DNA from: an uncultured Methanobrevibacter sp.
GTDB lineage: Archaea > Methanobacteriota > Methanobacteria > Methanobacteriales > Methanobacteriaceae
Direction of reading: 5' to 3'
Assembly: GCA_964596915.1 (NCBI GenBank)
Contig: CAZQWN010000002.1
Coordinates: forward strand, 1,507-65,506
DNA: 64,000 nucleotides
Shown: piece after piece, positions 1-64,000 of the stretch
Numbering within the stretch: the first letter of the stretch is position 1
Layout: each line of letters begins with the position of its first letter
Notes under the pieces: model-generated
The model's input: only the letters and a program-made list of their open reading frames with translations
Told to the model about the DNA's origin: nothing
Database searches by the model: none
Translations under genes and position numbers: made by a program

Positions 1-341
1 CTTGTCTGATGTGGTGCTTGACTATATGGAGTAGATAATTATGGTTAGAAGCAGACAGAGTAGGCATGAGCGTGTTGAGGAAGATCCGATGGCTGGTACA
101 TCCAACTAGAGGATGCAATGTGGTTTTTCTTGTCTTTGTTATTATTTCCTGGAATATGCAGGTGATGATTGATTCAAAAGAGAACATTCAGAAGAGATGC
201 AAAAAAAGACTGTTGAGATTGAGCGGGGCATTCAGTTGGATGGGGTGCAGGATACAAGCAACTGTTCGCCTCAGGGTTATGCTAAGATGGTTAAGGTATA
301 AGAATCCGTCGACGGGCAAGCTCATCATGGTTGAAGGTTAA
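1..341 (+). pseudogene. Frame-disrupted 3' remnant of a MotA/ExbB-like membrane-protein gene; copy 1 of the direct repeat flanking the ATPase cassette. It probably continues upstream of the window.
   Basis: nt 1-20 and 119-341 align with 3059-3078 and 3086-3310. The protein-like reading (EEMQKKTVEIERGIQLDGVQDTSNCSPQGYAKM.., then ..NPSTGKLIMVEG*) is split over two frames. The tracked ORF 66-341 is mostly Arg/Trp-rich out-of-frame text. About 98 nt (21-118) are absent from copy 2. Confidence 0.5.
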
Positions 342-551
342 TTTATATTATATTAAACTAACGGTTACGGGTGTGGCTGTTATTTTAATTAATTGTTTTT
401 TTATTTTACTCTGGATTCATATCTTTTTTTTTAGTGGTTAGTGTGTTATTGATAAAATCTTTTTAAAATTGTTTTGAGTTTGTAAAATTGCTTCTATGCT
501 AAAAATTTCATCATATATTAAGAAACTTTAAATTTTAAGAATTTAAATAAG

Positions 552-559
552 TTTATATA
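552..559 (+). promoter_or_regulatory. Candidate archaeal TATA box for the ATPase/nuclease operon
   Basis: TTTATATA lies about 50 nt upstream of the ATG at 611. A GGAG Shine-Dalgarno sequence at about 598-601 precedes the start codon. Confidence 0.3.
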
Positions 560-610
560 TGTCTAATTTTATAAATTATAGTAAGTAAATTAACCAATGG
601 AGAAAATATT

Positions 611-1882
611 ATGGCTGCTGAAATGTTACTTGAAATTGAAAATTTAGGTCTTATCAATAAAGCGGATTTGGAGATTGGAAAAATAAATGTTATTGTTGGT
701 AAAAACAGCACAGGTAAATCCACTTCAAGCAAGTTTCTATTTTCACTTTTAACAGCAGCATCTAGTGAAGGAACCCAATTGGCAAACAATAATATTCATT
801 TCAGATTGTTAAATTTTGTAGAGTATTGGAAAGTCAAAACTTCACAGGAAATGGAATCCAAATTCAATCAGGTAAAAAATTCCCTAATCAATAATCCGAT
901 ATCTCCAGAATTATTTGAAGAAGCATATTCTCAAATCACTATAATTTTAGAAGGAGAAGATTTTAAAGATAAGGAATTGTGCATTAATGATTTGAATAGT
1001 TTATATCATATTATTGAACTCAATAATGATGAGAATGTTAGGTATATCACTGTTTTTAATGCGTTGGTGGAATCAGAATATGGAAGTTCATTAAACAGAT
1101 TTCGCAATGCCCATATTAAGTTTCATTGTGATGAATTCAATCAGGATATTAAAATTGGTGATGAAAAAAGTGAAACCCGCATCAGCAAAGATTTTCTAAA
1201 TTACTTTAATTTCCAAAATGTTATTTACATTGATTCTCCTTCAATCTTAGAAAACAATCGTAGAAGTTCACAGTATCATTTACAAATGCTTGAGAGAAAA
1301 CTTAAAAAGATAAAAAGAGCAGATGATGTTTATGGTGATGAATTTTATAAGGATTTAAATGGATTTAAAACCAGTATGGATGAATTAATTGATGGAAAAT
1401 TTGAATATGTTCCATCAGAAGACATATTCATATTTAATAAGGATGGTGAAACCTTTTCCATGCAAAATACTGCTTCAGGACTTAAACAGTTAGCAACTAT
1501 TCAATTATTGCTTGATAATAATGAATTAACAAAAAACAGTTTTCTGATATTGGATGAGCCTGAAATCAATTTGCATCCTGGTTTTCAGGTGGAATTTGCA
1601 AAAATCCTGGTTTTAGCAGCTAGGGACTTGAACATTACGTTATATGTCAATACTCACAGTCCATTTTTTGCAGAAGCAATGGAAGCATATTCAAGATATT
1701 ATGATTTAGTGGAGGATACAAATTTTTACTTGACAGAAAAAGTGGATGGTGTTGAGAAATATAATTACAATTTACTTGAAAATGATGAAATCATTGAGGT
1801 ATATGATAATTTAGGAAACCCCTTTGACATTATCCATAAAGTCAAAGTCCAAGCGGATTTAAAAGACGATTTGGGGGATTAG
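611..1882 (+). CDS. ABC/SMC-like (AAA_15/AAA_21-type) ATPase with no fused nuclease domain
   Basis: Walker A is GKNSTGKST near the N-terminus. After a long helical insert come a signature-like ASGLKQ, Walker B/D-loop FLILDEPEINLHP and H-loop NTHSP. A GGAG RBS lies upstream. Confidence 0.8.
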   Translation: MAAEMLLEIENLGLINKADLEIGKINVIVGKNSTGKSTSSKFLFSLLTAASSEGTQLANNNIHFRLLNFVEYWKVKTSQEMESKFNQVKNSLINNPISPELFEEAYSQITIILEGEDFKDKELCINDLNSLYHIIELNNDENVRYITVFNALVESEYGSSLNRFRNAHIKFHCDEFNQDIKIGDEKSETRISKDFLNYFNFQNVIYIDSPSILENNRRSSQYHLQMLERKLKKIKRADDVYGDEFYKDLNGFKTSMDELIDGKFEYVPSEDIFIFNKDGETFSMQNTASGLKQLATIQLLLDNNELTKNSFLILDEPEINLHPGFQVEFAKILVLAARDLNITLYVNTHSPFFAEAMEAYSRYYDLVEDTNFYLTEKVDGVEKYNYNLLENDEIIEVYDNLGNPFDIIHKVKVQADLKDDLGD

Positions 1883-1883
1883 C

Positions 1884-2618
1884 ATGACATTTAATAATAA
1901 GGATTTTGAAGATTTGCTGAATTTCTTTAAAAATCAAGATAATTTTCCAGATTATGCCCGTAAGTCATTTGATAAATTCAGTGAAGTGTCTAAATCAGAA
2001 AATGAATACAAATATCCATTAATTGATGATGATGGTTGCATTTTTGATTTAGACAATATGTGCTGGAATAGTCATCTGAAGAAAAATGGGCATGTTAAAG
2101 GAAATCGTCCATCATCTGTCGATGCATTACATTTTGAAAATGGTAGGATGTATCTGATTGAATTTAAAGGAACTTTTAATACCACTTTAGATTTAGAAGA
2201 AGTTATGGATAAATGCAGTGAAAAATTGGATGATGCTGATTTAATAGATGCTCTTAATGGTGTTAAGAACAGGTATGATGATGAGATATTATGTAATTTG
2301 AAAATTAAGCCTTCTGATTCATTGTTTTTGACTTTACCTAAAATTTATAAGTATTATTGCGAAAAAATGTGTTTGGAGTATAATAAAGAAGAATTTATCT
2401 CATGGCTTTTAAAAGTTCCAAAAAGGCTGTATGTTGTATTTTTAAATGATGCTTATGAAAGCGAAGGAAATGAGAGTAAAAGTTATAAATATCTAAGAAT
2501 GGACAATAAGCTACAAAAAAGATACGCTCCATTTAAGGAACTTGCAAATATGGAAAATTCAATTCTCACTCAGAATGAATTTAAAGAAGGATTCATGAAA
2601 GAATTCTTTAATAATTAA
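1884..2618 (+). CDS. Hypothetical protein with a PD-(D/E)xK nuclease-like motif, translationally coupled to the ATPase
   Basis: The ATG lies 1 nt after the ATPase stop (TAG-C-ATG), and GGGGGA lies 7 nt upstream. The motif SVDALHFENGRMYLIEFKG reads as D-x12-E-x-K flanked by hydrophobic strand-like segments. I recognise no other family. Confidence 0.55.
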   Translation: MTFNNKDFEDLLNFFKNQDNFPDYARKSFDKFSEVSKSENEYKYPLIDDDGCIFDLDNMCWNSHLKKNGHVKGNRPSSVDALHFENGRMYLIEFKGTFNTTLDLEEVMDKCSEKLDDADLIDALNGVKNRYDDEILCNLKIKPSDSLFLTLPKIYKYYCEKMCLEYNKEEFISWLLKVPKRLYVVFLNDAYESEGNESKSYKYLRMDNKLQKRYAPFKELANMENSILTQNEFKEGFMKEFFNN

Positions 2619-2909
2619 ATATATTGAAAGTTGTTAATTGCGTTTTGTTTAATTCAGGATATAATTGGGATATTATATCATTTAAATTTTTGACACTAGA
2701 TAAACACTTAAATCATCTGAAATACATTTCTATTCGTTCTAGATTTGACCTGTAACATTTCATTATTGATTTCATCAATTGTTATATAATTCATGTGTCT
2801 ATTCTCCGTTGATTTTAATCTAAAAATCCTTTTAGGATTATCTTATCTGTTTTGTTGTGAAACTTCCATTTATTTTTGAATAAATCCGTTTGCATCACCA
2901 TCTCTTAAA

Positions 2910-3310
2910 TTGGGTGCGGGGGACATCAACACTCTGCCATCATCTCTGACAATTGCTTTTAAAACCACTATTGAGGGTATAGGTTCCGGTGCGTTGTGTT
3001 ATGTGCTTGGAAAAATTAGAAAACGGTGGTGTGATAGGGCTGTGACTGATTTGGATGCCTTATCTGATGCGGTGCTGGTTATTGCTGTGGGTTTTTTGGT
3101 TTTTGTTATTATTTCCTGGAATATACAGGTGATGATTGATTCAAACGAGAACATTCAGAAGAGATGCAAAAAAAGACTGCTGAGATTGAGCGGGGCATTC
3201 AGTTGGATGGGGTGCAGGATACAAGCAACTGTTCGCCTCAGGGTTATGCTGAGATGGGCAAGGTTTATAAGGATCCGTCGACGGGAAAACTGATAATGGT
3301 TGAGGGTTGA
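2910..3310 (+). pseudogene. C-terminal fragment of a MotA/TolQ/ExbB-like proton-channel gene; copy 2 of the flanking direct repeat, frameshifted
   Basis: SLTIAFKTTIEGIGSGALCYVLGKIRKRW..DLD resembles the conserved last TM region of MotA/ExbB. After the A7 run near 3168 the plausible reading moves to another frame (EEMQKKTAEIERGIQLDGVQDTSNCSPQGYAEMGKVYKDPSTGKLIMVEG*, stop 3308-3310). There is no N-terminal half. Confidence 0.5.
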
Positions 3311-3443
3311 TGCACAGCCCTTCTTTATTTTATTTTTATGATTAATTATTTTCATAGTTTAATGAACAACTTATTTTTTAATCAGTCTTTTGAGTAATTA
3401 TTTTAATGCTATTTTTAAATTGTAGCTTTTTTCATAAGTTAAT

Positions 3444-3495
3444 GTAGCAGTCCAAGAATCATTTTTACAAAATGATAAAATCATTATGTAAGAGA
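3444..3495 (+). mobile_element. Solo copy of an approximately 50-nt IS-end-like sequence
   Basis: CCAAGAATCATTTTTACAAAAT..TAAAA.CATTATGTAA.AGA recurs in reverse orientation at about 9687-9741. There it lies immediately 3' of a TnpB remnant. Confidence 0.45.
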
Positions 3496-4149
3496 ATATA
3501 CGTCAAATATGTCCATGTTAAGATTGTTGTCTTTTAGGATTTTTAATAATTTTTTATATTTTATGTTTTGGTTTTGACCCAAGTGTATTTCTCAGGTTAT
3601 TTAGTTTTTCTTTATCGTCTTCACATTCGATTATTTCGTTTAAGTTTTCAAGTCCTCATTTAAGAAGGAATTCATCTGTTTAAATTGGAATTTATATTCA
3701 ATCATAAAATTATTTATATCTATATGGCATAAATATAATTGTTAATAAAATTAACAAAACGGAAAGTAGTCCTAGGATAGCTTGTTAATCCTTATGCTAC
3801 TAAAAGTATAACCGCCAAGAATTTTTACCAAATCTACAATAATTTGGTAAAGCACTATATGCAAATATGCAATGAATGTGTGCATGTGATTTTGAATGGC
3901 TACAACAATTTGGATAAATGAAGCGGTTAAGCAAATGTTGAAATTAAAGAGTGTTGAACTGGTTGGATTTGGAAAACAGACATTTTTTAAAAGGTCTTAA
4001 AGATGACGCACCATCCAATATAATGAGCATCAGTGGCATTGAAGCAATCTGATAAACATGATGAGATAAGAATTTAGAAAAGTTGGATGGGGTATTGCAC
4101 TCTGATGGCCAGCCAACAGTGAATTAACGAAACACAGTTACGGATAAGC

Positions 4150-4965
4150 ATGATATTTCTAGACAGCACATATTTAATCGGATTAATTTTAATAGGCATC
4201 TGTGCAGGTTTTGCATCTGGACTTTTAGGTGTTGGAGGAGGATTTTTAATCGTACCTCTTCAGTACTTTCTGCTTAAATATGTGGGTGTAAATCCTGATC
4301 TTGCAATGCTGATTTCATTGGGTACCAGTCTTGCAATCATTATTCCAACATCAATGAGCGGTGCTTACAGACACACAAGAACCATGGACAATATCCTGAA
4401 GCCCGGAATTCAACTGGGGGTCTTCGGTATAATCGGCGGCGCAGTTGGAGGATTTGTCGCATCAGGGCTCCCGTCAAGAGTATTAGAGATAATATTCGGT
4501 TGTTTGCTGCTGTTTGTAGTTGTTAAAAACATTATTGATATAAATAAAGAACGTGATGAAGCTAAAATTCCTTTCAATTTGCTAACAAGTGGAATCATCG
4601 GTCTTTTTGTAGGTTTTTCATCAGGACTTTTGGGTATCGGCGGGGGAGTATTTTTAATAGCTATATTAACCTCACTTCTAGGTTTTTCTTTAATTGAAGC
4701 TATCGGAACCTCTTCAGTATTTATCTGCCTCACAGCAGTTGGAGGATTTTTATCATATATCGTAACCGGCTGGGGAGTAAGTACATTTCCGTATTCTATT
4801 GGATATGTAAGCATTATAAATTTCTTGATGATTTCCTGTTTTTCAGTACCTTTAGCATCCATAGGTGCTAAATTCGCACATAGAATTCCTCAAAAAAAGT
4901 TAAAAATAATATTTTCAGTAGTGGTATTTTATATAGCATTAAAAATGCTCGGAATTTTACCATAG
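4150..4965 (+). CDS. TSUP (TauE/SafE) family anion/sulfite exporter-like membrane protein
   Basis: Polytopic membrane protein with two Gly-rich repeats (GLLGVGGGFLIVP and GLLGIGGGVFLIA) typical of TauE/SafE. Confidence 0.8.
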   Translation: MIFLDSTYLIGLILIGICAGFASGLLGVGGGFLIVPLQYFLLKYVGVNPDLAMLISLGTSLAIIIPTSMSGAYRHTRTMDNILKPGIQLGVFGIIGGAVGGFVASGLPSRVLEIIFGCLLLFVVVKNIIDINKERDEAKIPFNLLTSGIIGLFVGFSSGLLGIGGGVFLIAILTSLLGFSLIEAIGTSSVFICLTAVGGFLSYIVTGWGVSTFPYSIGYVSIINFLMISCFSVPLASIGAKFAHRIPQKKLKIIFSVVVFYIALKMLGILP

Positions 4966-4974
4966 GTGATTAAC

Positions 4975-5340
4975 ATGGGTGAAGAAAGAAAAGTTGGAGA
5001 AAATTTCGATGAAAAGACTGCCGGTGACATCTTTAATAAATTAAAAAATGTTGAAGGCAAAATAAAACCAAAAAAAGAAGACAGCAAGTTTAAAAAGATT
5101 GCAGATTTGATGAATGAGGCAAAATACTTGGAAAAGAAGGGTCAATTGGAAGAGGCAAGTGAACTGTATAAACAGGTTATCTTTACATTGCCTGATTCTA
5201 AAAGAGCTTATGAAGCGTTAATTGGAATATATCAAAGTCAGGGTGATGTTGACAGTGAAAAGGATATTTTGATGAAAGCTATTGGTAATTGTAAAGATGA
5301 TGCTGAGTTTAAAAAGAGATTGGATGAAATCAGGAGTTAG
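4975..5340 (+). CDS. Small TPR-like helical protein
   Basis: The ATG at 4975 is preceded by AGGTGA; the track start at 4966 is a GTG. The sequence is Lys/Glu-rich and includes the TPR-like stretch EEASELYKQVIFTLPDSKRAYEALIGIYQSQGD. Confidence 0.55.
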   Translation: MGEERKVGENFDEKTAGDIFNKLKNVEGKIKPKKEDSKFKKIADLMNEAKYLEKKGQLEEASELYKQVIFTLPDSKRAYEALIGIYQSQGDVDSEKDILMKAIGNCKDDAEFKKRLDEIRS

Positions 5341-5351
5341 GAGGTAATAAT

Positions 5352-6644
5352 ATGAGGAGGAAAGAAATAATTCTTTTTATGACAGTTGGAACAGGGGTTA
5401 ATGGTAGTTCTGGTGAAGATGGTTTTGGAATACTTGCTCAAAAGTTATATTCTACAATTACCAAGATTTATCCTCATCATATAGTATTTTTTGCCTCTGA
5501 AAAGTCCAAACACACTATTGATTATATTGAAGCGTTGTTCAAAAAGGATAATGATGAATTTATTTTAGATGAAGATTATCAGATTGTTCCACTTGAAGCT
5601 ATTGATGATTTCAATGCATGCTTTGAAGTTTTTGAGTCTAAAATATGGGATTTCGGATACTCTGAAAACAAGAATGATTATCAGATAATAATGGATTATA
5701 CCTCTGGGACCAAAACCATGTCTGCAGCAATGGCCTGCTGTGGAATGTTTTATAGGACTGATTTGATATCAATTGGGGGGGATAGGTCAACCGGTGAGGT
5801 ATCTGCTGGAACTGAACTTATAAACTATCAGAATCTATATAAGATTTATGATAGGTTCGTTCTTATCAGATCAAGACAAAATTTTAATTCCTATCGTTTC
5901 AGAGAGTGCATTGAGATATTAAAATATATTGTTGATTTAAGTATTCATAAGGACTCATTTTTAGCTCTTTGTGAGGGATATTATTCCTGGGACATTATGG
6001 AGTTTGAAGAGGCATATAATTATTTAAGACAAGTCAATGCTAACCATATGGAGATTGTGGAAATCAAATCAATTCTAAAGAAAAATCTCAATGCTTTAGG
6101 AATTATTGTAAATTCAAAATCTGAAAACTTGAAGAACTGTTATATTCTTGCAAGTCTGATTAATAATTCTATAAGAAGGGCTGAGGAATATAAATATGAT
6201 GATGCGATTGCACGTTTGTACCGTTCATTTGAACTGATAGCTCAAATCAGATTGAATAAATACAATATTGAAAGTTCAGATGTCGATGTTTCAGTTTTAA
6301 AAGAGAATGATGTTTCAGATGTATTCATTGAAGATTTGGAAAAAACAAGAGAAGATGGAAAAATCAGAATTGGTCTTATTAAGGATTTCTTACTTTTAAA
6401 TGAACTGAATGATGAATTGGGTAAGATATATCTTGAAAATGAAAACAAAATCAAAAACATGACTCAAAAGAGAAACCGTTCAATATTGGCTCACGGTTTG
6501 GATTCACAATCAAAACAGGATTTTGATGATTTTTTAGAGGTTGTTCTTTCATTAGCCCGTAAATTGGATAAAGACATGAACAAATTCCTATATGAAACCA
6601 AATTCGCAAAATTTGATTTAAAATTAAAAATCGATCAGGTTTAA
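5352..6644 (+). CDS. CARF-HEPN protein (Csx1/Csm6-like; resembles the Cas02710/TIGR02710 group), predicted cyclic-oligoadenylate-sensing RNase
   Basis: The N-terminal Rossmann-like strand is ILFMTVGTG. The CARF-type loop is MDYTSGTKTMSAAMA. The C-terminal HEPN R-x4-6-H motif is KRNRSILAHG. GGAGGT lies upstream of the ATG. Confidence 0.7.
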   Translation: MRRKEIILFMTVGTGVNGSSGEDGFGILAQKLYSTITKIYPHHIVFFASEKSKHTIDYIEALFKKDNDEFILDEDYQIVPLEAIDDFNACFEVFESKIWDFGYSENKNDYQIIMDYTSGTKTMSAAMACCGMFYRTDLISIGGDRSTGEVSAGTELINYQNLYKIYDRFVLIRSRQNFNSYRFRECIEILKYIVDLSIHKDSFLALCEGYYSWDIMEFEEAYNYLRQVNANHMEIVEIKSILKKNLNALGIIVNSKSENLKNCYILASLINNSIRRAEEYKYDDAIARLYRSFELIAQIRLNKYNIESSDVDVSVLKENDVSDVFIEDLEKTREDGKIRIGLIKDFLLLNELNDELGKIYLENENKIKNMTQKRNRSILAHGLDSQSKQDFDDFLEVVLSLARKLDKDMNKFLYETKFAKFDLKLKIDQV

Positions 6645-6692
6645 AAATAAAATCTCAAAAATTTTAAAGATAAAAAATAAAAAAGAAGTTAA

Positions 6693-9479
6693 TTAGAATG
6701 CAATACTTGCATAATAACCTTTAAGATTATAATTGTAATTGTTCCAATTAACCACATTTCCAAATGAATTTCTGGAACTTGTCGGATCGCCTACAATCCA
6801 AGTATCACCAATCAATACTTGGGTCCAAACGTGTCCATATGTACTTCCACTTAATGTGAAATAGCAAGTACCGTGAACATATCTTGCTGCAAGGCCTGCA
6901 GTTCTATACATGGCAACTAATAAATGAGCTTGGTCAACACAGTTACCTGTTTTTGAATTTAAAGTGCCGACAGCACCATATTTTGTGTCGTAATAGAAAC
7001 TGTAAGATATGTAATCACGCACATAATTGTATATTGCAGTAGCTTTAGCTTTGTCTGTTGTTAATCCTGATGTAATTGAATTAACAATTGATTTAATTTT
7101 ACTATTGCCCACTTGACAATTTGTGGAAGACTTTAAGTATGCCGCTAAGTTTGTTATTGTGTTCTTAGTGTTTAAAGAACTTGAACTGCTTGATTCATAA
7201 GTTTTGATTGATACATAGTTTGGCATGATTGAATTATCATCATAAAATGCCACTATACGCGCTGTAGCATAGACTAAACCATTGTATCCTATTGTTCCAA
7301 CTTTTGAACTCACAGAATTCGGCATAGTTCCTTTTGATTTACAGGTATTTACAATACTTTTTGCAACTGCAAGGTAATCATATAAATTACCTAAGTTAGA
7401 TGCAGATTGTGGATTAGCGGGACTATTAACTTGTTGAACTTCAATATCTTTCTTATTATTGTTTTTTAAGTTAATAATTGCTTGTGATGCTAAATATACG
7501 TATTCTGCTGTTGAGTAAGTTACAGATCCAATTTGAACAGTTTTCGGCAATCCCTCATTGCTTTCAATGTATTTTTTAACGTATTGGGATGCTGCAATAA
7601 TTTCTTTGAGTGTTACTTTATCGACAACAGTTATTTTTGAAGAACCTGATGTTTTTCCATCAGTGTATGTTACTGTATATTCACCTTTAGTTAATCCGGA
7701 TAGTGTAAGTTTTGCAATACCATTTGCGTTTGTTTGTACAGATTCTTCTTTGCCATTTAATGTAAATTTAATGGTAGTAGCTATAGGATTTTCTTGACCA
7801 TCAAGTACTTGTACTTGGAATGTGGATGATGTACTTGATGGTACGGCCACATCGCTTGCGATAAATTTGGTACCATTAACTAGGACATGTTTTGTTACTT
7901 TTGAAGAAGTGTAGTAAGTTGTATCAACTTTAACATCAATAGGATAATATCCAATTTGTTCATTTACTGCCAGTTTAGCAACTCCGTTTTCATCAGTTTT
8001 TACTTTAGAAGATTTTTCGTTTAAAGTAAATTGAACTTCTATGCCATTAAGATTGGATCCTGTCTTGTTTTTCACCGTTACTTGGTAAACTGATCCATCG
8101 TTATGTTCCATCACTAAATCGTTTGCAGTAATATTCACTTTTTGTTTTGAAATCACAAGGCTACCTGTTCCTTTATTGTAATCCTTCAAGCCTGCTGTTG
8201 AATATGTGTATTTAACAGTGTATGTATTAGGCTTTAAATCACCTATTGCAAGTTTTGCTACACCCTTGCTGTCAGTAGTAACAGAGGTTGTTTTACTATT
8301 TAATGTAAATTTAATAGTTTTATTTGCTAAAGCTTTTCCGGCGGAGTTAGTGGCGGTTACGGAAAATGAAGAACCGTCATTATACTGCATTTTTAATGTA
8401 CTTGCCTTTAAGGTTGTAGTTGACTCTTTAACGTACAATTTTTTAGATCCTGAAACTGCATTGTATTTGCTGTTTCCATTGTATTTATAAGTAATAGTGT
8501 AAGTACCCTTCGAAAGTGAGGAGATAGTTATTTTAGCTTCTCCGTTCGCATTGGTCGAAGCAGTTACTTGTTTTTTATTATATGTAAATTGAATCTTGGC
8601 ATTTTTCAAAGGTTCATTTTTGCTGTTTTTCAATACAACTGTGTATGTACTTTTGGTATTGGGAAGTACATATTTGTTTGATGCAGTAATTTTACTGCTA
8701 GCTTTTTTAATGGTAATTGTTTTTGTAACTGTTTCTTTTGAGTAGGGATTATATAACTTTATACTATATGTTCCCGGCAAAAGAGTTGAAATGGATATTT
8801 GAGCATATCCTTTTGAATCAGTTTTAATGGTGTAAGTCTTACCATTAAGTGTGATTTTAACATTACTTTCTTGTAAATTACCATTATCCCTTAAAAACTT
8901 CGCTGAATAGTTTTTATCAGCACCATATCTTGTGACCATATCTGATGCTGAAATTGAAGAAATAACTTTAATCTTTTTGGAAACTGAACTTTTTATGTAT
9001 TGTGAATCTCCATTATATGTGGCAGTTATAGTGTAAGTTCCTTTGCTAAAAGCAGAGGCGGTAAAGTGAGCAATACCCTGTTCGGAAGTGGTTGCTTTGT
9101 ATGTTTTACCGTTTATTTTGTAAGAAACGCTTTGATTTGCTAAAATGTTTCCATCAGTATCTTTCAATACAATTTTAAACACTGTTGCTGTTTTTGAGTA
9201 ACGTGCATTGTAGGTTTCTATTTTAGTGTTTACCTTAGTAGTGTTATTTGAAACATCATTTCCTGAAGATTCGCTAGTGTTGGTACTATCGCTCTGTAAA
9301 GAGGTAGTTTCCAAATCTGATTTTAAAGTAGGTTCTAAATTTGATGCTTCTGAATTATCTAAAGATAATTTTCCATCATCAACTATTAAATCTGAAGTTA
9401 CTGTACTTGTAACATTACTTAATTCAGTTGCGCTAACAGTTCCCAGTAATATGAAGAACATAAAAACAACTGAAATCAA
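6693..9479 (-). CDS. Adhesin-like surface protein: signal peptide, about 9 Ig-like (Big) repeats, pseudomurein-binding repeats and a C-terminal transglutaminase-like cysteine protease domain
   Basis: Repeated modules of the form KxTLNGKTYTxKTDSKGxAxxxxSxLxxGTYT. PMBR-like segments include TVQIGSVTYSTAEYVYLASQAI and VGTIGYNGLVYATARIVAFY. The Cys-His-Asp triad context is GNCVDQAHLL, YGHVWTQVL and VGDPT. Confidence 0.8.
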   Translation of the reverse strand: MISVVFMFFILLGTVSATELSNVTSTVTSDLIVDDGKLSLDNSEASNLEPTLKSDLETTSLQSDSTNTSESSGNDVSNNTTKVNTKIETYNARYSKTATVFKIVLKDTDGNILANQSVSYKINGKTYKATTSEQGIAHFTASAFSKGTYTITATYNGDSQYIKSSVSKKIKVISSISASDMVTRYGADKNYSAKFLRDNGNLQESNVKITLNGKTYTIKTDSKGYAQISISTLLPGTYSIKLYNPYSKETVTKTITIKKASSKITASNKYVLPNTKSTYTVVLKNSKNEPLKNAKIQFTYNKKQVTASTNANGEAKITISSLSKGTYTITYKYNGNSKYNAVSGSKKLYVKESTTTLKASTLKMQYNDGSSFSVTATNSAGKALANKTIKFTLNSKTTSVTTDSKGVAKLAIGDLKPNTYTVKYTYSTAGLKDYNKGTGSLVISKQKVNITANDLVMEHNDGSVYQVTVKNKTGSNLNGIEVQFTLNEKSSKVKTDENGVAKLAVNEQIGYYPIDVKVDTTYYTSSKVTKHVLVNGTKFIASDVAVPSSTSSTFQVQVLDGQENPIATTIKFTLNGKEESVQTNANGIAKLTLSGLTKGEYTVTYTDGKTSGSSKITVVDKVTLKEIIAASQYVKKYIESNEGLPKTVQIGSVTYSTAEYVYLASQAIINLKNNNKKDIEVQQVNSPANPQSASNLGNLYDYLAVAKSIVNTCKSKGTMPNSVSSKVGTIGYNGLVYATARIVAFYDDNSIMPNYVSIKTYESSSSSSLNTKNTITNLAAYLKSSTNCQVGNSKIKSIVNSITSGLTTDKAKATAIYNYVRDYISYSFYYDTKYGAVGTLNSKTGNCVDQAHLLVAMYRTAGLAARYVHGTCYFTLSGSTYGHVWTQVLIGDTWIVGDPTSSRNSFGNVVNWNNYNYNLKGYYASIAF

Positions 9480-9686
9480 TAATGTTGTTTTTTTATTCGA
9501 AATATTTACACCTTCTTGGTTCTCATTATGATATTTTTTTGAGAAATATACAAAAATTTATAATATTTCATAATGAGTGGATAAATGTTTGTTTATTTTT
9601 TTATATAAATGTTAGTATAACTTCAATGCTTAAAATAATACATAAAACAGAGTATTTGGTGATATTGTATAAGTCAAAATTCATTG

Positions 9687-10102
9687 TCTTTTACATAATG
9701 TTTTTACTATTTTGTAAAAATGATTCTTGGGCTGTTAATACTGGTGTGTTAAGATTTTACCAAGCTAACTCCCGTTGACTTACGGTTTGTGATTTACTTA
9801 CAAATAAATCATTTTCATGTTATTTTGCGTCATTGTAGTATGTTTTTTTTCTGCGTTTATGTCTCTGTCTTATGTTGTGTGGCATTTTGCAGGTCCATTG
9901 GTGTATGTTCAGTGTTAGTTTAATGTTTTTTGTATCTGCAGACATTGCATAGTTTGCTTGACGGATTAAATCTGTCTATTTGTATGAATTTTTTACTATA
10001 TCCTTCCGATTTGTATTTTATTGTTTTTTTCAACATGTCTTTGTAATATTTTTTTAGTGTCTTTTTATAGTTTTTACTCAGGTATTTTTTCCTTGACATC
10101 AT
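9687..10102 (-). mobile_element. tnpB: Decayed IS200/IS605-family element: TnpB C-terminal remnant plus 3' end
   Basis: ORF 9920-10102 ends ..YKSEGYSKKFIQIDRFNPSSKLCNVC, matching the TnpB (vdr.fpSSk.C..CG) motif. Downstream frames give ..W-T-C-K.. and DRDINA with stops. A terminal hairpin CCGT-AAGTCAA-CGGG follows, then the 50-nt shared end. Confidence 0.6.
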
Positions 10103-10395
10103 TTTTGATATTAATTATGGAAAAATACGAACATTTAAACCAAAAAATGCCTTCAATTAAAATCTGTATATCAAAACAACAAAAAACATTTTTTTTATAG
10201 TAAATAATCAGCAATATATAAAACCGGTGAAATCATTTGAAAAGTAATGCCAAAAATATAAAGGTACAAACATCAAGTAAGATAATATAATATATTTTCT
10301 TCATTATCATCTTTGAGTTGTTTTCTTGGTGAATATTTTTGATACTGCATTTTCAAAGTCATATCATTAAAAAGATAGTTTCACACAACGGAGGT

Positions 10396-11247
10396 TCAAT
10401 CTAAGTATACTCCCATGCCAATTGCGTTTACCTGATAATGGTCTCCTCCTAGCCCGATTAAACCGTATTGGATATCCAAATCAACAACACAGTTGCCTCC
10501 GGCAGCTTTAATGCATTGAGTTAATTTAATTAAACAGTCATCTTTTGCTTGCTTTAATTGATTTAATGTTATTATTTCAGTTTTATTTTGATTTGAATGT
10601 ACTAATCGTTTATCTTTTTCAATGATTACTGTTGCGTGGAATTGTCCTAAATTAGTGTGGTTTCTATCTAAAATGTCTGTGCTTGTAATGAAATAAAAGT
10701 CAAGATTGTTTATTCTTATGTTGCTTGCTTCCTCGTCAAATTTTGTAACTGTCTCGATTTCTATTTCATATGGTTTTTTTAAGATATGTTTATAGTAAAT
10801 ATATTCTAAGTTACTATTAAAGTAACTAGTAACTCTTTTAAATATTCCTAAAAGGTAAGATAAGGTTCCCAATCCTCCGACCAGTAATATGTAGTTTATT
10901 AATGTAGGAAATGCTGCTTGTAAAATAATCGCTATCGATCCTATGGTTATGATGTTAACTCCCAATGTGGGATTCTTTAAAATAAAGCTATAAAAAGTAG
11001 TGTCTATGAAAAGGATAAAAGCACTGATTGCACCTATGTCCTCTCCGATTATTCTGTTTGCTAATATTGTTTCAGCATATCCTGCGGCAAGTGGTGCAAA
11101 TATCAGGCCTAAGTTCCAACCAAAAATATCAATATGGAAATATAGGAAAAATCCGTATACTCCCAGGCCCACTGCGGTTCCAAAAGCAATGCATAAAATA
11201 GCTTCTCTTATGTAAGTTATTTTTACTTCTCGTTCTCTAAAATTCAT
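10396..11247 (-). CDS. Membrane protein with a C-terminal YbjQ/UPF0145-like domain
   Basis: About 5 TM helices are followed by a soluble domain ending GGNCVVDLDIQYGLIGLGGDHYQVNAIGMGV. That ending parallels the adjacent YbjQ-type protein. Confidence 0.5.
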   Translation of the reverse strand: MNFREREVKITYIREAILCIAFGTAVGLGVYGFFLYFHIDIFGWNLGLIFAPLAAGYAETILANRIIGEDIGAISAFILFIDTTFYSFILKNPTLGVNIITIGSIAIILQAAFPTLINYILLVGGLGTLSYLLGIFKRVTSYFNSNLEYIYYKHILKKPYEIEIETVTKFDEEASNIRINNLDFYFITSTDILDRNHTNLGQFHATVIIEKDKRLVHSNQNKTEIITLNQLKQAKDDCLIKLTQCIKAAGGNCVVDLDIQYGLIGLGGDHYQVNAIGMGVYLD

Positions 11248-11250
11248 TGT

Positions 11251-11574
11251 TTATTCACTTTTAACGGCAGTTCCATAAGCAGTTACAAGAATTGTATTTC
11301 CCATGGTGCCGCCAAGATTGTCGTAAGAAATTTTAAGTCCGATTATTGCATTGGCGCCCAGAACTTCGGCTTTTTCTTCCATACTTTCTAGTGCAATTTC
11401 TCTTGCCTTTTGAATTTCTTCCTCATATTTGGTTGTTCTTCCACCTACAACATCGCGAACTCCAGAAAATAAGTCTTTATAGATGTTGGATCCGATTAAG
11501 GATTCACCGGTTACCAAACCTTTATATTCTATTATTTTTTTATTTTCCAGGGTATTTGCGGAAGTCAGTATCAT
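11251..11574 (-). CDS. YbjQ family (UPF0145) protein
   Basis: The 107-aa protein carries [68 protein letters not shown], the classic UPF0145 pattern. Confidence 0.8.
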
Positions 11575-11580
11575 ATTATC

Positions 11581-11772
11581 TTACTTCATAAAAGTCAATA
11601 TTGCCCAAATAATTAAAAAGATTGCAATTACAACATATAATATTATTTGTGATCGTTTTCTTTGGTTTAATCTAGCGTCCCAAACTTTTTGACAATCTGG
11701 TGAGCATACAAGTTCATTTAATGGAATTGGGGTTCCACATATTGGACAATGTTTATGAGGTTCTACTGCCAT
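11581..11772 (-). CDS. Small zinc-ribbon protein with a C-terminal TM helix (DUF2116-like)
   Basis: Cys pairs HCPICGTPIP..VCSPDC are followed by a hydrophobic tail. Confidence 0.55.
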   Translation of the reverse strand: MAVEPHKHCPICGTPIPLNELVCSPDCQKVWDARLNQRKRSQIILYVVIAIFLIIWAILTFMK

Positions 11773-11784
11773 TTTTTCATCTCC

Positions 11785-12573
11785 TTATATTTTAAAAAAT
11801 TCTTTAGTATTTTTAGTAACTTGAACTGCAAGTTCTTCACTATCAAGTCCCATGCATAATGCAATTGTTTCGAGGATGTGCGGTAAATATTTTGGTTCGT
11901 TTCTATTTTTTTTAGGCTTTTTATCAAAGTTTTTTGGTATTAAAAAAGGCGCATCTGTTTCAATCATTAATTTTTCAGGAGGAATCACACTTACAGCTTC
12001 TTGTAAGTCTCTTCCTCTTTTCATGTCACAAATCCATCCGGTTACGCCAATATAACATCCTAAATCAACATAATTTTGGGCTTCTTGTTTTGTTCCAGTA
12101 AAACAGTGAACTACTGATTTTTCAATAACACTATCATGTCTTTCCAGAATGGTGAATAAATCTTCATGCGCTTCTCGTTCATGTAAAAATAACGGTAATT
12201 CGGTTCTTTCTGCAACTTCAATTTGTGCTTCAAACCATTTTCTTTGCAAATCTTGTGGGGAAAAATTTCTATTATAATCAAGTCCGCATTCACCAATAGC
12301 CACTACACAATCGCTTTTGGCTATTTTTTCCAATTCAAACATGCTGTGTCCGTTGCATGTTTTTGCATCATGGGGATGAACTCCGGATGTTGAAAATAAT
12401 GTTCCTGGATATTTTGATGCATATTCTGCTGCTAGCTGGCTTGAATTCACATTGGTTCCTGTGATAATAAACTGTGTAACGCCGGCTTTTTTGGCCTCTT
12501 CAATAATTTCAACTCTGTCTTTTTTAAAAGACGAATGCATCAGGTTCAATCCAATATCAATTAGGTTATCCAC
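11785..12573 (-). CDS. tatD: TatD family metal-dependent hydrolase/DNase
   Basis: IDIGLNLMH, GVHPHD, AIGECGLDY, LFLHEREA, VHCFTG and ETDAPF are the canonical TatD motifs. Confidence 0.85.
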   Translation of the reverse strand: MDNLIDIGLNLMHSSFKKDRVEIIEEAKKAGVTQFIITGTNVNSSQLAAEYASKYPGTLFSTSGVHPHDAKTCNGHSMFELEKIAKSDCVVAIGECGLDYNRNFSPQDLQRKWFEAQIEVAERTELPLFLHEREAHEDLFTILERHDSVIEKSVVHCFTGTKQEAQNYVDLGCYIGVTGWICDMKRGRDLQEAVSVIPPEKLMIETDAPFLIPKNFDKKPKKNRNEPKYLPHILETIALCMGLDSEELAVQVTKNTKEFFKI

Positions 12574-12581
12574 TTTTTCAC

Positions 12582-13259
12582 CTATTCGCTTATTACTCTT
12601 GTTCCTATATTTTCGCCATTAACAGCCTTAATTAGATTTTCAGGCTCAAATCCGTTGGTTATAACAGTTTCCAAATTGGACCTTTTAATCATTTGCACTG
12701 CAGTGGTGTCAAAGAATTCATAGGTTCCTGCCTTAACGTCTTTTCCACTTAAAAATTCAAGCAAATCAGTGGCAGTGATTTCAGGAACAAGCTCTGCGTC
12801 ATCAAATTTATTAGGGTCTTTGGTATACATTCCATCTACTGAAGTTAAGTTAATAAGCTTATCTGCATTAATGTATTCAGCCAATATTGCAGAAACTGCA
12901 TCTGTACTGTGTGCAGGTTCAGTTCCGCCCATAACAATTATTTTTTCACTGGCTGAAAATTCTAAAGCTTCCTGGAAGTTATGAGGGACTTTTTGGTATG
13001 CTGCATCACCAAGTGCAGATAACATTAATTTTGCGTTTATTCTTGTAATTTCAATTCCAATATCGTCGCATTGTGCTTCACCAGCACCTAAATCACGAAC
13101 TACACTAATATATTCTCTTGCAGGTTTTCCACCGCCAACAACGATAAATAAATCATGTTCTTTAGATAAATCTTTCAAAATAGAACTGTATTCCTGGAAT
13201 TTCTTACAATCATATTCTTTAAGTAAAATTGATCCTCCAATTGCAACAACAATTTTCAT
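12582..13259 (-). CDS. pyrH: UMP kinase, archaeal type
   Basis: The 225-aa protein starts [10 protein letters not shown] and carries VVGGG..AR and [12 protein letters not shown], which are amino-acid-kinase fold motifs. Confidence 0.8.
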
Positions 13260-13346
13260 ATATTCACCTTATATTATGTATCCTTTCGATATTATTTAAA
13301 TTTTAATTATGATGGATTCAAATATATAATTCAAGGTGATTTTTCA

Positions 13347-14039
13347 ATGGATTTAGCAAGTCAGATATATGTTAGAAAATCTTGTCGTAATTATTTTGAT
13401 GATGAAATTGATATGGCTCCAATTCGGGAGTTTATTTCAAATGTCAAACCTTTGGTGAGCTCTGTTAAGTATCATTATAAGATTTTTAAAAAAGATGAAG
13501 TCGATATAAAAACTCGTTGGAGTGCGCCATATTATTTGGCATTGTTTTGTGAAAACAATTCTCTTGCTGGAGAAAATTTGGGATTTGTTTTTCAGCAGGT
13601 ATCACTTTATATGCAAAGTATTGGGATTGGTAGCTGTTGGGTTGGAATGGGTTCATTAAAGCAAAAAGATCCTGAATTTTCAATTTTGATAGCCTTTGGA
13701 AAATCCGATAGGATGACAAGGGACAGGGCAGATTTTAAACGGAAAGCATTGTCTGAAATTAGTGATTTTGAGGATGACAAATTAATCCCCGCACAGCTGG
13801 CGCCTTCTGCCATTAACTCACAGCCATGGTATTTTAAGCACACTGAAGAGGGTTTTGATGTTTACCAGCAAAAACAGAATATATTGAAAAGACAAGTTCT
13901 TAAAAAATGGAATCCTATTGATATGGGTATAGCTTTAGCGCATTTGTATGTTGAAAATAAAGAAACATTCCGGTTTGAAGTTAAAGATGATTTTGATGAA
14001 TTGAATGGTTATACTTATACTGGAAGTATTAAATTTTAA
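13347..14039 (+). CDS. Nitroreductase family protein
   Basis: RKSCRNY near the N-terminus and SAINSQPWYF are typical nitroreductase signatures. Confidence 0.7.
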   Translation: MDLASQIYVRKSCRNYFDDEIDMAPIREFISNVKPLVSSVKYHYKIFKKDEVDIKTRWSAPYYLALFCENNSLAGENLGFVFQQVSLYMQSIGIGSCWVGMGSLKQKDPEFSILIAFGKSDRMTRDRADFKRKALSEISDFEDDKLIPAQLAPSAINSQPWYFKHTEEGFDVYQQKQNILKRQVLKKWNPIDMGIALAHLYVENKETFRFEVKDDFDELNGYTYTGSIKF

Positions 14040-14059
14040 AAAAAGAAAGTTTAGAGGAT

Positions 14060-14743
14060 TTAAGCATCCTCTAATATTAATCCTTTGTGTAATAAACCTG
14101 CAATGACTGCACCAACAATAGGAGCTAAGATAAATACCCAAACTTGTTGCAATGCTTGACCACCGAGGAATAAAGCAGGCGCTAAACTTCTAGCAGGGTT
14201 AACTGAAGTACCTGTTAATGGAATTCCCATAATATGTACAAATGCAAGAGTTAAACCGATGACAATACCTGCGACAGCTCCGTTTTCTGCTTTTTTAGTA
14301 ACGCCGAGAACTGTAAATACAAATACAAAGGTTAATATTATTTCCACGATTATCGCTCCAACAACATCAAGACCAACACTTGATGCGGAACCGAATCCAT
14401 TTGCACCTAATCCGGTAGTGGTGTATCCTCCGAGACTTGGAGCACAGTTAATAATAGCTGCTAAGAGTGCAATACCGATTATAGCTCCAATACACTGGAA
14501 TACAATGTACATGATTAAGTCTTTTGCCTCCATTCTGCCATCAATCCACATGCCGATTGAAACAGCAGGGTTTATGTGACATCCTGAGACGTCTCCAATA
14601 ACATAAGCCATAGCCACGATAGATAAACCGAATGCCATTGCAATTCCAAGATTGCCTAATACTGAACCAGCTATAGCTGCACTTCCACATCCAAATAATA
14701 CAAGAACCATTGTTCCAATTAATTCTGCAATATATCTTTTCAT
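14060..14743 (-). CDS. aqpM: Aquaporin/MIP channel (AqpM-like)
   Basis: Two NPA boxes (HINPAVS and VNPARS) in a six-TM architecture. Confidence 0.9.
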   Translation of the reverse strand: MKRYIAELIGTMVLVLFGCGSAAIAGSVLGNLGIAMAFGLSIVAMAYVIGDVSGCHINPAVSIGMWIDGRMEAKDLIMYIVFQCIGAIIGIALLAAIINCAPSLGGYTTTGLGANGFGSASSVGLDVVGAIIVEIILTFVFVFTVLGVTKKAENGAVAGIVIGLTLAFVHIMGIPLTGTSVNPARSLAPALFLGGQALQQVWVFILAPIVGAVIAGLLHKGLILEDA

Positions 14744-14791
14744 AAATTCACCTCTACTAATTTACGGAATAAATTATATTACTTATTCTTA

Positions 14792-15925
14792 TTAATACTT
14801 TCTAAATCTTTTATATGCTAAATATGCAAGGAATAATATAAATAATATTAAAACAAATGGGAAAATATGTAATAATATTGAATCATTGACCTTATCAAAC
14901 TCATATTCCTGATTAAAGCCCATATGTTTGGCATCAGTATGATTTTGAGTTATTTTTGCAAAGTTGTATAATAAATCATAATAACCGATATGTGCTCCTT
15001 CATATTCAATTGAATCTGGGGCTCGTCCATTTTCATCCATATAGTTTCTGACAATCCCTGCCATTTTAATATAGTCATATATTGAATATTTGTCTTTTAC
15101 TAAAAATGAAATTCCCATAGGGTTTTCGGGACCGTCATATGAATTGGGGATGTCAAGTCCGTTTCCATTTAAATATGAGCTTGTTTGGTAAAGTAATTGT
15201 GCTGCGGTGTAATTTCCGTAGGTTCCGTTCATTTCGGTATCATTACTGTTTATTAATACTTTACTTGCATTTGCCATAACTCCCGGAGATATTTTGTTAG
15301 TCACGAGCAAATTGTCGCTTACTATCTTGGTATCGTTTCCATGGGCGTTGACAATGTCAACTATTTCCTGTGCAATTTTTTTGTTCATTTCTTCATCATA
15401 TCTGTCAAGGTATCCGTCTTTTCCATTGTCGGGGTATTCTTTTAACGGTTGGATATAATATATACCGGAATTCTTAAGGAATGTTCCTGGATCGTGCATT
15501 CCTATAAAACTTTCATTGGAATAGTTGTCGTCCCATGCTCGTCTAAGATAATTACTGTGGTTGTCTAAGTCATAATCTCCGGTATTTACTAGAATTATTT
15601 GTTTATTTGAATCAGCAGTTGATGTTACCAGTTGCAAATAATTTCCGGCGTCGCATGCCGCAAGGCATATGCTTATATCACTTGTTACCTGTATAGCCCG
15701 ATATCCCTCACCTGGAGATGGGGCTTGGTTGTCTACAATTACCTGAAGTTCTCCTCCGCTAATTTCTTCAATGTAACTCTTGATGGAGTTCAACATTTTA
15801 ACATCTTTATCGTGGTCTATAATATTGTCCGCAGTTATAAAAACGGTTTTTGATGCAGTAACATCTTGAACAAATGGGGCAACTATTAATATGGCCAACA
15901 GTAGTATTGCAATTTGTTTTTTCAT
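14792..15925 (-). CDS. Exported protein of unknown function with a C-terminal membrane anchor and a pseudomurein-binding-like repeat
   Basis: N-terminal signal MKKQIAILLLAILIVAP. PMBR-like segment YDYIKMAGIVRNYMDENGRAPDSIEYEGAHIGYYDLLYNFAKI. C-terminal TM helix plus KRFRKY. Confidence 0.55.
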   Translation of the reverse strand: MKKQIAILLLAILIVAPFVQDVTASKTVFITADNIIDHDKDVKMLNSIKSYIEEISGGELQVIVDNQAPSPGEGYRAIQVTSDISICLAACDAGNYLQLVTSTADSNKQIILVNTGDYDLDNHSNYLRRAWDDNYSNESFIGMHDPGTFLKNSGIYYIQPLKEYPDNGKDGYLDRYDEEMNKKIAQEIVDIVNAHGNDTKIVSDNLLVTNKISPGVMANASKVLINSNDTEMNGTYGNYTAAQLLYQTSSYLNGNGLDIPNSYDGPENPMGISFLVKDKYSIYDYIKMAGIVRNYMDENGRAPDSIEYEGAHIGYYDLLYNFAKITQNHTDAKHMGFNQEYEFDKVNDSILLHIFPFVLILFILFLAYLAYKRFRKY

Positions 15926-16390
15926 ATCTTTTTTCCTTAACTTTTAATTAATATATAATTATTTCTTTTCATAACTAAAATATTTTTTTAATTTTTCACT
16001 GCAATAATTCCGTTTGAACATTATATTTTTTCATTTTAAAGATTTAAATTTAGTTTAAAGCATAAATTTAAATAGTTTAAACTCTAAAAGCTTTTTTGAG
16101 GATTTAGAAAGATTATCTTTTATTTTAACTACAATTTAATTGAGTTTTATAAAAATTTAATTCAGTGTAGTGAATTGGAATAATTGCATAATTTTTGTCA
16201 AAATATTTGTTTAAAATATTCTTGTGTTGGATAGCTATTAAATGTTAATCTATTAAATTGTCGTTTATTGCTAAATTTATTATTGGAATTGGAATTTTAT
16301 TAAATTTAAGCTAAAATAAAAAGTTTAATTGCTGATTAATAGTTTTTTGCTAATTAATAGTTAATAATCGTCCTCAAAAAGGTGATTTAA

Positions 16391-19300
16391 ATGTTTAAAA
16401 ATAGTCAAAAAATATCTATTAGCAAACACTTTTTAATTTCACTGCTGTTTATCGTGCTGATTTTCACATCAGTGGGCATCAGCTTGGATGGCGTATGTGC
16501 TACTGAATTCAATCAAACTGCAGACGGAATTAAAAGTGAATTAATTATGGAAGATAAACTAGGAAATTCTCAGGAAAATGTTTTAAATTCAAATTTGGAG
16601 GTTGATAATTCATTGGGTGCTCAAAACAGTGAAATTTTAGGTAAAACAATTACAGTTGAAGGTGGAAAATTTTCAGATATACAAAATGCTATTGACCGGG
16701 CAGATGAAGGGGATACAATAAAACTGAAAGGGACTTATGTTGCTGAAAAGGTTAATGGTTCTATCAGAGTTGCCAAACCGTTAAAATTCACGGCGGATTC
16801 CACGGCAACATTGGACGGAAAGAAGATGACTTTAATTTTCGATGTCGTTAGGGCAGCTAAAGGATCAACATTTAACAACATAAAGTTTGTTAATGCTTAT
16901 AATACTGGAAATGGGGGTGGAATCTATGTTAAAACTCAAGATGTCAAAGTGACAAACTGTATTTTCCAGGATTGTCATGCTTGGCAGGGTTCCGGAATTT
17001 GTACGCCATATAATAATTATTCGGCAGTAAATCTGTGGGTTGAAAACTGTCAGTTCATAAACAATATTGCGCAAAGAACTGCAGGTGGAATTTCGGCCTA
17101 TGGTAACAATACAACATTTATCAATTGTCTGTTTGATTCAAACGGAGTATATGCTTCTGATGATCTTGAATTTCCTTACGGTGGAGCAGTTCAAATAGGA
17201 TTGGATGACTCCTCTCCAAAATTTTACGTTTATGATTGTAAATTTTACAATAATTTTGTCGAAGCAAAAAATGAACTTTCTCATGGTGGTGCAGGATGTG
17301 TTAGAGACGGAATTACCTATGAAAGGTGTCTTTTTGTAAATAATTCAGCAGGACAGGGCGGAGCCTTAACCTATCATGCATCAGGTATGATTAAAGACTG
17401 CACTTTCATAAATAACAGCGCCACTTATTATGGTGGAGGATTATCTACCGGATTAATGGAAATGGCTATGAATTTAAATATTCAAAACTGTTTATTTGAA
17501 GGAAATACTGCTCCAATTGGAGGTGCAGTGCAATTATTCGGTAAAAATATCGACATTGAAAACAGTAACTTTAACAACAACAAAGCTTCACAGACTGGTG
17601 GGGCCATAAATATTGAAGCGGAATATGTGGATATTTCAGATTCCTCATTCGACCACAATATCGCAAACATTGACGGTGGTGCGGTATATATCAACGGAAA
17701 AAGAACAACAATTGAAGATTCATCATTCACTAACAATCATGCAATACCTGATGTTAATAAATTAAATGATGGATTGGGTGGAGCTATCTATATCAACAGT
17801 ACTTTAGCAGATATCGCCAATAATGAATTTTACTTCAACACTGCTAGAAACGGTAGTGCAGTTTATTATGATAAATATGGAACTTACCTGAAGTTAAACG
17901 ACAATATTTTCTATCAAAATCAGGCATGGGTTTATGCATTGCCAATCTATGCGCAAGATATCTACTATGGTCAAACTGAAGATTTCGGTGCCGTAATTCA
18001 TGGAGGAAATAACATAGCTAAATATAATGACGTTGCTGTTTCAAACGCAATATATAATGCGGCAGATAGTCGTTACTTGACATTGGATGGTGAATCACCA
18101 GTTTCAGGAGCAACCACCAGTGGACATCTGTATCAGGATGATCGTGAGTACAATATGGATATTCTGCTGACAGTAACACATGAAGATGGAAGTGTAGTAT
18201 ACAATAAAACATTAAAATCAGACAGTTTCGGTGAAGTTTCAGACAGTCTGAAGAATTTAAAAGCCGGAAAATATTATGTTACTGCAAAACATTATGAAGA
18301 TACCTATTACAAGGCAATAACAAACACAACAACATTTTCAGTAATTCCGCTAGTTGACGTTAAAATCAAAAAAACAGCAACTCCTGAAGTAGCAGATTTC
18401 AAAGACACTGTTGTCTGGACATTAAATGTCACTAACGACGGTCCAAACGTTGCAACTGACGTAATTATAAGGGATGCTCTGCCTCAGGGATTGATTTATC
18501 TTGAAGACGATACAAAAGGCGCTTACAATTCATCAACAGGAGTCTTAAAGATTGCTTCCCTCAATGTCGGTGAAGTTTACATTGCAAACATTAAAACTTC
18601 AGTAAATAAAACCGGCGAAATAACTAATGTTGCTGATGTAAGCTCAAAGGAACAAGATTATAATTTAGACAACAATCAGGGTCAGTCAAAAATCAATGTA
18701 AAACCTGCCGCTGATTTGGAAGTAATAAAAACAGCTAATGCATCCTCTTTAAATATCGGAGATTTAGTAAAATGGACAATAGATGTAGTTAACCATGGTC
18801 CTAATAGTGCTACAGGCGTTTCTGTCAGTGATGTGCTTCCAAAGTCTCTGATTTGGGTTAGTGATGATGGTGCAGGTAAATATGATCACAATTCAGGTGG
18901 CTGGAATATTGGAAATTTAGACGTTAACGGACATGTAAAACTGAACATTGTATGTAGGGTTAATGCAACCGGAACAATTAAAAACGAAGTTTCAGTTTCA
19001 GGAAACGAATATGATCATGACAAATCAAATAATCATGATGATGCAGTAACTAACGGAAATCTTGCTGCTGATTTGAGCATTGTCAAGGAGGCAAGTTCCG
19101 CTGTGCTAAATTATCATGATGTTGTAAAATGGACTTTAACAGTATCTAATAACGGTCCGAATACTGCAACAGGCGTTAAAATTTCAGACGTATTGCCTAA
19201 AGGTTTTACTTACATTAATTCGTCCAGACCTTATAGCAATGGTGTTGTGAATATAGGTAATTTGGCAGTTGGTGCGAAAGCGGTTGTTGAAATTTACTCA

Positions 19301-22300
19301 AGAGCTGACAACACAGGTAGCTTTGTTAATGTTGCCAGTGTTGAAGGAAGTGAGTTTGACCCTGTAGTGTCCAATAACAGGGATGATGCTTCTGTTAATG
19401 TTAATCCTGCAATTGATTTGAAAGTAACAAAAGACATCAGCAACACTTCACCTAATTTGGGTGATAAAGTTACATGGACATTGACTGTATCCAATAATGG
19501 TCCTGACAGGGCTACTGGTGTTGTTGTCAGTGAAGCGCTTCCTAAGTCTTTGATTTGGGTTAGTGATGACGGTTCTGGTAAATATGATCATAATACTGGT
19601 AAATGGGATGTTGGAACATTAAATGTAAATGGTCAGGCAAAATTAAACATTGTCTGCAGAGTTAATACAACTGGTGTTATTGTAAACACTGCTTCAGTTA
19701 CAGGAAATGAATTTGACTGGAATTCATCAAGTAATAATGATCAAAAACAGATTAATGTTGCAAAATCTAGTGATTTAAGTATTGTTAAAGAGGTTGCTTC
19801 AGGTGTCGTTAATTATTTGGATGTTGTTAAATGGACACTGACAGTCACAAACAAAGGTCCTGATGCAGCCACTGGCGTTTGGATTTATGATACATTACCT
19901 AAAGGTTTCATTTATTTAAACTCCACAAAACCTTATGTTAATGGACGCATTAACATTGGTAATTTGGCGGTTGGCGCAAAAGCAAGTGTGGACATTTATT
20001 CCAAAGCTAACATTACAGGAACTTTCGTCAATATTGCTAGTGTAGATGGCAACGAATACGACCATAACCCTTCAAACAATAAGAATAATGTTTCCGTAGT
20101 GGTAAAACCTGCATCTGATTTGAAAGTAACAAAAGACATCAATACTTCTGCACCGAATTATCAAGGGCTAGTTAAATGGACATTGACTGTATCCAATAAT
20201 GGTCCTGACAGGGCTACTGGTGTTGTTGTCAGTGAAGCGCTTCCTAAGTCTTTGATTTGGGTTAGTGATGACGGTTCTGGTAAATATGATCATAATACTG
20301 GTAAATGGGATGTTGGAACATTAAATGTAAATGGTCAGGCAAAATTAAACATTGTCTGCAGAGTTAATACAACTGGTGTTATTGTAAACACTGCTTCAGT
20401 TACAGGAAATGAATTTGACTGGAATTCATCAAGTAATAATGATCAAAAACAGATTAATGTTGCAAAATCTAGTGATTTAAGTATTGTTAAAGAGGTTGCT
20501 TCAGGTGTCGTTAATTATTTGGATGTTGTTAAATGGACACTGACAGTCACAAACAAAGGTCCTGATGCAGCCACTGGCGTTTGGATTTATGATACATTAC
20601 CTAAAGGTTTCATTTATTTAAACTCCACAAAACCTTATGTTAATGGACGCATTAACATTGGTAATTTGGCGGTTGGCGCAAAAGCAAGTGTGGACATTTA
20701 TTCCAAAGCTAACATTACAGGAACTTTCGTCAATATTGCTAGTGTAGATGGCAACGAATACGACCATAACCCTTCAAACAATAAGAATAATGTTTCCGTA
20801 GTGGTAAAACCTGCATCTGATTTGAAAGTAACAAAAGACATCAATACTTCTGCACCGAATTATCAAGGGCTAGTTAAATGGACATTGACTGTATCCAATA
20901 ATGGTCCTGACAGGGCTACTGGTGTTGTTGTCAGTGAAGCGCTTCCTAAGTCTTTGATTTGGGTTAGTGATGACGGTTCTGGTAAATATGATCATAATAC
21001 TGGTAAATGGGATGTTGGAACATTAAATGTAAATGGTCAGGCAAAATTAAACATTGTCTGCAGAGTTAATACAACTGGTGTTATTGTAAACACTGCTTCA
21101 GTTACAGGAAATGAATTTGACTGGAATTCATCAAGTAATAATGATCAAAAGCAAATTTCTGTGCCAAAAGCCAGTGATTTGAGTATTGTTAAAGATGTAA
21201 GTTCTGGTGCTGTAAATTATTTGGATGTTGTTAAATGGACAATTACTGTTACAAATAAGGGTCCTGATGCGGCCAGTGGTGTTAAAATCCAGGATGTGCT
21301 GCCGAAAGGTTTTGTTTATTTGAATTCTTCAAGGCCTTACGCTAATGGCATTATAAATATTGGCAATTTGGCAGTTGGCGCAAAAGAGGTAGTTGAAATT
21401 TATTCCAAAGCAAATGGCACAGGTAATTTCGTTAATGTTGCCAGTGTTGAAGGAAGTGAGTTTGATCCTGTAGTGTCCAATAACAGGGATGATGCTTCCG
21501 TTAATGTTAATCCTGCAGCAGATCTCTCAGTAACTAAGGTAGTCAACAACTCAGCACCGAACTATCATGACAATGTAAAATGGACATTGACTGTATATAA
21601 TAGAGGTCCTGACAGTGCAACAGGCGTTGTTGTAACTGAAATGCTTCCGAAATCCCTGATTTGGGTTAGTGATGACGGTGCGGGCAAATATGATCACAAT
21701 TCCGGCGTATGGAATGTTGGAAATATTCAAAAAGGCCAAACTAAAACCTTAAACATAATTACAAAAGTCAATGGAACAGAATTGATTGAAAACAATGTTT
21801 CAGTTCACGGAAATGAATTTGATTATAATCAGAGCAACATAAATAATACTCAAGTTATTACTGTTGCAAACGCTTCTGATCTGGCGGTAATTAAATTAAC
21901 TAACGCTTCAGAAGTAAATTATTTGCAATTGGTTAAATGGACAATAATTGCATCTAATAATGGTCCAAATAAGGCAACAGAAGTAATTGTTGAGGAAATT
22001 CTGCCAACAGGATTAAAAGTAATTAATTACACTGCATCCAAAGGATTTTATGACAACGGAATCTGGTCGGTTTGCTGTATTGAAAGTGGTGAAAGCCAGA
22101 CTCTTGAACTTATTTGTCAAGTTTTACAGACCGGCGATTTAACCAACATTGTTAAAATCACATGTAAGGAATACGATCCTGATTTATCAAACAATATTGC
22201 AAACGAATCAGTTTTCGTAGCAAAGTCTTCAGATATTAATGTTGTCAAAACAGTTGATAATTCAAATCCTAATTTCGCAGACATAATTGAATGGACAATA

Positions 22301-23476
22301 ACTGTTACAAACAATGGTCCGGACGCCGCTGAGAATATCCAGATTATGGATTTAATGGGTTCTGGATTGAATTTGATCAGTTATGAAGCAAGCAAAGGCA
22401 GTTATGCGGATAACATATGGAATATTGATTATTTGGCAAACGGCTCCAGTGAATCCCTTGTACTTCGCTGTGAGGTAAACACTTTAGAGGATGTGGAAAA
22501 CATTGCTATGTATGTCCCGTCCCAATATGATTGGAACGAATCAAACAGCAAAGATAGTGAAAAAATCACTGTCAATCCTATAGCTGATTTGGATATTATC
22601 AAATTAGTTAACGTATCTGATGCAAATTACCTTGATTTGGTCGAATGGACATTAATAGTCACAAATTATGGTCCAAATGATGCAAGCAATGTCTTTGTCA
22701 GTGATATTGTTCCTGAAGGTTTAGTTATTGTTGACGTATTTGGAGATGGATTTTATTCAGATTCAATTTGGGATATTGGTGATTTGGCCAATGGCGAGTC
22801 AAGACAACTGACAATTGTCTGCAAAATCCAAGCCACTGGTAACTTTATAAATAGTGCAAATGTCTGGGCTAGCGAGACAGATCCGAACTTGAGCAACAAT
22901 GATGATGAGAATTATCTGTATGTGTATCCTGCAAGTGATTTGTCAATCAGAAAAACAGTTTCAAAATACAGGTATTCTGTAGGCGATTTGGTAAAATATT
23001 TCATTAAATTAACTAATAATGGTCCTGATGGGGCAAAAAACATTAAAGTTAGTGAAATAATGGATAAATCATTAAAATTAAAATCATTCCGTGCAAGTAG
23101 CGGTGATTTTGATGAAGTTGATGGTATATGGTCATTGGATTTCCTGGATGCTGGTGAATCAGCAACTCTGGAGATTGAAGCTGTAGCTATGAAAGCAGGT
23201 ATTGTATTAAATAAAGTTTCAGTTACAAGCGATAATTTTGACCAGGATTTATCCAACAACAATGATACTGTTTCAATAGATGTTGCTGAAAAGCAAAAAT
23301 CTCATGATGTAAACTCTAAAAACAATGATAACTATCCTGAAAATAGGCAAAATAATGGATTTTCAGATTCCATTCTATTAAAGAACAGATGTGGTAATCC
23401 TATTATGGTTATTGTATTGTTGTTCGTGTTTACTATGGGTGCATTCTATGGTAACACTATCTTAAAGAAAAGATAA
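16391..23476 (+). CDS. Giant adhesin-like surface protein: signal/TM, right-handed beta-helix (PMP-type) repeats, about 15 DUF11-type (TIGR01451-like) repeats and a C-terminal TM anchor
   Basis: The N-terminal half has repeated GGAI/GGAV..N.F.NN motifs. The rest is repeated units of the form L.V.K......Y.D.V.WT..V.N.GP..A.GV.V.D.LP.GL. GGTGA precedes the ATG. The C-terminal hydrophobic helix is followed by KKR. Confidence 0.85.
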   Translation: MFKNSQKISISKHFLISLLFIVLIFTSVGISLDGVCATEFNQTADGIKSELIMEDKLGNSQENVLNSNLEVDNSLGAQNSEILGKTITVEGGKFSDIQNAIDRADEGDTIKLKGTYVAEKVNGSIRVAKPLKFTADSTATLDGKKMTLIFDVVRAAKGSTFNNIKFVNAYNTGNGGGIYVKTQDVKVTNCIFQDCHAWQGSGICTPYNNYSAVNLWVENCQFINNIAQRTAGGISAYGNNTTFINCLFDSNGVYASDDLEFPYGGAVQIGLDDSSPKFYVYDCKFYNNFVEAKNELSHGGAGCVRDGITYERCLFVNNSAGQGGALTYHASGMIKDCTFINNSATYYGGGLSTGLMEMAMNLNIQNCLFEGNTAPIGGAVQLFGKNIDIENSNFNNNKASQTGGAINIEAEYVDISDSSFDHNIANIDGGAVYINGKRTTIEDSSFTNNHAIPDVNKLNDGLGGAIYINSTLADIANNEFYFNTARNGSAVYYDKYGTYLKLNDNIFYQNQAWVYALPIYAQDIYYGQTEDFGAVIHGGNNIAKYNDVAVSNAIYNAADSRYLTLDGESPVSGATTSGHLYQDDREYNMDILLTVTHEDGSVVYNKTLKSDSFGEVSDSLKNLKAGKYYVTAKHYEDTYYKAITNTTTFSVIPLVDVKIKKTATPEVADFKDTVVWTLNVTNDGPNVATDVIIRDALPQGLIYLEDDTKGAYNSSTGVLKIASLNVGEVYIANIKTSVNKTGEITNVADVSSKEQDYNLDNNQGQSKINVKPAADLEVIKTANASSLNIGDLVKWTIDVVNHGPNSATGVSVSDVLPKSLIWVSDDGAGKYDHNSGGWNIGNLDVNGHVKLNIVCRVNATGTIKNEVSVSGNEYDHDKSNNHDDAVTNGNLAADLSIVKEASSAVLNYHDVVKWTLTVSNNGPNTATGVKISDVLPKGFTYINSSRPYSNGVVNIGNLAVGAKAVVEIYSRADNTGSFVNVASVEGSEFDPVVSNNRDDASVNVNPAIDLKVTKDISNTSPNLGDKVTWTLTVSNNGPDRATGVVVSEALPKSLIWVSDDGSGKYDHNTGKWDVGTLNVNGQAKLNIVCRVNTTGVIVNTASVTGNEFDWNSSSNNDQKQINVAKSSDLSIVKEVASGVVNYLDVVKWTLTVTNKGPDAATGVWIYDTLPKGFIYLNSTKPYVNGRINIGNLAVGAKASVDIYSKANITGTFVNIASVDGNEYDHNPSNNKNNVSVVVKPASDLKVTKDINTSAPNYQGLVKWTLTVSNNGPDRATGVVVSEALPKSLIWVSDDGSGKYDHNTGKWDVGTLNVNGQAKLNIVCRVNTTGVIVNTASVTGNEFDWNSSSNNDQKQINVAKSSDLSIVKEVASGVVNYLDVVKWTLTVTNKGPDAATGVWIYDTLPKGFIYLNSTKPYVNGRINIGNLAVGAKASVDIYSKANITGTFVNIASVDGNEYDHNPSNNKNNVSVVVKPASDLKVTKDINTSAPNYQGLVKWTLTVSNNGPDRATGVVVSEALPKSLIWVSDDGSGKYDHNTGKWDVGTLNVNGQAKLNIVCRVNTTGVIVNTASVTGNEFDWNSSSNNDQKQISVPKASDLSIVKDVSSGAVNYLDVVKWTITVTNKGPDAASGVKIQDVLPKGFVYLNSSRPYANGIINIGNLAVGAKEVVEIYSKANGTGNFVNVASVEGSEFDPVVSNNRDDASVNVNPAADLSVTKVVNNSAPNYHDNVKWTLTVYNRGPDSATGVVVTEMLPKSLIWVSDDGAGKYDHNSGVWNVGNIQKGQTKTLNIITKVNGTELIENNVSVHGNEFDYNQSNINNTQVITVANASDLAVIKLTNASEVNYLQLVKWTIIASNNGPNKATEVIVEEILPTGLKVINYTASKGFYDNGIWSVCCIESGESQTLELICQVLQTGDLTNIVKITCKEYDPDLSNNIANESVFVAKSSDINVVKTVDNSNPNFADIIEWTITVTNNGPDAAENIQIMDLMGSGLNLISYEASKGSYADNIWNIDYLANGSSESLVLRCEVNTLEDVENIAMYVPSQYDWNESNSKDSEKITVNPIADLDIIKLVNVSDANYLDLVEWTLIVTNYGPNDASNVFVSDIVPEGLVIVDVFGDGFYSDSIWDIGDLANGESRQLTIVCKIQATGNFINSANVWASETDPNLSNNDDENYLYVYPASDLSIRKTVSKYRYSVGDLVKYFIKLTNNGPDGAKNIKVSEIMDKSLKLKSFRASSGDFDEVDGIWSLDFLDAGESATLEIEAVAMKAGIVLNKVSVTSDNFDQDLSNNNDTVSIDVAEKQKSHDVNSKNNDNYPENRQNNGFSDSILLKNRCGNPIMVIVLLFVFTMGAFYGNTILKKR
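19476..21148 (+). repeat. Perfect 702-bp tandem repeat, about 2.4 copies, inside the giant adhesin gene
   Basis: Units 19476-20177 and 20178-20879 read identically line by line. A third partial unit runs from 20880 to about 21148 and then diverges. Each unit encodes two DUF11-type domains (234 aa). Confidence 0.9.
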
Positions 23477-23481
23477 TTTTA

Positions 23482-23514
23482 AGTAGCTTTCATGCTACTA
23501 TTTTTTATTTTTTT
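23482..23514 (+). terminator. Hairpin plus oligo-T terminator after the giant adhesin gene
   Basis: AGTAGC-tttcat-GCTACT is followed by A-T6-A-T7, a few nt after the stop codon. Confidence 0.5.
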
Positions 23515-23742
23515 AAAACGATTTTTCAAAATTCAGTTACTGTCAAAATTATTAATTTCATGATTAATTATTTTAATAGTGATAGTTAAAACTGGTTGAA
23601 TACTGCTTCTTTTCTCTAATTAAATCAATACCTTTAAATAAAAGTTCCGACAAAATTATAGTTAGATATTGATGAAATTATATTTTTTTAGAAAAATTAA
23701 TGTATGAGTCAATATTTTTAATTAATTAAACGAGGTGTAATT

Positions 23743-24183
23743 ATGGCTGAAGAAGAAATGATTGAAGAAACTTCTGAAGAATTTGTTGATGAAGAAGAAG
23801 AAAAATTACCTTTCGCAAAAGCTGAAGTTGTACGTTTAATGAAAGAAAATCTTGATGACGACAAAATGATCAGGGAAAGAGTAAAAGTAGAAATGAACAA
23901 ATTTTTAGGCGAAGTATTGAAAAACGTATGTAAACAATTAAATGATTATCCATACACTACTATTGAATACGAAATGCTTAAAGAATCTACTTATCCATAC
24001 ACTAATATTGAAAGAATTAATCAAGAAAAAGAAAGAATTTTATTACATTTAAATGCTATTAAAGCAGATTGTGATGCATTAGCAATGGATGTTCAAAAAA
24101 CTTTAAAATTAAAAGATGTTGTTGAAGAAGACTCTTTTGCTAGTTTTTCAGCAAGTCTTGATGAAGAAGAGGAAGAAGAATAA
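23743..24183 (+). CDS. Acidic hypothetical protein with Glu-rich termini and a possible histone-fold-like core
   Basis: GAGGTG RBS. Poly-E N- and C-termini. The central segment [33 protein letters not shown] is helical. The family is not firmly recognised. Confidence 0.45.
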
Positions 24184-24192
24184 TCTTCTTTC

Positions 24193-24774
24193 TTAATTTT
24201 CTTCAATATGACTAAAACCTGTTCTTAAATCTTTAAGTTCCTCTTCAGGAATTTCAAGAATCTCTGCACTGTCACTAACTATATTGCTTTGACCGAAAGG
24301 ATCAAGAATAATCAATGTTGCAGTTCCATTGCCTTCCTTAAGGTCCTGAATTTGATTTAATGTATTTTTTGCGTTTTTTTGTGATTCATCATCATCAAAA
24401 ATGGTTAATGCCTTTTTAACTGCATCTTCAAATCTGTTGAGCATGCCTTCAACATTTGTAACGTAACCTTCTGATTTTGGTCCCGGCTCTACTTTTATTC
24501 CAACTTCTGGAATTGAAACTGTAGCGGACTGTGACCTGACGACCCTTACAGTTAATGTGTTTTTATTGATTTTCAATACATATTTTGCTGGATCGTTTTG
24601 TTCCAGTGCGATGATGTCGCTGTGCCTGAAGCCGCATTCGGGGCATTGTATGGTTGTTTCCATAACCTTTCCAAAGTGAGGTATGTCCAATTCTCTCATT
24701 ATTGATTTGGCTTTTCCTTCTACAAAACAGGCGGGGCATTTAATAATCATTCCATTTAATTCTTCTTCATTCAT
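24193..24774 (-). CDS. ZPR1-type zinc-finger protein
   Basis: CPAC..(x)..CPECGF spans IPHFGKVMETT, and the downstream beta-rich domain is typical of archaeal ZPR1. The start overlaps the upstream gene's stop by 8 nt (ATGAATGA). Confidence 0.75.
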   Translation of the reverse strand: MNEEELNGMIIKCPACFVEGKAKSIMRELDIPHFGKVMETTIQCPECGFRHSDIIALEQNDPAKYVLKINKNTLTVRVVRSQSATVSIPEVGIKVEPGPKSEGYVTNVEGMLNRFEDAVKKALTIFDDDESQKNAKNTLNQIQDLKEGNGTATLIILDPFGQSNIVSDSAEILEIPEEELKDLRTGFSHIEEN

Positions 24775-25711
24775 TTAAAACATATCCTTTTTCAGTTAAT
24801 TCTTCAATAATATTATTTAATTTTTCACTGCTGGCAGCACAGATGGTTGTCTTTCTGTAATCGGACAATTTATACAGTTCATCTAGATATTCCTTTTTGC
24901 TTTCATCCTCATTAATTTTTTCAATGAATCCTTCAGCGGAATCTGCATCTGAAACACTGATGTTTCTAATTAAGGGTTCCTTGAATCCTTTGATATTGTA
25001 AACAACTTTTTCCATGCTTCCGTTATGTTTTTTAATTATTATGTCTATGACATCGGCCAGTTCATCCACACTGTTTGTCAGATTGATTGTTGCACATGAC
25101 TTGTTGATGACGGACAATATTCTGTCAAGCGTTTTGTCAATGGATTCGGCTTTTATAATACTGACATCATTGATTCTGGCCTGATTTAAAAGATGATCAT
25201 GAATAATTCTGTTTTCTCTAAAAAAATCAAGCTGTTTTCCGCCTCTATGTATCTGAACTGCCCTTTTTACAAACCTGTCCTTGTGGGATTCTTCATCTGA
25301 ACTCAATACGAAAAAGTAAATGTTGGCATATTCCTTGAACTGTTCGATGTTTATGAGTCCCGGAACAAGATGGACACCTTCTATGATGATATCGTCATAA
25401 TCTGTGATTGCCCTTTGGATTATTTTTTCAAGGCCGGGTATGACTGATGCTGCATGCTCATCAAAACCTGCTGATACTAGCTCGTCATAACTTTCATAGC
25501 GATTCTTGTTTCTCAGGTGTTTGTATGCATCGTATGATGAGCTGTGAAGTGCCGGAGCATATTCCTTTCCAATTATTCCACGAACAACTGCTCTTATAAA
25601 GTCACTTTCAATTAAATGTTTTATATTTAATGATTTAGCAAGTTCCGCAGCAATTGTTGATTTTCCAATACCGGATGCGCTTCCAATTAGTATAACATAA
25701 GGTTTTCTCAT
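24767..25711 (-). CDS. 2-phosphoglycerate kinase family P-loop protein
   Basis: VILIGSASGIGKSTIAAELAKSLNIKHLIESDFIRAVVRG matches the 2-PGK family pattern known from methanogens. Confidence 0.7.
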   Translation of the reverse strand: MRKPYVILIGSASGIGKSTIAAELAKSLNIKHLIESDFIRAVVRGIIGKEYAPALHSSSYDAYKHLRNKNRYESYDELVSAGFDEHAASVIPGLEKIIQRAITDYDDIIIEGVHLVPGLINIEQFKEYANIYFFVLSSDEESHKDRFVKRAVQIHRGGKQLDFFRENRIIHDHLLNQARINDVSIIKAESIDKTLDRILSVINKSCATINLTNSVDELADVIDIIIKKHNGSMEKVVYNIKGFKEPLIRNISVSDADSAEGFIEKINEDESKKEYLDELYKLSDYRKTTICAASSEKLNNIIEELTEKGYVLNE

Positions 25712-25910
25712 GTTAGTTTCTCCTTGATAAAAATTTATATATATAATTTTATTTTGTCACTATATTTATAAATAATTTCCATTAAAACATCATACTTTAT
25801 TAATGTGAAAAATTATAATTAATATTAATATATTATTTTTTGAAATATTTCTTTTGAAAAATTATGATAATTTACATGATTAGTTATAAGTTATAAATTA
25901 TAGGATAGGG

Positions 25911-26972
25911 GTGAAATTTTTGTATTCAGTAAATTCAGTTAAAGAAATTCAGGATTTAAATCCATTCATCGTAGTCGGATGTGGTGGTGGAGGTGAAAAG
26001 TTCTCCAATCTTGATGGTGTTGAAGCCGTAGGTTTCATTGATGATGATGAAAGAAAACAAGGAAAACAATTTTGCGGACATGTTGTTGCAGGTAGCCTAG
26101 AGGAATGTTTGGAAAGTGCACCTGAAGCAAAATCACTTGTTGTAATGTTGCCTATTGGTGCTGAAGGCGCTGCATTAAAATATGCTGTTCAAGCTATTGA
26201 TGCGGGATTAAATGTCATCACTTCTTTTAGATCTTTGTCAGTTGAGGAAAACATATCCTTAAAGAAATTTGCTGATTCAAAAACTGTGGTTATTAAAGAG
26301 ATTGGTCCAAGATTAGACGTTGTGGAAAAAATTGCTGGAATAGCTCCTGAAAAATCATGTGAAGTTTTACCAAAGATATCTTACGCTCCTAACGCTCCAG
26401 TAATTTTTGTTGGGGGAACATCTCAGGAATGTGGTAAAAGAACTACAACTAAAATGCTTGGTTTGGCTGCAAGTGAAAGAGGTTTAACTCCTGCTATTAT
26501 TTCCACTGATGAAATGGGATTGGAAGAACCTACTGATTTTAATTTTAGGGCTGGAAGTTTATCTGCAATGGATGTTCCGGCGGCTGTTTTGTCAGCAATC
26601 AGATATGTTGAAGAAACTAAAAAACCGGATATTATTTTTATTGAAGGCCAATCCAGCTTGACTGAAAAAGGCAATCCTCATCCAAGAGGTTTGTCTGCTG
26701 CGATTTTGATTGGTGCTTCTCCAGATGCAGTAATTGTCGGACACAGACCAAACCATCCGTATAGGGAACCTCGCGGTATTGCTGAAGAAATCAGGGCAAT
26801 CGAGGCTGTTGAACCTACAAAAGTGGTTGGGCTTTCAGTAAATCTTAAGAATGCTGAATTGGATATGTGTCCTGAATATTTTGAATCAACATATAACTTG
26901 CCTGCAGAAGATGTTTACAATAATGGGGCTTCTAAATTATTAGATGCAATCCTTGAATATTTGGGAGAGTAG
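25911..26972 (+). CDS. DUF1611 family protein (Rossmann-like N-domain plus P-loop-like C-domain)
   Basis: [17 protein letters not shown] resembles the DUF1611 GTD.avGK.tT loop, and FIEGQSSL lies downstream. Confidence 0.6.
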
Positions 26973-26977
26973 TTTAA

Positions 26978-27520
26978 ATGAGTTTTACTGATAATTTAAA
27001 AAGAAGTTTGGGTTTTGAGGAAACTGAAATTAACAATAACAATAACAATAATAACGAAAACGCTTTAGAAAATTTATCTCAAATGATTAATAATCTCACT
27101 AAATCCGAAGGTAGAAGTAATTCAACACAACAACATCCTAGTAATAATCAGCAAAGGCCCGGACAACCGGTAAATCCTAATCCTAACCCTAGTCCTCGTC
27201 CAAGTCCAATGGATGATTATGTTGATGATGATTATGTTATTATTCCCGAACAGTCATTTTATGAGATTGTTTTAATCAGGCCAAAAACTATTGATGATAT
27301 TAACTATATGGTTGACCAGGTTTTGGAAGAAAACAATCCTGTAATCCTTGATTTATCATTTTTGGAAAGGGAAAGTGCTGCTAATTTTAAATTGGCGGGC
27401 GATAAAATCAATCAGATGAGGTCAAGATATGGTGTTCAGGCATTATTGCTTGCCAAAACTGATGATAAGGAGTTAATCATTGTTTCTCCTAAAAAAGTGA
27501 AAGTGATTAACAAAGGATAA
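26978..27520 (+). CDS. sepF: Cell-division protein SepF (FtsZ anchor)
   Basis: The C-terminal domain FYEIVLIRPKTIDDINYMVDQVLEENNPVILDLSFL...ANFKLAGDKI is the SepF/DUF552 fold pattern. A long Asn/Gln/Pro-rich linker is present. Confidence 0.8.
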   Translation: MSFTDNLKRSLGFEETEINNNNNNNNENALENLSQMINNLTKSEGRSNSTQQHPSNNQQRPGQPVNPNPNPSPRPSPMDDYVDDDYVIIPEQSFYEIVLIRPKTIDDINYMVDQVLEENNPVILDLSFLERESAANFKLAGDKINQMRSRYGVQALLLAKTDDKELIIVSPKKVKVINKG

Positions 27521-27525
27521 GTAGA

Positions 27526-28440
27526 TTAATTTCTACTTTCATAACTATTTTTTAAAAATTTAATATATCTGATTAGAATATAACATACAATTACAATAGC
27601 TATTGCCGTTTCTATTTTTAAAATCCCATATATTGCATTTGAGGTCATTTTTGATAGGATTCCTTTTGTTGCCAGTGCACTGATTACAAATGGAAATGTG
27701 AATGCCGAAAAGCTGGGATAAAAATCCAAATTCCTATATTCAATGAATTTCAAAAGTGCAAAGATATAGAATATGCATGCGAATAGGTAAAGCACTGAAA
27801 TGAATTCAATGGATATTGCAGATGCAGTATTTAGATAACCGACAATCAGTATGCTTAAAACTGCTGTAAAAATACATATTAATGGCTTGTTTGCATCAGG
27901 GACATTGGGATATCGGATGTATCTGTAAATCACTAATGGTAAAGTTATTATCATTGCTGCAAATCCGATTATGAAAAATATGTATCCGATTGAGGTTATT
28001 CCATGAACACCTGATGTGATTGCTCCCATTGTTATTCCAATAAACACTATCCAGTATGTGGGATAAACATTCAAAATATTAAAATCATGCACGATAAAAT
28101 GATAGGTAAAGTAAATCATTAGTAAAATATGCAAAGCTATTCCAATAATCCACACTCCATATGCAATAGTGGAGTTAAATGTTATGATGTATGTAGATAG
28201 AATCATCAAACTCATGGAAAAAGTACCGGAACTGCTGGCAATAACCGGATTTTTAAAGTCTTTCTTAATTAGATTTGTGTGAAAAATTAGTTTAAGCAGT
28301 ATTAAAATTAAAAATATTATTCCAATACTACCAAAGAGGATTCTTAGATATGGATGAATCTCCTGGGTGAGATTTCCCAGTGATAACAATGCAAGAATCA
28401 ATCCGCAAATTGGTATTGGAACATTTTTAATGAGATTCAT
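27526..28440 (-). CDS. TDT (TehA/Mae1-like) family transporter
   Basis: About 10 TM helices in 304 aa. The N-terminus PIPICGLILALLSLGNL is typical of TehA-like proteins. Confidence 0.55.
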   Translation of the reverse strand: MNLIKNVPIPICGLILALLSLGNLTQEIHPYLRILFGSIGIIFLILILLKLIFHTNLIKKDFKNPVIASSSGTFSMSLMILSTYIITFNSTIAYGVWIIGIALHILLMIYFTYHFIVHDFNILNVYPTYWIVFIGITMGAITSGVHGITSIGYIFFIIGFAAMIITLPLVIYRYIRYPNVPDANKPLICIFTAVLSILIVGYLNTASAISIEFISVLYLFACIFYIFALLKFIEYRNLDFYPSFSAFTFPFVISALATKGILSKMTSNAIYGILKIETAIAIVIVCYILIRYIKFLKNSYESRN

Positions 28441-28483
28441 AAAAATAATTCATCCTCCCTTCCATAAGTTATCCCATTTTTTG

Positions 28484-29242
28484 TTAGATTTCAAAAAATT
28501 CCTGTGCGTTTTTATGAGAAATTTTTTCAATATCTCCGGAATTGTAGTTCAATCTCTCTAATTCACGGATAGTTTTAGGAACAGAAAGGGGATCTGATGC
28601 TTTGTTGCTAATGTCACTGTTTAACAAGAAATTGTCAAAACCGTATTCATCTAAAATGGATATTGCTTCATGTTTGTCCATTTTTTGGGGCTGTACTGTT
28701 AAACCAAGCATGCAATCCGTATCAATTGCATCATGCACGACCTCAGGATTAATGTGGTCTATTACTGCCTGTTTTTCATCGAGATGTTGAGGCAGTATTT
28801 CCAATATTTTTTTCAACACGTCCTTTTTATTTTTTCTGGGAGTATGAATTATGACTTTGGAGGATGTATCATCGGCTATGTCCAATTGTTTTTTAAATGT
28901 AGCAATTTCTTCATCTGTTAAATCTTCAAGACCGATTTCACCAATGGCAACTATCTGTTTGTTTTCAATCCATTTATACAAACTTTCATAGATTGGTTCG
29001 GGATTTTTTATTGTGTTTGTAGGATGAATCCCCAAGGCTACTTTTAAATCAAGCCCATATTCTCCAGCTCGTTTTGTATCATATTCCAAAATTCTATTTA
29101 AGTGGTTTAAAAGGATTATTTCATGTTCGATTTTGTACGGGTAATAACTGCAGGTTATGGCGGTTTTAATTCCGGCCAAATACATTTTTTCAAAATCTTC
29201 ACTGCTTCTTGAGTCTGCATGCATATGGGTGTCAATCATCAT
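28484..29242 (-). CDS. TatD-related metal-dependent hydrolase
   Basis: The likely start is MMIDTHMHAD, preceded by GAGGAAAT. Later motifs are GIHP, AIGEIGL and IIHTPR. Confidence 0.7.
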   Translation of the reverse strand: MMIDTHMHADSRSSEDFEKMYLAGIKTAITCSYYPYKIEHEIILLNHLNRILEYDTKRAGEYGLDLKVALGIHPTNTIKNPEPIYESLYKWIENKQIVAIGEIGLEDLTDEEIATFKKQLDIADDTSSKVIIHTPRKNKKDVLKKILEILPQHLDEKQAVIDHINPEVVHDAIDTDCMLGLTVQPQKMDKHEAISILDEYGFDNFLLNSDISNKASDPLSVPKTIRELERLNYNSGDIEKISHKNAQEFFEI

Positions 29243-29426
29243 ATTTCCTCTATAATATTTATTTAAGTTCATTTTTCTTTGTCATGTCTTAAAAAATTAT
29301 CTGATTGTTGTCTTTATTTTTAAATCTTTTGGAAGTGTTGTCATGTGATTCGGTTCACTTTGAGAGGGTTTATATTTTTCAGTAATAAAAATAACTTCAT
29401 AAGTAATACTACATAGGTGGTAACAC

Positions 29427-30203
29427 ATGTTTAAAAATGAAGAATATATAAAAGATTTGGACACAATTTTTGAGGATGTCAAATTCTCAACAAACTCCTT
29501 TATAAGATTAAAGATATTGGCAACACTATTTGAAAAGCCACAGAATATGAAAGAAATGACAGACAACACTGGTTTAAGTTACAGTTCCGTTTCAAGCAAT
29601 ATCCATGATTTGGAGCTAAAAAATTTGCTTTATAGGGAGCACAACAAATATTTCCTTACTGCATCAGCAAAGGTTAAAATCCAAAATATTTTAGAATTGC
29701 ATGAATTAATTAATTTATTAAATGAATTCTTTAATATTTTGGATGGCCATATTGTAGATGTTATTCCAAATGAATCTGTTGTCGAGTTATACTTACTTGG
29801 CAAAGCAAGATTGATGGAATCAAGTGGTGTGGATGCATATAGGACTTATAATTTCATTGAAAACTCATTGTCAAAAGCCCAATTCGTCAAATGCATATTG
29901 CCATTTTATTATGAGCCATTTTTTGCCGCCTTAAATGAATTAATTTCTCAAAACAAAGATGTTGAGATTTTGGTTCCAAAAAAAGCTTTGGATGTTTTTA
30001 AAAAGAAATCTAACATCAATAAATTAATTCCATTTGATGAATCTGATTCCTTTTTATTAATAGTCACTGATGAAGTGATGATTTTAGGATTTTTTATGGA
30101 AAATGGTTATTTTGATCAAAACCGGTTATTGATTTCAAAAAATGAGGAGTCTATTGATTGGGCCAATAGGCTTTTTAAAAATTTTAAAAAGAAAAATAAA
30201 TGA
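29427..30203 (+). CDS. Winged-helix transcriptional regulator, DUF1724 (FilR1-like) family
   Basis: N-terminal wHTH (RLKILATLFEKPQNMKEMTDNTGLSYSSVSSNIHDLELKNLL) plus a C-terminal domain of about 170 aa. Confidence 0.65.
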   Translation: MFKNEEYIKDLDTIFEDVKFSTNSFIRLKILATLFEKPQNMKEMTDNTGLSYSSVSSNIHDLELKNLLYREHNKYFLTASAKVKIQNILELHELINLLNEFFNILDGHIVDVIPNESVVELYLLGKARLMESSGVDAYRTYNFIENSLSKAQFVKCILPFYYEPFFAALNELISQNKDVEILVPKKALDVFKKKSNINKLIPFDESDSFLLIVTDEVMILGFFMENGYFDQNRLLISKNEESIDWANRLFKNFKKKNK

Positions 30204-30212
30204 GTTCGATAC

Positions 30213-31907
30213 TCATTTATAATATTTTTCTAAATAGTCCGGCAATTCTGAAATTGCAATTCTATCTTGCTTTTCGGTGTCTCTGTTCCTTACGGTCACC
30301 TGATTATCTTCGATGGTGTCAAAGTCCACTGTTATTGCAAGTGGAATACCAATTTCATCAGCTCTGGCATATCTTTTGCCGATAGTGCCTGTGGCATCGT
30401 ATTCTACTGTAAAACCAGCCATTCTTAACTGTTCAGTTAAATCTTGAGCTATTTCACGAGGACCTTCCTTGTTTACTAGTGGGAAAATTCCAAGTTGCAC
30501 TGGAGCAACAGACTTGTCAAATTTGAAATAATCTTTTCCGTCAGTTTCGGTAAATGAATGCAATAATACGGAGTATGTGATGCGGTCAATACCGAATGAA
30601 GGTTCAATTACGTGGGGAACGATTTTTTCACCGGTAATTTCCTCTTCAACGTCTTCAAATAGGAGTAAATCTTCACTTACTTCATAGGTTTTATCCAGCT
30701 CCACAACAAATTTTCCTTCTTTTTCGATAGCTGCCTTGATTTCAGAAACGTCAGCTTCCTCAATCGCTTGTTTTACTTTAGGTGAGTCTCCTTTAAATAT
30801 TGGTCCGAATTTGGATAGATTTGGTTTAACGATTGTTTTTTGGACTTTTTTAGGTTCGTCATATTCAACGAATACGTTCAGTTCATCGTTACTGTATTTG
30901 GAATGTGATGTTAGGTCGTAATCTCCTCTGTCTGCAATTCCGATAATTTCAACCCAACCGTATTTGTCGGTTAAAACTTCAACGTCCCAGCAGTCAAGTG
31001 CATAGTGAGCCATTTCCCCTGCCAAGTGTTGTCTGAATCTCAAGACATCTTCAGGAATACCAATTTCGGTTAAAAATTTGCGGGCTAAGTATAATTGGTA
31101 AATTAACATTTCATTTGCGACAATGCCTTTGTCAAGAGCTTCACGTGCAGTTATTTCTATTGGTTCTAAATTGTTTTCCTGAACTTCCTGTGAGTTTAGG
31201 CGCAATATCACATCTTCAATTTGGGAGAATTTAGGATGTGTTTTGTCTTTAGGGTTTAAAAAGATTTCTGCTTCCGCCTGTGTGAATTCCCTAAGTCTGA
31301 TAACTCCCTGTCTTGGTGAAATTTCATTTCTGTATGCTTTACCAAGCTGCACAGCACCGAATGGAAGTTTTCCTCTGAAGAATCTTTCCAATCTTTTGAA
31401 CAAAATGAATATTCCCTGTGCGGTTTCAGGTCTCATGTACCCTACTTTATCTCCTTTAGCACCGATTTCTGTTTTAAACATCAGGTTGTAGTTCCAGATG
31501 TTTGACAGTTTTCCGCCACATTCGGGACAGGTGATGTTGTTGTCAATGACAATTTGGTCAAGCTCTTCGTTTTCAAGGCTTTCCACATCTTCACCGATTA
31601 CTTCCTCGATAATGTGGTCTGCTCTGAACACTTCTCCGCACTCTTCACATTTACACATGGGATCTGTAAAGTTGTCAACGTGACCTGATGCCTTTAAAAC
31701 TTCTTTAGGCATTACGGTAGGGCCTTCAATTTCATAAAATCCTTCCCCTGAAACGTACTGTTTTCTCCATTTCTGCATAATATTATTTTTCAGGCTTGCT
31801 CCGAGAGGTCCGTAGTCGGTAAAACCTGATACTCCTGAGTAAATCTCAAAGGACGGCCATAAAAATCCTCTTTTTGCACTGATATTTGACATTTTATCAT
31901 GATTCAT
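30213..31907 (-). CDS. glyS: Glycine--tRNA ligase (archaeal/eukaryotic class II type)
   Basis: KRGFLWPSFEIYSGVSGFTDYGPLG, the Zn-ribbon insert CKCEECG..CPECGG and the class II motifs are present. The ATG at 31907 is preceded by GGAGAT; the track start at 31922 is a TTG. Confidence 0.9.
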   Translation of the reverse strand: MNHDKMSNISAKRGFLWPSFEIYSGVSGFTDYGPLGASLKNNIMQKWRKQYVSGEGFYEIEGPTVMPKEVLKASGHVDNFTDPMCKCEECGEVFRADHIIEEVIGEDVESLENEELDQIVIDNNITCPECGGKLSNIWNYNLMFKTEIGAKGDKVGYMRPETAQGIFILFKRLERFFRGKLPFGAVQLGKAYRNEISPRQGVIRLREFTQAEAEIFLNPKDKTHPKFSQIEDVILRLNSQEVQENNLEPIEITAREALDKGIVANEMLIYQLYLARKFLTEIGIPEDVLRFRQHLAGEMAHYALDCWDVEVLTDKYGWVEIIGIADRGDYDLTSHSKYSNDELNVFVEYDEPKKVQKTIVKPNLSKFGPIFKGDSPKVKQAIEEADVSEIKAAIEKEGKFVVELDKTYEVSEDLLLFEDVEEEITGEKIVPHVIEPSFGIDRITYSVLLHSFTETDGKDYFKFDKSVAPVQLGIFPLVNKEGPREIAQDLTEQLRMAGFTVEYDATGTIGKRYARADEIGIPLAITVDFDTIEDNQVTVRNRDTEKQDRIAISELPDYLEKYYK

Positions 31908-31922
31908 AAATATTATCTCCAA

Positions 31923-32507
31923 TTATTTTTTTAGTTCGTAATCTTGTTTGACTCTACTGCTTTCCGGGCGAGTTTGGCCCATATATTTACTATTTCTGCT
32001 TGGGTGTCCATATGGTATTTCTGAAGGACTTGTCATTGTTTCAAAAACAATTTGACATACTCTTTGCCCCGGATATAACGCTACAGGCATTGCACCGATG
32101 TTTGATATTTCCAATGTGATTTTGCCTTCAAAACCCGGATCGATAAATCCTGCGGTAACGTGCATGGTAACGCCTAACCTTCCCATGCTGGAACGGCCTT
32201 CCACTCTTGCAACCAAATCATCAGGTATCTTAACGTATTCTAGAGTTGTGGCAAGGGCGAATTCATTAGGATGAATTATAAATGCTTCACCTTCAGCTAC
32301 GGTAGTCGATTCCATGTAAGATGAGACGTCCTCTTCATCTTTAGGATCAATATAAGGTTTTCTAATAACTTTAAATACTTTAAACTCATCCCCCAATCTC
32401 ATATCAATGGAAGATGGCTGGATTTGTTTTTCATCTAAAATGGGGTCAATGGTTATTTTTCCCTCATTCAAATATTCTATTATGTCTCTATCACTTAAAA
32501 TTGCCAT
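31923..32507 (-). CDS. dcd: dCTP deaminase (possibly the bifunctional dUMP-forming type)
   Basis: MAILSDRDI..., VEGRSSMGRLG and PGF.G.ITLEI are canonical Dcd motifs. Confidence 0.85.
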   Translation of the reverse strand: MAILSDRDIIEYLNEGKITIDPILDEKQIQPSSIDMRLGDEFKVFKVIRKPYIDPKDEEDVSSYMESTTVAEGEAFIIHPNEFALATTLEYVKIPDDLVARVEGRSSMGRLGVTMHVTAGFIDPGFEGKITLEISNIGAMPVALYPGQRVCQIVFETMTSPSEIPYGHPSRNSKYMGQTRPESSRVKQDYELKK

Positions 32508-32525
32508 TTTTTCACACAAGTAAAT

Positions 32526-33350
32526 TTATTCTTCAATTAAATTATACATTCTATTAACTACACTGTTAATAGTTTCATCATCATATTCAATAGTCATTGC
32601 ATTGAATTTGCATACATTAACGCAAAGGCCACAACCTCTGCAGGTGTCATGATCAATTGTAACTTTACCGTTTTGCACTGAAAGCGCCTCAAACATGCAA
32701 ACATTTTCTTTTGTACATTTCATACATTTTTTACAATTTTCTTCGTTTAACTTTACTGTAACTCCTTCCAGCCGGTAAATCTTATTTGCAATTTCATCTT
32801 CCAGCCTTGGCACGACTTTCCACAAGCAGCAGCATGGGCAGCAATGGCATACGGTCAGTAAACCTTCTCCGGGTCTTACATTCATCCATACTGTGTCGAT
32901 TTTATTTCTGCCGATGATGTGACTTAATCCTGCAGCATCAGCTTTATCAACATGTTCTAGGGCTTCCTGTTTAGTAGCAGTTTTTCCTATGGTTCTTGGA
33001 ATTTTCCGGCTTGTAGGTCCTAGGAAAATACATCCTATGTCCTGAGGATAATCTTTACAATCATTTGAAGTTCTGCAAAGACAAGTGTTCATTATAACAA
33101 TGTCATCAGTTTTTTTGATAACTTCTTTGATAATTTCTGTAGGTAAAAATTCTGACGCTTCACTTTCAATTGTCTGATTAACGGGAATCGTATTTGGGAT
33201 AACAACGACTTCGTCCTTTTCAAAAAGCATTTTATTAATTACTTTTTTCGCCACTTTAGATTTTTTTGTAAGTCCCGCTATCCAGAATCTCCAATGAAAA
33301 ATTCTGTTAACGACAAATATACTTATTTCTGCAAAGCTAGGTAGTTTCAT
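32526..33350 (-). CDS. 4Fe-4S dicluster domain-containing protein
   Basis: CKKCMKCTKENVC and CRGCGLCVNVC ferredoxin motifs, plus an upstream Cys-rich region CHCCPCCC. Confidence 0.6.
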   Translation of the reverse strand: MKLPSFAEISIFVVNRIFHWRFWIAGLTKKSKVAKKVINKMLFEKDEVVVIPNTIPVNQTIESEASEFLPTEIIKEVIKKTDDIVIMNTCLCRTSNDCKDYPQDIGCIFLGPTSRKIPRTIGKTATKQEALEHVDKADAAGLSHIIGRNKIDTVWMNVRPGEGLLTVCHCCPCCCLWKVVPRLEDEIANKIYRLEGVTVKLNEENCKKCMKCTKENVCMFEALSVQNGKVTIDHDTCRGCGLCVNVCKFNAMTIEYDDETINSVVNRMYNLIEE

Positions 33351-34255
33351 TGTTCATCAACTTTATTTTTCAATCTTCTTAATATTCCTTTGAAGGTATG
33401 TGCTTCCCGCCCGGTTATGAACGCTCTTGAAATTATGTTATTGAACGTTTTAAGACCATTTCTTTTTTTATGGTCTGGAATATCTAATCTGTCGATTAAT
33501 TCTTTCATGTCTTTGACTAAATACTCCTTTTCAAGAGGAATGCTTTCAGACAATCCTTCAACTCCATATTCATGTCGGTTTTTAAACAGCTCATAGAATA
33601 TTATTGCAGCTGCATGTGAAATATTCATTATTGGGTAAGTTGGATCTGTTGGAATTGACACACAAATATCGCAATCATCAATTTCTGCATTTGTAAGTCC
33701 ATTTCCTTCTCTTCCAAACAATATTGCAATTTTGTTTGAAACGTTAATTGATTTACCAAGCTCCTCCGGTCTTAAAGGAATTCTTGATAAGTTGTAGCTC
33801 CCCCCAGCCATTCCAGTTGATGCCACCTTAAAATCAATTCTCTGTGATTGATAAAATTCATCGAGAGTCTTGTAGATTTTTGCATTTTCTACAAGGTATT
33901 TTCCATGAGTGGCCTGATAATATGCATCATTGGTCAATGTCGGAGGGTTTATCAACACCAAATTTTTTAATCCGAAGTTTGCCATTGTTCTTGCAAGAAA
34001 ACCTATATTTCCAGGGGTTTCACATTCCACAAAAACTATGTAAATGTTATCTTTAAACAGGGTGGTTTCCTTTTCTTCCTGTACTTTTGTAAGCTGAGCT
34101 CTGCTGGTTCCTCTGGACTGTGCTTTTGGTTTTGATTTTTTTGTAGAGGTTGACTTTTTTTCGGTAGTGCTTTCTTCTTTTTTATCATCAGAACTTATCG
34201 GTTGTGTTTCAACAACTTTCTGTTCATCTACAGCAGTGTCTCCTATTTTAATCAA
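33347..34255 (-). CDS. SpoU/TrmH-family RNA 2'-O-methyltransferase with a Lys/Glu/Ser-rich N-terminal extension
   Basis: ETPGNIGFLARTMANFG, LFGREGNGL and NISHAAAIIFYE are SPOUT motifs. The start is non-ATG (TTG in the track), and there is a 4-nt overlap with the downstream gene. Confidence 0.7.
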   Translation of the reverse strand: MIKIGDTAVDEQKVVETQPISSDDKKEESTTEKKSTSTKKSKPKAQSRGTSRAQLTKVQEEKETTLFKDNIYIVFVECETPGNIGFLARTMANFGLKNLVLINPPTLTNDAYYQATHGKYLVENAKIYKTLDEFYQSQRIDFKVASTGMAGGSYNLSRIPLRPEELGKSINVSNKIAILFGREGNGLTNAEIDDCDICVSIPTDPTYPIMNISHAAAIIFYELFKNRHEYGVEGLSESIPLEKEYLVKDMKELIDRLDIPDHKKRNGLKTFNNIISRAFITGREAHTFKGILRRLKNKVDEQ

Positions 34256-34269
34256 CTCTCAATATTTTT

Positions 34270-35751
34270 TCATTCATAAGCTTTATCTAACAATTCTAAC
34301 AGGTGCATACACTTGATGTCTTCACATCCGATCGAATCCAATCCGTCCTGTAGGTTCAGCTGACAAAATGGACAGATTGTAATCACTGCATTGGATTCTG
34401 TATCCTTAATCATTTCTGCTTTTGACTGTGACAGCTCAAGTGCGATTTCAGGCTTTCCGGATTTTACACCTCCGCCTGCACCGCAGCATTGGCAGGGGTA
34501 TAACATTTCATTAAATTCAACGCCGGGTATTTTTTCAATAATGTCACGTGGGGCATCCTTGATGCCCTGTCCTCTGCCGAGGTGGCATGGATCGTGATAT
34601 GTGACCTTGATGTCCACTTCTTTTAACTTGTCAGCGTCTAGTTTATCCACTAAAAATTCACTGATGTCCATTACAGGTAATTTTGAACCGTATTCAGGGT
34701 GGTTGTTTTTGAGTGTAGCTCCACAGCCTGAACAGATTGTAATTACAGTATCATAATCCTTAAAGACTTCCTTGTTTTTATCCACCAAATCCTGGACAAT
34801 ATCGGTTTGTCCGGTTCTTAACAGCGGGGAACCGCAGCATACCTGTCCTTCAGGAACATCAACGTCAATTCCGTTTTCTTTCAGTATTTTAACAAGTTTA
34901 TGTCCAAGTTCAGGGAACTTGTAGTCAACCATGCATCCTGTAAAGAAAGCTATTTTTGAACCTGTTTTGTTTTCAGCTTCCTCAACAAATGAGGGAGCAT
35001 CTGTTTTAACAGACCTGCCGGTTTGTAAAATATTTTCCTTGAATGCAACATGCTCCGGAAGGGGTCCTGAACCGTTGGCAACTGCAATGGCTCTCATTTT
35101 TTCTATTGCATCTCCAAACATGTTGATGTTTTTAGGACATACTGAAAGGCATTTGCCGCAGCTGGTACATTTGTAAAGTCCTTCATCAAGTGCCTCTTTA
35201 AGCCTGTCATAGTTGTCTCTAGGGTCGGTTTCAAATTTGCGCATGTATCTCATCAGGTATGGTCCGCCATACTCTTCGGTTGCAATATTTACAACAGGAC
35301 ATGTTGAATAACATGAATAACATTCAATACAGCTTCTGACCTTCTTGGTGTCTTTCGTATCATCTTTTGTGATGCTTGTGTCAAGCTCATCACGGCAGGC
35401 GTGGTTACATTGAAGGGATAATTCCAAATCTTTAACTTTAGCTTCAATACTTGATTTATCAACAATCAAATCTTTAATAACTGGGAATCTGAGAGGTTCA
35501 ATAATTGCTCCATTTTTTATCTCTTTTTGGCAAGCTAGAGCCCCATTTCCTTTAAATAAGATTCCACAAGACCCGCATTGTCCTGCCCTACAAGAACTTC
35601 TGAAACTGATGTCCGCATCATATTTCTCATTTATGGCTTGCAGTGCATCAAGAACCTTCATGTGAGGAGTTTTTTCTATTTCATAACACTCCATATGTGG
35701 TTCGCTGTCAGTTTCAGGGTTAAATCTTGAAACATATACATTAATCATCAT
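34270..35751 (-). CDS. tfrB: Thiol:fumarate reductase subunit B-like protein (SdhB-type Fe-S N-half fused to an HdrD-like CCG-domain C-half)
   Basis: A 2Fe-2S motif (CRAGQCGSCG), 4Fe-4S motifs (CIECYSCYSTCP and CTSCGKCLSVCP) and two CCG-type motifs (VCCGSP and CQCCGAGGG). At 493 aa the size matches TfrB of Methanobacteriales. Confidence 0.7.
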   Translation of the reverse strand: MMINVYVSRFNPETDSEPHMECYEIEKTPHMKVLDALQAINEKYDADISFRSSCRAGQCGSCGILFKGNGALACQKEIKNGAIIEPLRFPVIKDLIVDKSSIEAKVKDLELSLQCNHACRDELDTSITKDDTKDTKKVRSCIECYSCYSTCPVVNIATEEYGGPYLMRYMRKFETDPRDNYDRLKEALDEGLYKCTSCGKCLSVCPKNINMFGDAIEKMRAIAVANGSGPLPEHVAFKENILQTGRSVKTDAPSFVEEAENKTGSKIAFFTGCMVDYKFPELGHKLVKILKENGIDVDVPEGQVCCGSPLLRTGQTDIVQDLVDKNKEVFKDYDTVITICSGCGATLKNNHPEYGSKLPVMDISEFLVDKLDADKLKEVDIKVTYHDPCHLGRGQGIKDAPRDIIEKIPGVEFNEMLYPCQCCGAGGGVKSGKPEIALELSQSKAEMIKDTESNAVITICPFCQLNLQDGLDSIGCEDIKCMHLLELLDKAYE

Positions 35752-35948
35752 TTCCCTCCAAAATTATCAAAAGCTTATAAAACATTATAATATAATATTT
35801 GTGTTTTAACAAATATATTATATTTACTATTAAAGTTGAAAAAATATTACTTTTAAAGATTTTTAAAAAAACACGGCAAGATACGATGTTAGAAAAGTAG
35901 TGATGGTTGGTGTAGTGTTAACATTAATAAATGGTTTTTATGGTATTC

Positions 35949-36338
35949 TTAATTCACCATCCAATATAGTGCTAAAATACTTGGCAGGGCAATTAGGATG
36001 GTATTACGGGCCATTTTGAAGCGATGTACTTTCCATTCTTTTTCACTTAATTCCTTGGTTTTTGGGATTTTCAAAACAGTCAAGATAATGCTTGCAGCGA
36101 GGAATATGAAATAAGCATTGATTATAAATAGATATCCTGCTCCAAGTAGCATATTCCATTGCCCGTTAGCAATTGAATATCCGCAGGTGCATAATGGTGG
36201 CATCAAAGCGGTTGCGATTGCAACACCAGGAATTACGGTATTTGTTTTATCAAATCTTGTTTGTCCGATGATTCCGGCAATTCCACCAAAGAATGCAATT
36301 AAAAGGAAAAACATGATACAATGATGTTGATCAATCAA
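35949..36338 (-). pseudogene. C-terminal fragment of a DUF389 family membrane protein, 5'-truncated next to an IS remnant
   Basis: GVAIATALMPPLCTCGYSIANG is the conserved DUF389 motif. Only about 129 aa remain, with a TTG pseudo-start. The TnpB remnant begins a few nt beyond. Confidence 0.55.
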
Positions 36339-36389
36339 ATTTAATCAGCAGAATAAAAGAAGATTTATTTGAGATAATGCTCAACCTCA

Positions 36390-36550
36390 CAAAGAATGCG
36401 GTGCACATCATGACCGTGATGTTAATGCCGCAATTAATATCCTTAATAAAGGATTACAAATCGTAGGGACTACTGTGCAGTAAAAAAATCCAAAATTTTT
36501 TTTTTTGGTTTGCGAATCCCCGACCTCATAGGTTGGGGAAGTTCAACAAA
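36390..36550 (+). mobile_element. tnpB: IS200/IS605-family TnpB C-terminal remnant with a terminal hairpin
   Basis: The region translates to ..ECGAHHDRDVNAAINILNKGLQIVGTTVQ*. This is followed by the perfect hairpin TCCCCGACC-tcata-GGTTGGGGA (with one internal wobble), typical of element 3' ends. Confidence 0.65.
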
Positions 36551-36831
36551 AAATGTATCTACTTTCCCAACAAAGTAAAAGAACCCAAAAAATACAAAAG
36601 AAAGAAAAAATTATTCAAACCTAAATTCACGGCAAAATACAAACCAAATTTCTAAAAAACAAAGAACCACATAAAAAATATTTAAAAACAGGAGAAAAAA
36701 TCATGAAAAAATCTTAACCTGATGGCATTGGTTTAAAAATGTAATTATGGGGGATTAATTCCATTTATAGTTTATTTATCAATGAAAATGATGATGAATA
36801 AAGTATATTATTAAGAGGTAAAAAAGAAAAA

Positions 36832-37113
36832 TTATGGGAAAAGAGTTATTCCCATAGCTTCAACCATAGATTGTATACCTAAAATAATAATGGCCACTCC
36901 ACCGAATATTTCAATGTAATCGGCATATTTGATAGCCACTTTTGTTCCGTATGTTCCAATCAATAGCCATATGATTACTGCTATTAAACTCAGAGCTCCT
37001 AAAATAATTGGATCCACATGTGCAACTGCACCCTGTGAAGCTAATACTAGGTTTTCTATGTTTCCGAAGATAAGCAAACCAGTGAATGGAGCATAATCTT
37101 TTAAATTAACCAT
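36832..37113 (-). CDS. Small 3-TM membrane protein, tandem paralogue 2 (possibly a half-size MntP/DUF204-like unit)
   Basis: The start MVNLKDY is preceded by GGAGGTG and overlaps the stop of the upstream paralogue. The sequence FGNIENLVLASQGAV..IIWLLIGTY..GGVAIIILGIQ parallels the upstream paralogue. Confidence 0.55.
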   Translation of the reverse strand: MVNLKDYAPFTGLLIFGNIENLVLASQGAVAHVDPIILGALSLIAVIIWLLIGTYGTKVAIKYADYIEIFGGVAIIILGIQSMVEAMGITLFP

Positions 37114-37114
37114 A

Positions 37115-37405
37115 TTATGCACCTCCGTTCTTGTTTGCTTTAATATTTTTGATAGCGCCATATATTGCCTGAATACCTAATATGACAATTGCTAATCCTC
37201 CAATAAATGTAATGTAGTTTGAATATTGGATTGCAACTTCTGTTGCTACAGTTCCGATAATTAACCATATAATTACTGCAATTATACTTAATCCACCTAA
37301 TATTTTCGGATTTACGCCCTGAACAACACCTTGTGATGCTAAAATTAAATTTTCAATATTTCCAAATATTATTAATCCAATAAAAGGTACATATGCTTCT
37401 AACAA
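37115..37405 (-). CDS. Small 3-TM membrane protein, tandem paralogue 1
   Basis: FGNIENLILASQGVV..IIWLIIGTV..GGLAIVILGIQ is collinear with the downstream copy. Confidence 0.55.
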   Translation of the reverse strand: MLEAYVPFIGLIIFGNIENLILASQGVVQGVNPKILGGLSIIAVIIWLIIGTVATEVAIQYSNYITFIGGLAIVILGIQAIYGAIKNIKANKNGGA

Positions 37406-37482
37406 ATTATCACCATATAAGTTTTTATATCTAGTTCTATTTAATTATTGTTAATTTAAAATAGTTTGAGTTTTATGAATTA

Positions 37483-37710
37483 TTATTTAAATTCAAACAC
37501 TGAGGTTATTTTTCTATTTTTTTTCATTATTTTCAATGCCGATTGAACAATAGGATTAACAACTATAGCTAATGATGGAGTATATGGAAATTCCTTTTGA
37601 ATAAACTCTTCACATTTCATGTTGTCTTTGAGGATGAATGAGAGGACATCTATTCTTGATGAAAGGTCTCCTTTGGATAACCTCTGACATCCCACATTAG
37701 TCCCCTCCAA
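37483..37710 (-). CDS. Hypothetical small protein; coding status uncertain
   Basis: 75-aa ORF with no recognisable motifs, lying next to IS debris. Confidence 0.25.
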   Translation of the reverse strand: MEGTNVGCQRLSKGDLSSRIDVLSFILKDNMKCEEFIQKEFPYTPSLAIVVNPIVQSALKIMKKNRKITSVFEFK

Positions 37711-37989
37711 TTTACAGATGGTCTTGGTGTATAAATTACAGTTGGTATGGGTCGTTATACCATATTATTTTGTCATGGTGTTATGCATTTTGCCAGAGCA
37801 GAATGTAATTTTAACGGCTACAAAATGTAGCCACTTCAACACATTCTTTGCTAAAGATTATTAATTAACACAATCCAGTACTTACTAATTATCTCCAATA
37901 ATTTCTAACAACATTATTTTCAAGATTCCTTTTTGTATAACTGGTTTAATCCCACCAATCCCCGGTCAAGAAATTAATTATATGTTTTT

Positions 37990-38137
37990 TCTCAATTCCA
38001 TTATGATCATTTAATACCCCGAACAAATAACAATATCGAACGATACTTTGGAATAACCCTGCCTAGTCACATTAAAAGAAAATATCGCACAGTAGAAGGT
38101 TTAACAAGATGGTTAAAATTACAAAAAATAATGGATT
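37990..38137 (+). pseudogene. C-terminal remnant of a DDE transposase
   Basis: The region translates to ..HLIPRTNNNIERYFGITLPSHIKRKYRTVEGLTRWLKLQKIMD*. The TNN.IER motif looks like the final catalytic-Glu region of IS256-type DDE transposases. There is no upstream ORF. Confidence 0.35.
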
Positions 38138-38297
38138 AGATGAAATGTATTGTATGATTACACTATTAAAAACATGTCATTAAATTAAAACTAAGGTTTT
38201 TCATGTTATATTTTAAAGCAAGGATAAATTAAAATGGTGGAAGTATTTGCATCTTCAATAATTTGTTCAAAAAAAAGAGTAGTAAATGCTTATGCAT

Positions 38298-39779
38298 TTA
38301 CTTTTTAACTTTTGCAGTTTTTTTAGCAGAAAAACTGCTGTATTTCGCTAGATATGTAATTGTTTTACCCACTTTAAGCTTTTTCAATATACTTTGTTTT
38401 ATTGTAAATTTAGCAATGCCTTTTGAATTGGTTTTTGCTTTGTAGGTTTTACCATTGAATTTGAAGGTTACCTGTTTGCTTTTAAGTGCTGAAGAACCTT
38501 TTTTGAGTGTTGCCTGCAATGTCAGTTTTTTTGCAGATTTTTTAACTGTCACTGTTTTCAGAGTAATTTTTGTATTTTTATAAATACAGTTTTTAACGGT
38601 TCCTCCATAGATATCTTTACCTTTAGGTGCCTTATTATCACTAAAAGTACATTTCACAGCCTTTGCACAGTGAACGTTATCTGAATCGGAAGTTCTAAAT
38701 CCATATATTGCTCCTCCTCTTTCACCTGCAACATTGTTTGTAAAGGTTGATTCTTCAATTGAATTGGAATAATATTTGATGCTTGAAACCCATGTGCCGT
38801 TCTCGTAATGTCCTGTTTGTTCATGGCATTTGAAATAGACTGCTCCTCCATACATTGACACTTGATTTTTATTGAATTTTGAACTTTTAATAAATAAATC
38901 TTTACATCCAAACACTGCAGCTCCTTTTTCACCAGCCTTGTTTGAATTGAATGTTGAAGAGCTGATGTCTATATGGGAGTATGCATAAACTGCTCCACCT
39001 CCACGGCCGTTTGCTACATTGTTGGTAAATACGCAGTTGGTTATTGTGTCTTTTCCATGTTCAAGAAGGGCTTGCATTGCAATACTTAAAAGAAGGTTTA
39101 AATCTTCAGTGGCATTTTGACCTGCAAAATAATTTCTATAGAACTCTGCACCCTTTTTGAGAGTTAGTGAGAAAACGGCTCCGGCATCACCTCCAGCGTA
39201 ATTCTTATCGAATTTGGAGTTTTTTAAAGTTAATGCTCCTAAAGAGTTTATAGCGCCCCCTGCAGTGTTAGCATTATTGTTTGTGAAATAACAGTTATCA
39301 ATTGTTAAATCTGCAAAGTTCAATATTGCGCCACCGTAGATTTTGGCGTTACCGTTTTTAAATGTGATATTATTTAGTGTAACTTTGTGGAATGATAATC
39401 CATTACCATAGTTGATATTAAAAATTCTGGATTCGCCCATTCCATCAATAACATGGCCATTACCATTAATTGTAATGTCCTTATTGATGAATACTCCGGA
39501 TGTGAGTTTAAAATCGTTGTTGTACTTGTAATCCTGTGTTAAATTAAGGGTACTTCCTTTTTCCGCTTGATTAATCTTTGATTGCAATGCTGTGAAAGTT
39601 CCATCATCAGTATTTGTGTCTCCAACTGGTTGATTTTCATCATTATTAATCTCTTCTAAATAGTTAATGTCACTTTCGTCATTTGCTATGGCTGTTTCAT
39701 TAACATCACTTGCAAAAACACCTGAAACACTAAATAATACACAAGCAATTAATAATATAATAAATAACTTTTTTTTCAT
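38298..39779 (-). CDS. Adhesin-like protein: signal peptide, beta-helix (PMP-type) repeats and a C-terminal Big-like domain
   Basis: Repeated GGAI/GGAV..F.NN motifs and a C-terminal VTFKFNGKTYKAKTNSKGIAKFTI module. Confidence 0.8.
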   Translation of the reverse strand: MKKKLFIILLIACVLFSVSGVFASDVNETAIANDESDINYLEEINNDENQPVGDTNTDDGTFTALQSKINQAEKGSTLNLTQDYKYNNDFKLTSGVFINKDITINGNGHVIDGMGESRIFNINYGNGLSFHKVTLNNITFKNGNAKIYGGAILNFADLTIDNCYFTNNNANTAGGAINSLGALTLKNSKFDKNYAGGDAGAVFSLTLKKGAEFYRNYFAGQNATEDLNLLLSIAMQALLEHGKDTITNCVFTNNVANGRGGGAVYAYSHIDISSSTFNSNKAGEKGAAVFGCKDLFIKSSKFNKNQVSMYGGAVYFKCHEQTGHYENGTWVSSIKYYSNSIEESTFTNNVAGERGGAIYGFRTSDSDNVHCAKAVKCTFSDNKAPKGKDIYGGTVKNCIYKNTKITLKTVTVKKSAKKLTLQATLKKGSSALKSKQVTFKFNGKTYKAKTNSKGIAKFTIKQSILKKLKVGKTITYLAKYSSFSAKKTAKVKK

Positions 39780-39832
39780 GTTATTATCACCGTGTTTTTC
39801 ATTAAAAAATAATAGAAGTTAATAATTAACTT

Positions 39833-41671
39833 CTAGAATAATCCGCTTTCCCCCAATTTTTCTTCAAAGAATTTTGAATTTTTATCTGCTTTTTCCTTAA
39901 TGACAATTGCAACGATAACTGTTATTATTCCAATTGCTAAAAGAATAACCAATGCAGGCCAATAATTTGACCATACAACACCTAATTGTGCTTCCCGTAT
40001 CAGTTTAATTGCATAAGTCATTGGCAGGCAGGGATATAACACTTGGAAAAATTTGTGCATAATTTCGATTGGATATATTCCTCCGGTTCCAGATATTTGG
40101 AATACAAGAAGAATCACGGTTATTCCTTGTCCAACGGTTCCAATTGCAGAAATTATTGAATATATTAATATCATAAACACTGCCGATACTAAAATTGTTG
40201 AAAATATAAACAGGGGATAATTATCCACATAAACTCCTAACAGAAAAATTCCAATGATAGTTACACAAGCTTGCAGTATGCTCATAACTACATATAATAA
40301 TAGTTTTCCGGAATACATTTCAAATGGGGAATATTTGGTTCCTGCACTTGATTTCGGTTCAATCATTGAACAAGTGATTAATGCACCGACCCACATGGAT
40401 AATACAAGATAGAATGGTGCTACGTTAGACCCGTAGTCTGGGACAGGATATAATTCATGTCTGTCCAGTTTAATTGGTGAGAAGAAATAATCTCCAAGGA
40501 GAGTTTCATTAATACCTGTAATTGCTGAGAGCTGGTCTGCAGTTGCTCCAAGTGAACCTGATGCGGTGAATAATGCCTGTGCAGCTGCATTTCCAAGTAA
40601 TTCTGCACCTGCTGCAAGGCTTAATGATCCTTCTGCCAATTGCACAGAACCGTCTGCAAGGGTACTGGCACCTCCAGCAACTTCGCTTGATCCTTCAGCT
40701 AATTGAACTGAACCGTTTGCCAGCGAACTGGCTCCCTGAGCAACTTGGCTTGATCCTTCAGCTACTTTTCCACTACCCTTCGCAAGTTCTGAACTGCTTT
40801 CAACATATGATTTCACCGGTCCGTCTGGAATTAATGATGAGTCTACTGCGGAGTCCAGTTCTTCTGAACCTTTCTGTACTTGGCTTGCGCCCTGTTGCAC
40901 GGCGCTGGAACCTTTCTGTACTTGGCTTGCACCTTGCTGGACTGTACTTTTACCCTGCTGTACTTGGCTTGCCCCATCTTTTACTTGACTTGCCCCATCT
41001 TGAACCTGACTGACACCAGAGGAGACTTGTCCTGCACCGGAGGATACTTGCGCAGCGCCTGATTGAAGTTGGCTTCCTCCACTAGCTAATTGTCCGGCAC
41101 CAGATGCAAGACCTTCCTGTAATTCTCCAAGTTTTCCGTATGCTGCAAGGTTAATGATTTGAATAATTTTTGCATTAAGTGTTGTATAAACAGTGTTTGC
41201 ACCGGAATCTGTCAATTTTGTAGCCACTGGATTGGATTTAATATTTACTATATATTCTAATTCTGCTTGTTTCGGATTATCTCCTGCAATCGAAACAACA
41301 TTTTCCGTCAGATTTTTGGGTATCACTATACCCGCATAATACTTTCCACTATCCACTCCGTCCCGTAGTTCATCTTCTGTGACGAATGTCCAATTGAATT
41401 TATCGTTCTTTTTTAAATCTTTAACAAGTTCATTTCCAACATTTATGTTTGTTCCTTGAAAAGAATAACCATTATCAAGATTTGCAATTGCAAATCCCAC
41501 ATTTCCTGTGTTTCCATAAGGATCCCAACATGCCTGTATGTTTATAAGAGCATAAAGGGAAGGGAGTATTATTATTGCAATCAAAACAATGGTAACGATA
41601 GGATTTGAAAATGCTGCTTTGAAATCGTTTTTCATTATCTCAACGATATTTCCTACATCTTTACGTCCCAT
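39833..41671 (-). CDS. YhgE/Pip-domain membrane protein (ABC-2-type permease-like) with a long Gly/Ser/Gln/Val-rich repeat insert
   Basis: The likely start is MGRKDVGNIVEIMKNDFK. An N-terminal TM is followed by the YhgE/Pip pattern (YAGIVIPKNLT) and about 175 aa of GASQVQxG-type repeats. A C-terminal multi-TM domain follows. Confidence 0.75.
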   Translation of the reverse strand: MGRKDVGNIVEIMKNDFKAAFSNPIVTIVLIAIIILPSLYALINIQACWDPYGNTGNVGFAIANLDNGYSFQGTNINVGNELVKDLKKNDKFNWTFVTEDELRDGVDSGKYYAGIVIPKNLTENVVSIAGDNPKQAELEYIVNIKSNPVATKLTDSGANTVYTTLNAKIIQIINLAAYGKLGELQEGLASGAGQLASGGSQLQSGAAQVSSGAGQVSSGVSQVQDGASQVKDGASQVQQGKSTVQQGASQVQKGSSAVQQGASQVQKGSEELDSAVDSSLIPDGPVKSYVESSSELAKGSGKVAEGSSQVAQGASSLANGSVQLAEGSSEVAGGASTLADGSVQLAEGSLSLAAGAELLGNAAAQALFTASGSLGATADQLSAITGINETLLGDYFFSPIKLDRHELYPVPDYGSNVAPFYLVLSMWVGALITCSMIEPKSSAGTKYSPFEMYSGKLLLYVVMSILQACVTIIGIFLLGVYVDNYPLFIFSTILVSAVFMILIYSIISAIGTVGQGITVILLVFQISGTGGIYPIEIMHKFFQVLYPCLPMTYAIKLIREAQLGVVWSNYWPALVILLAIGIITVIVAIVIKEKADKNSKFFEEKLGESGLF

Positions 41672-42045
41672 ATTCTCACTTTCAGTATTAATTTTTAAAT
41701 TAAGATAAAATTTAAAGAGATTCATAAATTGAAATACCAAAACTTTTAGGGTGAAATCAATCCATAAATTGTAACTTTAATATTAATTAATCTTTAATTT
41801 ATAATATATGTAAAAAATTTTATAAAAAAGTTTCTATATTACTGCTTTGATGAAAAAATATTGCTCTAAAATTAAGTAACTGCTAAATGGGCATTTTTTT
41901 TTAAAATTGAACGCCGTGAATAATATCTAATGAATGAAAATATTTTATTTGCATAACAGTTTTTAGATTTTTTTTATTAAAATAATATTTATACTTGGAA
42001 GTAAAATATTATATATGTATAAATGATTATTTTGAGGAAAATATA

Positions 42046-43938
42046 ATGAATTTAAAGGAATTAGTCACAGGAGGGCCTGGTGATAAACAGTTTTTACTAG
42101 GTAATGAAGCTGCTGTTAGAGGAGTTATAGAGGCAGGTGTTTCTATTGCAGCTACATATCCGGGAACTCCTTCTTCAGAGATTGGAAATGTATTATCAGT
42201 ATTGGCAAAGGACGCCAATATTTATTTTGAATTTTCTACTAATGAAAAGGTTGCAATGGAGGTTGCAGCAACTGCAGCGGCATCCGGACTCAGGTCATTC
42301 ACATTCATGAAGCACGTAGGTATGAATGTTGCATCCGATTCATTCATGACAACCGCATATTCCGGTGTCAATGGCGGAATGGTTATCTTATCTGCAGATG
42401 ACCCTTCACTCTTTTCATCTCAAAATGAACAGGACACCCGTAACTATGCAAGACTGGCCAATGTGCCTATCTTAGAACCGTCAAACTGTCAGGAAGTTAA
42501 AGATATGGTAAAATATGCATTTGATCTGTCAGAACAGTTTAATTTACCTGTAATTGTCAGGACAACAACTCGTGTATCACATATGAGGGGTGTAGTTGAA
42601 TTTGGAGATGTTAAAGACAACTCATCAAACAGTGAAGACCACTGGAGGAGAGGTCATTTCAAAAAGGATCCTTCCAATTATGTTCCTGTTCCGGCATTTG
42701 CAGGAGATATGCATGTAAGGCTATGGGATAAGATTCATAAACTTGAAGATGTCACCAACAAAAGCGATTACAACATTGAAATTGACTTTGCGGGGGATAA
42801 GAAATACGGTCTGATTGCTTCAAGCAGTGCTTACAATTACGCTCATGATGTTGTAAAATTCAACGGTTTGAATGTTGACATTTTAAAATTGGGATTTTCA
42901 TATCCGTTCCCACAGCAAAGGGTTGCTGAATTTTTAAGCAATTTGGATGAAGTGTTCATTGTTGAGGAAGTCGACCCAATTATTGAAAAGGATGTTTTGG
43001 CTACAATCGGTGCTAAAAACCTAAACGTTACAGTTCACGGAAAACTGGATGGAACATTCCCGCTTTTCCATGAATTCAATTCAGATGTTGTGGCTGAAGG
43101 TTTAAATAAAATTTTAAACTTCATTAGTGATGATGAAATCAAATTTTCCCAAAGCCTTGAAAAATTAAGTGATGACATTCCGTCAAGAGCACCTGTACTG
43201 TGTGCAGGATGTCCTCACAGGGCGATGTATTATGGAATAAACAAGGCTATTGACGAGCTTGGATTGAAAACATCAGATGTGGTGTTTGCATCAGATATAG
43301 GATGCTACACATTAGGTATCAATCCGCCTTACAACGCTGCGGATTACCTATTGTCAATGGGTTCAAGCGTAGGGGACGGCTGCGGATTTTCAGTATCAAC
43401 CGACCAGAAAGTAGCAAGTTTCATTGGAGATTCAACATTTTTCCACAGCGGAATTTCACCACTGATAAATGCGGTTCACAACAAGCATAACTTTGTCTTG
43501 ACTGTTTTGGACAACAGAATCACTGCAATGACTGGCGGTCAGCCAAACCCGGGTATTCCAATCGACGGTATGGGTGATGAGGCTCCTGAAGTTTCAATCC
43601 GTAAACTGGCTGTGGCATGTGGCTGTGACTATGTACGTGTAATCAATCCGTTCAACTTGGAACAGGTTGTAAAAACCTACACTGAAGCTTTCCAAAGGAA
43701 TGACACTGCGGTTATTGTTTCAAAAGCTCCATGTACATTAATTAAAGGTTTAACCAAAAAACCTCCAGTTAATTTGGTTGAAAAGAATTGTAATAATTGT
43801 GACAAGTGTGTAAGTGAACTTGCTTGTCCGGCAATTTCAAAAATCAATGGAAAAATCACAATAGATACAGCTCAATGTGACGGATGTAACGTCTGTATTC
43901 AGGTATGTAAATATGGTGCTCTAGAGGCAGGTAGGTGA
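42046..43938 (+). CDS. iorA: Indolepyruvate:ferredoxin oxidoreductase subunit alpha
   Basis: GNEAAVRGVIEAGV..ATYPGTPSSEI, the TPP-binding region GDSTFFHSG and a C-terminal 2x[4Fe-4S] (CNNCDKCVSELACP and CDGCNVCIQVC). The ATG is at 42046. Confidence 0.85.
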   Translation: MNLKELVTGGPGDKQFLLGNEAAVRGVIEAGVSIAATYPGTPSSEIGNVLSVLAKDANIYFEFSTNEKVAMEVAATAAASGLRSFTFMKHVGMNVASDSFMTTAYSGVNGGMVILSADDPSLFSSQNEQDTRNYARLANVPILEPSNCQEVKDMVKYAFDLSEQFNLPVIVRTTTRVSHMRGVVEFGDVKDNSSNSEDHWRRGHFKKDPSNYVPVPAFAGDMHVRLWDKIHKLEDVTNKSDYNIEIDFAGDKKYGLIASSSAYNYAHDVVKFNGLNVDILKLGFSYPFPQQRVAEFLSNLDEVFIVEEVDPIIEKDVLATIGAKNLNVTVHGKLDGTFPLFHEFNSDVVAEGLNKILNFISDDEIKFSQSLEKLSDDIPSRAPVLCAGCPHRAMYYGINKAIDELGLKTSDVVFASDIGCYTLGINPPYNAADYLLSMGSSVGDGCGFSVSTDQKVASFIGDSTFFHSGISPLINAVHNKHNFVLTVLDNRITAMTGGQPNPGIPIDGMGDEAPEVSIRKLAVACGCDYVRVINPFNLEQVVKTYTEAFQRNDTAVIVSKAPCTLIKGLTKKPPVNLVEKNCNNCDKCVSELACPAISKINGKITIDTAQCDGCNVCIQVCKYGALEAGR

Positions 43939-43942
43939 GAAA

Positions 43943-44527
43943 ATGGATAATCATTATAGTATTTATATTTGCGGTGTAGGAGGTCAAGGAATCATTAAAA
44001 CCTCTACAATTATTGGTGAAGCTGCGATGAACCAGGGTTTGGAAGTTGTAATGAGTGAAATTCACGGTATGTCTCAAAGAGGAGGATCAGTATCTACTGA
44101 ATTGAAAATTGGAGGATACAATTCATCAATCATTCCGAATAAGGGAGCAGATATGTTACTTTCCTTCGAACCTATTGAAACAATAAGGGGTCTTGATAAG
44201 GTAAACTCAGAAACTAAGATAGTTTATAATACTCATCCTATTATCCCTTCTTCAACAGATAATCCATATCCAAGTGTGGACAATATAACCAAAGTTTTAA
44301 AAGAGAACTTTAAGCATGTTTTACCAATCAATGGTACTGAACTGGCTATTGAAGCGGGAAGCGTTTTAGCTTTGAATATGGTTCTTTTAGGTGCAGTAAC
44401 TGCTGATGATAAGTTTCCTTTAACTAAAGAATCAGTAATTGATGCTATGAAGAATAATTTAAAACCTAAATTCCATGACATGAACTTAAAAGCTATTGAA
44501 AGCGGATATAAATCTATCAAAGGTTAA
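43943..44527 (+). CDS. iorB: Indolepyruvate:ferredoxin oxidoreductase subunit beta
   Basis: ICGVGGQGI....GEAA......V..SEIHGMSQRGGSV is the pattern of the gamma-type domain of 2-oxoacid:Fd oxidoreductases. The gene lies directly after iorA. Confidence 0.85.
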   Translation: MDNHYSIYICGVGGQGIIKTSTIIGEAAMNQGLEVVMSEIHGMSQRGGSVSTELKIGGYNSSIIPNKGADMLLSFEPIETIRGLDKVNSETKIVYNTHPIIPSSTDNPYPSVDNITKVLKENFKHVLPINGTELAIEAGSVLALNMVLLGAVTADDKFPLTKESVIDAMKNNLKPKFHDMNLKAIESGYKSIKG

Positions 44528-44581
44528 CTTATAAATAGTATTTAAAATATATTCTATAGTAGAGAAAAAAGTTGTGGTATT

Positions 44582-44860
44582 ATGGCTTACAAAATAGACA
44601 ATGCAATTGTAAAAAAAGATATAACAGGTAATTTAACATTAATTGATCCGGATAATGTTTTTGAAGATGAAGATGCATTTATCGCAGTAAAAAGCGACGA
44701 TTTAATTACTATTCAACTTTTAATCAATGGTATTTTGAAAAATGATTTTAAAAGTTGGAGAGAATTAGGCGTAATTCCTGAAAATGATCCTTTAAAAAGT
44801 CTTTTTGTACGTCTAGGTTATTCTAAAGAAGATATAGCTAACATGTTAAAAGATTTATAG
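44582..44860 (+). CDS. Hypothetical protein (92 aa)
   Basis: Clean ORF with GTGG upstream and no recognisable motif. Confidence 0.4.
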   Translation: MAYKIDNAIVKKDITGNLTLIDPDNVFEDEDAFIAVKSDDLITIQLLINGILKNDFKSWRELGVIPENDPLKSLFVRLGYSKEDIANMLKDL

Positions 44861-44920
44861 CTATTTTTCTTTTTACTTTTTTTCTTTATTTTTTGTATAC
44901 GTTTTTTTCCATTTTGTTGG

Positions 44921-45034
44921 TATTGTTTTCTTTTTTGGATATTGTACTTATTTTAGAAAATTGTTTTCATTTGGAAATATTGCTTTGATTTATTATTATT
45001 GTTTTAATTTCGTATTATTGCTTTGATAAAGTAA
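44921..45034. repeat. Six degenerate tandem units with exact 19-bp periodicity (iteron-like array)
   Basis: The core (T/A)ATTG(T/C) starts at 44921, 44940, 44959, 44978, 44997 and 45016. The units are tattgttttcttttttgga, tattgtacttattttagaa, aattgttttcatttggaaa, tattgctttgatttattat, tattgttttaatttcgtat and tattgctttgataaagtaa. Confidence 0.7.
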
Positions 45035-45145
45035 AATTTACTTCTAAAAACCATTTTATTTAAATTAATATCTTTTAATTTTAATATAAAACTTTTTAAA
45101 TCTTGTTTTTCATAATATACTCATTAATATTGGAGGTGTCTTAAA

Positions 45146-46015
45146 ATGGCTGAATTTCAGGAAGACATGTTGTTTAAAAATGTGTCTGATGAAGATGCTA
45201 GTATTCTTTTAGAGATTTTAGGCAAAAAATCAAAAAGAACTAAAGTTTGGAATAAAGAATTAAGGCATATTGACCCAACCAACTACAAACCGGATTTAAT
45301 TTTGGATTTGGATGATGAGAATTTAATTGTTGAGTTTCAAAGTACTGAAGTTGGGAATGATTTTTCAAGAAGAGCTCACAGTTATGTTGCATTAACTGAT
45401 CAGCATAAGAAAAATGATAAGGAAGTTAATTTATCAGTTTTGAGCACTGCTGAAGATTCTAAAATCGTTGAGTATAAATATAATAGATTAAATGTCTTCA
45501 AATATGAGGTTCATGGATTGAATAATTTAGATGGTGAAGAAATTATAAATAATGTTAAAACTAAACTTAAATATAATGAACCATTAAGTGGTAAAGACAT
45601 TATATTATTGGCTTTAGTGCCATTAAGCAAAAAAGGTAAAAACATTGTTGAATACATTTACAGAGTTATAAAAATTTTGTTCAATTTGAAAAATTTAACA
45701 TCCTCTCAAAAAGATTTATCTTTTGGTATTATGTGGTTAACAACAGATAAATTTGTTGCTGATTCACTTGAAAGGAATATTATTTGCGATTTGTTGGGTG
45801 GTAGAATGAGTTTAATACATGAATATGGTGAAAACAAGTATCAAGATGGAAAAGATGACGGTATTGAGCAAGGTATTGAGCAAGGTATTGAGCAAGGTAT
45901 TGAGCAAATCATTGTCAATCTTTTAAAATCTGGTGAAGATGCTAGTGTCATTGCGAAAAATGCGGATGTTTCTTTAGAAAAAGTGTTGGAAATAAAAAAT
46001 AAAAATAATTTGTAG
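45146..46015 (+). CDS. Rpn/YhgA-like (PDDEXK_2, Transposase_31) recombination-promoting nuclease family protein
   Basis: KPDLILDLDDENLIVEFQST is the D...E-x-Q/K core typical of Rpn proteins. The C-terminal (GIEQ)4 repeat and helical tail (IIVNLLKSGEDASVIAKNADVSLEKV) are also family-typical. The RBS is GGAGGTG. Confidence 0.75.
   Translation: MAEFQEDMLFKNVSDEDASILLEILGKKSKRTKVWNKELRHIDPTNYKPDLILDLDDENLIVEFQSTEVGNDFSRRAHSYVALTDQHKKNDKEVNLSVLSTAEDSKIVEYKYNRLNVFKYEVHGLNNLDGEEIINNVKTKLKYNEPLSGKDIILLALVPLSKKGKNIVEYIYRVIKILFNLKNLTSSQKDLSFGIMWLTTDKFVADSLERNIICDLLGGRMSLIHEYGENKYQDGKDDGIEQGIEQGIEQGIEQIIVNLLKSGEDASVIAKNADVSLEKVLEIKNKNNL
45860..45907 (+). repeat. Perfect 12-bp tandem repeat x4 (GGTATTGAGCAA) encoding (GIEQ)4
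   Basis: Read directly from the sequence; four identical units. Confidence 0.9.
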
Positions 46016-46032
46016 AAAAGAGTAATTCTTTT

Positions 46033-46464
46033 CTATAAATCTTTAATATCGTTTTCATCTAAGATTTTAACATTGCTTTCGCCTAAAGCTTCAATAGCTT
46101 GTTCCATGTTTTCCAATCTCATAACAACGATTGCTTCATCGGTTTTGTTGCTTACGAAAGCGTAAAGATATTCTAAGTTAATGTCTTTTTCATCGAAAAT
46201 TTCTAAAGTTGAATTCAATCCGTTAGGTTCATCAGGAACAGCTAAGATAATAACTTCATTTTCTTTTACAATAAAACCATCTTTTTCAAGAGCTTCCATT
46301 GCTTTTTCATTGTCTGAAACAATTAATCTTAAAATTCCGTATTTTGTTGTATCGGCTATTGAAAGTGCACGAATGTTAATGTTTTCTTTCGCTAATGTGT
46401 CAATAGCTTTTTTAATTCTTCCTTCTTTGTTTTCCACGAAAATTGAAATTTGTTTTACTGCCAT
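46033..46464 (-). CDS. ACT domain-containing protein (tandem ACT)
   Basis: The 143-aa protein starts ISIFVENKEGRIKKAIDTLAKENINIRALSI and has a second similar half. It lies immediately downstream of the paaK-like gene. Confidence 0.7.
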   Translation of the reverse strand: MAVKQISIFVENKEGRIKKAIDTLAKENINIRALSIADTTKYGILRLIVSDNEKAMEALEKDGFIVKENEVIILAVPDEPNGLNSTLEIFDEKDINLEYLYAFVSNKTDEAIVVMRLENMEQAIEALGESNVKILDENDIKDL

Positions 46465-46472
46465 TTTATCAC

Positions 46473-47774
46473 CTAGTCAAAATTCCTTTCATCAATTACA
46501 CGAACAGCTTTACCTTCACTTCTTGGAAGTGTTTCAGGTTCAACGATACTTACATCAACTCTTAAACCGGTTTCTGATCTGATTGATGCTTGGATTTGTT
46601 TTTCAACTCTTTCCATTTCTTTCATTTCATCTGAGAATAACTCTTTGGTAGCTTCCACTTTAACTTCCACTTCATCTAAAATGTCTGGTCTTGTTACGTG
46701 GATTAAGTAGTTAGGGCTTGCACCACTAACTTTGAGCAATGCTTTTTCAATTTGTGATGGGAATACCATAACTCCTTTGATTTTTAGCATATCATCGCTT
46801 CTGCCTGTGATTCTTGTCATTCTGACAGTTGTTCTTCCGCATTCACATTTTTCACCTATGAGTGAAGTCAAGTCTTTTGTTCTAAATCTTAAAATAGGCA
46901 TTCCAGTTTTGGTAAGTGAAGTTAAAACAAGTTCTCCTTTTTCACCATATTCTAATGTTTCTCCGGTTTCAGAATTGATGATTTCAGGATAGAAATGGTC
47001 ATCTTGTAGGTGCATTCCGTTTTGGAAGTCACATTCCTGAGCAACACCAGGTCCCATTACTTCGGTTAAACCGTAAATATTGTGTGTTTTGATTCCAAGA
47101 GATGCTTCAATTCTTTTTCTCATTTCATCCGTCCACATTTCAGCCCCGTGGATTCCTGCTTTTAGGTTGATATCTTCAAGAGGGATTCCGGCTTTTTCTC
47201 TTGATTCTCCAAGATACATGGCATAGGAGGGGGTACATGTTAAGATGTCACTTTGGAAATCGACCATTGTATCCAGTTGCCTTTGAGTATTTCCGGCTGA
47301 GATTGGTACTGTGATTGCACCCATTTTATTTCCACCGTGGTGGATACCGAATCCTCCGGTAAATAAACCGTATCCGTAAGCGTTTTGGATGATGTAGTCT
47401 TTGTCAGTACCTGCCATTTTCAATCCACGTGCAATACATTCTCCCCAAATGTCCAAATCCTTTTGGGTGTATGCAGTTACGGTTGGTTTTCCGGTAGTTC
47501 CAGAAGATGCGTGTATTTCAACAATTTCTTCACGTGGAACTGCAAGTAATCCTAATGGATAAGCTTCTCTTAAATCGCTTTTGGTTGTGAATGGAATTTT
47601 TTCAATGTCTTTTAGTGTTTTTATGTCTTCCGGTTTCAATCCGATTTCATCGAATCGTTTTTTGTAAAATTCAACATTTTCGTATGCAAGTTTCACGGTT
47701 TCCTGTAATCTTTCAAGTTGTATTTTTTCCTTTTCTTCTTTTTCCATACATTCTGCTTTTTCATTCCAAAACAT
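46473..47774 (-). CDS. paaK: Phenylacetate--CoA ligase family adenylate-forming enzyme
   Basis: [10 protein letters not shown]...[33 protein letters not shown] and [10 protein letters not shown] are PaaK/F390-synthetase family motifs. Confidence 0.8.
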
Positions 47775-47999
47775 TATATCCCTATTTTAAATTTTTTTTA
47801 ACAATTTTAATTATGATGTTTATTTCTTATAAAATTTTGTTGCACTGTTTAATTTTCAGATTCAATTTTGCTTTATTTTTAATGCGGCAAAAGCAATAGT
47901 GATTTTCGATTGTTTTTTTACAAAATAACATCAATAATTACTTTATTTTTTCAAAAAAGTATTTATAATCATTTATTTATAATTTTAGTTGGTGATAAC

Positions 48000-48794
48000 A
48001 TGAATTCTAAAATTACAAAAGGTAGAAATGAGTTTAATGATGAAAATTATGAAAAGGCATTGAAATATTTTGATGAAGTTCGTGAAGATGATGAGGATTA
48101 TATGTACGTTTTGATGTTTAAGATTACCTGTTTGATGGAATTGGAGAGATATGACAAGGCATTGTTTTTAATCGAATCGTTGCTTGCCGAAGATCCCGAA
48201 GATGAGTTTCTGATTTATGAAAAAATCAGATGTCAAATTGCATTAAAAGAAAATGATGATGCTTTAAAAACTTTAAAAACCTTTGAAAAATATGTTTCAT
48301 CAGATAACAAAAGGATGGTTCTTGCAATTTCTAAATTTTATAGGATTTTAGGTGATTTGGACAGTGCCTTGAAATATTGCAACTATGCATTGGAAATCGA
48401 TTGGGCATTTGAAGATGCAATCAATGAAAAATCGTTGATTGCTATTAATCTGGATGATAAGGATATGATAAATTCTTGTGCTGATAATCTTTTGGAAGTT
48501 ATTGGAGAGGGCAGTGTCAGTATGATTTCAATTTTTCTTTTGAAATTGTATGTTGGTAAATTTGATGACTGTCTGGATATTATCAACCGTTTGGATGATG
48601 AATTTGATGATGAATTTCGCAATTCTCTTAAATTTGTTGTGTATAGGGAATTCAGTGAAAATTTAGGTGTTGAAATTCGTCTAAATGAAGAGGCTGAAAT
48701 TCCCGTTGAGGAGGCGATATCATTGCTTAAGGATTACAATGAACATGGTGTTAATATGGGTGTTATCAGAGGTGTCGCATTCAAGATAATATAA
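48000..48794 (+). CDS. TPR repeat protein
   Basis: The ATG at 48000 follows GGTGA. Repeated motifs of the form Y..AL..F........D..Y........L.....Y..AL are present. Confidence 0.6.
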   Translation: MNSKITKGRNEFNDENYEKALKYFDEVREDDEDYMYVLMFKITCLMELERYDKALFLIESLLAEDPEDEFLIYEKIRCQIALKENDDALKTLKTFEKYVSSDNKRMVLAISKFYRILGDLDSALKYCNYALEIDWAFEDAINEKSLIAINLDDKDMINSCADNLLEVIGEGSVSMISIFLLKLYVGKFDDCLDIINRLDDEFDDEFRNSLKFVVYREFSENLGVEIRLNEEAEIPVEEAISLLKDYNEHGVNMGVIRGVAFKII

Positions 48795-48908
48795 TGTACA
48801 AGATTGTACATCAATGTATATTATAGCAATATTTAAATATTTTCTCTATAAAAATAGTATTGTAAATATTAATCTTATATTTTAATATTTTTTTAGAGGT
48901 AATTATTT

Positions 48909-50519
48909 ATGGACGTAATGATTTTAGCAATTGTTTTTATAATCTACATTTTTGCACTTGTTTTTGTAGGTTATTACGCATACAAAAAAACTAATTCCTC
49001 TGAAGACTTTATGATTGCTGGTAAGGATACACACCCATTCATAATGGCAATGAGTTATGGGGCTACATTTATTTCGACAGCAGCTATTGTTGGTTTTGGA
49101 GGGGTTGCTAGTGAATATGGTATGAGTGTTTTATGGTTGGCATTCTTAAACATTATCATTGGTGTATTTGTTGCATTTGTATTTTTAGGAAAAAGAACCC
49201 GTAGGATGGGGCATGCATTGAACTCATTGACATTTCCTGAATTTTTGGGAAAACGTTTTGACTCTAAATTCATCCATTATTTCTCTGGACTGATTATTTT
49301 CTGTGCAATGCCTATTTATGCGGCTGTGGTATTGATTGGAGCTGCAAGATTTTTAGAATCATCTTTATTAATTGATTTCAGCATAGCATTATTGATTTTA
49401 TCAATTATCATTACATTTTATGTACTGTTCGGTGGAATTCGTGGTGTAATGTATACTGATGCACTTCAAGGAACTATCATGGTTGTAGCAATGGTTTTCC
49501 TGCTGGTATTCGTATATTGGTTACTCGGCGGAATCACTACTGCAAACACCGCATTGACAAACATGGTTAATTTGTACCCTGCTGACGCTCTTGCAACAGG
49601 AGGTACGGGCTGGACGGCCTTCCCAGAGTTTGGAACACCGTTCTGGTGGTCACTTGTGTCATCCACATTGATTGGTGTTGGTATCGGTGTACTTGCACAG
49701 CCTTCATTGATTGTAAGGTTCATGACCGTTAAATCAGATAAGGAATTAAACAGATCTGTTTTAATTGGAGGAATTTTCATTGCAATCATGCCAACAACTG
49801 CATATATTGTAGGATCCCTTTCAAATGTGTATTTCTTCGATAAATTAGGAAAAATTGCAGTTGATGTGGTTGGAGGAAACATCGATAAGGTTATCCCTAC
49901 ATTCATTACAATGGCACTGCCTGAATGGTTTGTATATATTTTCCTATTGTCATTGATTGCAGCTGCAATGTCAACAATATCCTCACAATTGCACACACAA
50001 GGAACTGCATTCGGTGTGGATATCTACGGAACAATAAGGGAAAAATCCAAACAGAAACTGGACCAGGTAAGCATTTCAAGAGTGGGTATTCTAATAGCTA
50101 TCATTTTAGCATTGGTAATGGCATTTTCACTTCCCGGAAGTGTGGTTGCACTCGGAACAAGTCTGTTCTTCGAAATCTGTGCAGCAGCATTCTTGCCTGT
50201 GTTTTTGGGAGCGCTTTACTGGAAGGGAATTACAAGACTGGGTGCTATTTCTGGAATGGTGTCCGGAACTGTTGTAAGTTTGTTCTGGTTAATATTTGTA
50301 TTTAAGAAAACTGCAGTTGGCCTTGGAATCTGTAAATTCCTTTTAGGAGTTGAAACAATCTTGCCTGCAGCACCATGGCCATTCATTGATGTAATGTTAA
50401 TTGCAGTGCCGGTTTCAGCAATATTTACAATTGTGGTAAGCCTACTTACCAAACCTCCTGCTGATGAGGTTATTGAGAAGGCATTTTCACAGATTGATAC
50501 AAAGGGAAGTGATGCATAA
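48909..50519 (+). CDS. Sodium:solute symporter (SSS) family transporter
   Basis: About 13 TM helices. The N-terminus has FMIAGKD..P, and the GGIRGVMYTDALQG motif is typical of PutP/PanF-like SSS proteins. Confidence 0.8.
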   Translation: MDVMILAIVFIIYIFALVFVGYYAYKKTNSSEDFMIAGKDTHPFIMAMSYGATFISTAAIVGFGGVASEYGMSVLWLAFLNIIIGVFVAFVFLGKRTRRMGHALNSLTFPEFLGKRFDSKFIHYFSGLIIFCAMPIYAAVVLIGAARFLESSLLIDFSIALLILSIIITFYVLFGGIRGVMYTDALQGTIMVVAMVFLLVFVYWLLGGITTANTALTNMVNLYPADALATGGTGWTAFPEFGTPFWWSLVSSTLIGVGIGVLAQPSLIVRFMTVKSDKELNRSVLIGGIFIAIMPTTAYIVGSLSNVYFFDKLGKIAVDVVGGNIDKVIPTFITMALPEWFVYIFLLSLIAAAMSTISSQLHTQGTAFGVDIYGTIREKSKQKLDQVSISRVGILIAIILALVMAFSLPGSVVALGTSLFFEICAAAFLPVFLGALYWKGITRLGAISGMVSGTVVSLFWLIFVFKKTAVGLGICKFLLGVETILPAAPWPFIDVMLIAVPVSAIFTIVVSLLTKPPADEVIEKAFSQIDTKGSDA

Positions 50520-50632
50520 TGATGATTTTAGGAATCGAAGACCCATGGATTTGGGGTGTATACGTTGGAATTATCTTATCCACACTTTTATGTATTGGTT
50601 ATGGTATTGTAAACTGGAATAAGGGAGATTAA
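50519..50632 (+). CDS. Small single-TM symporter accessory protein (37 aa), below the ORF-track cutoff
   Basis: The ATG overlaps the symporter stop (TAATG). The product is MMILGIEDPWIWGVYVGIILSTLLCIGYGIVNWNKGD. An oligo-T tract follows. Confidence 0.6.
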   Translation: MMILGIEDPWIWGVYVGIILSTLLCIGYGIVNWNKGD

Positions 50633-51144
50633 TTCTCCAACTTTTTTTTTATTTTTTAAGGTATTTTTAATTAAAACCATGATTTAATCTGTCTAACTAG
50701 AAATATTCTAATGATGTATGTGTGCATCAAATAATGATGATGGATTCGCCTTTTGAGACAGTATCAAAAGAAATTTTCTCATATATAGTGTTTTAGAAAA
50801 TTAATTTCATTTACTCATATTATTTTTACTTTAAATAACTATTTCCAATTTCCCATCTGGATTGTATGGGGGATGTAATTTTTTATTGTTGTTTTTATAT
50901 AATTATTTAATACTTTATTCCGCATTGTTTTCAATTTCACTACTTTATACTACGATTTTTCAAATATTTCTTTTAATTTATCTAGTTTTTTATCTTTATC
51001 CATTTTTTCAAAATCTTTTATATAATCAATTTTGTCTCCTTTACTTTTGTACCATATTTGAATTGGTAAAAATCAATGAAGTTGAAAAAGTCTCATTTTT
51101 TCCTCATTGATAGCTTTATTATCTTTTAAATTAAATATCTCAAT

Positions 51145-53211
51145 ATGATAGAAAATAATGAAAATATCCCTCTCTCAGAATACCTTAATATTGCACATCC
51201 GGAAATTATTAATTCCATAAATAAAGATGAATATTTGTTAGATTATGATAATTTTGACTTATTTTATGAAATAAAAAAGGATGGGGAATTTGTTGGATTT
51301 ATAACACTTGAAAATGATGATTTGAATAACTGTTTGATAATAAATGAATGTTATGTCATGCCTGACTGGAGAGGCAATAATTTGTTTTTTAAAAATTATG
51401 CTGATATAGTCAAGGGCAGTGAAAAAAAGATTTTTATCAGAAAACCCAACAGGAATTTAATAAATGTATTGTTGAATAATAATCTGGCTTTTAAAATGCA
51501 GGATAGTATTGTGATTTCTTATGTTGATTTTATCATCGAGTTGAATGATGCATTTAAAAATTCTAAAATAAAGCATAATTATAAGAAAGTTAAAAACGGG
51601 AATTCAGTATTCATTGCTAATCTTTTTGATTTTGATTTGTCATGCGTACTGTTTTTCGATGACAGTCATGTTTTTTCTAAAAAGTATGATGTTTTATGCA
51701 TGTGTGAAGCCAGAAAATATGATTTGAAAAAATATTCCATCAGAAAAAAACTTAAAAAAATCCAACCTAAATATCTTGATGAAACTTTTAAAGTAATTTC
51801 TGATAATCTTTCAAATTCTTTTGATTATTTTAAAAACCAGGGAGTAGATTTATCTAATTCAAATAAAATTAGATCCGAGTTTTTAGCTGAAAATCCTGAC
51901 TTCAATGGTAATTCACATAAAATAAATCCTAATTCTAATTTTATTTTCGATTGTCCCTTCTGTGGAGAATTAACTCAAAAATCAGCAGTTCACTGTCATA
52001 ATTGTGGGCTAAATCTTGAAAAAACTCTAATTCGAAATGAAAATAAGAAAAATATTTTTGTAGATAATGATTATGATGATTTTAAAGATAAGTCCTCGGA
52101 TTTTTATGAAAATGACCATGATGATATGGTTGAATCATTTCAAGAAATGAGAAATATGTTTGACAGTGAGGATGAAATGAAGGATGCATTTTCGAAAATC
52201 TTAGAATCGGTTAGTGAACTGGCTTTAGTTTCAAATGAACTTCAAAAAGAACCAGTTAACTCTTTAAATATAATTGATTATGATTGCCTTGAATTGGATA
52301 GGGATAAATATAATTCTAAAGATGATGATAGGTTAAATATTGAAAAATCGATGTATGGTCTTGTGAAATATACCAATGAACATCCGACACCATGGAATTA
52401 TGATTATTATATCGATGCTATTGATGACGATGCTTTTGATTGGATTGTTGAAAAGGGATATATTACTAAAGTCATGCATGATAAATACTATGAGTTATTT
52501 AATGATTATACTGTTGAAGAGCTGAAACGTGAGTCTGAATCGTATCATGGTCCTGAAACTACAAAAGAGGACATGATAAAATATTTCATTGAATGGAGTG
52601 ATTATTTATGGACTCTATCTGAAAAAGGACTAGAATATCTGGAATCTAATCCGTTTTTAGAGTTCTTCACAAATAATCTGATGGAGTTCAACATATATGA
52701 ATTCAAATTATTTTCAGACAAATACCACAATGAACTTACTCTCGAAGAGATTGGGGATAAATACATTAACGCCAAACTCATAAAAGCACTGTCAAATGAT
52801 GAATTAGACATGTATCTGTATTATATTGATTATTATTTCAATCTGAATTTAAGTAAAAAGGAATATGAAACTGCACTGATGTATCTGATTCAGAGAATCA
52901 TCTTTGAAATCAATATGTGGCATTTAAAGGAATATCATTTTGCATTTGATGAGGCATTATCAACCAGAACTGATTATCTGCTATTTAAAATCACCAAACT
53001 GGGGCTTGATTTTGATTTGGAAACCCTGTACGATGAAGCTTATAATTCACTTAAAATTGAGAAAATCAAATTCAAATATGATGAAAACCTTGTTTATGTT
53101 GAACGTATGATGAACGGTGAAAGTGTTTATGACATTAGTGATTTTTTGCTGGATCAGGCAAAAGAGCAGGGACAGTTTAAATCACTTTTAAAAAATGAAA
53201 TAATAAGATAA
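51145..53211 (+). CDS. Hypothetical 688-aa protein: N-terminal GNAT-like segment, central zinc ribbon, acidic linker and a large helical C-terminal domain
   Basis: FVGFITLEN..LIINECYVMPDWRGNNLF resembles GNAT motif A. The zinc ribbon is CPFCGE..x..HCHNCG. The rest is unrecognised. Confidence 0.6.
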   Translation: MIENNENIPLSEYLNIAHPEIINSINKDEYLLDYDNFDLFYEIKKDGEFVGFITLENDDLNNCLIINECYVMPDWRGNNLFFKNYADIVKGSEKKIFIRKPNRNLINVLLNNNLAFKMQDSIVISYVDFIIELNDAFKNSKIKHNYKKVKNGNSVFIANLFDFDLSCVLFFDDSHVFSKKYDVLCMCEARKYDLKKYSIRKKLKKIQPKYLDETFKVISDNLSNSFDYFKNQGVDLSNSNKIRSEFLAENPDFNGNSHKINPNSNFIFDCPFCGELTQKSAVHCHNCGLNLEKTLIRNENKKNIFVDNDYDDFKDKSSDFYENDHDDMVESFQEMRNMFDSEDEMKDAFSKILESVSELALVSNELQKEPVNSLNIIDYDCLELDRDKYNSKDDDRLNIEKSMYGLVKYTNEHPTPWNYDYYIDAIDDDAFDWIVEKGYITKVMHDKYYELFNDYTVEELKRESESYHGPETTKEDMIKYFIEWSDYLWTLSEKGLEYLESNPFLEFFTNNLMEFNIYEFKLFSDKYHNELTLEEIGDKYINAKLIKALSNDELDMYLYYIDYYFNLNLSKKEYETALMYLIQRIIFEINMWHLKEYHFAFDEALSTRTDYLLFKITKLGLDFDLETLYDEAYNSLKIEKIKFKYDENLVYVERMMNGESVYDISDFLLDQAKEQGQFKSLLKNEIIR

Positions 53212-53460
53212 TCATGGTATGGTGGTTTTTCATGATTGAAGAAGAATTTTCAGATTGAATATGAAAAGAAAACAATTATCCTCATTATTTCATTGTTGTA
53301 AGTTAGTAATTAATTTCTGATTTTTAATGGTGAATTTAATAATTTTCATCATTATTTTTTTTGAAGAGTTAAAATATTCTTGGAGTATGTTAAAACTACT
53401 ATTGTTGCAAATAACAACATTTTTATAATATCATTTTTAAATAGAGATTTGGTGATTAAT

Positions 53461-54290
53461 ATGAACGATGTTGTATTGTTAACAGGGCAGGTCAAATCGG
53501 TATGGCAATAGTTAGGAGAATTGGTCATGGCAAAAAAATACTAATTGCGGATAAAAACATTCAAAATGCGGAAAATGTTTCAAAAATCATGGCTGAAGCG
53601 GGTTTTGATGTTGAAATTCAAGAATGCGACATTTCTTCAAGGGATTCAATTAAAAATCTGATTAATTTTTCAAAGGAATTGGGTGAAATTGCATATTTCA
53701 TCAATGCTGCGGGAGTTTCACCCTCCCAGGTGCCAATTGAAACAATCTTAAAAGTGGACCTGTATGGAACAGCAGTTTTACTTGAAGAAGTTGGGAAAGT
53801 CATTAAAGAGGGTGGTGTTGGTGTAACAATATCTTCCCAATCAGGTCACAGGATGAAACAGTTGGGTGCAGAAATTGACGAACAGCTTGCAACAACTCCA
53901 ACAGAAGATCTGCTTGACCTAGAGATTTTACAACCTGAAAACATTGATGATACATTACACGCTTATCAATTGGCAAAACGATGCAATGTAAAAAGGGTAA
54001 TGTATGAGGCATGTAGATGGGGAGAAAAAGGTGCAAGAATCAACTCCATATCTCCTGGAATCATTGTAACGCCGCTGGCTTTAGATGAATTCAATGGTCC
54101 TAGAGGGGATTTCTATAAAAATATGTTTGCAAACTGCCCTTCAGGAAGACCTGGGACAGCTGATGAGGTTGCAAATGTTGCAGAATTATTAATGTCAGAT
54201 AAAGGTGCATTCATCACAGGCAGTGACTTCTTGGCGGATGGCGGTGCAACAGCATCATATTTCTACGGCAAACTAAGCTCAAGTAGGTAA
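53461..54290 (+). pseudogene. SDR family oxidoreductase with a frameshift inside the cofactor-binding motif
   Basis: The ATG at 53461 gives MNDVVLLTG and then runs out of frame (..QVKSVWQ*). The main ORF frame reads AGQIGMAIVRRIG from 53487. One missing G in the run at 53485-53487 would restore TGAGQIG. Downstream YQLAK and typical SDR C-terminal motifs are present. Confidence 0.6.
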
Positions 54291-54317
54291 TTATGTAATT
54301 AGGGATAATGTGATATT

Positions 54318-55031
54318 ATGAATGATTTGTTTGACAATTTTGAAAGAATCCAAAAAAATGACCCTGAATTTCATGAAATTTTTAAGAACTTTGCATATGG
54401 CGAAGTATTTGAATATTCAACATTAACAGATAAAGAAGCTGTATTGGTAACTTTATCTTCATTAATTGCATGCCAGTCACCAAAAGCATTTAAAAAGATT
54501 TTACTCTCTGCTTTAGATAAATACATTACTCCTGAAGAGGTTAAGGAATTGCTTTACCAATCTGTACCCTATGTCGGTTTTGGTCGTGCACATAACTTCT
54601 TTGGAGTTGTGATTAAGGTATTTAACAAAAAGGGAATTGAATTGCCTTTGGAAAACAGATCAAATATCACTTCTGAAAACAGACGCCAAAAAGGACGTGA
54701 AATTCAGGATAGATATTTTGGAGCAGAAATGATTCAGGCCATGAACGACAATGCTCCTGAAGGCCAAAAGCATTTCAACACTTTTCTGGAAGGATATTGC
54801 TTTGGTGACTTTTACACTCGTGATGGGTTAAATGACCAGCAAAGGGAATTAATAACATTCACATTCATTGCAACCATTGGAGGTTGTGAAAATCAGTTAA
54901 GAGGTCATACTCAAGGTAATTTGTCTGTTGGAAATGATAAAGAAAAGTTAATTTCAGTAATCACTGTAATCTTGCCATATATTGGTTTTCCAAGATCTCT
55001 TAATGCATTGGCAATCGTTAATGAGTTTTAG
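54318..55031 (+). CDS. Carboxymuconolactone decarboxylase (AhpD-like) family protein
   Basis: Two CMD-type helical repeats: LTDKEAVLVTLSSLIACQS and LNDQQRELITFTFIATIGGCENQLRGH. Confidence 0.65.
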   Translation: MNDLFDNFERIQKNDPEFHEIFKNFAYGEVFEYSTLTDKEAVLVTLSSLIACQSPKAFKKILLSALDKYITPEEVKELLYQSVPYVGFGRAHNFFGVVIKVFNKKGIELPLENRSNITSENRRQKGREIQDRYFGAEMIQAMNDNAPEGQKHFNTFLEGYCFGDFYTRDGLNDQQRELITFTFIATIGGCENQLRGHTQGNLSVGNDKEKLISVITVILPYIGFPRSLNALAIVNEF

Positions 55032-55034
55032 GTA

Positions 55035-55260
55035 ACCAAAAGCTTGAATTTCCCCACAGTATGATGACGAGGATTTGCAAACCAAATATGTTGGAATGTT
55101 TTTTACTGCACTGTCGTTCTTACGGTTTCTAATCATTATTAGTGATATAACACAGGCATTTACATCTCTGTCAGGATGTTTGCCGCATCCGGGTAAAATC
55201 AGTCTTTTATTACTAGTTTTTCTATTCTCCTTATTTATGGGTTTATAAAAGGTTAAAAGC
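55035..55260 (-). pseudogene. tnpB: IS200/IS605-family TnpB C-terminal remnant
   Basis: Within spurious ORF 54954-55328 the sequence is ..TSNKRLILPGCGKHPDRDVNACVISLIMIRNR..., i.e. a CxxCG...DRDvNAa.NI pattern, followed by a degenerate tail. Confidence 0.5.
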
Positions 55261-55447
55261 GTTTTATACTTCAAAAAGGGTTGGAAATTTCTTAAGAGCA
55301 TCAACTGAATTGTTGAAAACTTTTGCAAGAATTACGGGCATGGAAATGTTCATGATTCAAATATCTATGATTTGGCACTTTGAACTCTGAAATATCAGAT
55401 TTCACAGATATTAACATGTTTGATTTTTAAAAAAAGGATTTTGAGTA

Positions 55448-55858
55448 TTATTGATACTCAAATTCATATGTTTCTTCAACTTCCATCATGTTTCTGATTT
55501 CAGCTGTAGCTTTGTTGAGGAAAAATATTCCCATTTCCCATCCGTTTGCTTTGTATGCTTCAGCAATGTCAGGCATGAGTTCAAAGGCTTTTTCAACTAT
55601 TTCTTCATTTTTGCTTAAATCTGCAACGCCATAATATCTTAGGAAGTGTTCTCCGTCCCATGCTGCAATTTCAACATTTGGGTTTGCTTCCATTTGTTTG
55701 TAAACTTCTTTGAATGTTCCAACACCGAAATAAATTTTGTCTCCATCCAATAAATGGAATCCAAGTGGTCTTACTTTTGGTTTGTCGCCGTCTACTGTAG
55801 ATAAGTAGAATACTTCCGCTTTTGTTAAAATTTCATCAATTTTTTCAATATTTGACAT
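55448..55858 (-). CDS. Pyridoxamine 5'-phosphate oxidase-like FMN-binding split-barrel protein
   Basis: The likely start is MSNIEKIDEIL. The segments VFYLSTVDGDKPKVRPLG and DGDKIYFGVGTFKEVYKQMEANPNVEI are typical of the family. Confidence 0.7.
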   Translation of the reverse strand: MSNIEKIDEILTKAEVFYLSTVDGDKPKVRPLGFHLLDGDKIYFGVGTFKEVYKQMEANPNVEIAAWDGEHFLRYYGVADLSKNEEIVEKAFELMPDIAEAYKANGWEMGIFFLNKATAEIRNMMEVEETYEFEYQ

Positions 55859-55932
55859 TTTAATACCTCTATCCAATATTTTGTTGTGGGCCTAAATATA
55901 TATTTTTCATTATTTTTTTTAAATTAATTATC

Positions 55933-55975
55933 CGATATGAAATAAAGCATATCGATATAAAAATATTTATATATC
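55933..55975. promoter_or_regulatory. Cluster of four GATATR/YATATC half-sites in alternating orientation (candidate operator)
   Basis: CGATATG-N8-CATATCG at 55933-55954, the perfect 10-bp palindrome ATATCGATAT at 55949-55958, and GATATA-N10-TATATC at 55954-55975 (20 of 22 positions self-complementary). Confidence 0.4.
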
Positions 55976-56265
55976 ACTTGTAATTAATTTATAATTACTA
56001 ATCATGATAATTAAATTATAAGTTAAGATTATTGGATAAATTGCTAAAAACATTGTAATATTGAATATGGTGCTGTATGACTATTCAATTCAATTGTATT
56101 TTTCAATCACCATTGTCTTATCGTGAATTTATTAATGTAAAAATGATATAATTTGATTCCATTCGGGATTGGTTTTACTTAGTGTACTTCCTTATTGCCA
56201 TTTTTACAGTATTTGGTTATCTGATAGTAAATATTTCTAAATTTAATGATTCGAGGAGAAATACC

Positions 56266-57102
56266 ATGAAATCTATGAAAAAATTAATGCTAATTGCAAT
56301 TTTAGCAGCAATAGTTATTGTTAGTGCGGGCACCGTTTCTGCAGGTTGGTTTGACTTTTTAGGCGGTGACTCTAGTGATACTGCTAATGCAAATTTAACT
56401 GGCCAAGAAGTAAACTTGGCTGCTGCAGCTAGTTTAAAAAACACTTTTGATGAAAAATTAATACCAATGTTTGAAGAAAAATATCCTGGTGTAAAAGTTA
56501 CTCCTACTTATGCTTCAAGTGGGGATTTACAAACTCAAATTGAAAATGGTTTGGATGCCGATGTGTTCATGTCTGCTGCGAACAAACAGATGAACGCTTT
56601 GGTTGAAGAAGATTTAGTCGACAACAGCACTAATCTTCAGTTCTTAGAAAACAAAGTTGTTTTGATTGTTCCTGCTGATTCCAATTCCAATATCTCTTCA
56701 TTCGAAGACTTGAAAAATGTAAGTGGTAACATTGCTATAGGTGATCCTGAATCTGTACCTGCAGGTCAATACGCTAAAGAAGTATTAAACAACACTGGTG
56801 TATGGGATGATGTTGAATCAAAATTATCATTAGGTACTGATGTAACTGCAGTATTAAACCAAGTAGCTCAAGGTTCTGCTGAATGTGGTATTGTATATGC
56901 TACTGATGCCAAATCCATGCCTGATGATGTAAAAGTAGTTTGCGAAGCTCCTGACAGTGCTTTAAACACTCCAGTTATTTATCCTGTCGCAGTTCTTAAA
57001 AATTCAACTGATTCTGAAGCTACTCAAGCATTCATGGACTTCTTGCAAACCAAAGAAGCTAAAGATGTCTTTGTTGAATACGGTTTCACTATCCATGAAT
57101 AG
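56266..57102 (+). CDS. modA: Molybdate ABC transporter substrate-binding protein
   Basis: The ATG at 56266 follows GAGGAG. A signal/TM segment is followed by AAAASLKNTFDEKLIPMFEEKYPGVKVTPTYASSGDLQTQIENGLDADVFMSA and GDPESVPAGQYAKE, which are ModA hallmarks. Confidence 0.85.
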   Translation: MKSMKKLMLIAILAAIVIVSAGTVSAGWFDFLGGDSSDTANANLTGQEVNLAAAASLKNTFDEKLIPMFEEKYPGVKVTPTYASSGDLQTQIENGLDADVFMSAANKQMNALVEEDLVDNSTNLQFLENKVVLIVPADSNSNISSFEDLKNVSGNIAIGDPESVPAGQYAKEVLNNTGVWDDVESKLSLGTDVTAVLNQVAQGSAECGIVYATDAKSMPDDVKVVCEAPDSALNTPVIYPVAVLKNSTDSEATQAFMDFLQTKEAKDVFVEYGFTIHE

Positions 57103-57140
57103 ATTTTTCTATTCATGAATCTTTTTTTTTATTTTTTTCA
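57094..57140 (+). terminator. Strong hairpin plus oligo-T between modA and modB
   Basis: CATGAATAG-attttt-CTATTCATG has a perfect 9-bp stem that includes the modA TAG stop. It is followed by AATC-T9-A-T7. Confidence 0.55.
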
Positions 57141-57201
57141 TGATTAAATTTTAATATGGCATTGTTCATATAGATAATTAGATATTAATGGAGATAATGA
57201 T

Positions 57202-57876
57202 ATGATGGATTGGTCCCCGGTTTTCATTTCAATGAAGACGGCAAGTTTGTCAATTTTTATAACTTTTTTTGTAGGTTTAATTGTTGCATGGGGATTAATT
57301 AAGATTAAAAATGATTCAATAAAGATAGTTCTCGATGGAATTTTCACACTGCCGATTGTATTGCCTCCAACTGTAGTGGGATTCTTTTTATTATACATTT
57401 TTGGTGTTAGGGGGCCTATTGGTAGGTTTTTCATAGATTTTTTCAGTACAAAAATTGCTTTTTCATGGTCAGCGACAGTTATTGCTGCGGTGGTAATGTC
57501 TTTTCCTTTAATGTATCGTTCCGCAAGAGGAGCATTTGAACAGGTGGATTCAAACTTATTGGATGCCGGACGTACATTAGGAATGTCTGAATGGAAAATT
57601 TTCTGGAAAATTTTATTTGCAAATGCACTGCCGGGAATTATCAGTGGTGGAATTCTTGCATTTGCCAGAGGTTTAGGCGAATTTGGTGCAACAGCAATGC
57701 TTGCAGGAAATATTGCAGGACAAACAAGAACTCTCCCTATGGCAGTTTATTCGGAAGTAGCTGCGGGAAATATGGGTAGTGCCTTTGATTATGTGATTGT
57801 TATTGTTATCATATCGTTCATAGCTATTTTTGTCATGGATTTTGTTACAATACGTAAAGAAAGGCAATGGAGATAA
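57202..57876 (+). CDS. modB: Molybdate ABC transporter permease
   Basis: Six TM helices and an EAA-like loop (DAGRTLGMSEWKIFWKILFANALPGI). GGAGA RBS. Confidence 0.85.
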   Translation: MMDWSPVFISMKTASLSIFITFFVGLIVAWGLIKIKNDSIKIVLDGIFTLPIVLPPTVVGFFLLYIFGVRGPIGRFFIDFFSTKIAFSWSATVIAAVVMSFPLMYRSARGAFEQVDSNLLDAGRTLGMSEWKIFWKILFANALPGIISGGILAFARGLGEFGATAMLAGNIAGQTRTLPMAVYSEVAAGNMGSAFDYVIVIVIISFIAIFVMDFVTIRKERQWR

Positions 57877-57896
57877 TTGCAGTTGGGATGATTATT

Positions 57897-58931
57897 ATGA
57901 GTAAACTACTTAAAGTGGATATCCAAAAAAAGCTTAAAGAATTTGATTTGGATGTTAATTTTGAATTAAATGGAGGGTGTTTGGGTATTTTAGGTCCTTC
58001 AGGCTGCGGTAAAAGTATGACATTAAAGTCCATTGCAGGTATTGTTGATCCAGATGATGGTTTTATAAGCTTTAATGAGGGTAATGAGGTAATTTATTTT
58101 GATTCTAGTAAAAAAACTAATTTAAAACCTCAAAATAGAAATGTGGGTTATTTATTTCAAAATTACGCATTATTTCCTAACATGACTGTAGAAGAAAATG
58201 TTGCAGCTGGATTGTCCAAAGATGATGATAAAACAATAGTATCTGACATGATTAAACGTTTTCATCTTAATGGGCTAGAAAAAAGATATCCTCGCCAATT
58301 ATCTGGTGGTCAGCAGCAAAGAGTAGCTTTGGCACGTATATTGGCTTATAATCCAGATGTAATTTTATTTGATGAACCGTTTAGTGCAATGGACACCTAT
58401 TTAAAGGAACAGTTGCGTATTGAACTTGTAAATCTATTAAATGATTTTGACGGTTTGTCTATTTTGGTTACTCATGACCGTGATGAGGCGTTTCAGTTTT
58501 GTGATGAACTTCTAGTATTGGATGAAGGAAAAATCATTGCAAAGGGAAATACTCATGAATTATTTGAGGATCCTAAAAAAGTTCAGGTTGCACGACTTAC
58601 CGGTTGTAAAAATATCTCTAAAATAGAAATTGTTGATGAGTATCATGTTAAAGCCTTAGACTGGGGAGTTACATTAGAAGTATCTGAAAAAATTTCCAGC
58701 AATATTACTCATATCGGAATAAGAGCTCATGATTTTTCTCCCGCTCAAAGTGATGATGTAAACTCTGTTGATACTATAAATGCAACAAAATTAGAAATGC
58801 CTTTTGAATGGGAAATAACTTTGGCAAATGGCATGTGGTGGAAATTTGAAAAGCCGATTCGAGCTCACGACTTTGAAATTCCACAATTTTTAAAAATTGA
58901 TCCTAAAAACATAATTTTATTGGAAGATTAG
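57897..58931 (+). CDS. modC: Molybdate/tungstate ABC transporter ATP-binding protein
   Basis: Walker A GPSGCGKS, signature LSGGQQQR, Walker B ILFDEP and a C-terminal TOBE-like domain. The likely start is MSKLLKV at 57897. Confidence 0.8.
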   Translation: MSKLLKVDIQKKLKEFDLDVNFELNGGCLGILGPSGCGKSMTLKSIAGIVDPDDGFISFNEGNEVIYFDSSKKTNLKPQNRNVGYLFQNYALFPNMTVEENVAAGLSKDDDKTIVSDMIKRFHLNGLEKRYPRQLSGGQQQRVALARILAYNPDVILFDEPFSAMDTYLKEQLRIELVNLLNDFDGLSILVTHDRDEAFQFCDELLVLDEGKIIAKGNTHELFEDPKKVQVARLTGCKNISKIEIVDEYHVKALDWGVTLEVSEKISSNITHIGIRAHDFSPAQSDDVNSVDTINATKLEMPFEWEITLANGMWWKFEKPIRAHDFEIPQFLKIDPKNIILLED

Positions 58932-58932
58932 T

Positions 58933-59472
58933 TCAATATTTAAAGCAATTATTCTGGTGGTTGTCAATAATTCCAATGGCCTCAAGATAGGAATAGATAA
59001 TTGTCGGGCCGACGAATTTCATTCCACGTTTTTTCAAATCTTTAGAAATTTTTTTTGACAAATCTGATTCAGTCAGATATTCTGCTTTTATTATTTTTCC
59101 GTTAGTAAATCCCCAGATGTATTCATCAAAGCTTCCGCACTCCTTTTGAACTTCAATGAATATCTGAGCATTGTTAATTGCAGCGTCAATTTTTCCTTTG
59201 TGGCGGATGATTCCGGAATTTTCTCTAAGTTCATTTACTTTAGATTCATCATATTCAGCAACTTTTTCAACGTCAAAATTATCGAATGCCTTTTTGAAGT
59301 TTTCACGTTTTTTTAATATTGTTATCCATGAAAGGCCGGCCTGAAAGGATTCCAACACTAAAAATTCAAAAAGTTCCCTTTCATCATGTGTAGGAACTCC
59401 CCATTCCTCATCATGGTATTTCACGTAAATTTCTTCTACATCCGTTGCCCAATTGCATCGTTTTTTGTTCAT
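58933..59472 (-). CDS. tag: DNA-3-methyladenine glycosylase I
   Basis: KRCNW......Y..YHDEEWGVP..DERELFEFLVLESFQAGLSW is the canonical Tag N-terminus. Confidence 0.9.
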   Translation of the reverse strand: MNKKRCNWATDVEEIYVKYHDEEWGVPTHDERELFEFLVLESFQAGLSWITILKKRENFKKAFDNFDVEKVAEYDESKVNELRENSGIIRHKGKIDAAINNAQIFIEVQKECGSFDEYIWGFTNGKIIKAEYLTESDLSKKISKDLKKRGMKFVGPTIIYSYLEAIGIIDNHQNNCFKY

Positions 59473-59540
59473 GGAAATAGTTATTATACTTATAAGTTAA
59501 ATATATTATTGACAAAAATTTTTCAATTATTGGTGAAATT

Positions 59541-61322
59541 ATGAATAAATCCATAAAACCAAAAATTATCATGATGGCTGCTATGATTTTTTTCATGTTT
59601 TTTTACATGATTGTTTTTGGAAATAAAAATGCAGTTATTGGCATTACCATAATAATGGCAGCATTTATGAATTTGGGTAATGATTTGTCATTCAAGCCCA
59701 AAACCTCTTTTATCAAAATATTGTTTTTACTTTTGGTTTTGGGATTTTTTTCATATTTAAATAATCCTTTAACAATTTGGGGTTGTATATTGACATTTAT
59801 TGTAGTGTTTGCAACTACATTTACATCATACAATCTCTTTGGTGCAAGTGTTTATTTGCCATATTTGATGTGTTATTTTATGATGGTGGGAGTTCCTGTA
59901 TCATTAGAAATGTTGCCTATGAGACTTTTATCATTGGTATTCGGTGCCATTTTTATTGTGGGATTAAATATCATTGTTAATAAGAAAAAAGAATATAAAT
60001 TATCTAAAACAACTATTGCTAAGCTTATTGATGAACTGAATAATGCCGTTGATTCAAAACTGCATGGCGATGATGTTTTCACTGATAATTTTAAAGTTGT
60101 TAACGGATTTTATTTAAGCATTTATAACAGGTTTGAATACAAGTATTTCCCAACTAGGACTCAGCAGGCAGTTTTAAATGTGGTAAAATCATTCCAATAC
60201 ATTGGAAGAGTTATTGCTGATTATGATTTAACTGAAAATGAGTTAAAATATATCAAGGAAATTCTATCAAACATTAAAGAAATGGATTCTAATTCTATTT
60301 TTAAAGGTATTGAAGTTGAAACCAATGAAATGTATTTGGTATTGCTGAATCTTGAAATCATTGCAAATGAAGTTAATAAAGACTTAACAGAAAATAAAAT
60401 CATTCCAGATAAAAAAACAATAATTTCATTATTAAAACCAATACTTAAAAGGCAATTCAGTTTCCAATCTGTTAAATTCACATTTGCATTTAAAATGGCA
60501 TTTATATTATTTATTTGGCAGCTATTAACATTAATCTTTAATTTGCCTTTCACAAAATGGTTGTATTTTGTTACAATCTCTTTGATGATGCCTTACATTA
60601 ACGATTTGGCATACACTGCTAGAACCCGTATACAGGGGACATTGATCGGAGTTTTCATATTTACGATACTCATTATTGCAATACCTTATCTTCCAATATC
60701 ATTCTATGTAATTATGATGGTTGTAATGGTTGTATGTATGATGATAATGGTTTTAAAACTTGAAGATAAACTGATTTTAGCTATCGTCACTACAATAATG
60801 TCGGTCATGTCCGCATTGATGTATATCGAACCCCCTGAGGCAATTGAGCTAAAAGTGTTATGGGTAGTTGTAGGGGTGATTGTTGTAAGTTTATTCAATT
60901 ATAAATTTTTACCATATTCAGTTGAAATCGAAACGGAAAATAACTTTAAATCAATTTATAAATTTAATAAGCAGTCAATAAAATTAATTGAGAAAAAATG
61001 CAATGGCCTGTCTTCAGATGAAAAGACAACACTTATTGTAGTTAACAATATTGTCCGTGAAAACATAGAGGTCACAGATGAAAATCGGGAATTATATGAT
61101 TTGCAAATAAAGATAACTGATATATGTAATTTCATTTTAAATTATCTGGATGTTAATGCGATGTCAGGAAATCTAAAAAGAAATTTAATTGATATCATTG
61201 ATAATGATGGTCAAATTGATACTGGATTAAATGTTAAGGAAAAAATAATAGCTTATTCAACAAGGCATGTTAAAAACTTATTGAATGATGAAAAGACAAT
61301 TATGGGGGAATTATATGACTAA
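59541..61322 (+). CDS. Large integral membrane protein, FUSC/ArAE-like (two TM bundles separated by a cytoplasmic helical domain)
   Basis: Called from topology only: about 5 TM helices, a soluble domain of about 160 aa, about 5 more TM helices and a soluble tail. The family assignment is tentative. Confidence 0.4.
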   Translation: MNKSIKPKIIMMAAMIFFMFFYMIVFGNKNAVIGITIIMAAFMNLGNDLSFKPKTSFIKILFLLLVLGFFSYLNNPLTIWGCILTFIVVFATTFTSYNLFGASVYLPYLMCYFMMVGVPVSLEMLPMRLLSLVFGAIFIVGLNIIVNKKKEYKLSKTTIAKLIDELNNAVDSKLHGDDVFTDNFKVVNGFYLSIYNRFEYKYFPTRTQQAVLNVVKSFQYIGRVIADYDLTENELKYIKEILSNIKEMDSNSIFKGIEVETNEMYLVLLNLEIIANEVNKDLTENKIIPDKKTIISLLKPILKRQFSFQSVKFTFAFKMAFILFIWQLLTLIFNLPFTKWLYFVTISLMMPYINDLAYTARTRIQGTLIGVFIFTILIIAIPYLPISFYVIMMVVMVVCMMIMVLKLEDKLILAIVTTIMSVMSALMYIEPPEAIELKVLWVVVGVIVVSLFNYKFLPYSVEIETENNFKSIYKFNKQSIKLIEKKCNGLSSDEKTTLIVVNNIVRENIEVTDENRELYDLQIKITDICNFILNYLDVNAMSGNLKRNLIDIIDNDGQIDTGLNVKEKIIAYSTRHVKNLLNDEKTIMGELYD

Positions 61323-62457
61323 TTTAGGATTTGGAATGATGAGACTTCCAATTTTGGAGGAAGATGACTTTAAAAGTATTGACTATGAACAGGTCAATAT
61401 GATGGTGGACACATTTATGGGTGCCGGTTTCAATCATTTTGACACTGCATTCGTCTACCATGAAGGAATAGGTGAGGATGCATTCAAAAGATGTGTCGTT
61501 GACAGATATCCTCGTGAATCATTTAAAATATCTACTAAACTACCGTTATTCGTCATCACCGAAGAATCACAGCTTGAACCGATTTTTTCCCTGCAGCTTA
61601 AAAATTGCGGTGTTGACTATTTTGACTATTACATGCTCCATAATGTAAGCGGATTTACAGAAACTGCATGGAAAAACGTTGATTTGTACTCTTTTATCCA
61701 AAAGAAAAAAGAAGAAGGTTATATCAAACATATTGGAATCTCCACTCACGGAAATGCGGAATTCCTGGAGGAAATATTATTTGAACATCCTGAACTTGAA
61801 TTCGTATTGCTTCAGATAAACTATCTTGACTGGGATGATGAAGGAATCGAATCCAGAAAATGCTGGGAAGTTGCAAGAAAATACAATAAGCAAGTAATGA
61901 TTATGGAGCCATATAAAGGAGGATTTTTAGCAGATGTTCCTGAAGATGCGGAAAAATTGATGAAGGAACATGACCCCGATAAGTCTGTTGTTTCATGGGC
62001 TATGAGGTTTGTTGCAAACCTTGATGATGTATGTGTTGTTTTAACCGGTGCAAGTGACCTGGAACAGCTTGAAGACAATATTCATGAATTTAAAACTGCA
62101 GATCCGTTAAGTAGTGATGAATTGAAACTTCTTGAGGAGGTTTCAGAAATAATTAACAGTAACATTACGGTTGACTGTACTAAATGCAGATACTGTGTTG
62201 ACGCATGTCCTGAGGAAATAGACATTGCAAAAATTTTTGACTTGTACAATAAGGACAGGATGCTTGGAAAGGATGACTGGACACAGTTTGGAAATGCATA
62301 TCTGAATTATTCAAAGCTTCCTGATGTTGGAATAGCTTCTGATTGCTCAGAATGTGAATCATGCATTGAAGAATGTCCTCAGCAAATAAATATTCCTGAA
62401 GTCTTGAAGGATGTTGCAAAAGTATTTGAAACTGAAGGTTATGGATTTACAAACTAA
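61315..62457 (+). CDS. Aldo/keto reductase fused to a C-terminal 2x[4Fe-4S] ferredoxin-like domain
   Basis: The ATG at 61315 follows GGGGGA. LGFGMMRLP and FDTAFVYHEG are AKR motifs. The ferredoxin-like motifs are CTKCRYCVDACP and CSECESCIEECP. Confidence 0.75.
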   Translation: MTNLGFGMMRLPILEEDDFKSIDYEQVNMMVDTFMGAGFNHFDTAFVYHEGIGEDAFKRCVVDRYPRESFKISTKLPLFVITEESQLEPIFSLQLKNCGVDYFDYYMLHNVSGFTETAWKNVDLYSFIQKKKEEGYIKHIGISTHGNAEFLEEILFEHPELEFVLLQINYLDWDDEGIESRKCWEVARKYNKQVMIMEPYKGGFLADVPEDAEKLMKEHDPDKSVVSWAMRFVANLDDVCVVLTGASDLEQLEDNIHEFKTADPLSSDELKLLEEVSEIINSNITVDCTKCRYCVDACPEEIDIAKIFDLYNKDRMLGKDDWTQFGNAYLNYSKLPDVGIASDCSECESCIEECPQQINIPEVLKDVAKVFETEGYGFTN

Positions 62458-62549
62458 TTCATATTTTGTTATTTTTTTTAGTGTCCAACCAAATTTTTAA
62501 TAATAATTAAAAATATATCTTTAAATAGTTATTTTATTGAGGATTTATT

Positions 62550-62900
62550 ATGATACCTGGTATGAATAAAAAACAAATGAAGCAAATGGAAAGGCAAATG
62601 AAAAAAATGGGCATGAAAATGGAAGAATTAGAAGGTGTCCGTGAAGTAATTATCCGTTTCGATGAAAAAGAATTAGTTATTGATAATCCTAGTGTAAGTT
62701 TAATGAATGTAATGGGTCAGGAAACCTATCAAATCGAAGGTCAGGCTCGTGAAGTGGAACTTGAGTATGAAATTGAAATTCCTGATGAAGATATTGAAAT
62801 GGTAGCTAACAGTGCTAACGTTTCAGAAGATGAAGCAAGAGCGGCTCTTGAAGAATGTAAAGGAGATTTAGCTGAAGCCATTATGAAATTAAATCAATAG
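62550..62900 (+). CDS. nac: Nascent polypeptide-associated complex protein (archaeal NAC)
   Basis: MIPGMNKKQMKQMERQMKKMGMK, a NAC beta-barrel segment and a C-terminal UBA (EDEARAALEECKGDLAEAIMKL). Confidence 0.9.
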   Translation: MIPGMNKKQMKQMERQMKKMGMKMEELEGVREVIIRFDEKELVIDNPSVSLMNVMGQETYQIEGQAREVELEYEIEIPDEDIEMVANSANVSEDEARAALEECKGDLAEAIMKLNQ

Positions 62901-62905
62901 ATAAA

Positions 62906-63649
62906 ATGACACTTATTGCACATATATCCGATTTACATGTAAGTAGCGCGGATTTTGATGAAGAAATATTTATGCAGGCAGTGGTTGAAATTAATCAACT
63001 GCAGCCGGACATGATTATTTTGACAGGAGACCTTACCAATAATGGTTATTATACAGAGTTTGAACAGGCAACCAGATATTTGTCTCTTTTTGAAGCACCA
63101 TTATTTGCAATTCCTGGAAATCATGATTCCCGTAATTTAGGATATCAGACATTTGAAGAGCTGATAGGTGAGAGAAGTTGGAAATTAACTTTAGGAGAAA
63201 AATTCACTGTCATTGGTCTTGACAGCAGTTCTCCTGATGAAAGCAGAGGTCATATTGGAACTCCTCAGCACATGTGGTTGGAACATCAATTGGATGAGTG
63301 TGTAATACAAGAACATTTTGCAATTGTTGCACTGCATCATCATGTAATACCTATTCCTCAAACCGGAAGGGAACGTAATGTCTTATCTGATGCGGGGGAT
63401 GTTCTGAATACATTAACAACTCATGAAGTTGATTTGGTATTGTCCGGGCACAAGCATGTCCCCAATATTTGGAAAATAAACAATACTCTTGTTGTTAATG
63501 CAGGGTCATTATGTTCGTGTAAGTTAAGAGGTAAAAATAAAAATTCATATAATGTTTATAACATCACTGACAGGGATATAGAGATATTTTTAAACACTGT
63601 CGGTGAAGAAAAATTATTGTTTGGAAAATATCCTAGAAATTCCTTATAA
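62906..63649 (+). CDS. Calcineurin-like metallophosphoesterase
   Basis: ISDLHV, TGDLTNNG, GNHD, LHHH and GHKH motifs occur in canonical order. Confidence 0.8.
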   Translation: MTLIAHISDLHVSSADFDEEIFMQAVVEINQLQPDMIILTGDLTNNGYYTEFEQATRYLSLFEAPLFAIPGNHDSRNLGYQTFEELIGERSWKLTLGEKFTVIGLDSSSPDESRGHIGTPQHMWLEHQLDECVIQEHFAIVALHHHVIPIPQTGRERNVLSDAGDVLNTLTTHEVDLVLSGHKHVPNIWKINNTLVVNAGSLCSCKLRGKNKNSYNVYNITDRDIEIFLNTVGEEKLLFGKYPRNSL

Positions 63650-63719
63650 ATTAAATTTATATATTAAAAAAATTAATATACTATACTGCATTAATTTTAT
63701 TATATAGTTAGGTGATATT

Positions 63720-64000
63720 ATGAAAGTTGTCGTTGATGCTTCTAATGTAGCTTATTATGTGAAAAATGAAAATGGCCAGCCTCAAATGGCTAATATTATT
63801 GCTGCGGTTAAAGCATTAGAAGAAGGTGAGGATGAATTTGTCATTATTGCAGATGCTTCACTTCGTCATGATATTGATGATAAACAGAAGTATTTGAAAT
63901 TGTTGGAAAGTGAAAATGTCGAAGAGGTTCCAGCAGGAAACGACGCTGATCATTTTATTTTAGATATAGCTACTAGTGAAAAGGCTAAAATATTATCTAA
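63720..64000 (+). CDS. NYN/PIN-like (Zc3h12a-type) ribonuclease domain protein, 3'-partial at the window edge
   Basis: MKVVVDASNVAYY... and ..VIIADASLRHDID...AGNDADHFIL form a pattern of conserved Asp residues like NYN domains. The ORF is open to the end of the window. Confidence 0.45.
   Translation, partial: MKVVVDASNVAYYVKNENGQPQMANIIAAVKALEEGEDEFVIIADASLRHDIDDKQKYLKLLESENVEEVPAGNDADHFILDIATSEKAKILS

Follow-up and report, generated by a model that had tools for sequence, protein, structure and literature searches.

Two genes, ORF1 and ORF2, follow one another on the forward strand of the window, i.e., the whole 64,000-nt stretch of DNA that was analysed. The positions of ORF1, of its motifs, and of the expression signals of the pair are listed below; the ORF1 motifs and the two signals 5′ of ORF1 were read from the sequence, and the limits of the insert are given by the motif positions.

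552 to 559, forward strand: TTTATATA, a putative TATA box of the archaeal type, about 50 nt 5′ of the ORF1 start
599 to 602, forward strand: GGAG, a candidate ribosome-binding site for ORF1
611 to 1882, forward strand: ORF1, an ABC-type (AAA_15/AAA_21) ATPase of 423 aa with Pfam, PADLOC, and PHROG matches; proposed sensor/regulator subunit
698 to 724, forward strand: Walker A, GKNSTGKST, aa 30–38 of ORF1
725 to 1471, forward strand: the ORF1 insert, aa 39–287 (about 250 aa), which separates Walker A from the ABC signature
1472 to 1489, forward strand: ABC signature-like ASGLKQ, aa 288–293 of ORF1
1541 to 1579, forward strand: Walker B and D-loop, FLILDEPEINLHP, aa 311–323 of ORF1
1649 to 1663, forward strand: H-loop, NTHSP, aa 347–351 of ORF1
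1873 to 1878, forward strand: GGGGGA, Shine-Dalgarno-like, for ORF2; it lies within the 3′ end of ORF1, 5 nt ahead of the ORF2 ATG

ORF1 and ORF2 are translationally coupled in a two-gene operon, with the ORF1 stop codon (TAG) at 1880–1882 and the ORF2 ATG at 1884, that is, a gap of 1 nt. An earlier note on this DNA had described this junction, with the GGGGGA inside the end of ORF1, and had regarded the two genes as a tightly coupled pair; the coordinates were verified, and the arrangement is conserved across related loci. The ATPase is encoded directly upstream and on the same strand in 22 of the 22 related loci for which upstream sequence is available, and also at locus L028. The junctions vary from overlaps of 11 to 14 nt up to a gap of some 10 nt; in one case the gene call lies about 100 nt away. 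That ORF1 and ORF2 are real genes is supported by the number of ORF2 homologues: 52 were obtained in a first search (down to E 1e-42), and an exhaustive search returned 132 cluster representatives.

ORF1 is intact and carries the full ABC ATPase motif set. The split ABC/SMC-like layout suggested earlier is confirmed, with all four motifs at the places claimed for them and an insert of the expected length. Pfam matches are to AAA_15 (3.7e-15; 56.9 bits, cut-off 32.1) and AAA_21 (1.8e-12; 48.4 bits, cut-off 27), and the split motif layout together with these two matches, both over the gathering score, places ORF1 among the ABC-type ATPases. The Pfam search detected no Toprim or HNH domain in ORF1. 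With the PADLOC models, which come without a curated cut-off, the best two matches are HEC-02A (1.6e-29) and PD-T4-4_A (7.4e-24), and further ATPase models that match are AriA (3.2e-18) and PtuA (9.3e-14). Both of the best matches are partial, the one to HEC-02A amounting to 101 bits in two stretches (the best being aa 245–366) and the one to PD-T4-4_A to 82.7 bits, also in two stretches; ORF1 is therefore considered a relative, not a member, of these families. The phage protein family phrog_14430 matches ORF1 from end to end (6e-32), and weak sequence matches in the PDB are to the ATPases of OLD, AriA (8ux9), and retron PtuA (9vh1, 9kjx). Collectively, the Pfam, PADLOC, and weak PDB matches agree with the previous assignment of ORF1 to the OLD/PtuA/AriA class of ATPases, here lacking a fused nuclease. 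Since the ABC ATPases of HEC systems have been described as carrying variable inserts, the ORF1 insert is proposed to be a trigger-sensing or oligomerisation region.

The second gene and the residues that stand out in its family are the following.

1884 to 2618, forward strand: ORF2, 244 aa, representing the partner family, whose bacterial/phage branch is phrog_25533; proposed metal-dependent nuclease effector
2052 to 2054, forward strand: D57, an acidic residue in the first part of helix 56–63 of ORF2 (alignments and AlphaFold model)
2115 to 2171, forward strand: SVDALHFENGRMYLIEFKG, the ORF2 core, aa 78–96, with D80, E93, and K95 (alignments and AlphaFold model)
2307 to 2339, forward strand: K142, acidic residue 145, and P152 of ORF2, in the long helix 118–161 (archaeal-branch alignment)

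ORF2 has no Pfam, NCBIfam, PADLOC, or PDB match, and nothing reliable was obtained when 61 archaeal ORF2 relatives and three bacterial partners were used in Pfam/PADLOC/PHROGs-type searches. The archaeal ORF2 proteins and the bacterial partners are homologous (hhalign 97.2%, E 4.2e-11), and 18 of 40 members of the ORF2 family match phrog_25533 (best 6.4e-30). Neither the 61-sequence alignment nor the 40-sequence cross-domain alignment of the family shows any variation at D80, E93, and K95; D57 is invariant in the latter and nearly so in the former. Within the archaeal branch, K142, the acidic residue 145 (D in ORF2, E in most family members), and P152 are invariant or nearly so. Thus two statements of the earlier note hold: the D-x12-E-x-K motif is present at aa 78–96 and is invariant family-wide, and the partner does not belong to the HNH, DUF4435/Toprim, or UvrD proteins, as judged from Pfam and PADLOC searches with ORF2 and its relatives.

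Is ORF2 a nuclease of the PD-(D/E)xK type? In the AlphaFold model of ORF2 (pLDDT 81, pTM 0.78), D80 is positioned just ahead of strand 81–85, and E93 and K95 reside within strand 88–98; the model of a bacterial partner (pLDDT 83) shows an equivalent strand placement of D..ExK. An Asp stands just ahead of one strand of a hairpin, and hhhhExK, at a spacing of 12 residues, lies within the next one; a helix and then a hydrophobic strand come after it. This order of secondary structures fits the alpha-beta-beta-beta-alpha-beta core, in the bacterial model included, and the residue pattern of the PD-(D/E)xK superfamily, an acidic residue, a D, and ExK on adjacent beta-strands, is present in ORF2. 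The four invariant charged residues D57, D80, E93, and K95 are hence placed as in PD-(D/E)xK enzymes. The archaeal Hjc and the NERD nucleases have the identical D-x12-E-x-K spacing, and likewise a hydrophobic run ahead of ExK, as can be seen by comparing the segments PDIIALKNGVIILIEMK (Sso Hjc), IDHIVIAETGVFVVETK (pXO1 NERD), and VDALHFENGRMYLIEFK (ORF2). Two features set ORF2 apart from these nucleases, namely a region of about 50 aa at the N-terminus and, in archaeal-branch members, a long helical insertion (residues 118–177) that separates the ExK strand from the core strand after it. Its similarity to them in sequence or fold is not statistically significant.

Searches based on fold and profile return no known relative. 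Foldseek gave nothing at E <= 0.001 with the two confident models (PDB for both, BFVD for the ORF2 model only), which is the outcome of the AlphaFold and Foldseek check that had been proposed for ORF2. The top matches of the second model, all non-significant, were RAD51 paralogues, UspA, and TrkA, none of them nucleases. No PD-(D/E)xK Pfam family was matched by the ORF2 family at permissive thresholds (for the relatives, E<=10 and the best 25 of 70 families), and Pfam, PADLOC, NCBIfam, and PDB profiles showed no significant similarity between ORF2 and a known PD-(D/E)xK family. A match to phrog_843, "Holliday junction resolvase" (E 0.002), was set aside, as it was obtained with one of 61 members and did not recur; PDB profile searches with alignments A1, A2, and A6 gave spurious matches only (portal protein, CGI121, atlastin). 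When the ORF2 family was compared by hhalign with profiles made from real Hjc and NERD sequences, no significant score was obtained (probability 0.14% for the 5-sequence NERD profile). This negative test is without power, as the same comparison does not link Hjc with NERD either. The top local alignments of the ORF2 family to Hjc and to NERD, with non-significant scores, bring D..ExK into register. The "textbook restriction-endonuclease-fold core" of the earlier note is consequently too strong a description: motif and order of secondary structures fit, and fold and profile searches lend no statistical support.

These results also bear on the possibility that ORF2 is not a nuclease. It might instead be an adaptor, a sensor, or another enzyme having a fold with no close solved relative, in which the D/D/ExK residues bind a ligand or a metal or contribute to the ATPase interface, and whose output is something other than nucleic-acid cleavage. 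Such a role would account for two confident models that lack a significant structural neighbour, for the resemblance, albeit non-significant, of the second model to Rossmann-like and RecA-like alpha/beta proteins, and for the missing profile link to any nuclease family. However, the spacing of the motif and its placement on the strands are those of classical PD-(D/E)xK enzymes, real Hjc and NERD sequences share the spacing and align locally in register, the profile comparison fails for genuine nucleases too, and the ATPases nearest to ORF1 have PD-(D/E)xK nucleases as partners. We therefore regard a non-nuclease ORF2 as unlikely, and a PD-(D/E)xK-type nuclease remains the preferred proposal.

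By their ATPases, two validated systems are closest to the pair. HEC-02 (Hma-embedded candidate 02) consists of the ABC ATPase HEC-02A and the NERD-domain protein HEC-02B and is a validated phage defence; both genes are needed, and the (D/E)xK motif of the partner has been assigned to the PD-(D/E)xK superfamily. Like ORF1/ORF2, it comprises two genes in an operon, one for a stand-alone ABC ATPase and one for a small partner with a (D/E)xK motif. Unlike HEC-02B, neither ORF2 nor the three bacterial partners match NERD (PF08378) or a PADLOC partner model, NERD is absent from the matches of the 61 ORF2 relatives (E<=10, best 25 of 70 families), and ORF2 is without the N-terminal transmembrane and GE-helix region of pXO1-type NERD proteins. 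PD-T4-4 of E. coli, which is borne on an integrative element, combines a P-loop/ABC ATPase with a PD-(D/E)XK nuclease and is among the nuclease-NTPase systems that form complexes. It shares with ORF1/ORF2 the two-gene layout, and PD-T4-4_A is the second-best ATPase model for ORF1; it differs in that no non-ATPase PADLOC model matches ORF2, the 61 relatives, or the bacterial partners. The earlier note had seen in the pair a new effector swap. This claim does not stand, because HEC-02 and PD-T4-4, the best matches of ORF1, are already described and validated as pairs of an ATPase and a PD-(D/E)xK nuclease.

PARIS pairs the ABC ATPase AriA with AriB, a DUF4435/Toprim nuclease, and is often found on phages or satellites. 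It also provides a template for how such a pair can work: the ATPase scaffold lets the nuclease go once triggered. The likeness to ORF1/ORF2 lies in the ATPase, which stands alone and is an ABC protein of the same class, and in the small effector gene that comes next. ORF2, however, is not a Toprim/DUF4435 protein, and it carries D..ExK on a beta-hairpin in place of E..DxD. Septu (PtuA and the HNH protein PtuB) and the retron Ec78 PtuAB likewise share the ATPase class and the two-gene layout, whereas ORF2 has no HNH according to Pfam and PADLOC, its relatives included. In contrast to Gabija, which joins an ATPase fused to Toprim (GajA) with a UvrD-like helicase (GajB), ORF1 lacks a Toprim domain, with the GajA model covering the ATPase part only (5.6e-9), and ORF2 is not a helicase.

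The pair has a distribution wider than the earlier note, which called the cassette archaeal, had assumed. Partners following an ORF1-like ATPase are present on plasmids of Klebsiella, Acinetobacter, and Bacillus. Further homologous pairs include one in Morganella next to a prophage integrase, one in Planococcus within a defence island, and one carried by a gut mobile element. From Methanobrevibacter to Enterobacterales and Bacillota, the two genes stay paired in the same order, and ATPase and partner have diverged in parallel. A scan of 185,579 GTDB species genomes with peptide patterns from alignment A1, which detects close relatives only, confirmed three loci, all in Methanobrevibacter. The genes near related Methanobrevibacter loci include PIN_12 and a KAP NTPase at one, Mrr_cat at another, a Type I R-M system and a DUF4011 helicase at a third, an SLFN-like helicase at a fourth, and UvrD-PDDEXK with Type I R-M at a fifth; AAA_13 and an SLFN-like helicase accompany one related locus. 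Richness in defence genes was judged by eye over about ten such contexts. The contexts differ between loci, and the spread of the pair among defence genes is patchy and accessory, in line with the defence islet of the earlier note. Judged qualitatively, the pair combines what is generally seen in defence systems, i.e., a conserved operon, patchy horizontal spread, and co-location with defence genes or mobile elements.

In this context, two other functions have to be weighed. ABC ATPases with long inserts, together with weak SMC_N and AAA_23 Pfam signals, would be compatible with a core-genome housekeeping module for repair or recombination, an SMC/Rad50-like ATPase with a nuclease as in Rad50-Mre11 or SbcCD. 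The SMC_N score, however, is 9.8 bits and far under the cut-off of 40, the three loci of the GTDB pattern scan (close relatives only) are restricted to Methanobrevibacter, and the context varies by locus, with copies on plasmids and beside a prophage. On account of distribution and context, a housekeeping repair role is rejected as highly improbable. The second function is that of a maintenance/addiction (toxin-antitoxin-like) or exclusion module, in which ORF2 would be a toxic nuclease restrained by the ATPase and would mainly stabilise or protect the carrier plasmid, prophage, or island rather than defend the host against viruses. The Klebsiella pair resides on a 5.9-kb mobilizable plasmid, where it adjoins a replication gene and a RelE/ParE module; the copies on other plasmids, at the prophage edge, and on the gut element with its ParB-like and relaxase-like genes point the same way, as does the existence of PHROG families for both genes. 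Against this, the Methanobrevibacter pairs are located in chromosomal islands with restriction-modification, helicase, and nuclease genes, and those related ATPase-nuclease pairs that have been tested are phage defences. An addiction or exclusion role is accordingly considered rather improbable, with the reservation that it is compatible with a defence role, abortive-infection systems being often similar to toxin-antitoxin systems.

The recurrence of the pair on plasmids of bacteria, next to prophages, and within defence islands suggests that it is probably an uncatalogued relative of the known ATPase-plus-nuclease systems. Our favored explanation, which we consider reasonably likely, is that the ORF1/ORF2 operon is an ATPase-controlled effector module of the ABC-ATPase-plus-nuclease class of systems that defend against viruses and mobile elements (PARIS, Septu, HEC-02, and PD-T4-4 among them); the pair is a probable defence module, in which a known chassis is combined with an undescribed partner family. 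The two proteins would form a complex, in which ORF1 may sense an infection cue through its variable insert and the nucleotide state of ORF1 would gate ORF2. As a putative Mg2+-dependent PD-(D/E)xK-type nuclease, ORF2 might then cut invader or host nucleic acid, and the outcome would be direct restriction or abortive infection. A more far-reaching proposal is that the pair and its counterparts (phrog_14430 and phrog_25533) constitute a functional cross-domain anti-virus system outside the current catalogues that operates in human-gut methanogens, enterobacterial plasmids, and prophages, and whose effector is an undescribed family, which could be a PD-(D/E)xK nuclease that has diverged strongly or could have a fold without a solved relative; this proposal we place slightly on the doubtful side of even.

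Should it be validated, the pair would bring an uncatalogued family of effectors into the large group of defence systems that are gated by ABC ATPases, and would be a rare case of one defence module common to gut methanogens (Methanobrevibacter), enterobacterial plasmids and prophages, and Bacillota. It would introduce no new principle, as pairs of an ATPase and a PD-(D/E)xK protein are known (HEC-02, PD-T4-4), and many like candidates await testing. No experimental report on the ORF1/ORF2 family was found in the literature. Genetics in Methanobrevibacter is hard, and the Klebsiella and Morganella homologues allow direct testing in E. coli.

The surroundings of the cassette in the window include a direct repeat.

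119 to 342, forward strand: flanking direct repeat, left copy (context, outside the module)
3086 to 3311, forward strand: flanking direct repeat, right copy, which holds an intact 48-aa ORF at 3164–3310

The cassette is indeed located between these repeats, as had been noted earlier, and the copies show 94% and 85% identity. The repeat is specific to the genome at hand and not part of the cassette; it is absent from the related loci and from JGI metagenomes. An interpretation as a structured RNA or known element was discarded, because neither an Rfam match nor a folding signal was obtained (z -1.1 and 0.0). The "IS debris" of the earlier note was not confirmed: from 2619 to 4150, neither a transposase-like ORF nor a terminal inverted repeat was noticed. 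In the empty-site comparison, the contigs that match the neighbouring TauE gene are all about 2 kb long and end inside the flanking repeat. The neighbours in the window are mixed, a point against the defence reading, and comprise genes for a TauE exporter and a TPR protein as well as a single stand-alone CARF-HEPN gene, the last being present at 5352–6644, near the cassette as previously reported.

ORF1, an ABC-type ATPase, and ORF2, its partner with a D..ExK motif, form a coupled operon in the window. The two same-strand ORFs are present at exactly the coordinates that the earlier note had read for them, its four ATPase motifs are all found intact in ORF1, and the D..ExK stretch was recovered in ORF2:

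552-559 (+), TTTATATA box upstream of ORF1
599-602 (+), GGAG upstream of ORF1
611-1882 (+), ORF1, 423 aa
ORF1 aa 30-38, Walker A
ORF1 aa 288-293, ASGLKQ
ORF1 aa 311-323, FLILDEPEINLHP
ORF1 aa 347-351, NTHSP
1873-1878 (+), GGGGGA element, 5 nt ahead of the ORF2 ATG at 1884
1880-1882 (+), ORF1 stop codon TAG, read from the sequence
1884-2618 (+), ORF2, 244 aa
ORF2 aa 78-96, SVDALHFENGRMYLIEFKG

The positions of Walker A and the signature motif (aa 288-293) leave an insert of ~250 aa between them. The box and the GGAG are compatible with an archaeal promoter and a ribosome-binding site for ORF1.

The pair is a real, conserved two-gene module. In every Methanobrevibacter contig having upstream sequence, the ORF2 homologue lies directly 3′ of an AAA_15/AAA_21 ATPase, and the same order is found in a Methanobrevibacter subfamily of ~270-aa partners with 25-30% identity, whose ATPase is sometimes fused to Mrr_N or shortened:

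Locus L013, 5386-6990, variant ATPase of 534 aa carrying Mrr_N at its N-terminus
Locus L014, 6189-6998, variant ATPase of 269 aa, which may lack the N-terminal half

The pairing extends to bacteria. A tblastn search of ORF1 against plasmids gave five matches, and the best three of these five, inspected individually, are plasmid-borne ATPases of Acinetobacter, Bacillus cereus, and Klebsiella, the last on a mobilizable plasmid of 5.9 kb. The gene that follows each of them, overlapping it or 2 nt away, is annotated "hypothetical protein", and its product of 212-222 aa bears the ORF2 motif (e.g., FSVDTIVYCSVKDCLYLIEFKEG); a profile of 18 bacterial partners matches the archaeal profile with 97.2% probability (E 4.2e-11). 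Moreover, a Morganella copy adjoins a prophage integrase, a Planococcus copy resides in an island that also encodes an AAA_13 ATPase and an SLFN-like helicase, and a further copy comes from a mobile element of the human gut whose database entry calls it a phage. Hence, contrary to the earlier proposal, the cassette is not specific to archaea. In a systematic scan of the fetched loci, the ATPase is immediately upstream on the same strand wherever upstream sequence is available (22 of 22), and its likeness to ORF1 declines in step with the divergence of the partner. The Planococcus locus also carries, back-to-back with the module, a second and unrelated pair (L027, 4101-6037, minus strand), in which an AAA_15 ATPase of 395 aa is accompanied by a protein of 249 aa; the latter is unmatched by the ORF2-family profiles.

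ORF2 has no match in Pfam, NCBIfam, or PADLOC. A word-indexed search returned 52 homologues, all named ones being from Methanobrevibacter, and when 1.84 billion representatives were searched exhaustively with a profile, 132 clusters were found. In an alignment of 61 archaeal sequences, with identity down to ~20%, D80, E93, F94, K95, K142, and P152 are invariant; D57 is nearly so, as is position 145, which is acidic. When archaeal and bacterial sequences are merged, only four columns remain invariant: D57, D80, E93, and K95, numbered as in ORF2. Among the 61 family members, no recurrent match to a known nuclease family was found in Pfam, PADLOC, or PHROG; a match to phrog_843 "Holliday junction resolvase" (E 0.002) was discounted, being confined to the window protein (one of 61). 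The family does match phrog_25533, of unknown function (18 of 40 members, best 6.4e-30), and the literature search found no paper naming it; the partner family thus appears to be undescribed. Its most divergent archaeal homologue, P0051 (279 aa including an extension at the C-terminus; 41% identity), is located at a contig edge (L001-L004, L021), adjoining an operon encoding a UvrD-like helicase, a TPR protein, a DprA-like protein, and a metallophosphatase.

ORF1 exceeds the Pfam gathering scores of both AAA_15 and AAA_21, with no second domain detected in Pfam, and phrog_14430 (function unknown) covers its full length (6e-32). Its top defence models in PADLOC are HEC-02A (1.6e-29) and PD-T4-4_A (7.4e-24), followed by AriA, PDC-M47A, NsnB, PtuA, and GajA. 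Every one of these matches is partial, at ~100 bits or below, so ORF1 is related to those ATPases without belonging to any single family; sequence links to the PDB are weak (OLD nuclease, AriA, and retron PtuA). HEC-02 consists of an ABC ATPase and a NERD (PD-(D/E)xK) protein, both genes being needed for phage protection (10.1101/2024.01.29.577857). PD-T4-4 is grouped among systems of a PD-(D/E)XK nuclease and a P-loop NTPase, generally protein complexes (10.1101/2025.07.10.664194), and in E. coli it is carried on an ICE-like element (PMC9519451). The architecture therefore already exists, the new effector swap suggested earlier does not hold, and novelty appears to be confined to the particular partner family on a known ATPase chassis. 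PADLOC model PDLC04146 "HEC-02B" matches ORF1 (2.3e-15) and bacterial ATPases; since HEC-02B is the NERD partner in the HEC paper, PADLOC-DB v2.0.0 may assign the A/B labels differently from the paper.

Is ORF2 a PD-(D/E)xK nuclease? The AlphaFold model is confident (pLDDT 81, pTM 0.78) and places D80 directly ahead of strand 81-85 and E93/K95 within a long strand (88-98), followed by a helix, a long helical insertion (118-177), and a hydrophobic strand (180-187). Another model, obtained independently for P0299, a compact homologue from bacteria, on the basis of a 40-sequence cross-domain alignment, is likewise confident (pLDDT 83, pTM 0.83) and shows a cleaner order, strand-strand(D)-strand(ExK)-helix-strand-helix-strand. 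Foldseek returned no match for ORF2 at E <= 0.001 in the PDB and BFVD, the non-significant matches including a few PD-(D/E)xK-type nucleases (e.g., R.BspD6I, E 0.11, TM 0.2); P0299 had no significant PDB neighbour, its best non-significant matches being RAD51 paralogues, UspA, and TrkA, with no nucleases. PDB sequence-profile searches with the family gave spurious matches only. In hhalign comparisons with profiles built from genuine Hjc/Hje resolvases and from NERD proteins, the top local alignment pairs the D..ExK of the ORF2 family with the catalytic D..ExK of Hjc and NERD, non-significantly (probability <1%); the positive-control pair, Hjc against NERD, also went undetected, so the comparison has no power at the superfamily level. 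Of the restriction-endonuclease-fold core claimed earlier, the motif and the order of predicted secondary-structure elements fit; no significant profile or fold similarity was found. The assignment is unproven, the invariant motif, the 12-residue spacing, the predicted β-hairpin, and analogy to partners of related ATPases pointing to it in place of statistical support.

Our best estimate, which we hold to be moderately probable, is an ATPase-gated effector. ORF1 oligomers would bind ORF2 and hold it inactive, the variable insert of ORF1 would detect an infection cue, and a change in nucleotide state would release or activate ORF2, which would then cut nucleic acid in a metal-dependent manner, resulting in direct restriction or abortive infection. 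Alternatively, ORF2 could be a non-nuclease partner, a possibility that we regard as rather unlikely; it overlaps partly with the main model, as ATPase gating of an effector would still hold.

The distribution of the module is patchy and associated with mobile elements and defence genes. A pattern-based scan of 185,579 GTDB species representatives, detecting close relatives only, confirmed three loci, all in Methanobrevibacter, and the M. intestini copy has a context unlike that of the window copy. Neighbours change between loci and are rich in defence genes:

PIN_12 and KAP NTPase
Mrr_cat
Type I R-M and DUF4011 helicase
MazG and SLFN-like helicase
UvrD-PDDEXK, VRR_NUC, and Type I R-M

Some contexts are metabolic (phosphonate or polysaccharide genes). 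An addiction or exclusion module of mobile elements seems unlikely, and a housekeeping repair module, in view of the patchy distribution and the shifting neighbourhoods, highly improbable. The pair is a credible defence candidate, and a candidate only. Immediately 3′ of the module, locus L017 encodes a 1363-aa UvrD-like helicase (7890-11980); in L018, from a different assembly, this gene (7890-11981) is split into ORFs of 279 and 964 aa by a frameshift or an assembly difference.

In the window, the cassette does lie between direct repeats, as noted earlier; the genes around it encode a TauE exporter, a TPR protein, and a CARF-HEPN protein of the Csm6/Csx1 type, whose gene stands alone:

119-342, direct repeat, left copy, ~225 nt
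3086-3311, direct repeat, right copy, ~225 nt
3164-3310, intact 48-aa ORF in the right copy, MQKKTAEIERGIQLDGVQDTSNCSPQGYAEMGKVYKDPSTGKLIMVEG
5352-6644, CARF-HEPN gene, TIGR02710, Csm6 HEPN and 6H domains, PADLOC CARF_HEPN 4.7e-138

Inspection of ORFs and inverted repeats in 2619-4150 gave no sign of the adjoining IS debris that had been described. The repeat copies, just two in the window, show 94% and 85% identity and ~42% GC against a background of 23-30%; the 48-aa ORF is broken in the left copy by a 2-nt deletion. With no Rfam match or RNA-fold signal, the repeat is neither a known nor an obviously structured RNA. It was not found at any related loci or in JGI metagenomes, and short-read contigs with an identical TauE gene all terminate inside it; it belongs to the window locus, not to the module. 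No CRISPR-like repeat array is present anywhere in the 64-kb window, and the CARF-HEPN gene may encode an orphan cyclic-oligoadenylate-responsive RNase. Tandem repeats of 21, 42, and 63 nt at 40625-41012 fall inside a 635-aa ORF (39833-41740, minus strand) and hence correspond to a repetitive protein segment.

Follow-up and report, generated by a model that had tools for sequence, protein, structure and literature searches.

Csm6/Csx1 ribonucleases are well understood. Among the described members, the one nearest to the protein studied here is the Csm6 of T. thermophilus (TtCsm6, TTHB152; PDB 5FSH, 8JBB, 8JH1), a cA4-activated RNase of TIGR02710 / PF09670 in which a CARF, a 6H/HTH and a HEPN domain follow one another. 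Its residues G58/T59/S60 have been described, its K137A substitution abolishes cA4 binding, and mutation of R415/N416/H422 abolishes its RNase activity (PMC10897365). For type III systems, activation has also been proposed for effectors that are encoded elsewhere in the genome (PMC11229360), and CARF homologues outside CRISPR-Cas systems are abundant (PMC12669027). The CRISPR-Cas loci of Methanobrevibacter have been described in genomic islands, and M. intestini possesses a type III-A locus (PMC13078230). We examined a 64,000-nucleotide stretch of Methanobrevibacter DNA (the window) in which a gene for a protein of the same three-domain architecture as TtCsm6 is found as an orphan copy.

The three-gene locus and its surroundings

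The interval 4150-6644 holds three genes on the plus strand in the order TauE/TSUP, TPR and CARF-6H-HEPN, separated by gaps of 9 nt (4966-4974) and 11 nt (5341-5351). The features of the locus are as follows.

4150..4965, + strand: TauE/SafE (TSUP) family membrane transporter, 271 aa (PF01925, E 1.8e-49, full length)
4975..5340, + strand: small TPR protein, 121 aa from the ATG at 4975 (TPR_14, 25.0 bits against a cutoff of 23.5)
5340..5345, + strand: Shine-Dalgarno-like GGAGGT, 6 nt ahead of the RNase ATG and overlapping the TPR stop codon (read from the sequence; putative function)
5352..6644, + strand: CARF-6H-HEPN protein of the Csm6/Csx1 type, TIGR02710 family, 430 aa, orphan copy (TIGR02710, PADLOC, PDB profile and fold)
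5385..5396, + strand: CARF motif I, V12-G13-T14-G15, after beta-strand 1 (invariant in orthologues and common to the III-A-linked paralogues)
5694..5726, + strand: CARF motif II, D115-Y-T-S-G-T-K121-T-M-S-A125 (aligns to TtCsm6 D-L-T133-S-G135-T-K137-A-M-S-A)
5877..6071, + strand: helical 6H middle domain, residues 176-240 (PF22205, 29.6 bits against a cutoff of 27.6; helical in the AlphaFold2 model)
6132..6560, + strand: HEPN RNase domain, residues 261-403 (PF09670, Csm6 HEPN, E 2.5e-29)
6471..6494, + strand: HEPN catalytic motif R374-N375-R-S-I-L-A-H381 (aligns to TtCsm6 R415-N416-x5-H422)

The three genes and both gaps lie where an earlier sequence-only reading of the window had placed them, and of the Shine-Dalgarno sequences that it reported, those of the two downstream genes were located as AGGTGAT, read 5 nt ahead of the TPR ATG, and as GGAGGT ahead of the CARF gene. 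Because the gaps measure only 9 and 11 nt, co-transcription of the RNase gene with TauE-TPR is suggested. An in-frame GTG at 4966 precedes the ATG of the TPR gene. The TPR protein is 100% identical to a database protein (P0437), and its family comprises 246 clusters, all from Methanobrevibacter wherever the source names the organism; the gene is under purifying selection (dN/dS 0.05-0.15). The database entry for the RNase is 100% identical and 421 aa in length, with its start annotated at Met10, and the 430-aa open reading frame starts at Met1 (5352). A convergent adhesin-like gene lies downstream of the RNase gene. A HEPN toxin paired with an MNT antitoxin was considered and rejected: the upstream TPR protein gave no nucleotidyltransferase match, and the downstream gene is adhesin-like and convergent.

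No cas gene, cyclase or CRISPR array was found in the 64-kb window, and no CRISPR-like spaced repeats or matches to Rfam families or tRNA were recorded in it. The Pfam, Rfam and repeat scans thus bear out the earlier statement that Cas10, cyclases and repeat arrays are missing from the 64 kb. The Pfam scan took in all window open reading frames of at least 120 aa together with 5 of the 14 non-overlapping small ones, and their products were housekeeping, adhesin-like or unassigned. The 856-nt gap upstream of TauE had no Rfam match at a permissive threshold, and no remnants of the genes that precede TauE in relatives were found in window positions 1-4300. It was noted that the GC content is ~32% and that TATA-like strings are very frequent.

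Family, domains and motifs of the 430-aa protein

The 430-aa protein clearly belongs to the TIGR02710 / Csm6-Csx1 family. The TIGR02710 profile scored 185.4 bits (cutoff 83.9) over residues 34-404 and profile positions 5-383 of 384, a full-length family match, and the PADLOC model CARF1--CARF_HEPN covered residues 5-422 with E 4.7e-138. When profiles were compared with the PDB, TtCsm6 was the best sequence match (E 3.6e-17). The AlphaFold2 model (mean pLDDT 82) shows an alternating beta-alpha core in the N-terminal CARF domain, and its top full-length fold match is TtCsm6 (5FSH/8JBB/8JH1), followed by CARF-only proteins; among the CARF-only structures, Cam1, Can2, Csa3 and ring nucleases match at probability 1.0. 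The sequence-only reading, which had assigned a CARF and a HEPN domain in the Csm6/Csx1 architecture of the Cas02710/TIGR02710 type, agrees with these scores and with the TtCsm6 fold. It had named profile searches as a check, and these recovered TIGR02710, the HEPN domain (PF09670) and the 6H domain (PF22205), but the Pfam CARF model taken alone (PF22208, Csm6 CARF) stayed below threshold, with 20.5 bits against a cutoff of 27.5.

The N-terminal domain is Rossmann-like and, as expected of a CARF domain, has motif I behind strand 1 and motif II (T-x-G-x-K) behind strand 4. A 6H/HTH linker lies between CARF and HEPN, and the C-terminal HEPN domain carries an R-x4-6-H motif. This motif had first been read as R-x4-H; the HEPN motif is present, but its true spacing is R-x6-H (R374-N375-x5-H381), still inside the R-x4-6-H definition. 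Motif I was matched to G58/T59/S60 of TtCsm6 by its place after strand 1 and not by alignment. The stretch T117-S-G-T-K121 is invariant in orthologues, with G119, T120 and K121 invariant in the whole family alignment, and R374, N375 and H381 are likewise invariant family-wide. All 20 of the 20 family-wide invariant residues are present in the 430-aa protein. Residues 142-162 form a loop of conserved sequence that was modelled with low confidence. It is on motif conservation that we predict a cOA-dependent RNase activity and a homodimer for this protein.

The orphan clade and its type III-A relatives

Orthologues of the orphan gene were found in ~36 Methanobrevibacter species genomes from the rumen and gut. 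The flanks of 37 orphan loci (525 kb) contained no cas genes, and neither the window copy nor any of these 37 orthologous loci is situated in or beside a CRISPR-cas locus, where a cas gene in the strict sense would lie. The orphan RNase is under strong purifying selection (dN/dS 0.05-0.17), as are the adjacent housekeeping genes; all CARF and HEPN motifs are kept in the orphans, and the great majority of loci have an intact open reading frame. The split or truncated orthologues (L049, L050 and L064) come from metagenome-assembled genomes (MAGs) and are possibly assembly errors. No match to the orphan family was found in IMG/VR viral contigs.

The closest relatives of the orphan clade, at 26-51% identity, stand last in complete type III-A operons. 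In a neighbour-joining tree without bootstrap support, the orphans are monophyletic and nested among III-A-linked Csm6, and their sister is the last gene of a csm1-5 operon (L059_7512, 51% identity). Orphans and III-A-linked sisters have 85 conserved positions in common, among them S49, both CARF motifs and the HEPN R-N-x5-H. The two groups are separated by no more than 11 fixed differences, all of them conservative and none in the known ligand-contact motifs, and 18 positions are invariant in orphans yet variable among the III-A-linked sisters. By these sequence comparisons, the orphan descends from the csm6 of a Methanobacteriaceae type III-A operon.

The neighbours of the III-A-linked paralogues were Cas10 (HD + Palm), Csm2, Csm3, Csm4, Csm5, Cas6b, Cas2 and Cas1; arrays of as many as 68 repeats came after these. 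The GGDD cyclase motif is kept in every Cas10 examined, and III-A loci with such a Cas10 are common in the genus. An orphan (L035) was found together with an array-bearing III-A locus (L055) in one MAG, RUG14185; this co-occurrence was recorded in that MAG only, for which binning errors are possible.

We judge it reasonably likely that the orphan is a trans-acting Csm6 RNase of III-A-operon descent, probably cA4-gated and supplied with its signal by a type III-A Cas10 at another site in the genome. The gene would encode a working Csm6/Csx1-type ribonuclease whose N-terminal CARF domain binds cyclic oligoadenylate, most likely cA4 as in TtCsm6, and ligand binding would turn on the C-terminal HEPN RNase, leading to non-specific RNA degradation. 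The csm6 of a Methanobacteriaceae III-A operon would have come to stand alone on the chromosome in a large clade of Methanobrevibacter from the rumen and gut, where cOA made by a type III-A Cas10 elsewhere in the genome may activate it in trans as a supplement to the Csm6 paralogues already in III-A loci. In the window genome, it would have landed downstream of an older TauE-TPR pair with no functional tie to that pair. One option put forward by the sequence-only reading was in-trans wiring to a type III system located far away, and this fits the III-A-linked closest relatives, the shared motifs, the common GGDD Cas10 and the pairing of L035 with L055. It was also noted that the III-A loci of the genus themselves carry one to three Csm6 paralogues, which counts against this explanation in that the benefit of an extra solo copy is not obvious.

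Another account, which we regard as unlikely, is that the orphan clade is CRISPR-independent, its CARF domain sensing a non-Cas10 nucleotide or an endogenous stress signal so that the protein serves as a stand-alone abortive-infection or regulatory switch. The cas-free flanks of the orphan loci speak for it, as do strong purifying selection in ~36 species genomes and the description of the CRISPR-Cas loci of the genus as located in genomic islands (PMC13078230); the abundance of CARF homologues outside CRISPR-Cas (PMC12669027) and the 18 orphan-invariant positions point the same way. However, neither the window nor the annotated neighbours of orphan loci, most neighbours having been clustered only, yielded an alternative cyclase, and III-A loci with a GGDD Cas10 occur widely across the genus. 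The pocket motifs of the CARF domain are moreover identical to those of the III-A-linked sisters, and therefore nothing points to a new ligand. We offer as a tentative proposal, and a doubtful one, that the orphan clade is a core-genome "standing receptor", kept vertically with or without a III-A cassette and serving either an arriving mobile III-A module or a non-Cas10 signal. If this were true with a non-Cas10 signal, a CRISPR-derived effector would have been recruited to a CRISPR-independent role.

The sequence-only reading had also raised the option that TauE/TSUP, TPR and CARF-HEPN form a self-contained module, in which, for example, the TPR protein might inhibit the RNase or act as its adaptor, with the transporter as an output or input. 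The 9- and 11-nt gaps, the single strand and the SD-like sequences of both downstream genes agree with a module, as do the purifying selection on the TPR gene and the recurrence of the same trio in relatives at 70-89% identity (L009-L014, L020, L029 and L033). The comparative data contradict it, and we give it very little credence. TauE-TPR pairs with the same 9-nt gap and in the same syntenic block occur without an RNase gene in L094-L098, where no remnants of one were found, and TauE is followed by the RNase gene without TPR, at a gap of 66-85 nt, in L019, L021, L022, L031 and L032, with no TPR remnants found in L019, L021 or L031. In L019, this longer spacer includes a TATA-like box. RNase orthologues further occupy at least 4 other, unrelated neighbourhoods, in which the gene ahead codes for a 227-aa membrane-anchored protein, a 105-114-aa acidic protein or a 91-aa protein, or in which no same-strand gene precedes. 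The gene-order survey that the earlier reading had called for therefore found the trio in some relatives but a broken order in others, with no fixed co-occurrence or order of the three genes and the trio limited to a subset of loci. In the trio-bearing genomes, the entire surrounding block is syntenic, and the adjacency therefore carries no functional signal. TauE-TPR is an older two-gene unit, and TauE is a syntenic neighbour rather than a partner of the RNase.

We also considered whether the RNase has a variable small partner. The 121-aa TPR, 227-aa, 105-114-aa and 91-aa proteins have no BLAST similarity to one another, and the last three gave no Pfam or PADLOC match; the idea was dropped because only two of these proteins are encoded in tight spacing with the RNase gene. 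That the orphan has no function any more and is decaying after the rest of its type III-A locus was lost is hardly credible: the lack of cas genes nearby and the few split or truncated copies would suit decay, but those copies, being from MAGs, could be artefacts of assembly, the dN/dS is 0.05-0.17, the ORF is intact in most loci, and the catalytic and ligand-binding motifs are all invariant.

Significance and comparison with described systems

Given that Csm6/Csx1 enzymes have been characterised well and that CARF genes commonly occur away from CRISPR loci, the orphan gene itself is ordinary; its public annotation is already correct. What is mildly useful is the finding that one csm6 lineage escaped the III-A operon and was kept intact in ~36 species of Methanobrevibacter, the main methanogen genus of the rumen, at several different chromosomal sites and in no case linked again to cas genes. 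Should cOA from distant III-A loci trigger them, the orphans would join the antiviral response of the dominant methane producers of ruminants; should they be retained in genomes that lack Cas10, they would offer a clean natural case in which to ask about the role of a CARF-HEPN effector in the absence of CRISPR. The locus also carries a caution, in that tight gene spacing alone is no proof of a functional module and comparative data are needed.

Compared with TtCsm6, the window protein matches residue for residue in motif II and in the HEPN R-N-x5-H, and the adenine-binding T81 of TtCsm6 aligns to S49. The two proteins share only ~18% identity, and it is by homology at this distance that cA4 is most likely the ligand of the orphan. 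Y161 and N164 of TtCsm6, which are important for cA4 cleavage, are replaced by S140 and G143 in the window protein and likewise in its III-A-linked relatives, and R172 sits in an insertion that is missing from the window protein. Given S140/G143, a self-limiting ring-nuclease activity of the orphan cannot be assumed.

The III-A-linked Csm6 paralogues, including L059:7512-8753, L055:2180-3394 and the three Cas02710-type copies in the III-A locus of M. millerae SM9 (CP011266, L093), belong to the same subfamily as the orphan, with 39-51% identity to it, and the copy in L055 has the same best PADLOC model (PDLC01802). They directly flank cas10-csm2-csm3-csm4-csm5-cas6b-cas2-cas1 and CRISPR arrays, whereas the orphans never do so and the orthologues of the window gene sit among housekeeping and adhesin genes. 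The proposal of in-trans cOA signalling (PMC11229360) concerns effector-less type III loci that borrow the effectors of other type III loci, whereas the III-A loci of Methanobrevibacter already have their own Csm6 and the orphan lies outside any CRISPR locus. The likeness to that proposal is a cOA-sensing effector located away from Cas10, in a genus with cyclase-competent III-A loci.

The three genes and the content of the window

The locus under study consists of three adjacent genes:

4150-4965, plus strand: TauE/SafE (TSUP) transporter (PF01925, E = 1.8e-49)
4975-5340, plus strand: 121-aa TPR protein (TPR_14 match marginal, 25.0 bits against a cutoff of 23.5)
5352-6644, plus strand: 430-aa CARF-HEPN protein (TIGR02710), hereafter the RNase

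The sequence-only reading had described closely spaced, same-strand open reading frames (ORFs) with SD-like sequences, and the ORF coordinates and the sequence itself showed this to be accurate. The intergenic gaps are 9 nt (TauE/TPR) and 11 nt (TPR/RNase), with AGGTGAT 5' of the TPR start codon and GGAGGT 5' of that of the RNase. Many homologues of the 121-aa protein have TPR Pfam matches, and their sources label them tetratricopeptide repeat proteins. It was noted that the database entry for the identical RNase begins at Met10 (421 aa). The 430-aa form is the better call because residues 1-9 (window 5352-5378) are kept among orthologues, the SD-like sequence precedes Met1, and a Met10 start would cut into CARF beta-strand 1 of the AlphaFold2 model; the annotated start is thus probably nine codons too short.

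The proposed CARF and HEPN domains were also confirmed. The RNase scored 185.4 bits against TIGR02710 ("CRISPR-associated CARF protein"; cutoff 83.9), a label that the gene already carries in public annotation, and matched the Pfam Csm6 HEPN domain (E = 2.5e-29) and 6H domain (29.6 vs 27.6 bits), with the Csm6 CARF model sub-threshold (20.5 vs 27.5 bits). The PADLOC model CARF1--CARF_HEPN covered residues 5-422 (E = 4.7e-138). The only solved structures matched by the sequence were entries for Thermus thermophilus Csm6 (TtCsm6; 5FSH, 8JH1, 8JBB, 8JBC), at E = 4e-5 with the single sequence and E = 3.6e-17 with the family profile. The AlphaFold2 model (mean pLDDT 82, pTM 0.60) has an alternating beta-alpha fold at the N-terminus followed by helical domains; Foldseek ranked TtCsm6 first (probability 1.0, full-length TM ~0.5), then cA6-type Csm6, and then CARF-only Cam1, Card1/Can2, Csa3 and ring nucleases. 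The HEPN motif is present, but alignment to TtCsm6 shows it to be R-N-x5-H and not R-x4-H as first read.

Pfam, Rfam and repeat searches agreed with the earlier observation that the 64 kb hold no cas gene, cyclase or array. No Cas10, RAMP, Cas1/2/6, CD-NTase, ring nuclease or array was found by the repeat searches and a Pfam scan of every window ORF of at least 120 aa and 5 of the 14 non-overlapping small ORFs. The CRISPR array search (TRF plus a spaced-repeat search) returned coding repeats only, and the window gave no Rfam match at gathering thresholds and no tRNA. The window encodes ProRS-type synthetase domains, dCTP deaminase, SpoU methylase, iron-sulfur proteins, 2-oxoacid:ferredoxin oxidoreductase subunits, transporters, SepF, NAC and other housekeeping functions, together with adhesin-like proteins typical of Methanobrevibacter. 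Database matches assign the window to this genus. The adhesin-like proteins include two very large ones: one (16391-23476, plus strand) has 2,361 aa and 14 DUF11 repeats, and the other (6693-9479, minus strand) has 928 aa and combines Big_1 and pseudomurein-binding repeats with a transglutaminase core. In many species, the gene for the latter is conserved as the convergent neighbour of the RNase gene. At 35949-38297, a 129-aa ORF matching only the C-terminal half of DUF389 is followed by ~2 kb of short unassigned ORFs and gaps, and this may be a degraded gene region.

The orphan clade and its III-A-linked relatives

An exhaustive search of 50%-identity representatives yielded 2,186 clusters, with the Methanobrevibacter orthologues in a single cluster and their next relatives no more than 44% identical. 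When species-representative genomes were scanned, 79 loci were obtained; ORFs were called, proteins clustered and arrays sought in all of them. Orthologues at 62-85% identity were found at 37 loci from ~36 genomes of Methanobrevibacter, MAGs of M. millerae, M. thaueri and M. olleyae among them; 23 of these loci have at least 5 kb on each side, and the 525 kb flanking all 37 contained no cas genes and no arrays of more than 3 repeats. No copy of this orphan family was found in the viral contigs scanned.

Cas10 was present in 11 of the 19 loci with Methanobacteriaceae paralogues (31-51% identity), and cas genes in 13 of the 22 loci from other phyla. The paralogue neighbours comprise Cas10/Csm1 (HD, Csm1_B, Palm2), Csm2, Csm3, Csm4, Csm5, Cas6b, Cas2 and Cas1, arrays of up to 68 repeats follow the III-A operons, and GGDD is kept in all of the adjacent Cas10 proteins. 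The complete M. millerae SM9 chromosome has a III-A locus (L093; CP011266, 1302238-1324661) with three Cas02710-type genes beside cas10; in other rumen Methanobrevibacter, III-A loci have between one and three such genes. The Csm6 paralogues at III-A loci (L093, L099-L110, L051, L055, L063) share only 26-42% identity with the window protein. In the SM9 Cas10, GGDD is present but both the HD motif and a Pfam HD match are lacking, so that this III-A system probably relies on cyclic oligoadenylate (cOA) signalling.

In a neighbour-joining tree (no bootstrap support), with which identity values agree, the orphan clade is monophyletic and nested within the III-A-linked Methanobacteriaceae Csm6 radiation; its sister (L059:7512-8753, 51% identity) lies at the end of a csm1-5 operon. 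Besides the orphan clade, another type of solo Csm6 paralogue (39% identity, without neighbouring cas genes; L056 and L058) is present in some MAGs, and a single MAG carries two copies of the orphan clade in differing contexts (L026 and L038). The csm6 gene may have escaped from III-A loci more than once.

The pattern of conservation argues for a functional RNase and not a relic. Across 120 database clusters (at least 69% identity), conservation reaches 99% or more at 30% of positions, among them those of motif I, motif II and the HEPN motifs, and all 20 family-wide invariant residues of a 47-sequence alignment are present. The orphans and their III-A-linked sisters have 85 conserved positions in common; the 11 fixed differences between them are all conservative (A/G, I/F, R/K and similar) and leave the known ligand-contact motifs untouched. 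Pairwise dN/dS of the RNase gene is 0.05-0.17, within the span seen for its neighbours TatD, amino-acid kinase and TauE. Split or truncated copies were seen at L049, L050 and L064, all from MAGs in which assembly errors are possible.

A HEPN RNase of this kind would be switched on by cOA, and the most economical source of the signal would be a type III-A Cas10 encoded at another site of the same genome. III-A loci are common in Methanobrevibacter: Cas10 matches at E <= 1e-20 number 1,688, and their sources name M. oralis, M. woesei and M. millerae; a III-A locus is also found in M. intestini (PMC13078230). One MAG carries both the orphan (L035) and a III-A locus with an array (L055). For type III systems, activation of effectors from a distance has been proposed (PMC11229360). 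CARF homologues are also abundant outside CRISPR loci (PMC12669027), and it is conceivable, if rather improbable, that the orphan clade works without CRISPR. An orphan effector wired in trans is the best-supported reading.

Gene order around the orphan RNase

The suggestion that TSUP, TPR and CARF-HEPN genes form a self-contained module was contradicted by gene-order comparison and is rejected. The TauE-TPR-RNase order does recur in relatives at 70-89% identity (L009-L014, L020, L029, L033), where the entire block is syntenic (glycosyltransferase-EamA-TauE ... YbjQ-DUF2116-TatD-amino-acid kinase). In five species, the RNase gene directly follows TauE, and their 66-85-nt spacers hold no TPR remnant. 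The TPR family (246 clusters) is from Methanobrevibacter wherever the source names an organism; two of its members, both widely sampled, are found 9 nt behind TauE within this same syntenic block (L094-L098), where the convergent downstream genes come next and neither an RNase gene nor a remnant of it is present. Elsewhere, the setting of the RNase gene varies: in M. thaueri-like loci it follows MarR, MFS and a membrane-anchored protein of 227 aa; in M. millerae-like loci, an acidic protein of 105-114 aa; in M. olleyae- and M. ruminantium-like loci, MFS and a protein of 91 aa; and in others no same-strand gene lies upstream. These three upstream proteins showed no relatedness to the TPR protein and no Pfam or PADLOC match.

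We infer from these arrangements that TauE-TPR is the older pair, beside which the RNase gene was added in one sub-lineage. Given the 11-nt gap, the RNase gene is likely co-transcribed with TauE-TPR in the window; the close spacing is an accident of location and not evidence of joint function. At L019, a relative's locus, the 66-nt AT-rich TauE/RNase spacer (9935-10000) contains TTATAAAA ~20 nt 5' of the ATG, which could be the RNase gene's own archaeal promoter, giving a short-leader transcript.

Upstream of TauE, close relatives have genes for a 360-aa protein, an EamA transporter and a glycosyltransferase, all three on the minus strand, and no remnant of them was detectable in the window. 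The position is occupied by an 856-nt ORF-free stretch (3294-4149) that matched nothing in Rfam, even with the threshold relaxed, and this segment has been replaced in the source genome.

A further plus-strand pair at 611-2618 encodes a 423-aa AAA_15/AAA_21 ATPase, with best PADLOC matches to HEC-02A (E = 1.6e-29), PD-T4-4_A, AriA and PtuA, and a 244-aa protein that has no family match and a D...E-F-K string resembling a PD-(D/E)xK nuclease motif. These two genes probably form a small defence system. At the M. olleyae-like loci L040, L042 and L045, a distantly related version of this pair (29-41% identity) is located 0.4-3 kb away from the orphan RNase gene, in a neighbourhood that differs from that of the window; this recurrence may mark a small defence islet.

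Predicted ligand and comparison with TtCsm6

Homology with TtCsm6 and pocket motifs identical to those of the III-A-linked sisters suggest that the ligand is probably cA4. The roles of the corresponding TtCsm6 residues have been described, and K137A abolished cA4 binding (PMC10897365).

Residues of the RNase and their TtCsm6 counterparts
T14/G15: T59/S60, motif I (placed by position after strand 1, not aligned)
S49: T81, adenine contact in TtCsm6 (alignment)
T117/G119/K121: T133/G135/K137, motif II (alignment)
R374/N375/H381: R415/N416/H422, HEPN catalysis in TtCsm6 (alignment)

The loop GGDRSTGEVSAGTELINYQNL (residues 142-162, window 5775-5837) is among the most conserved stretches of the orphan clade, with R145 and E155 invariant across the whole family. 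The model nevertheless gives it pLDDT <50. In the alignment it corresponds to the part of TtCsm6 in which the residues for cA4 cleavage lie, and it may act as a lid gated by ligand, ordered only in the dimer or ligand-bound state. Y161 and N164 are important to cA4 cleavage by TtCsm6 (PMC10897365), whereas the RNase has S140 and G143 in their place. The same S140/G143 pattern was found in III-A-linked relatives, and this difference from TtCsm6 is therefore not peculiar to the orphan.
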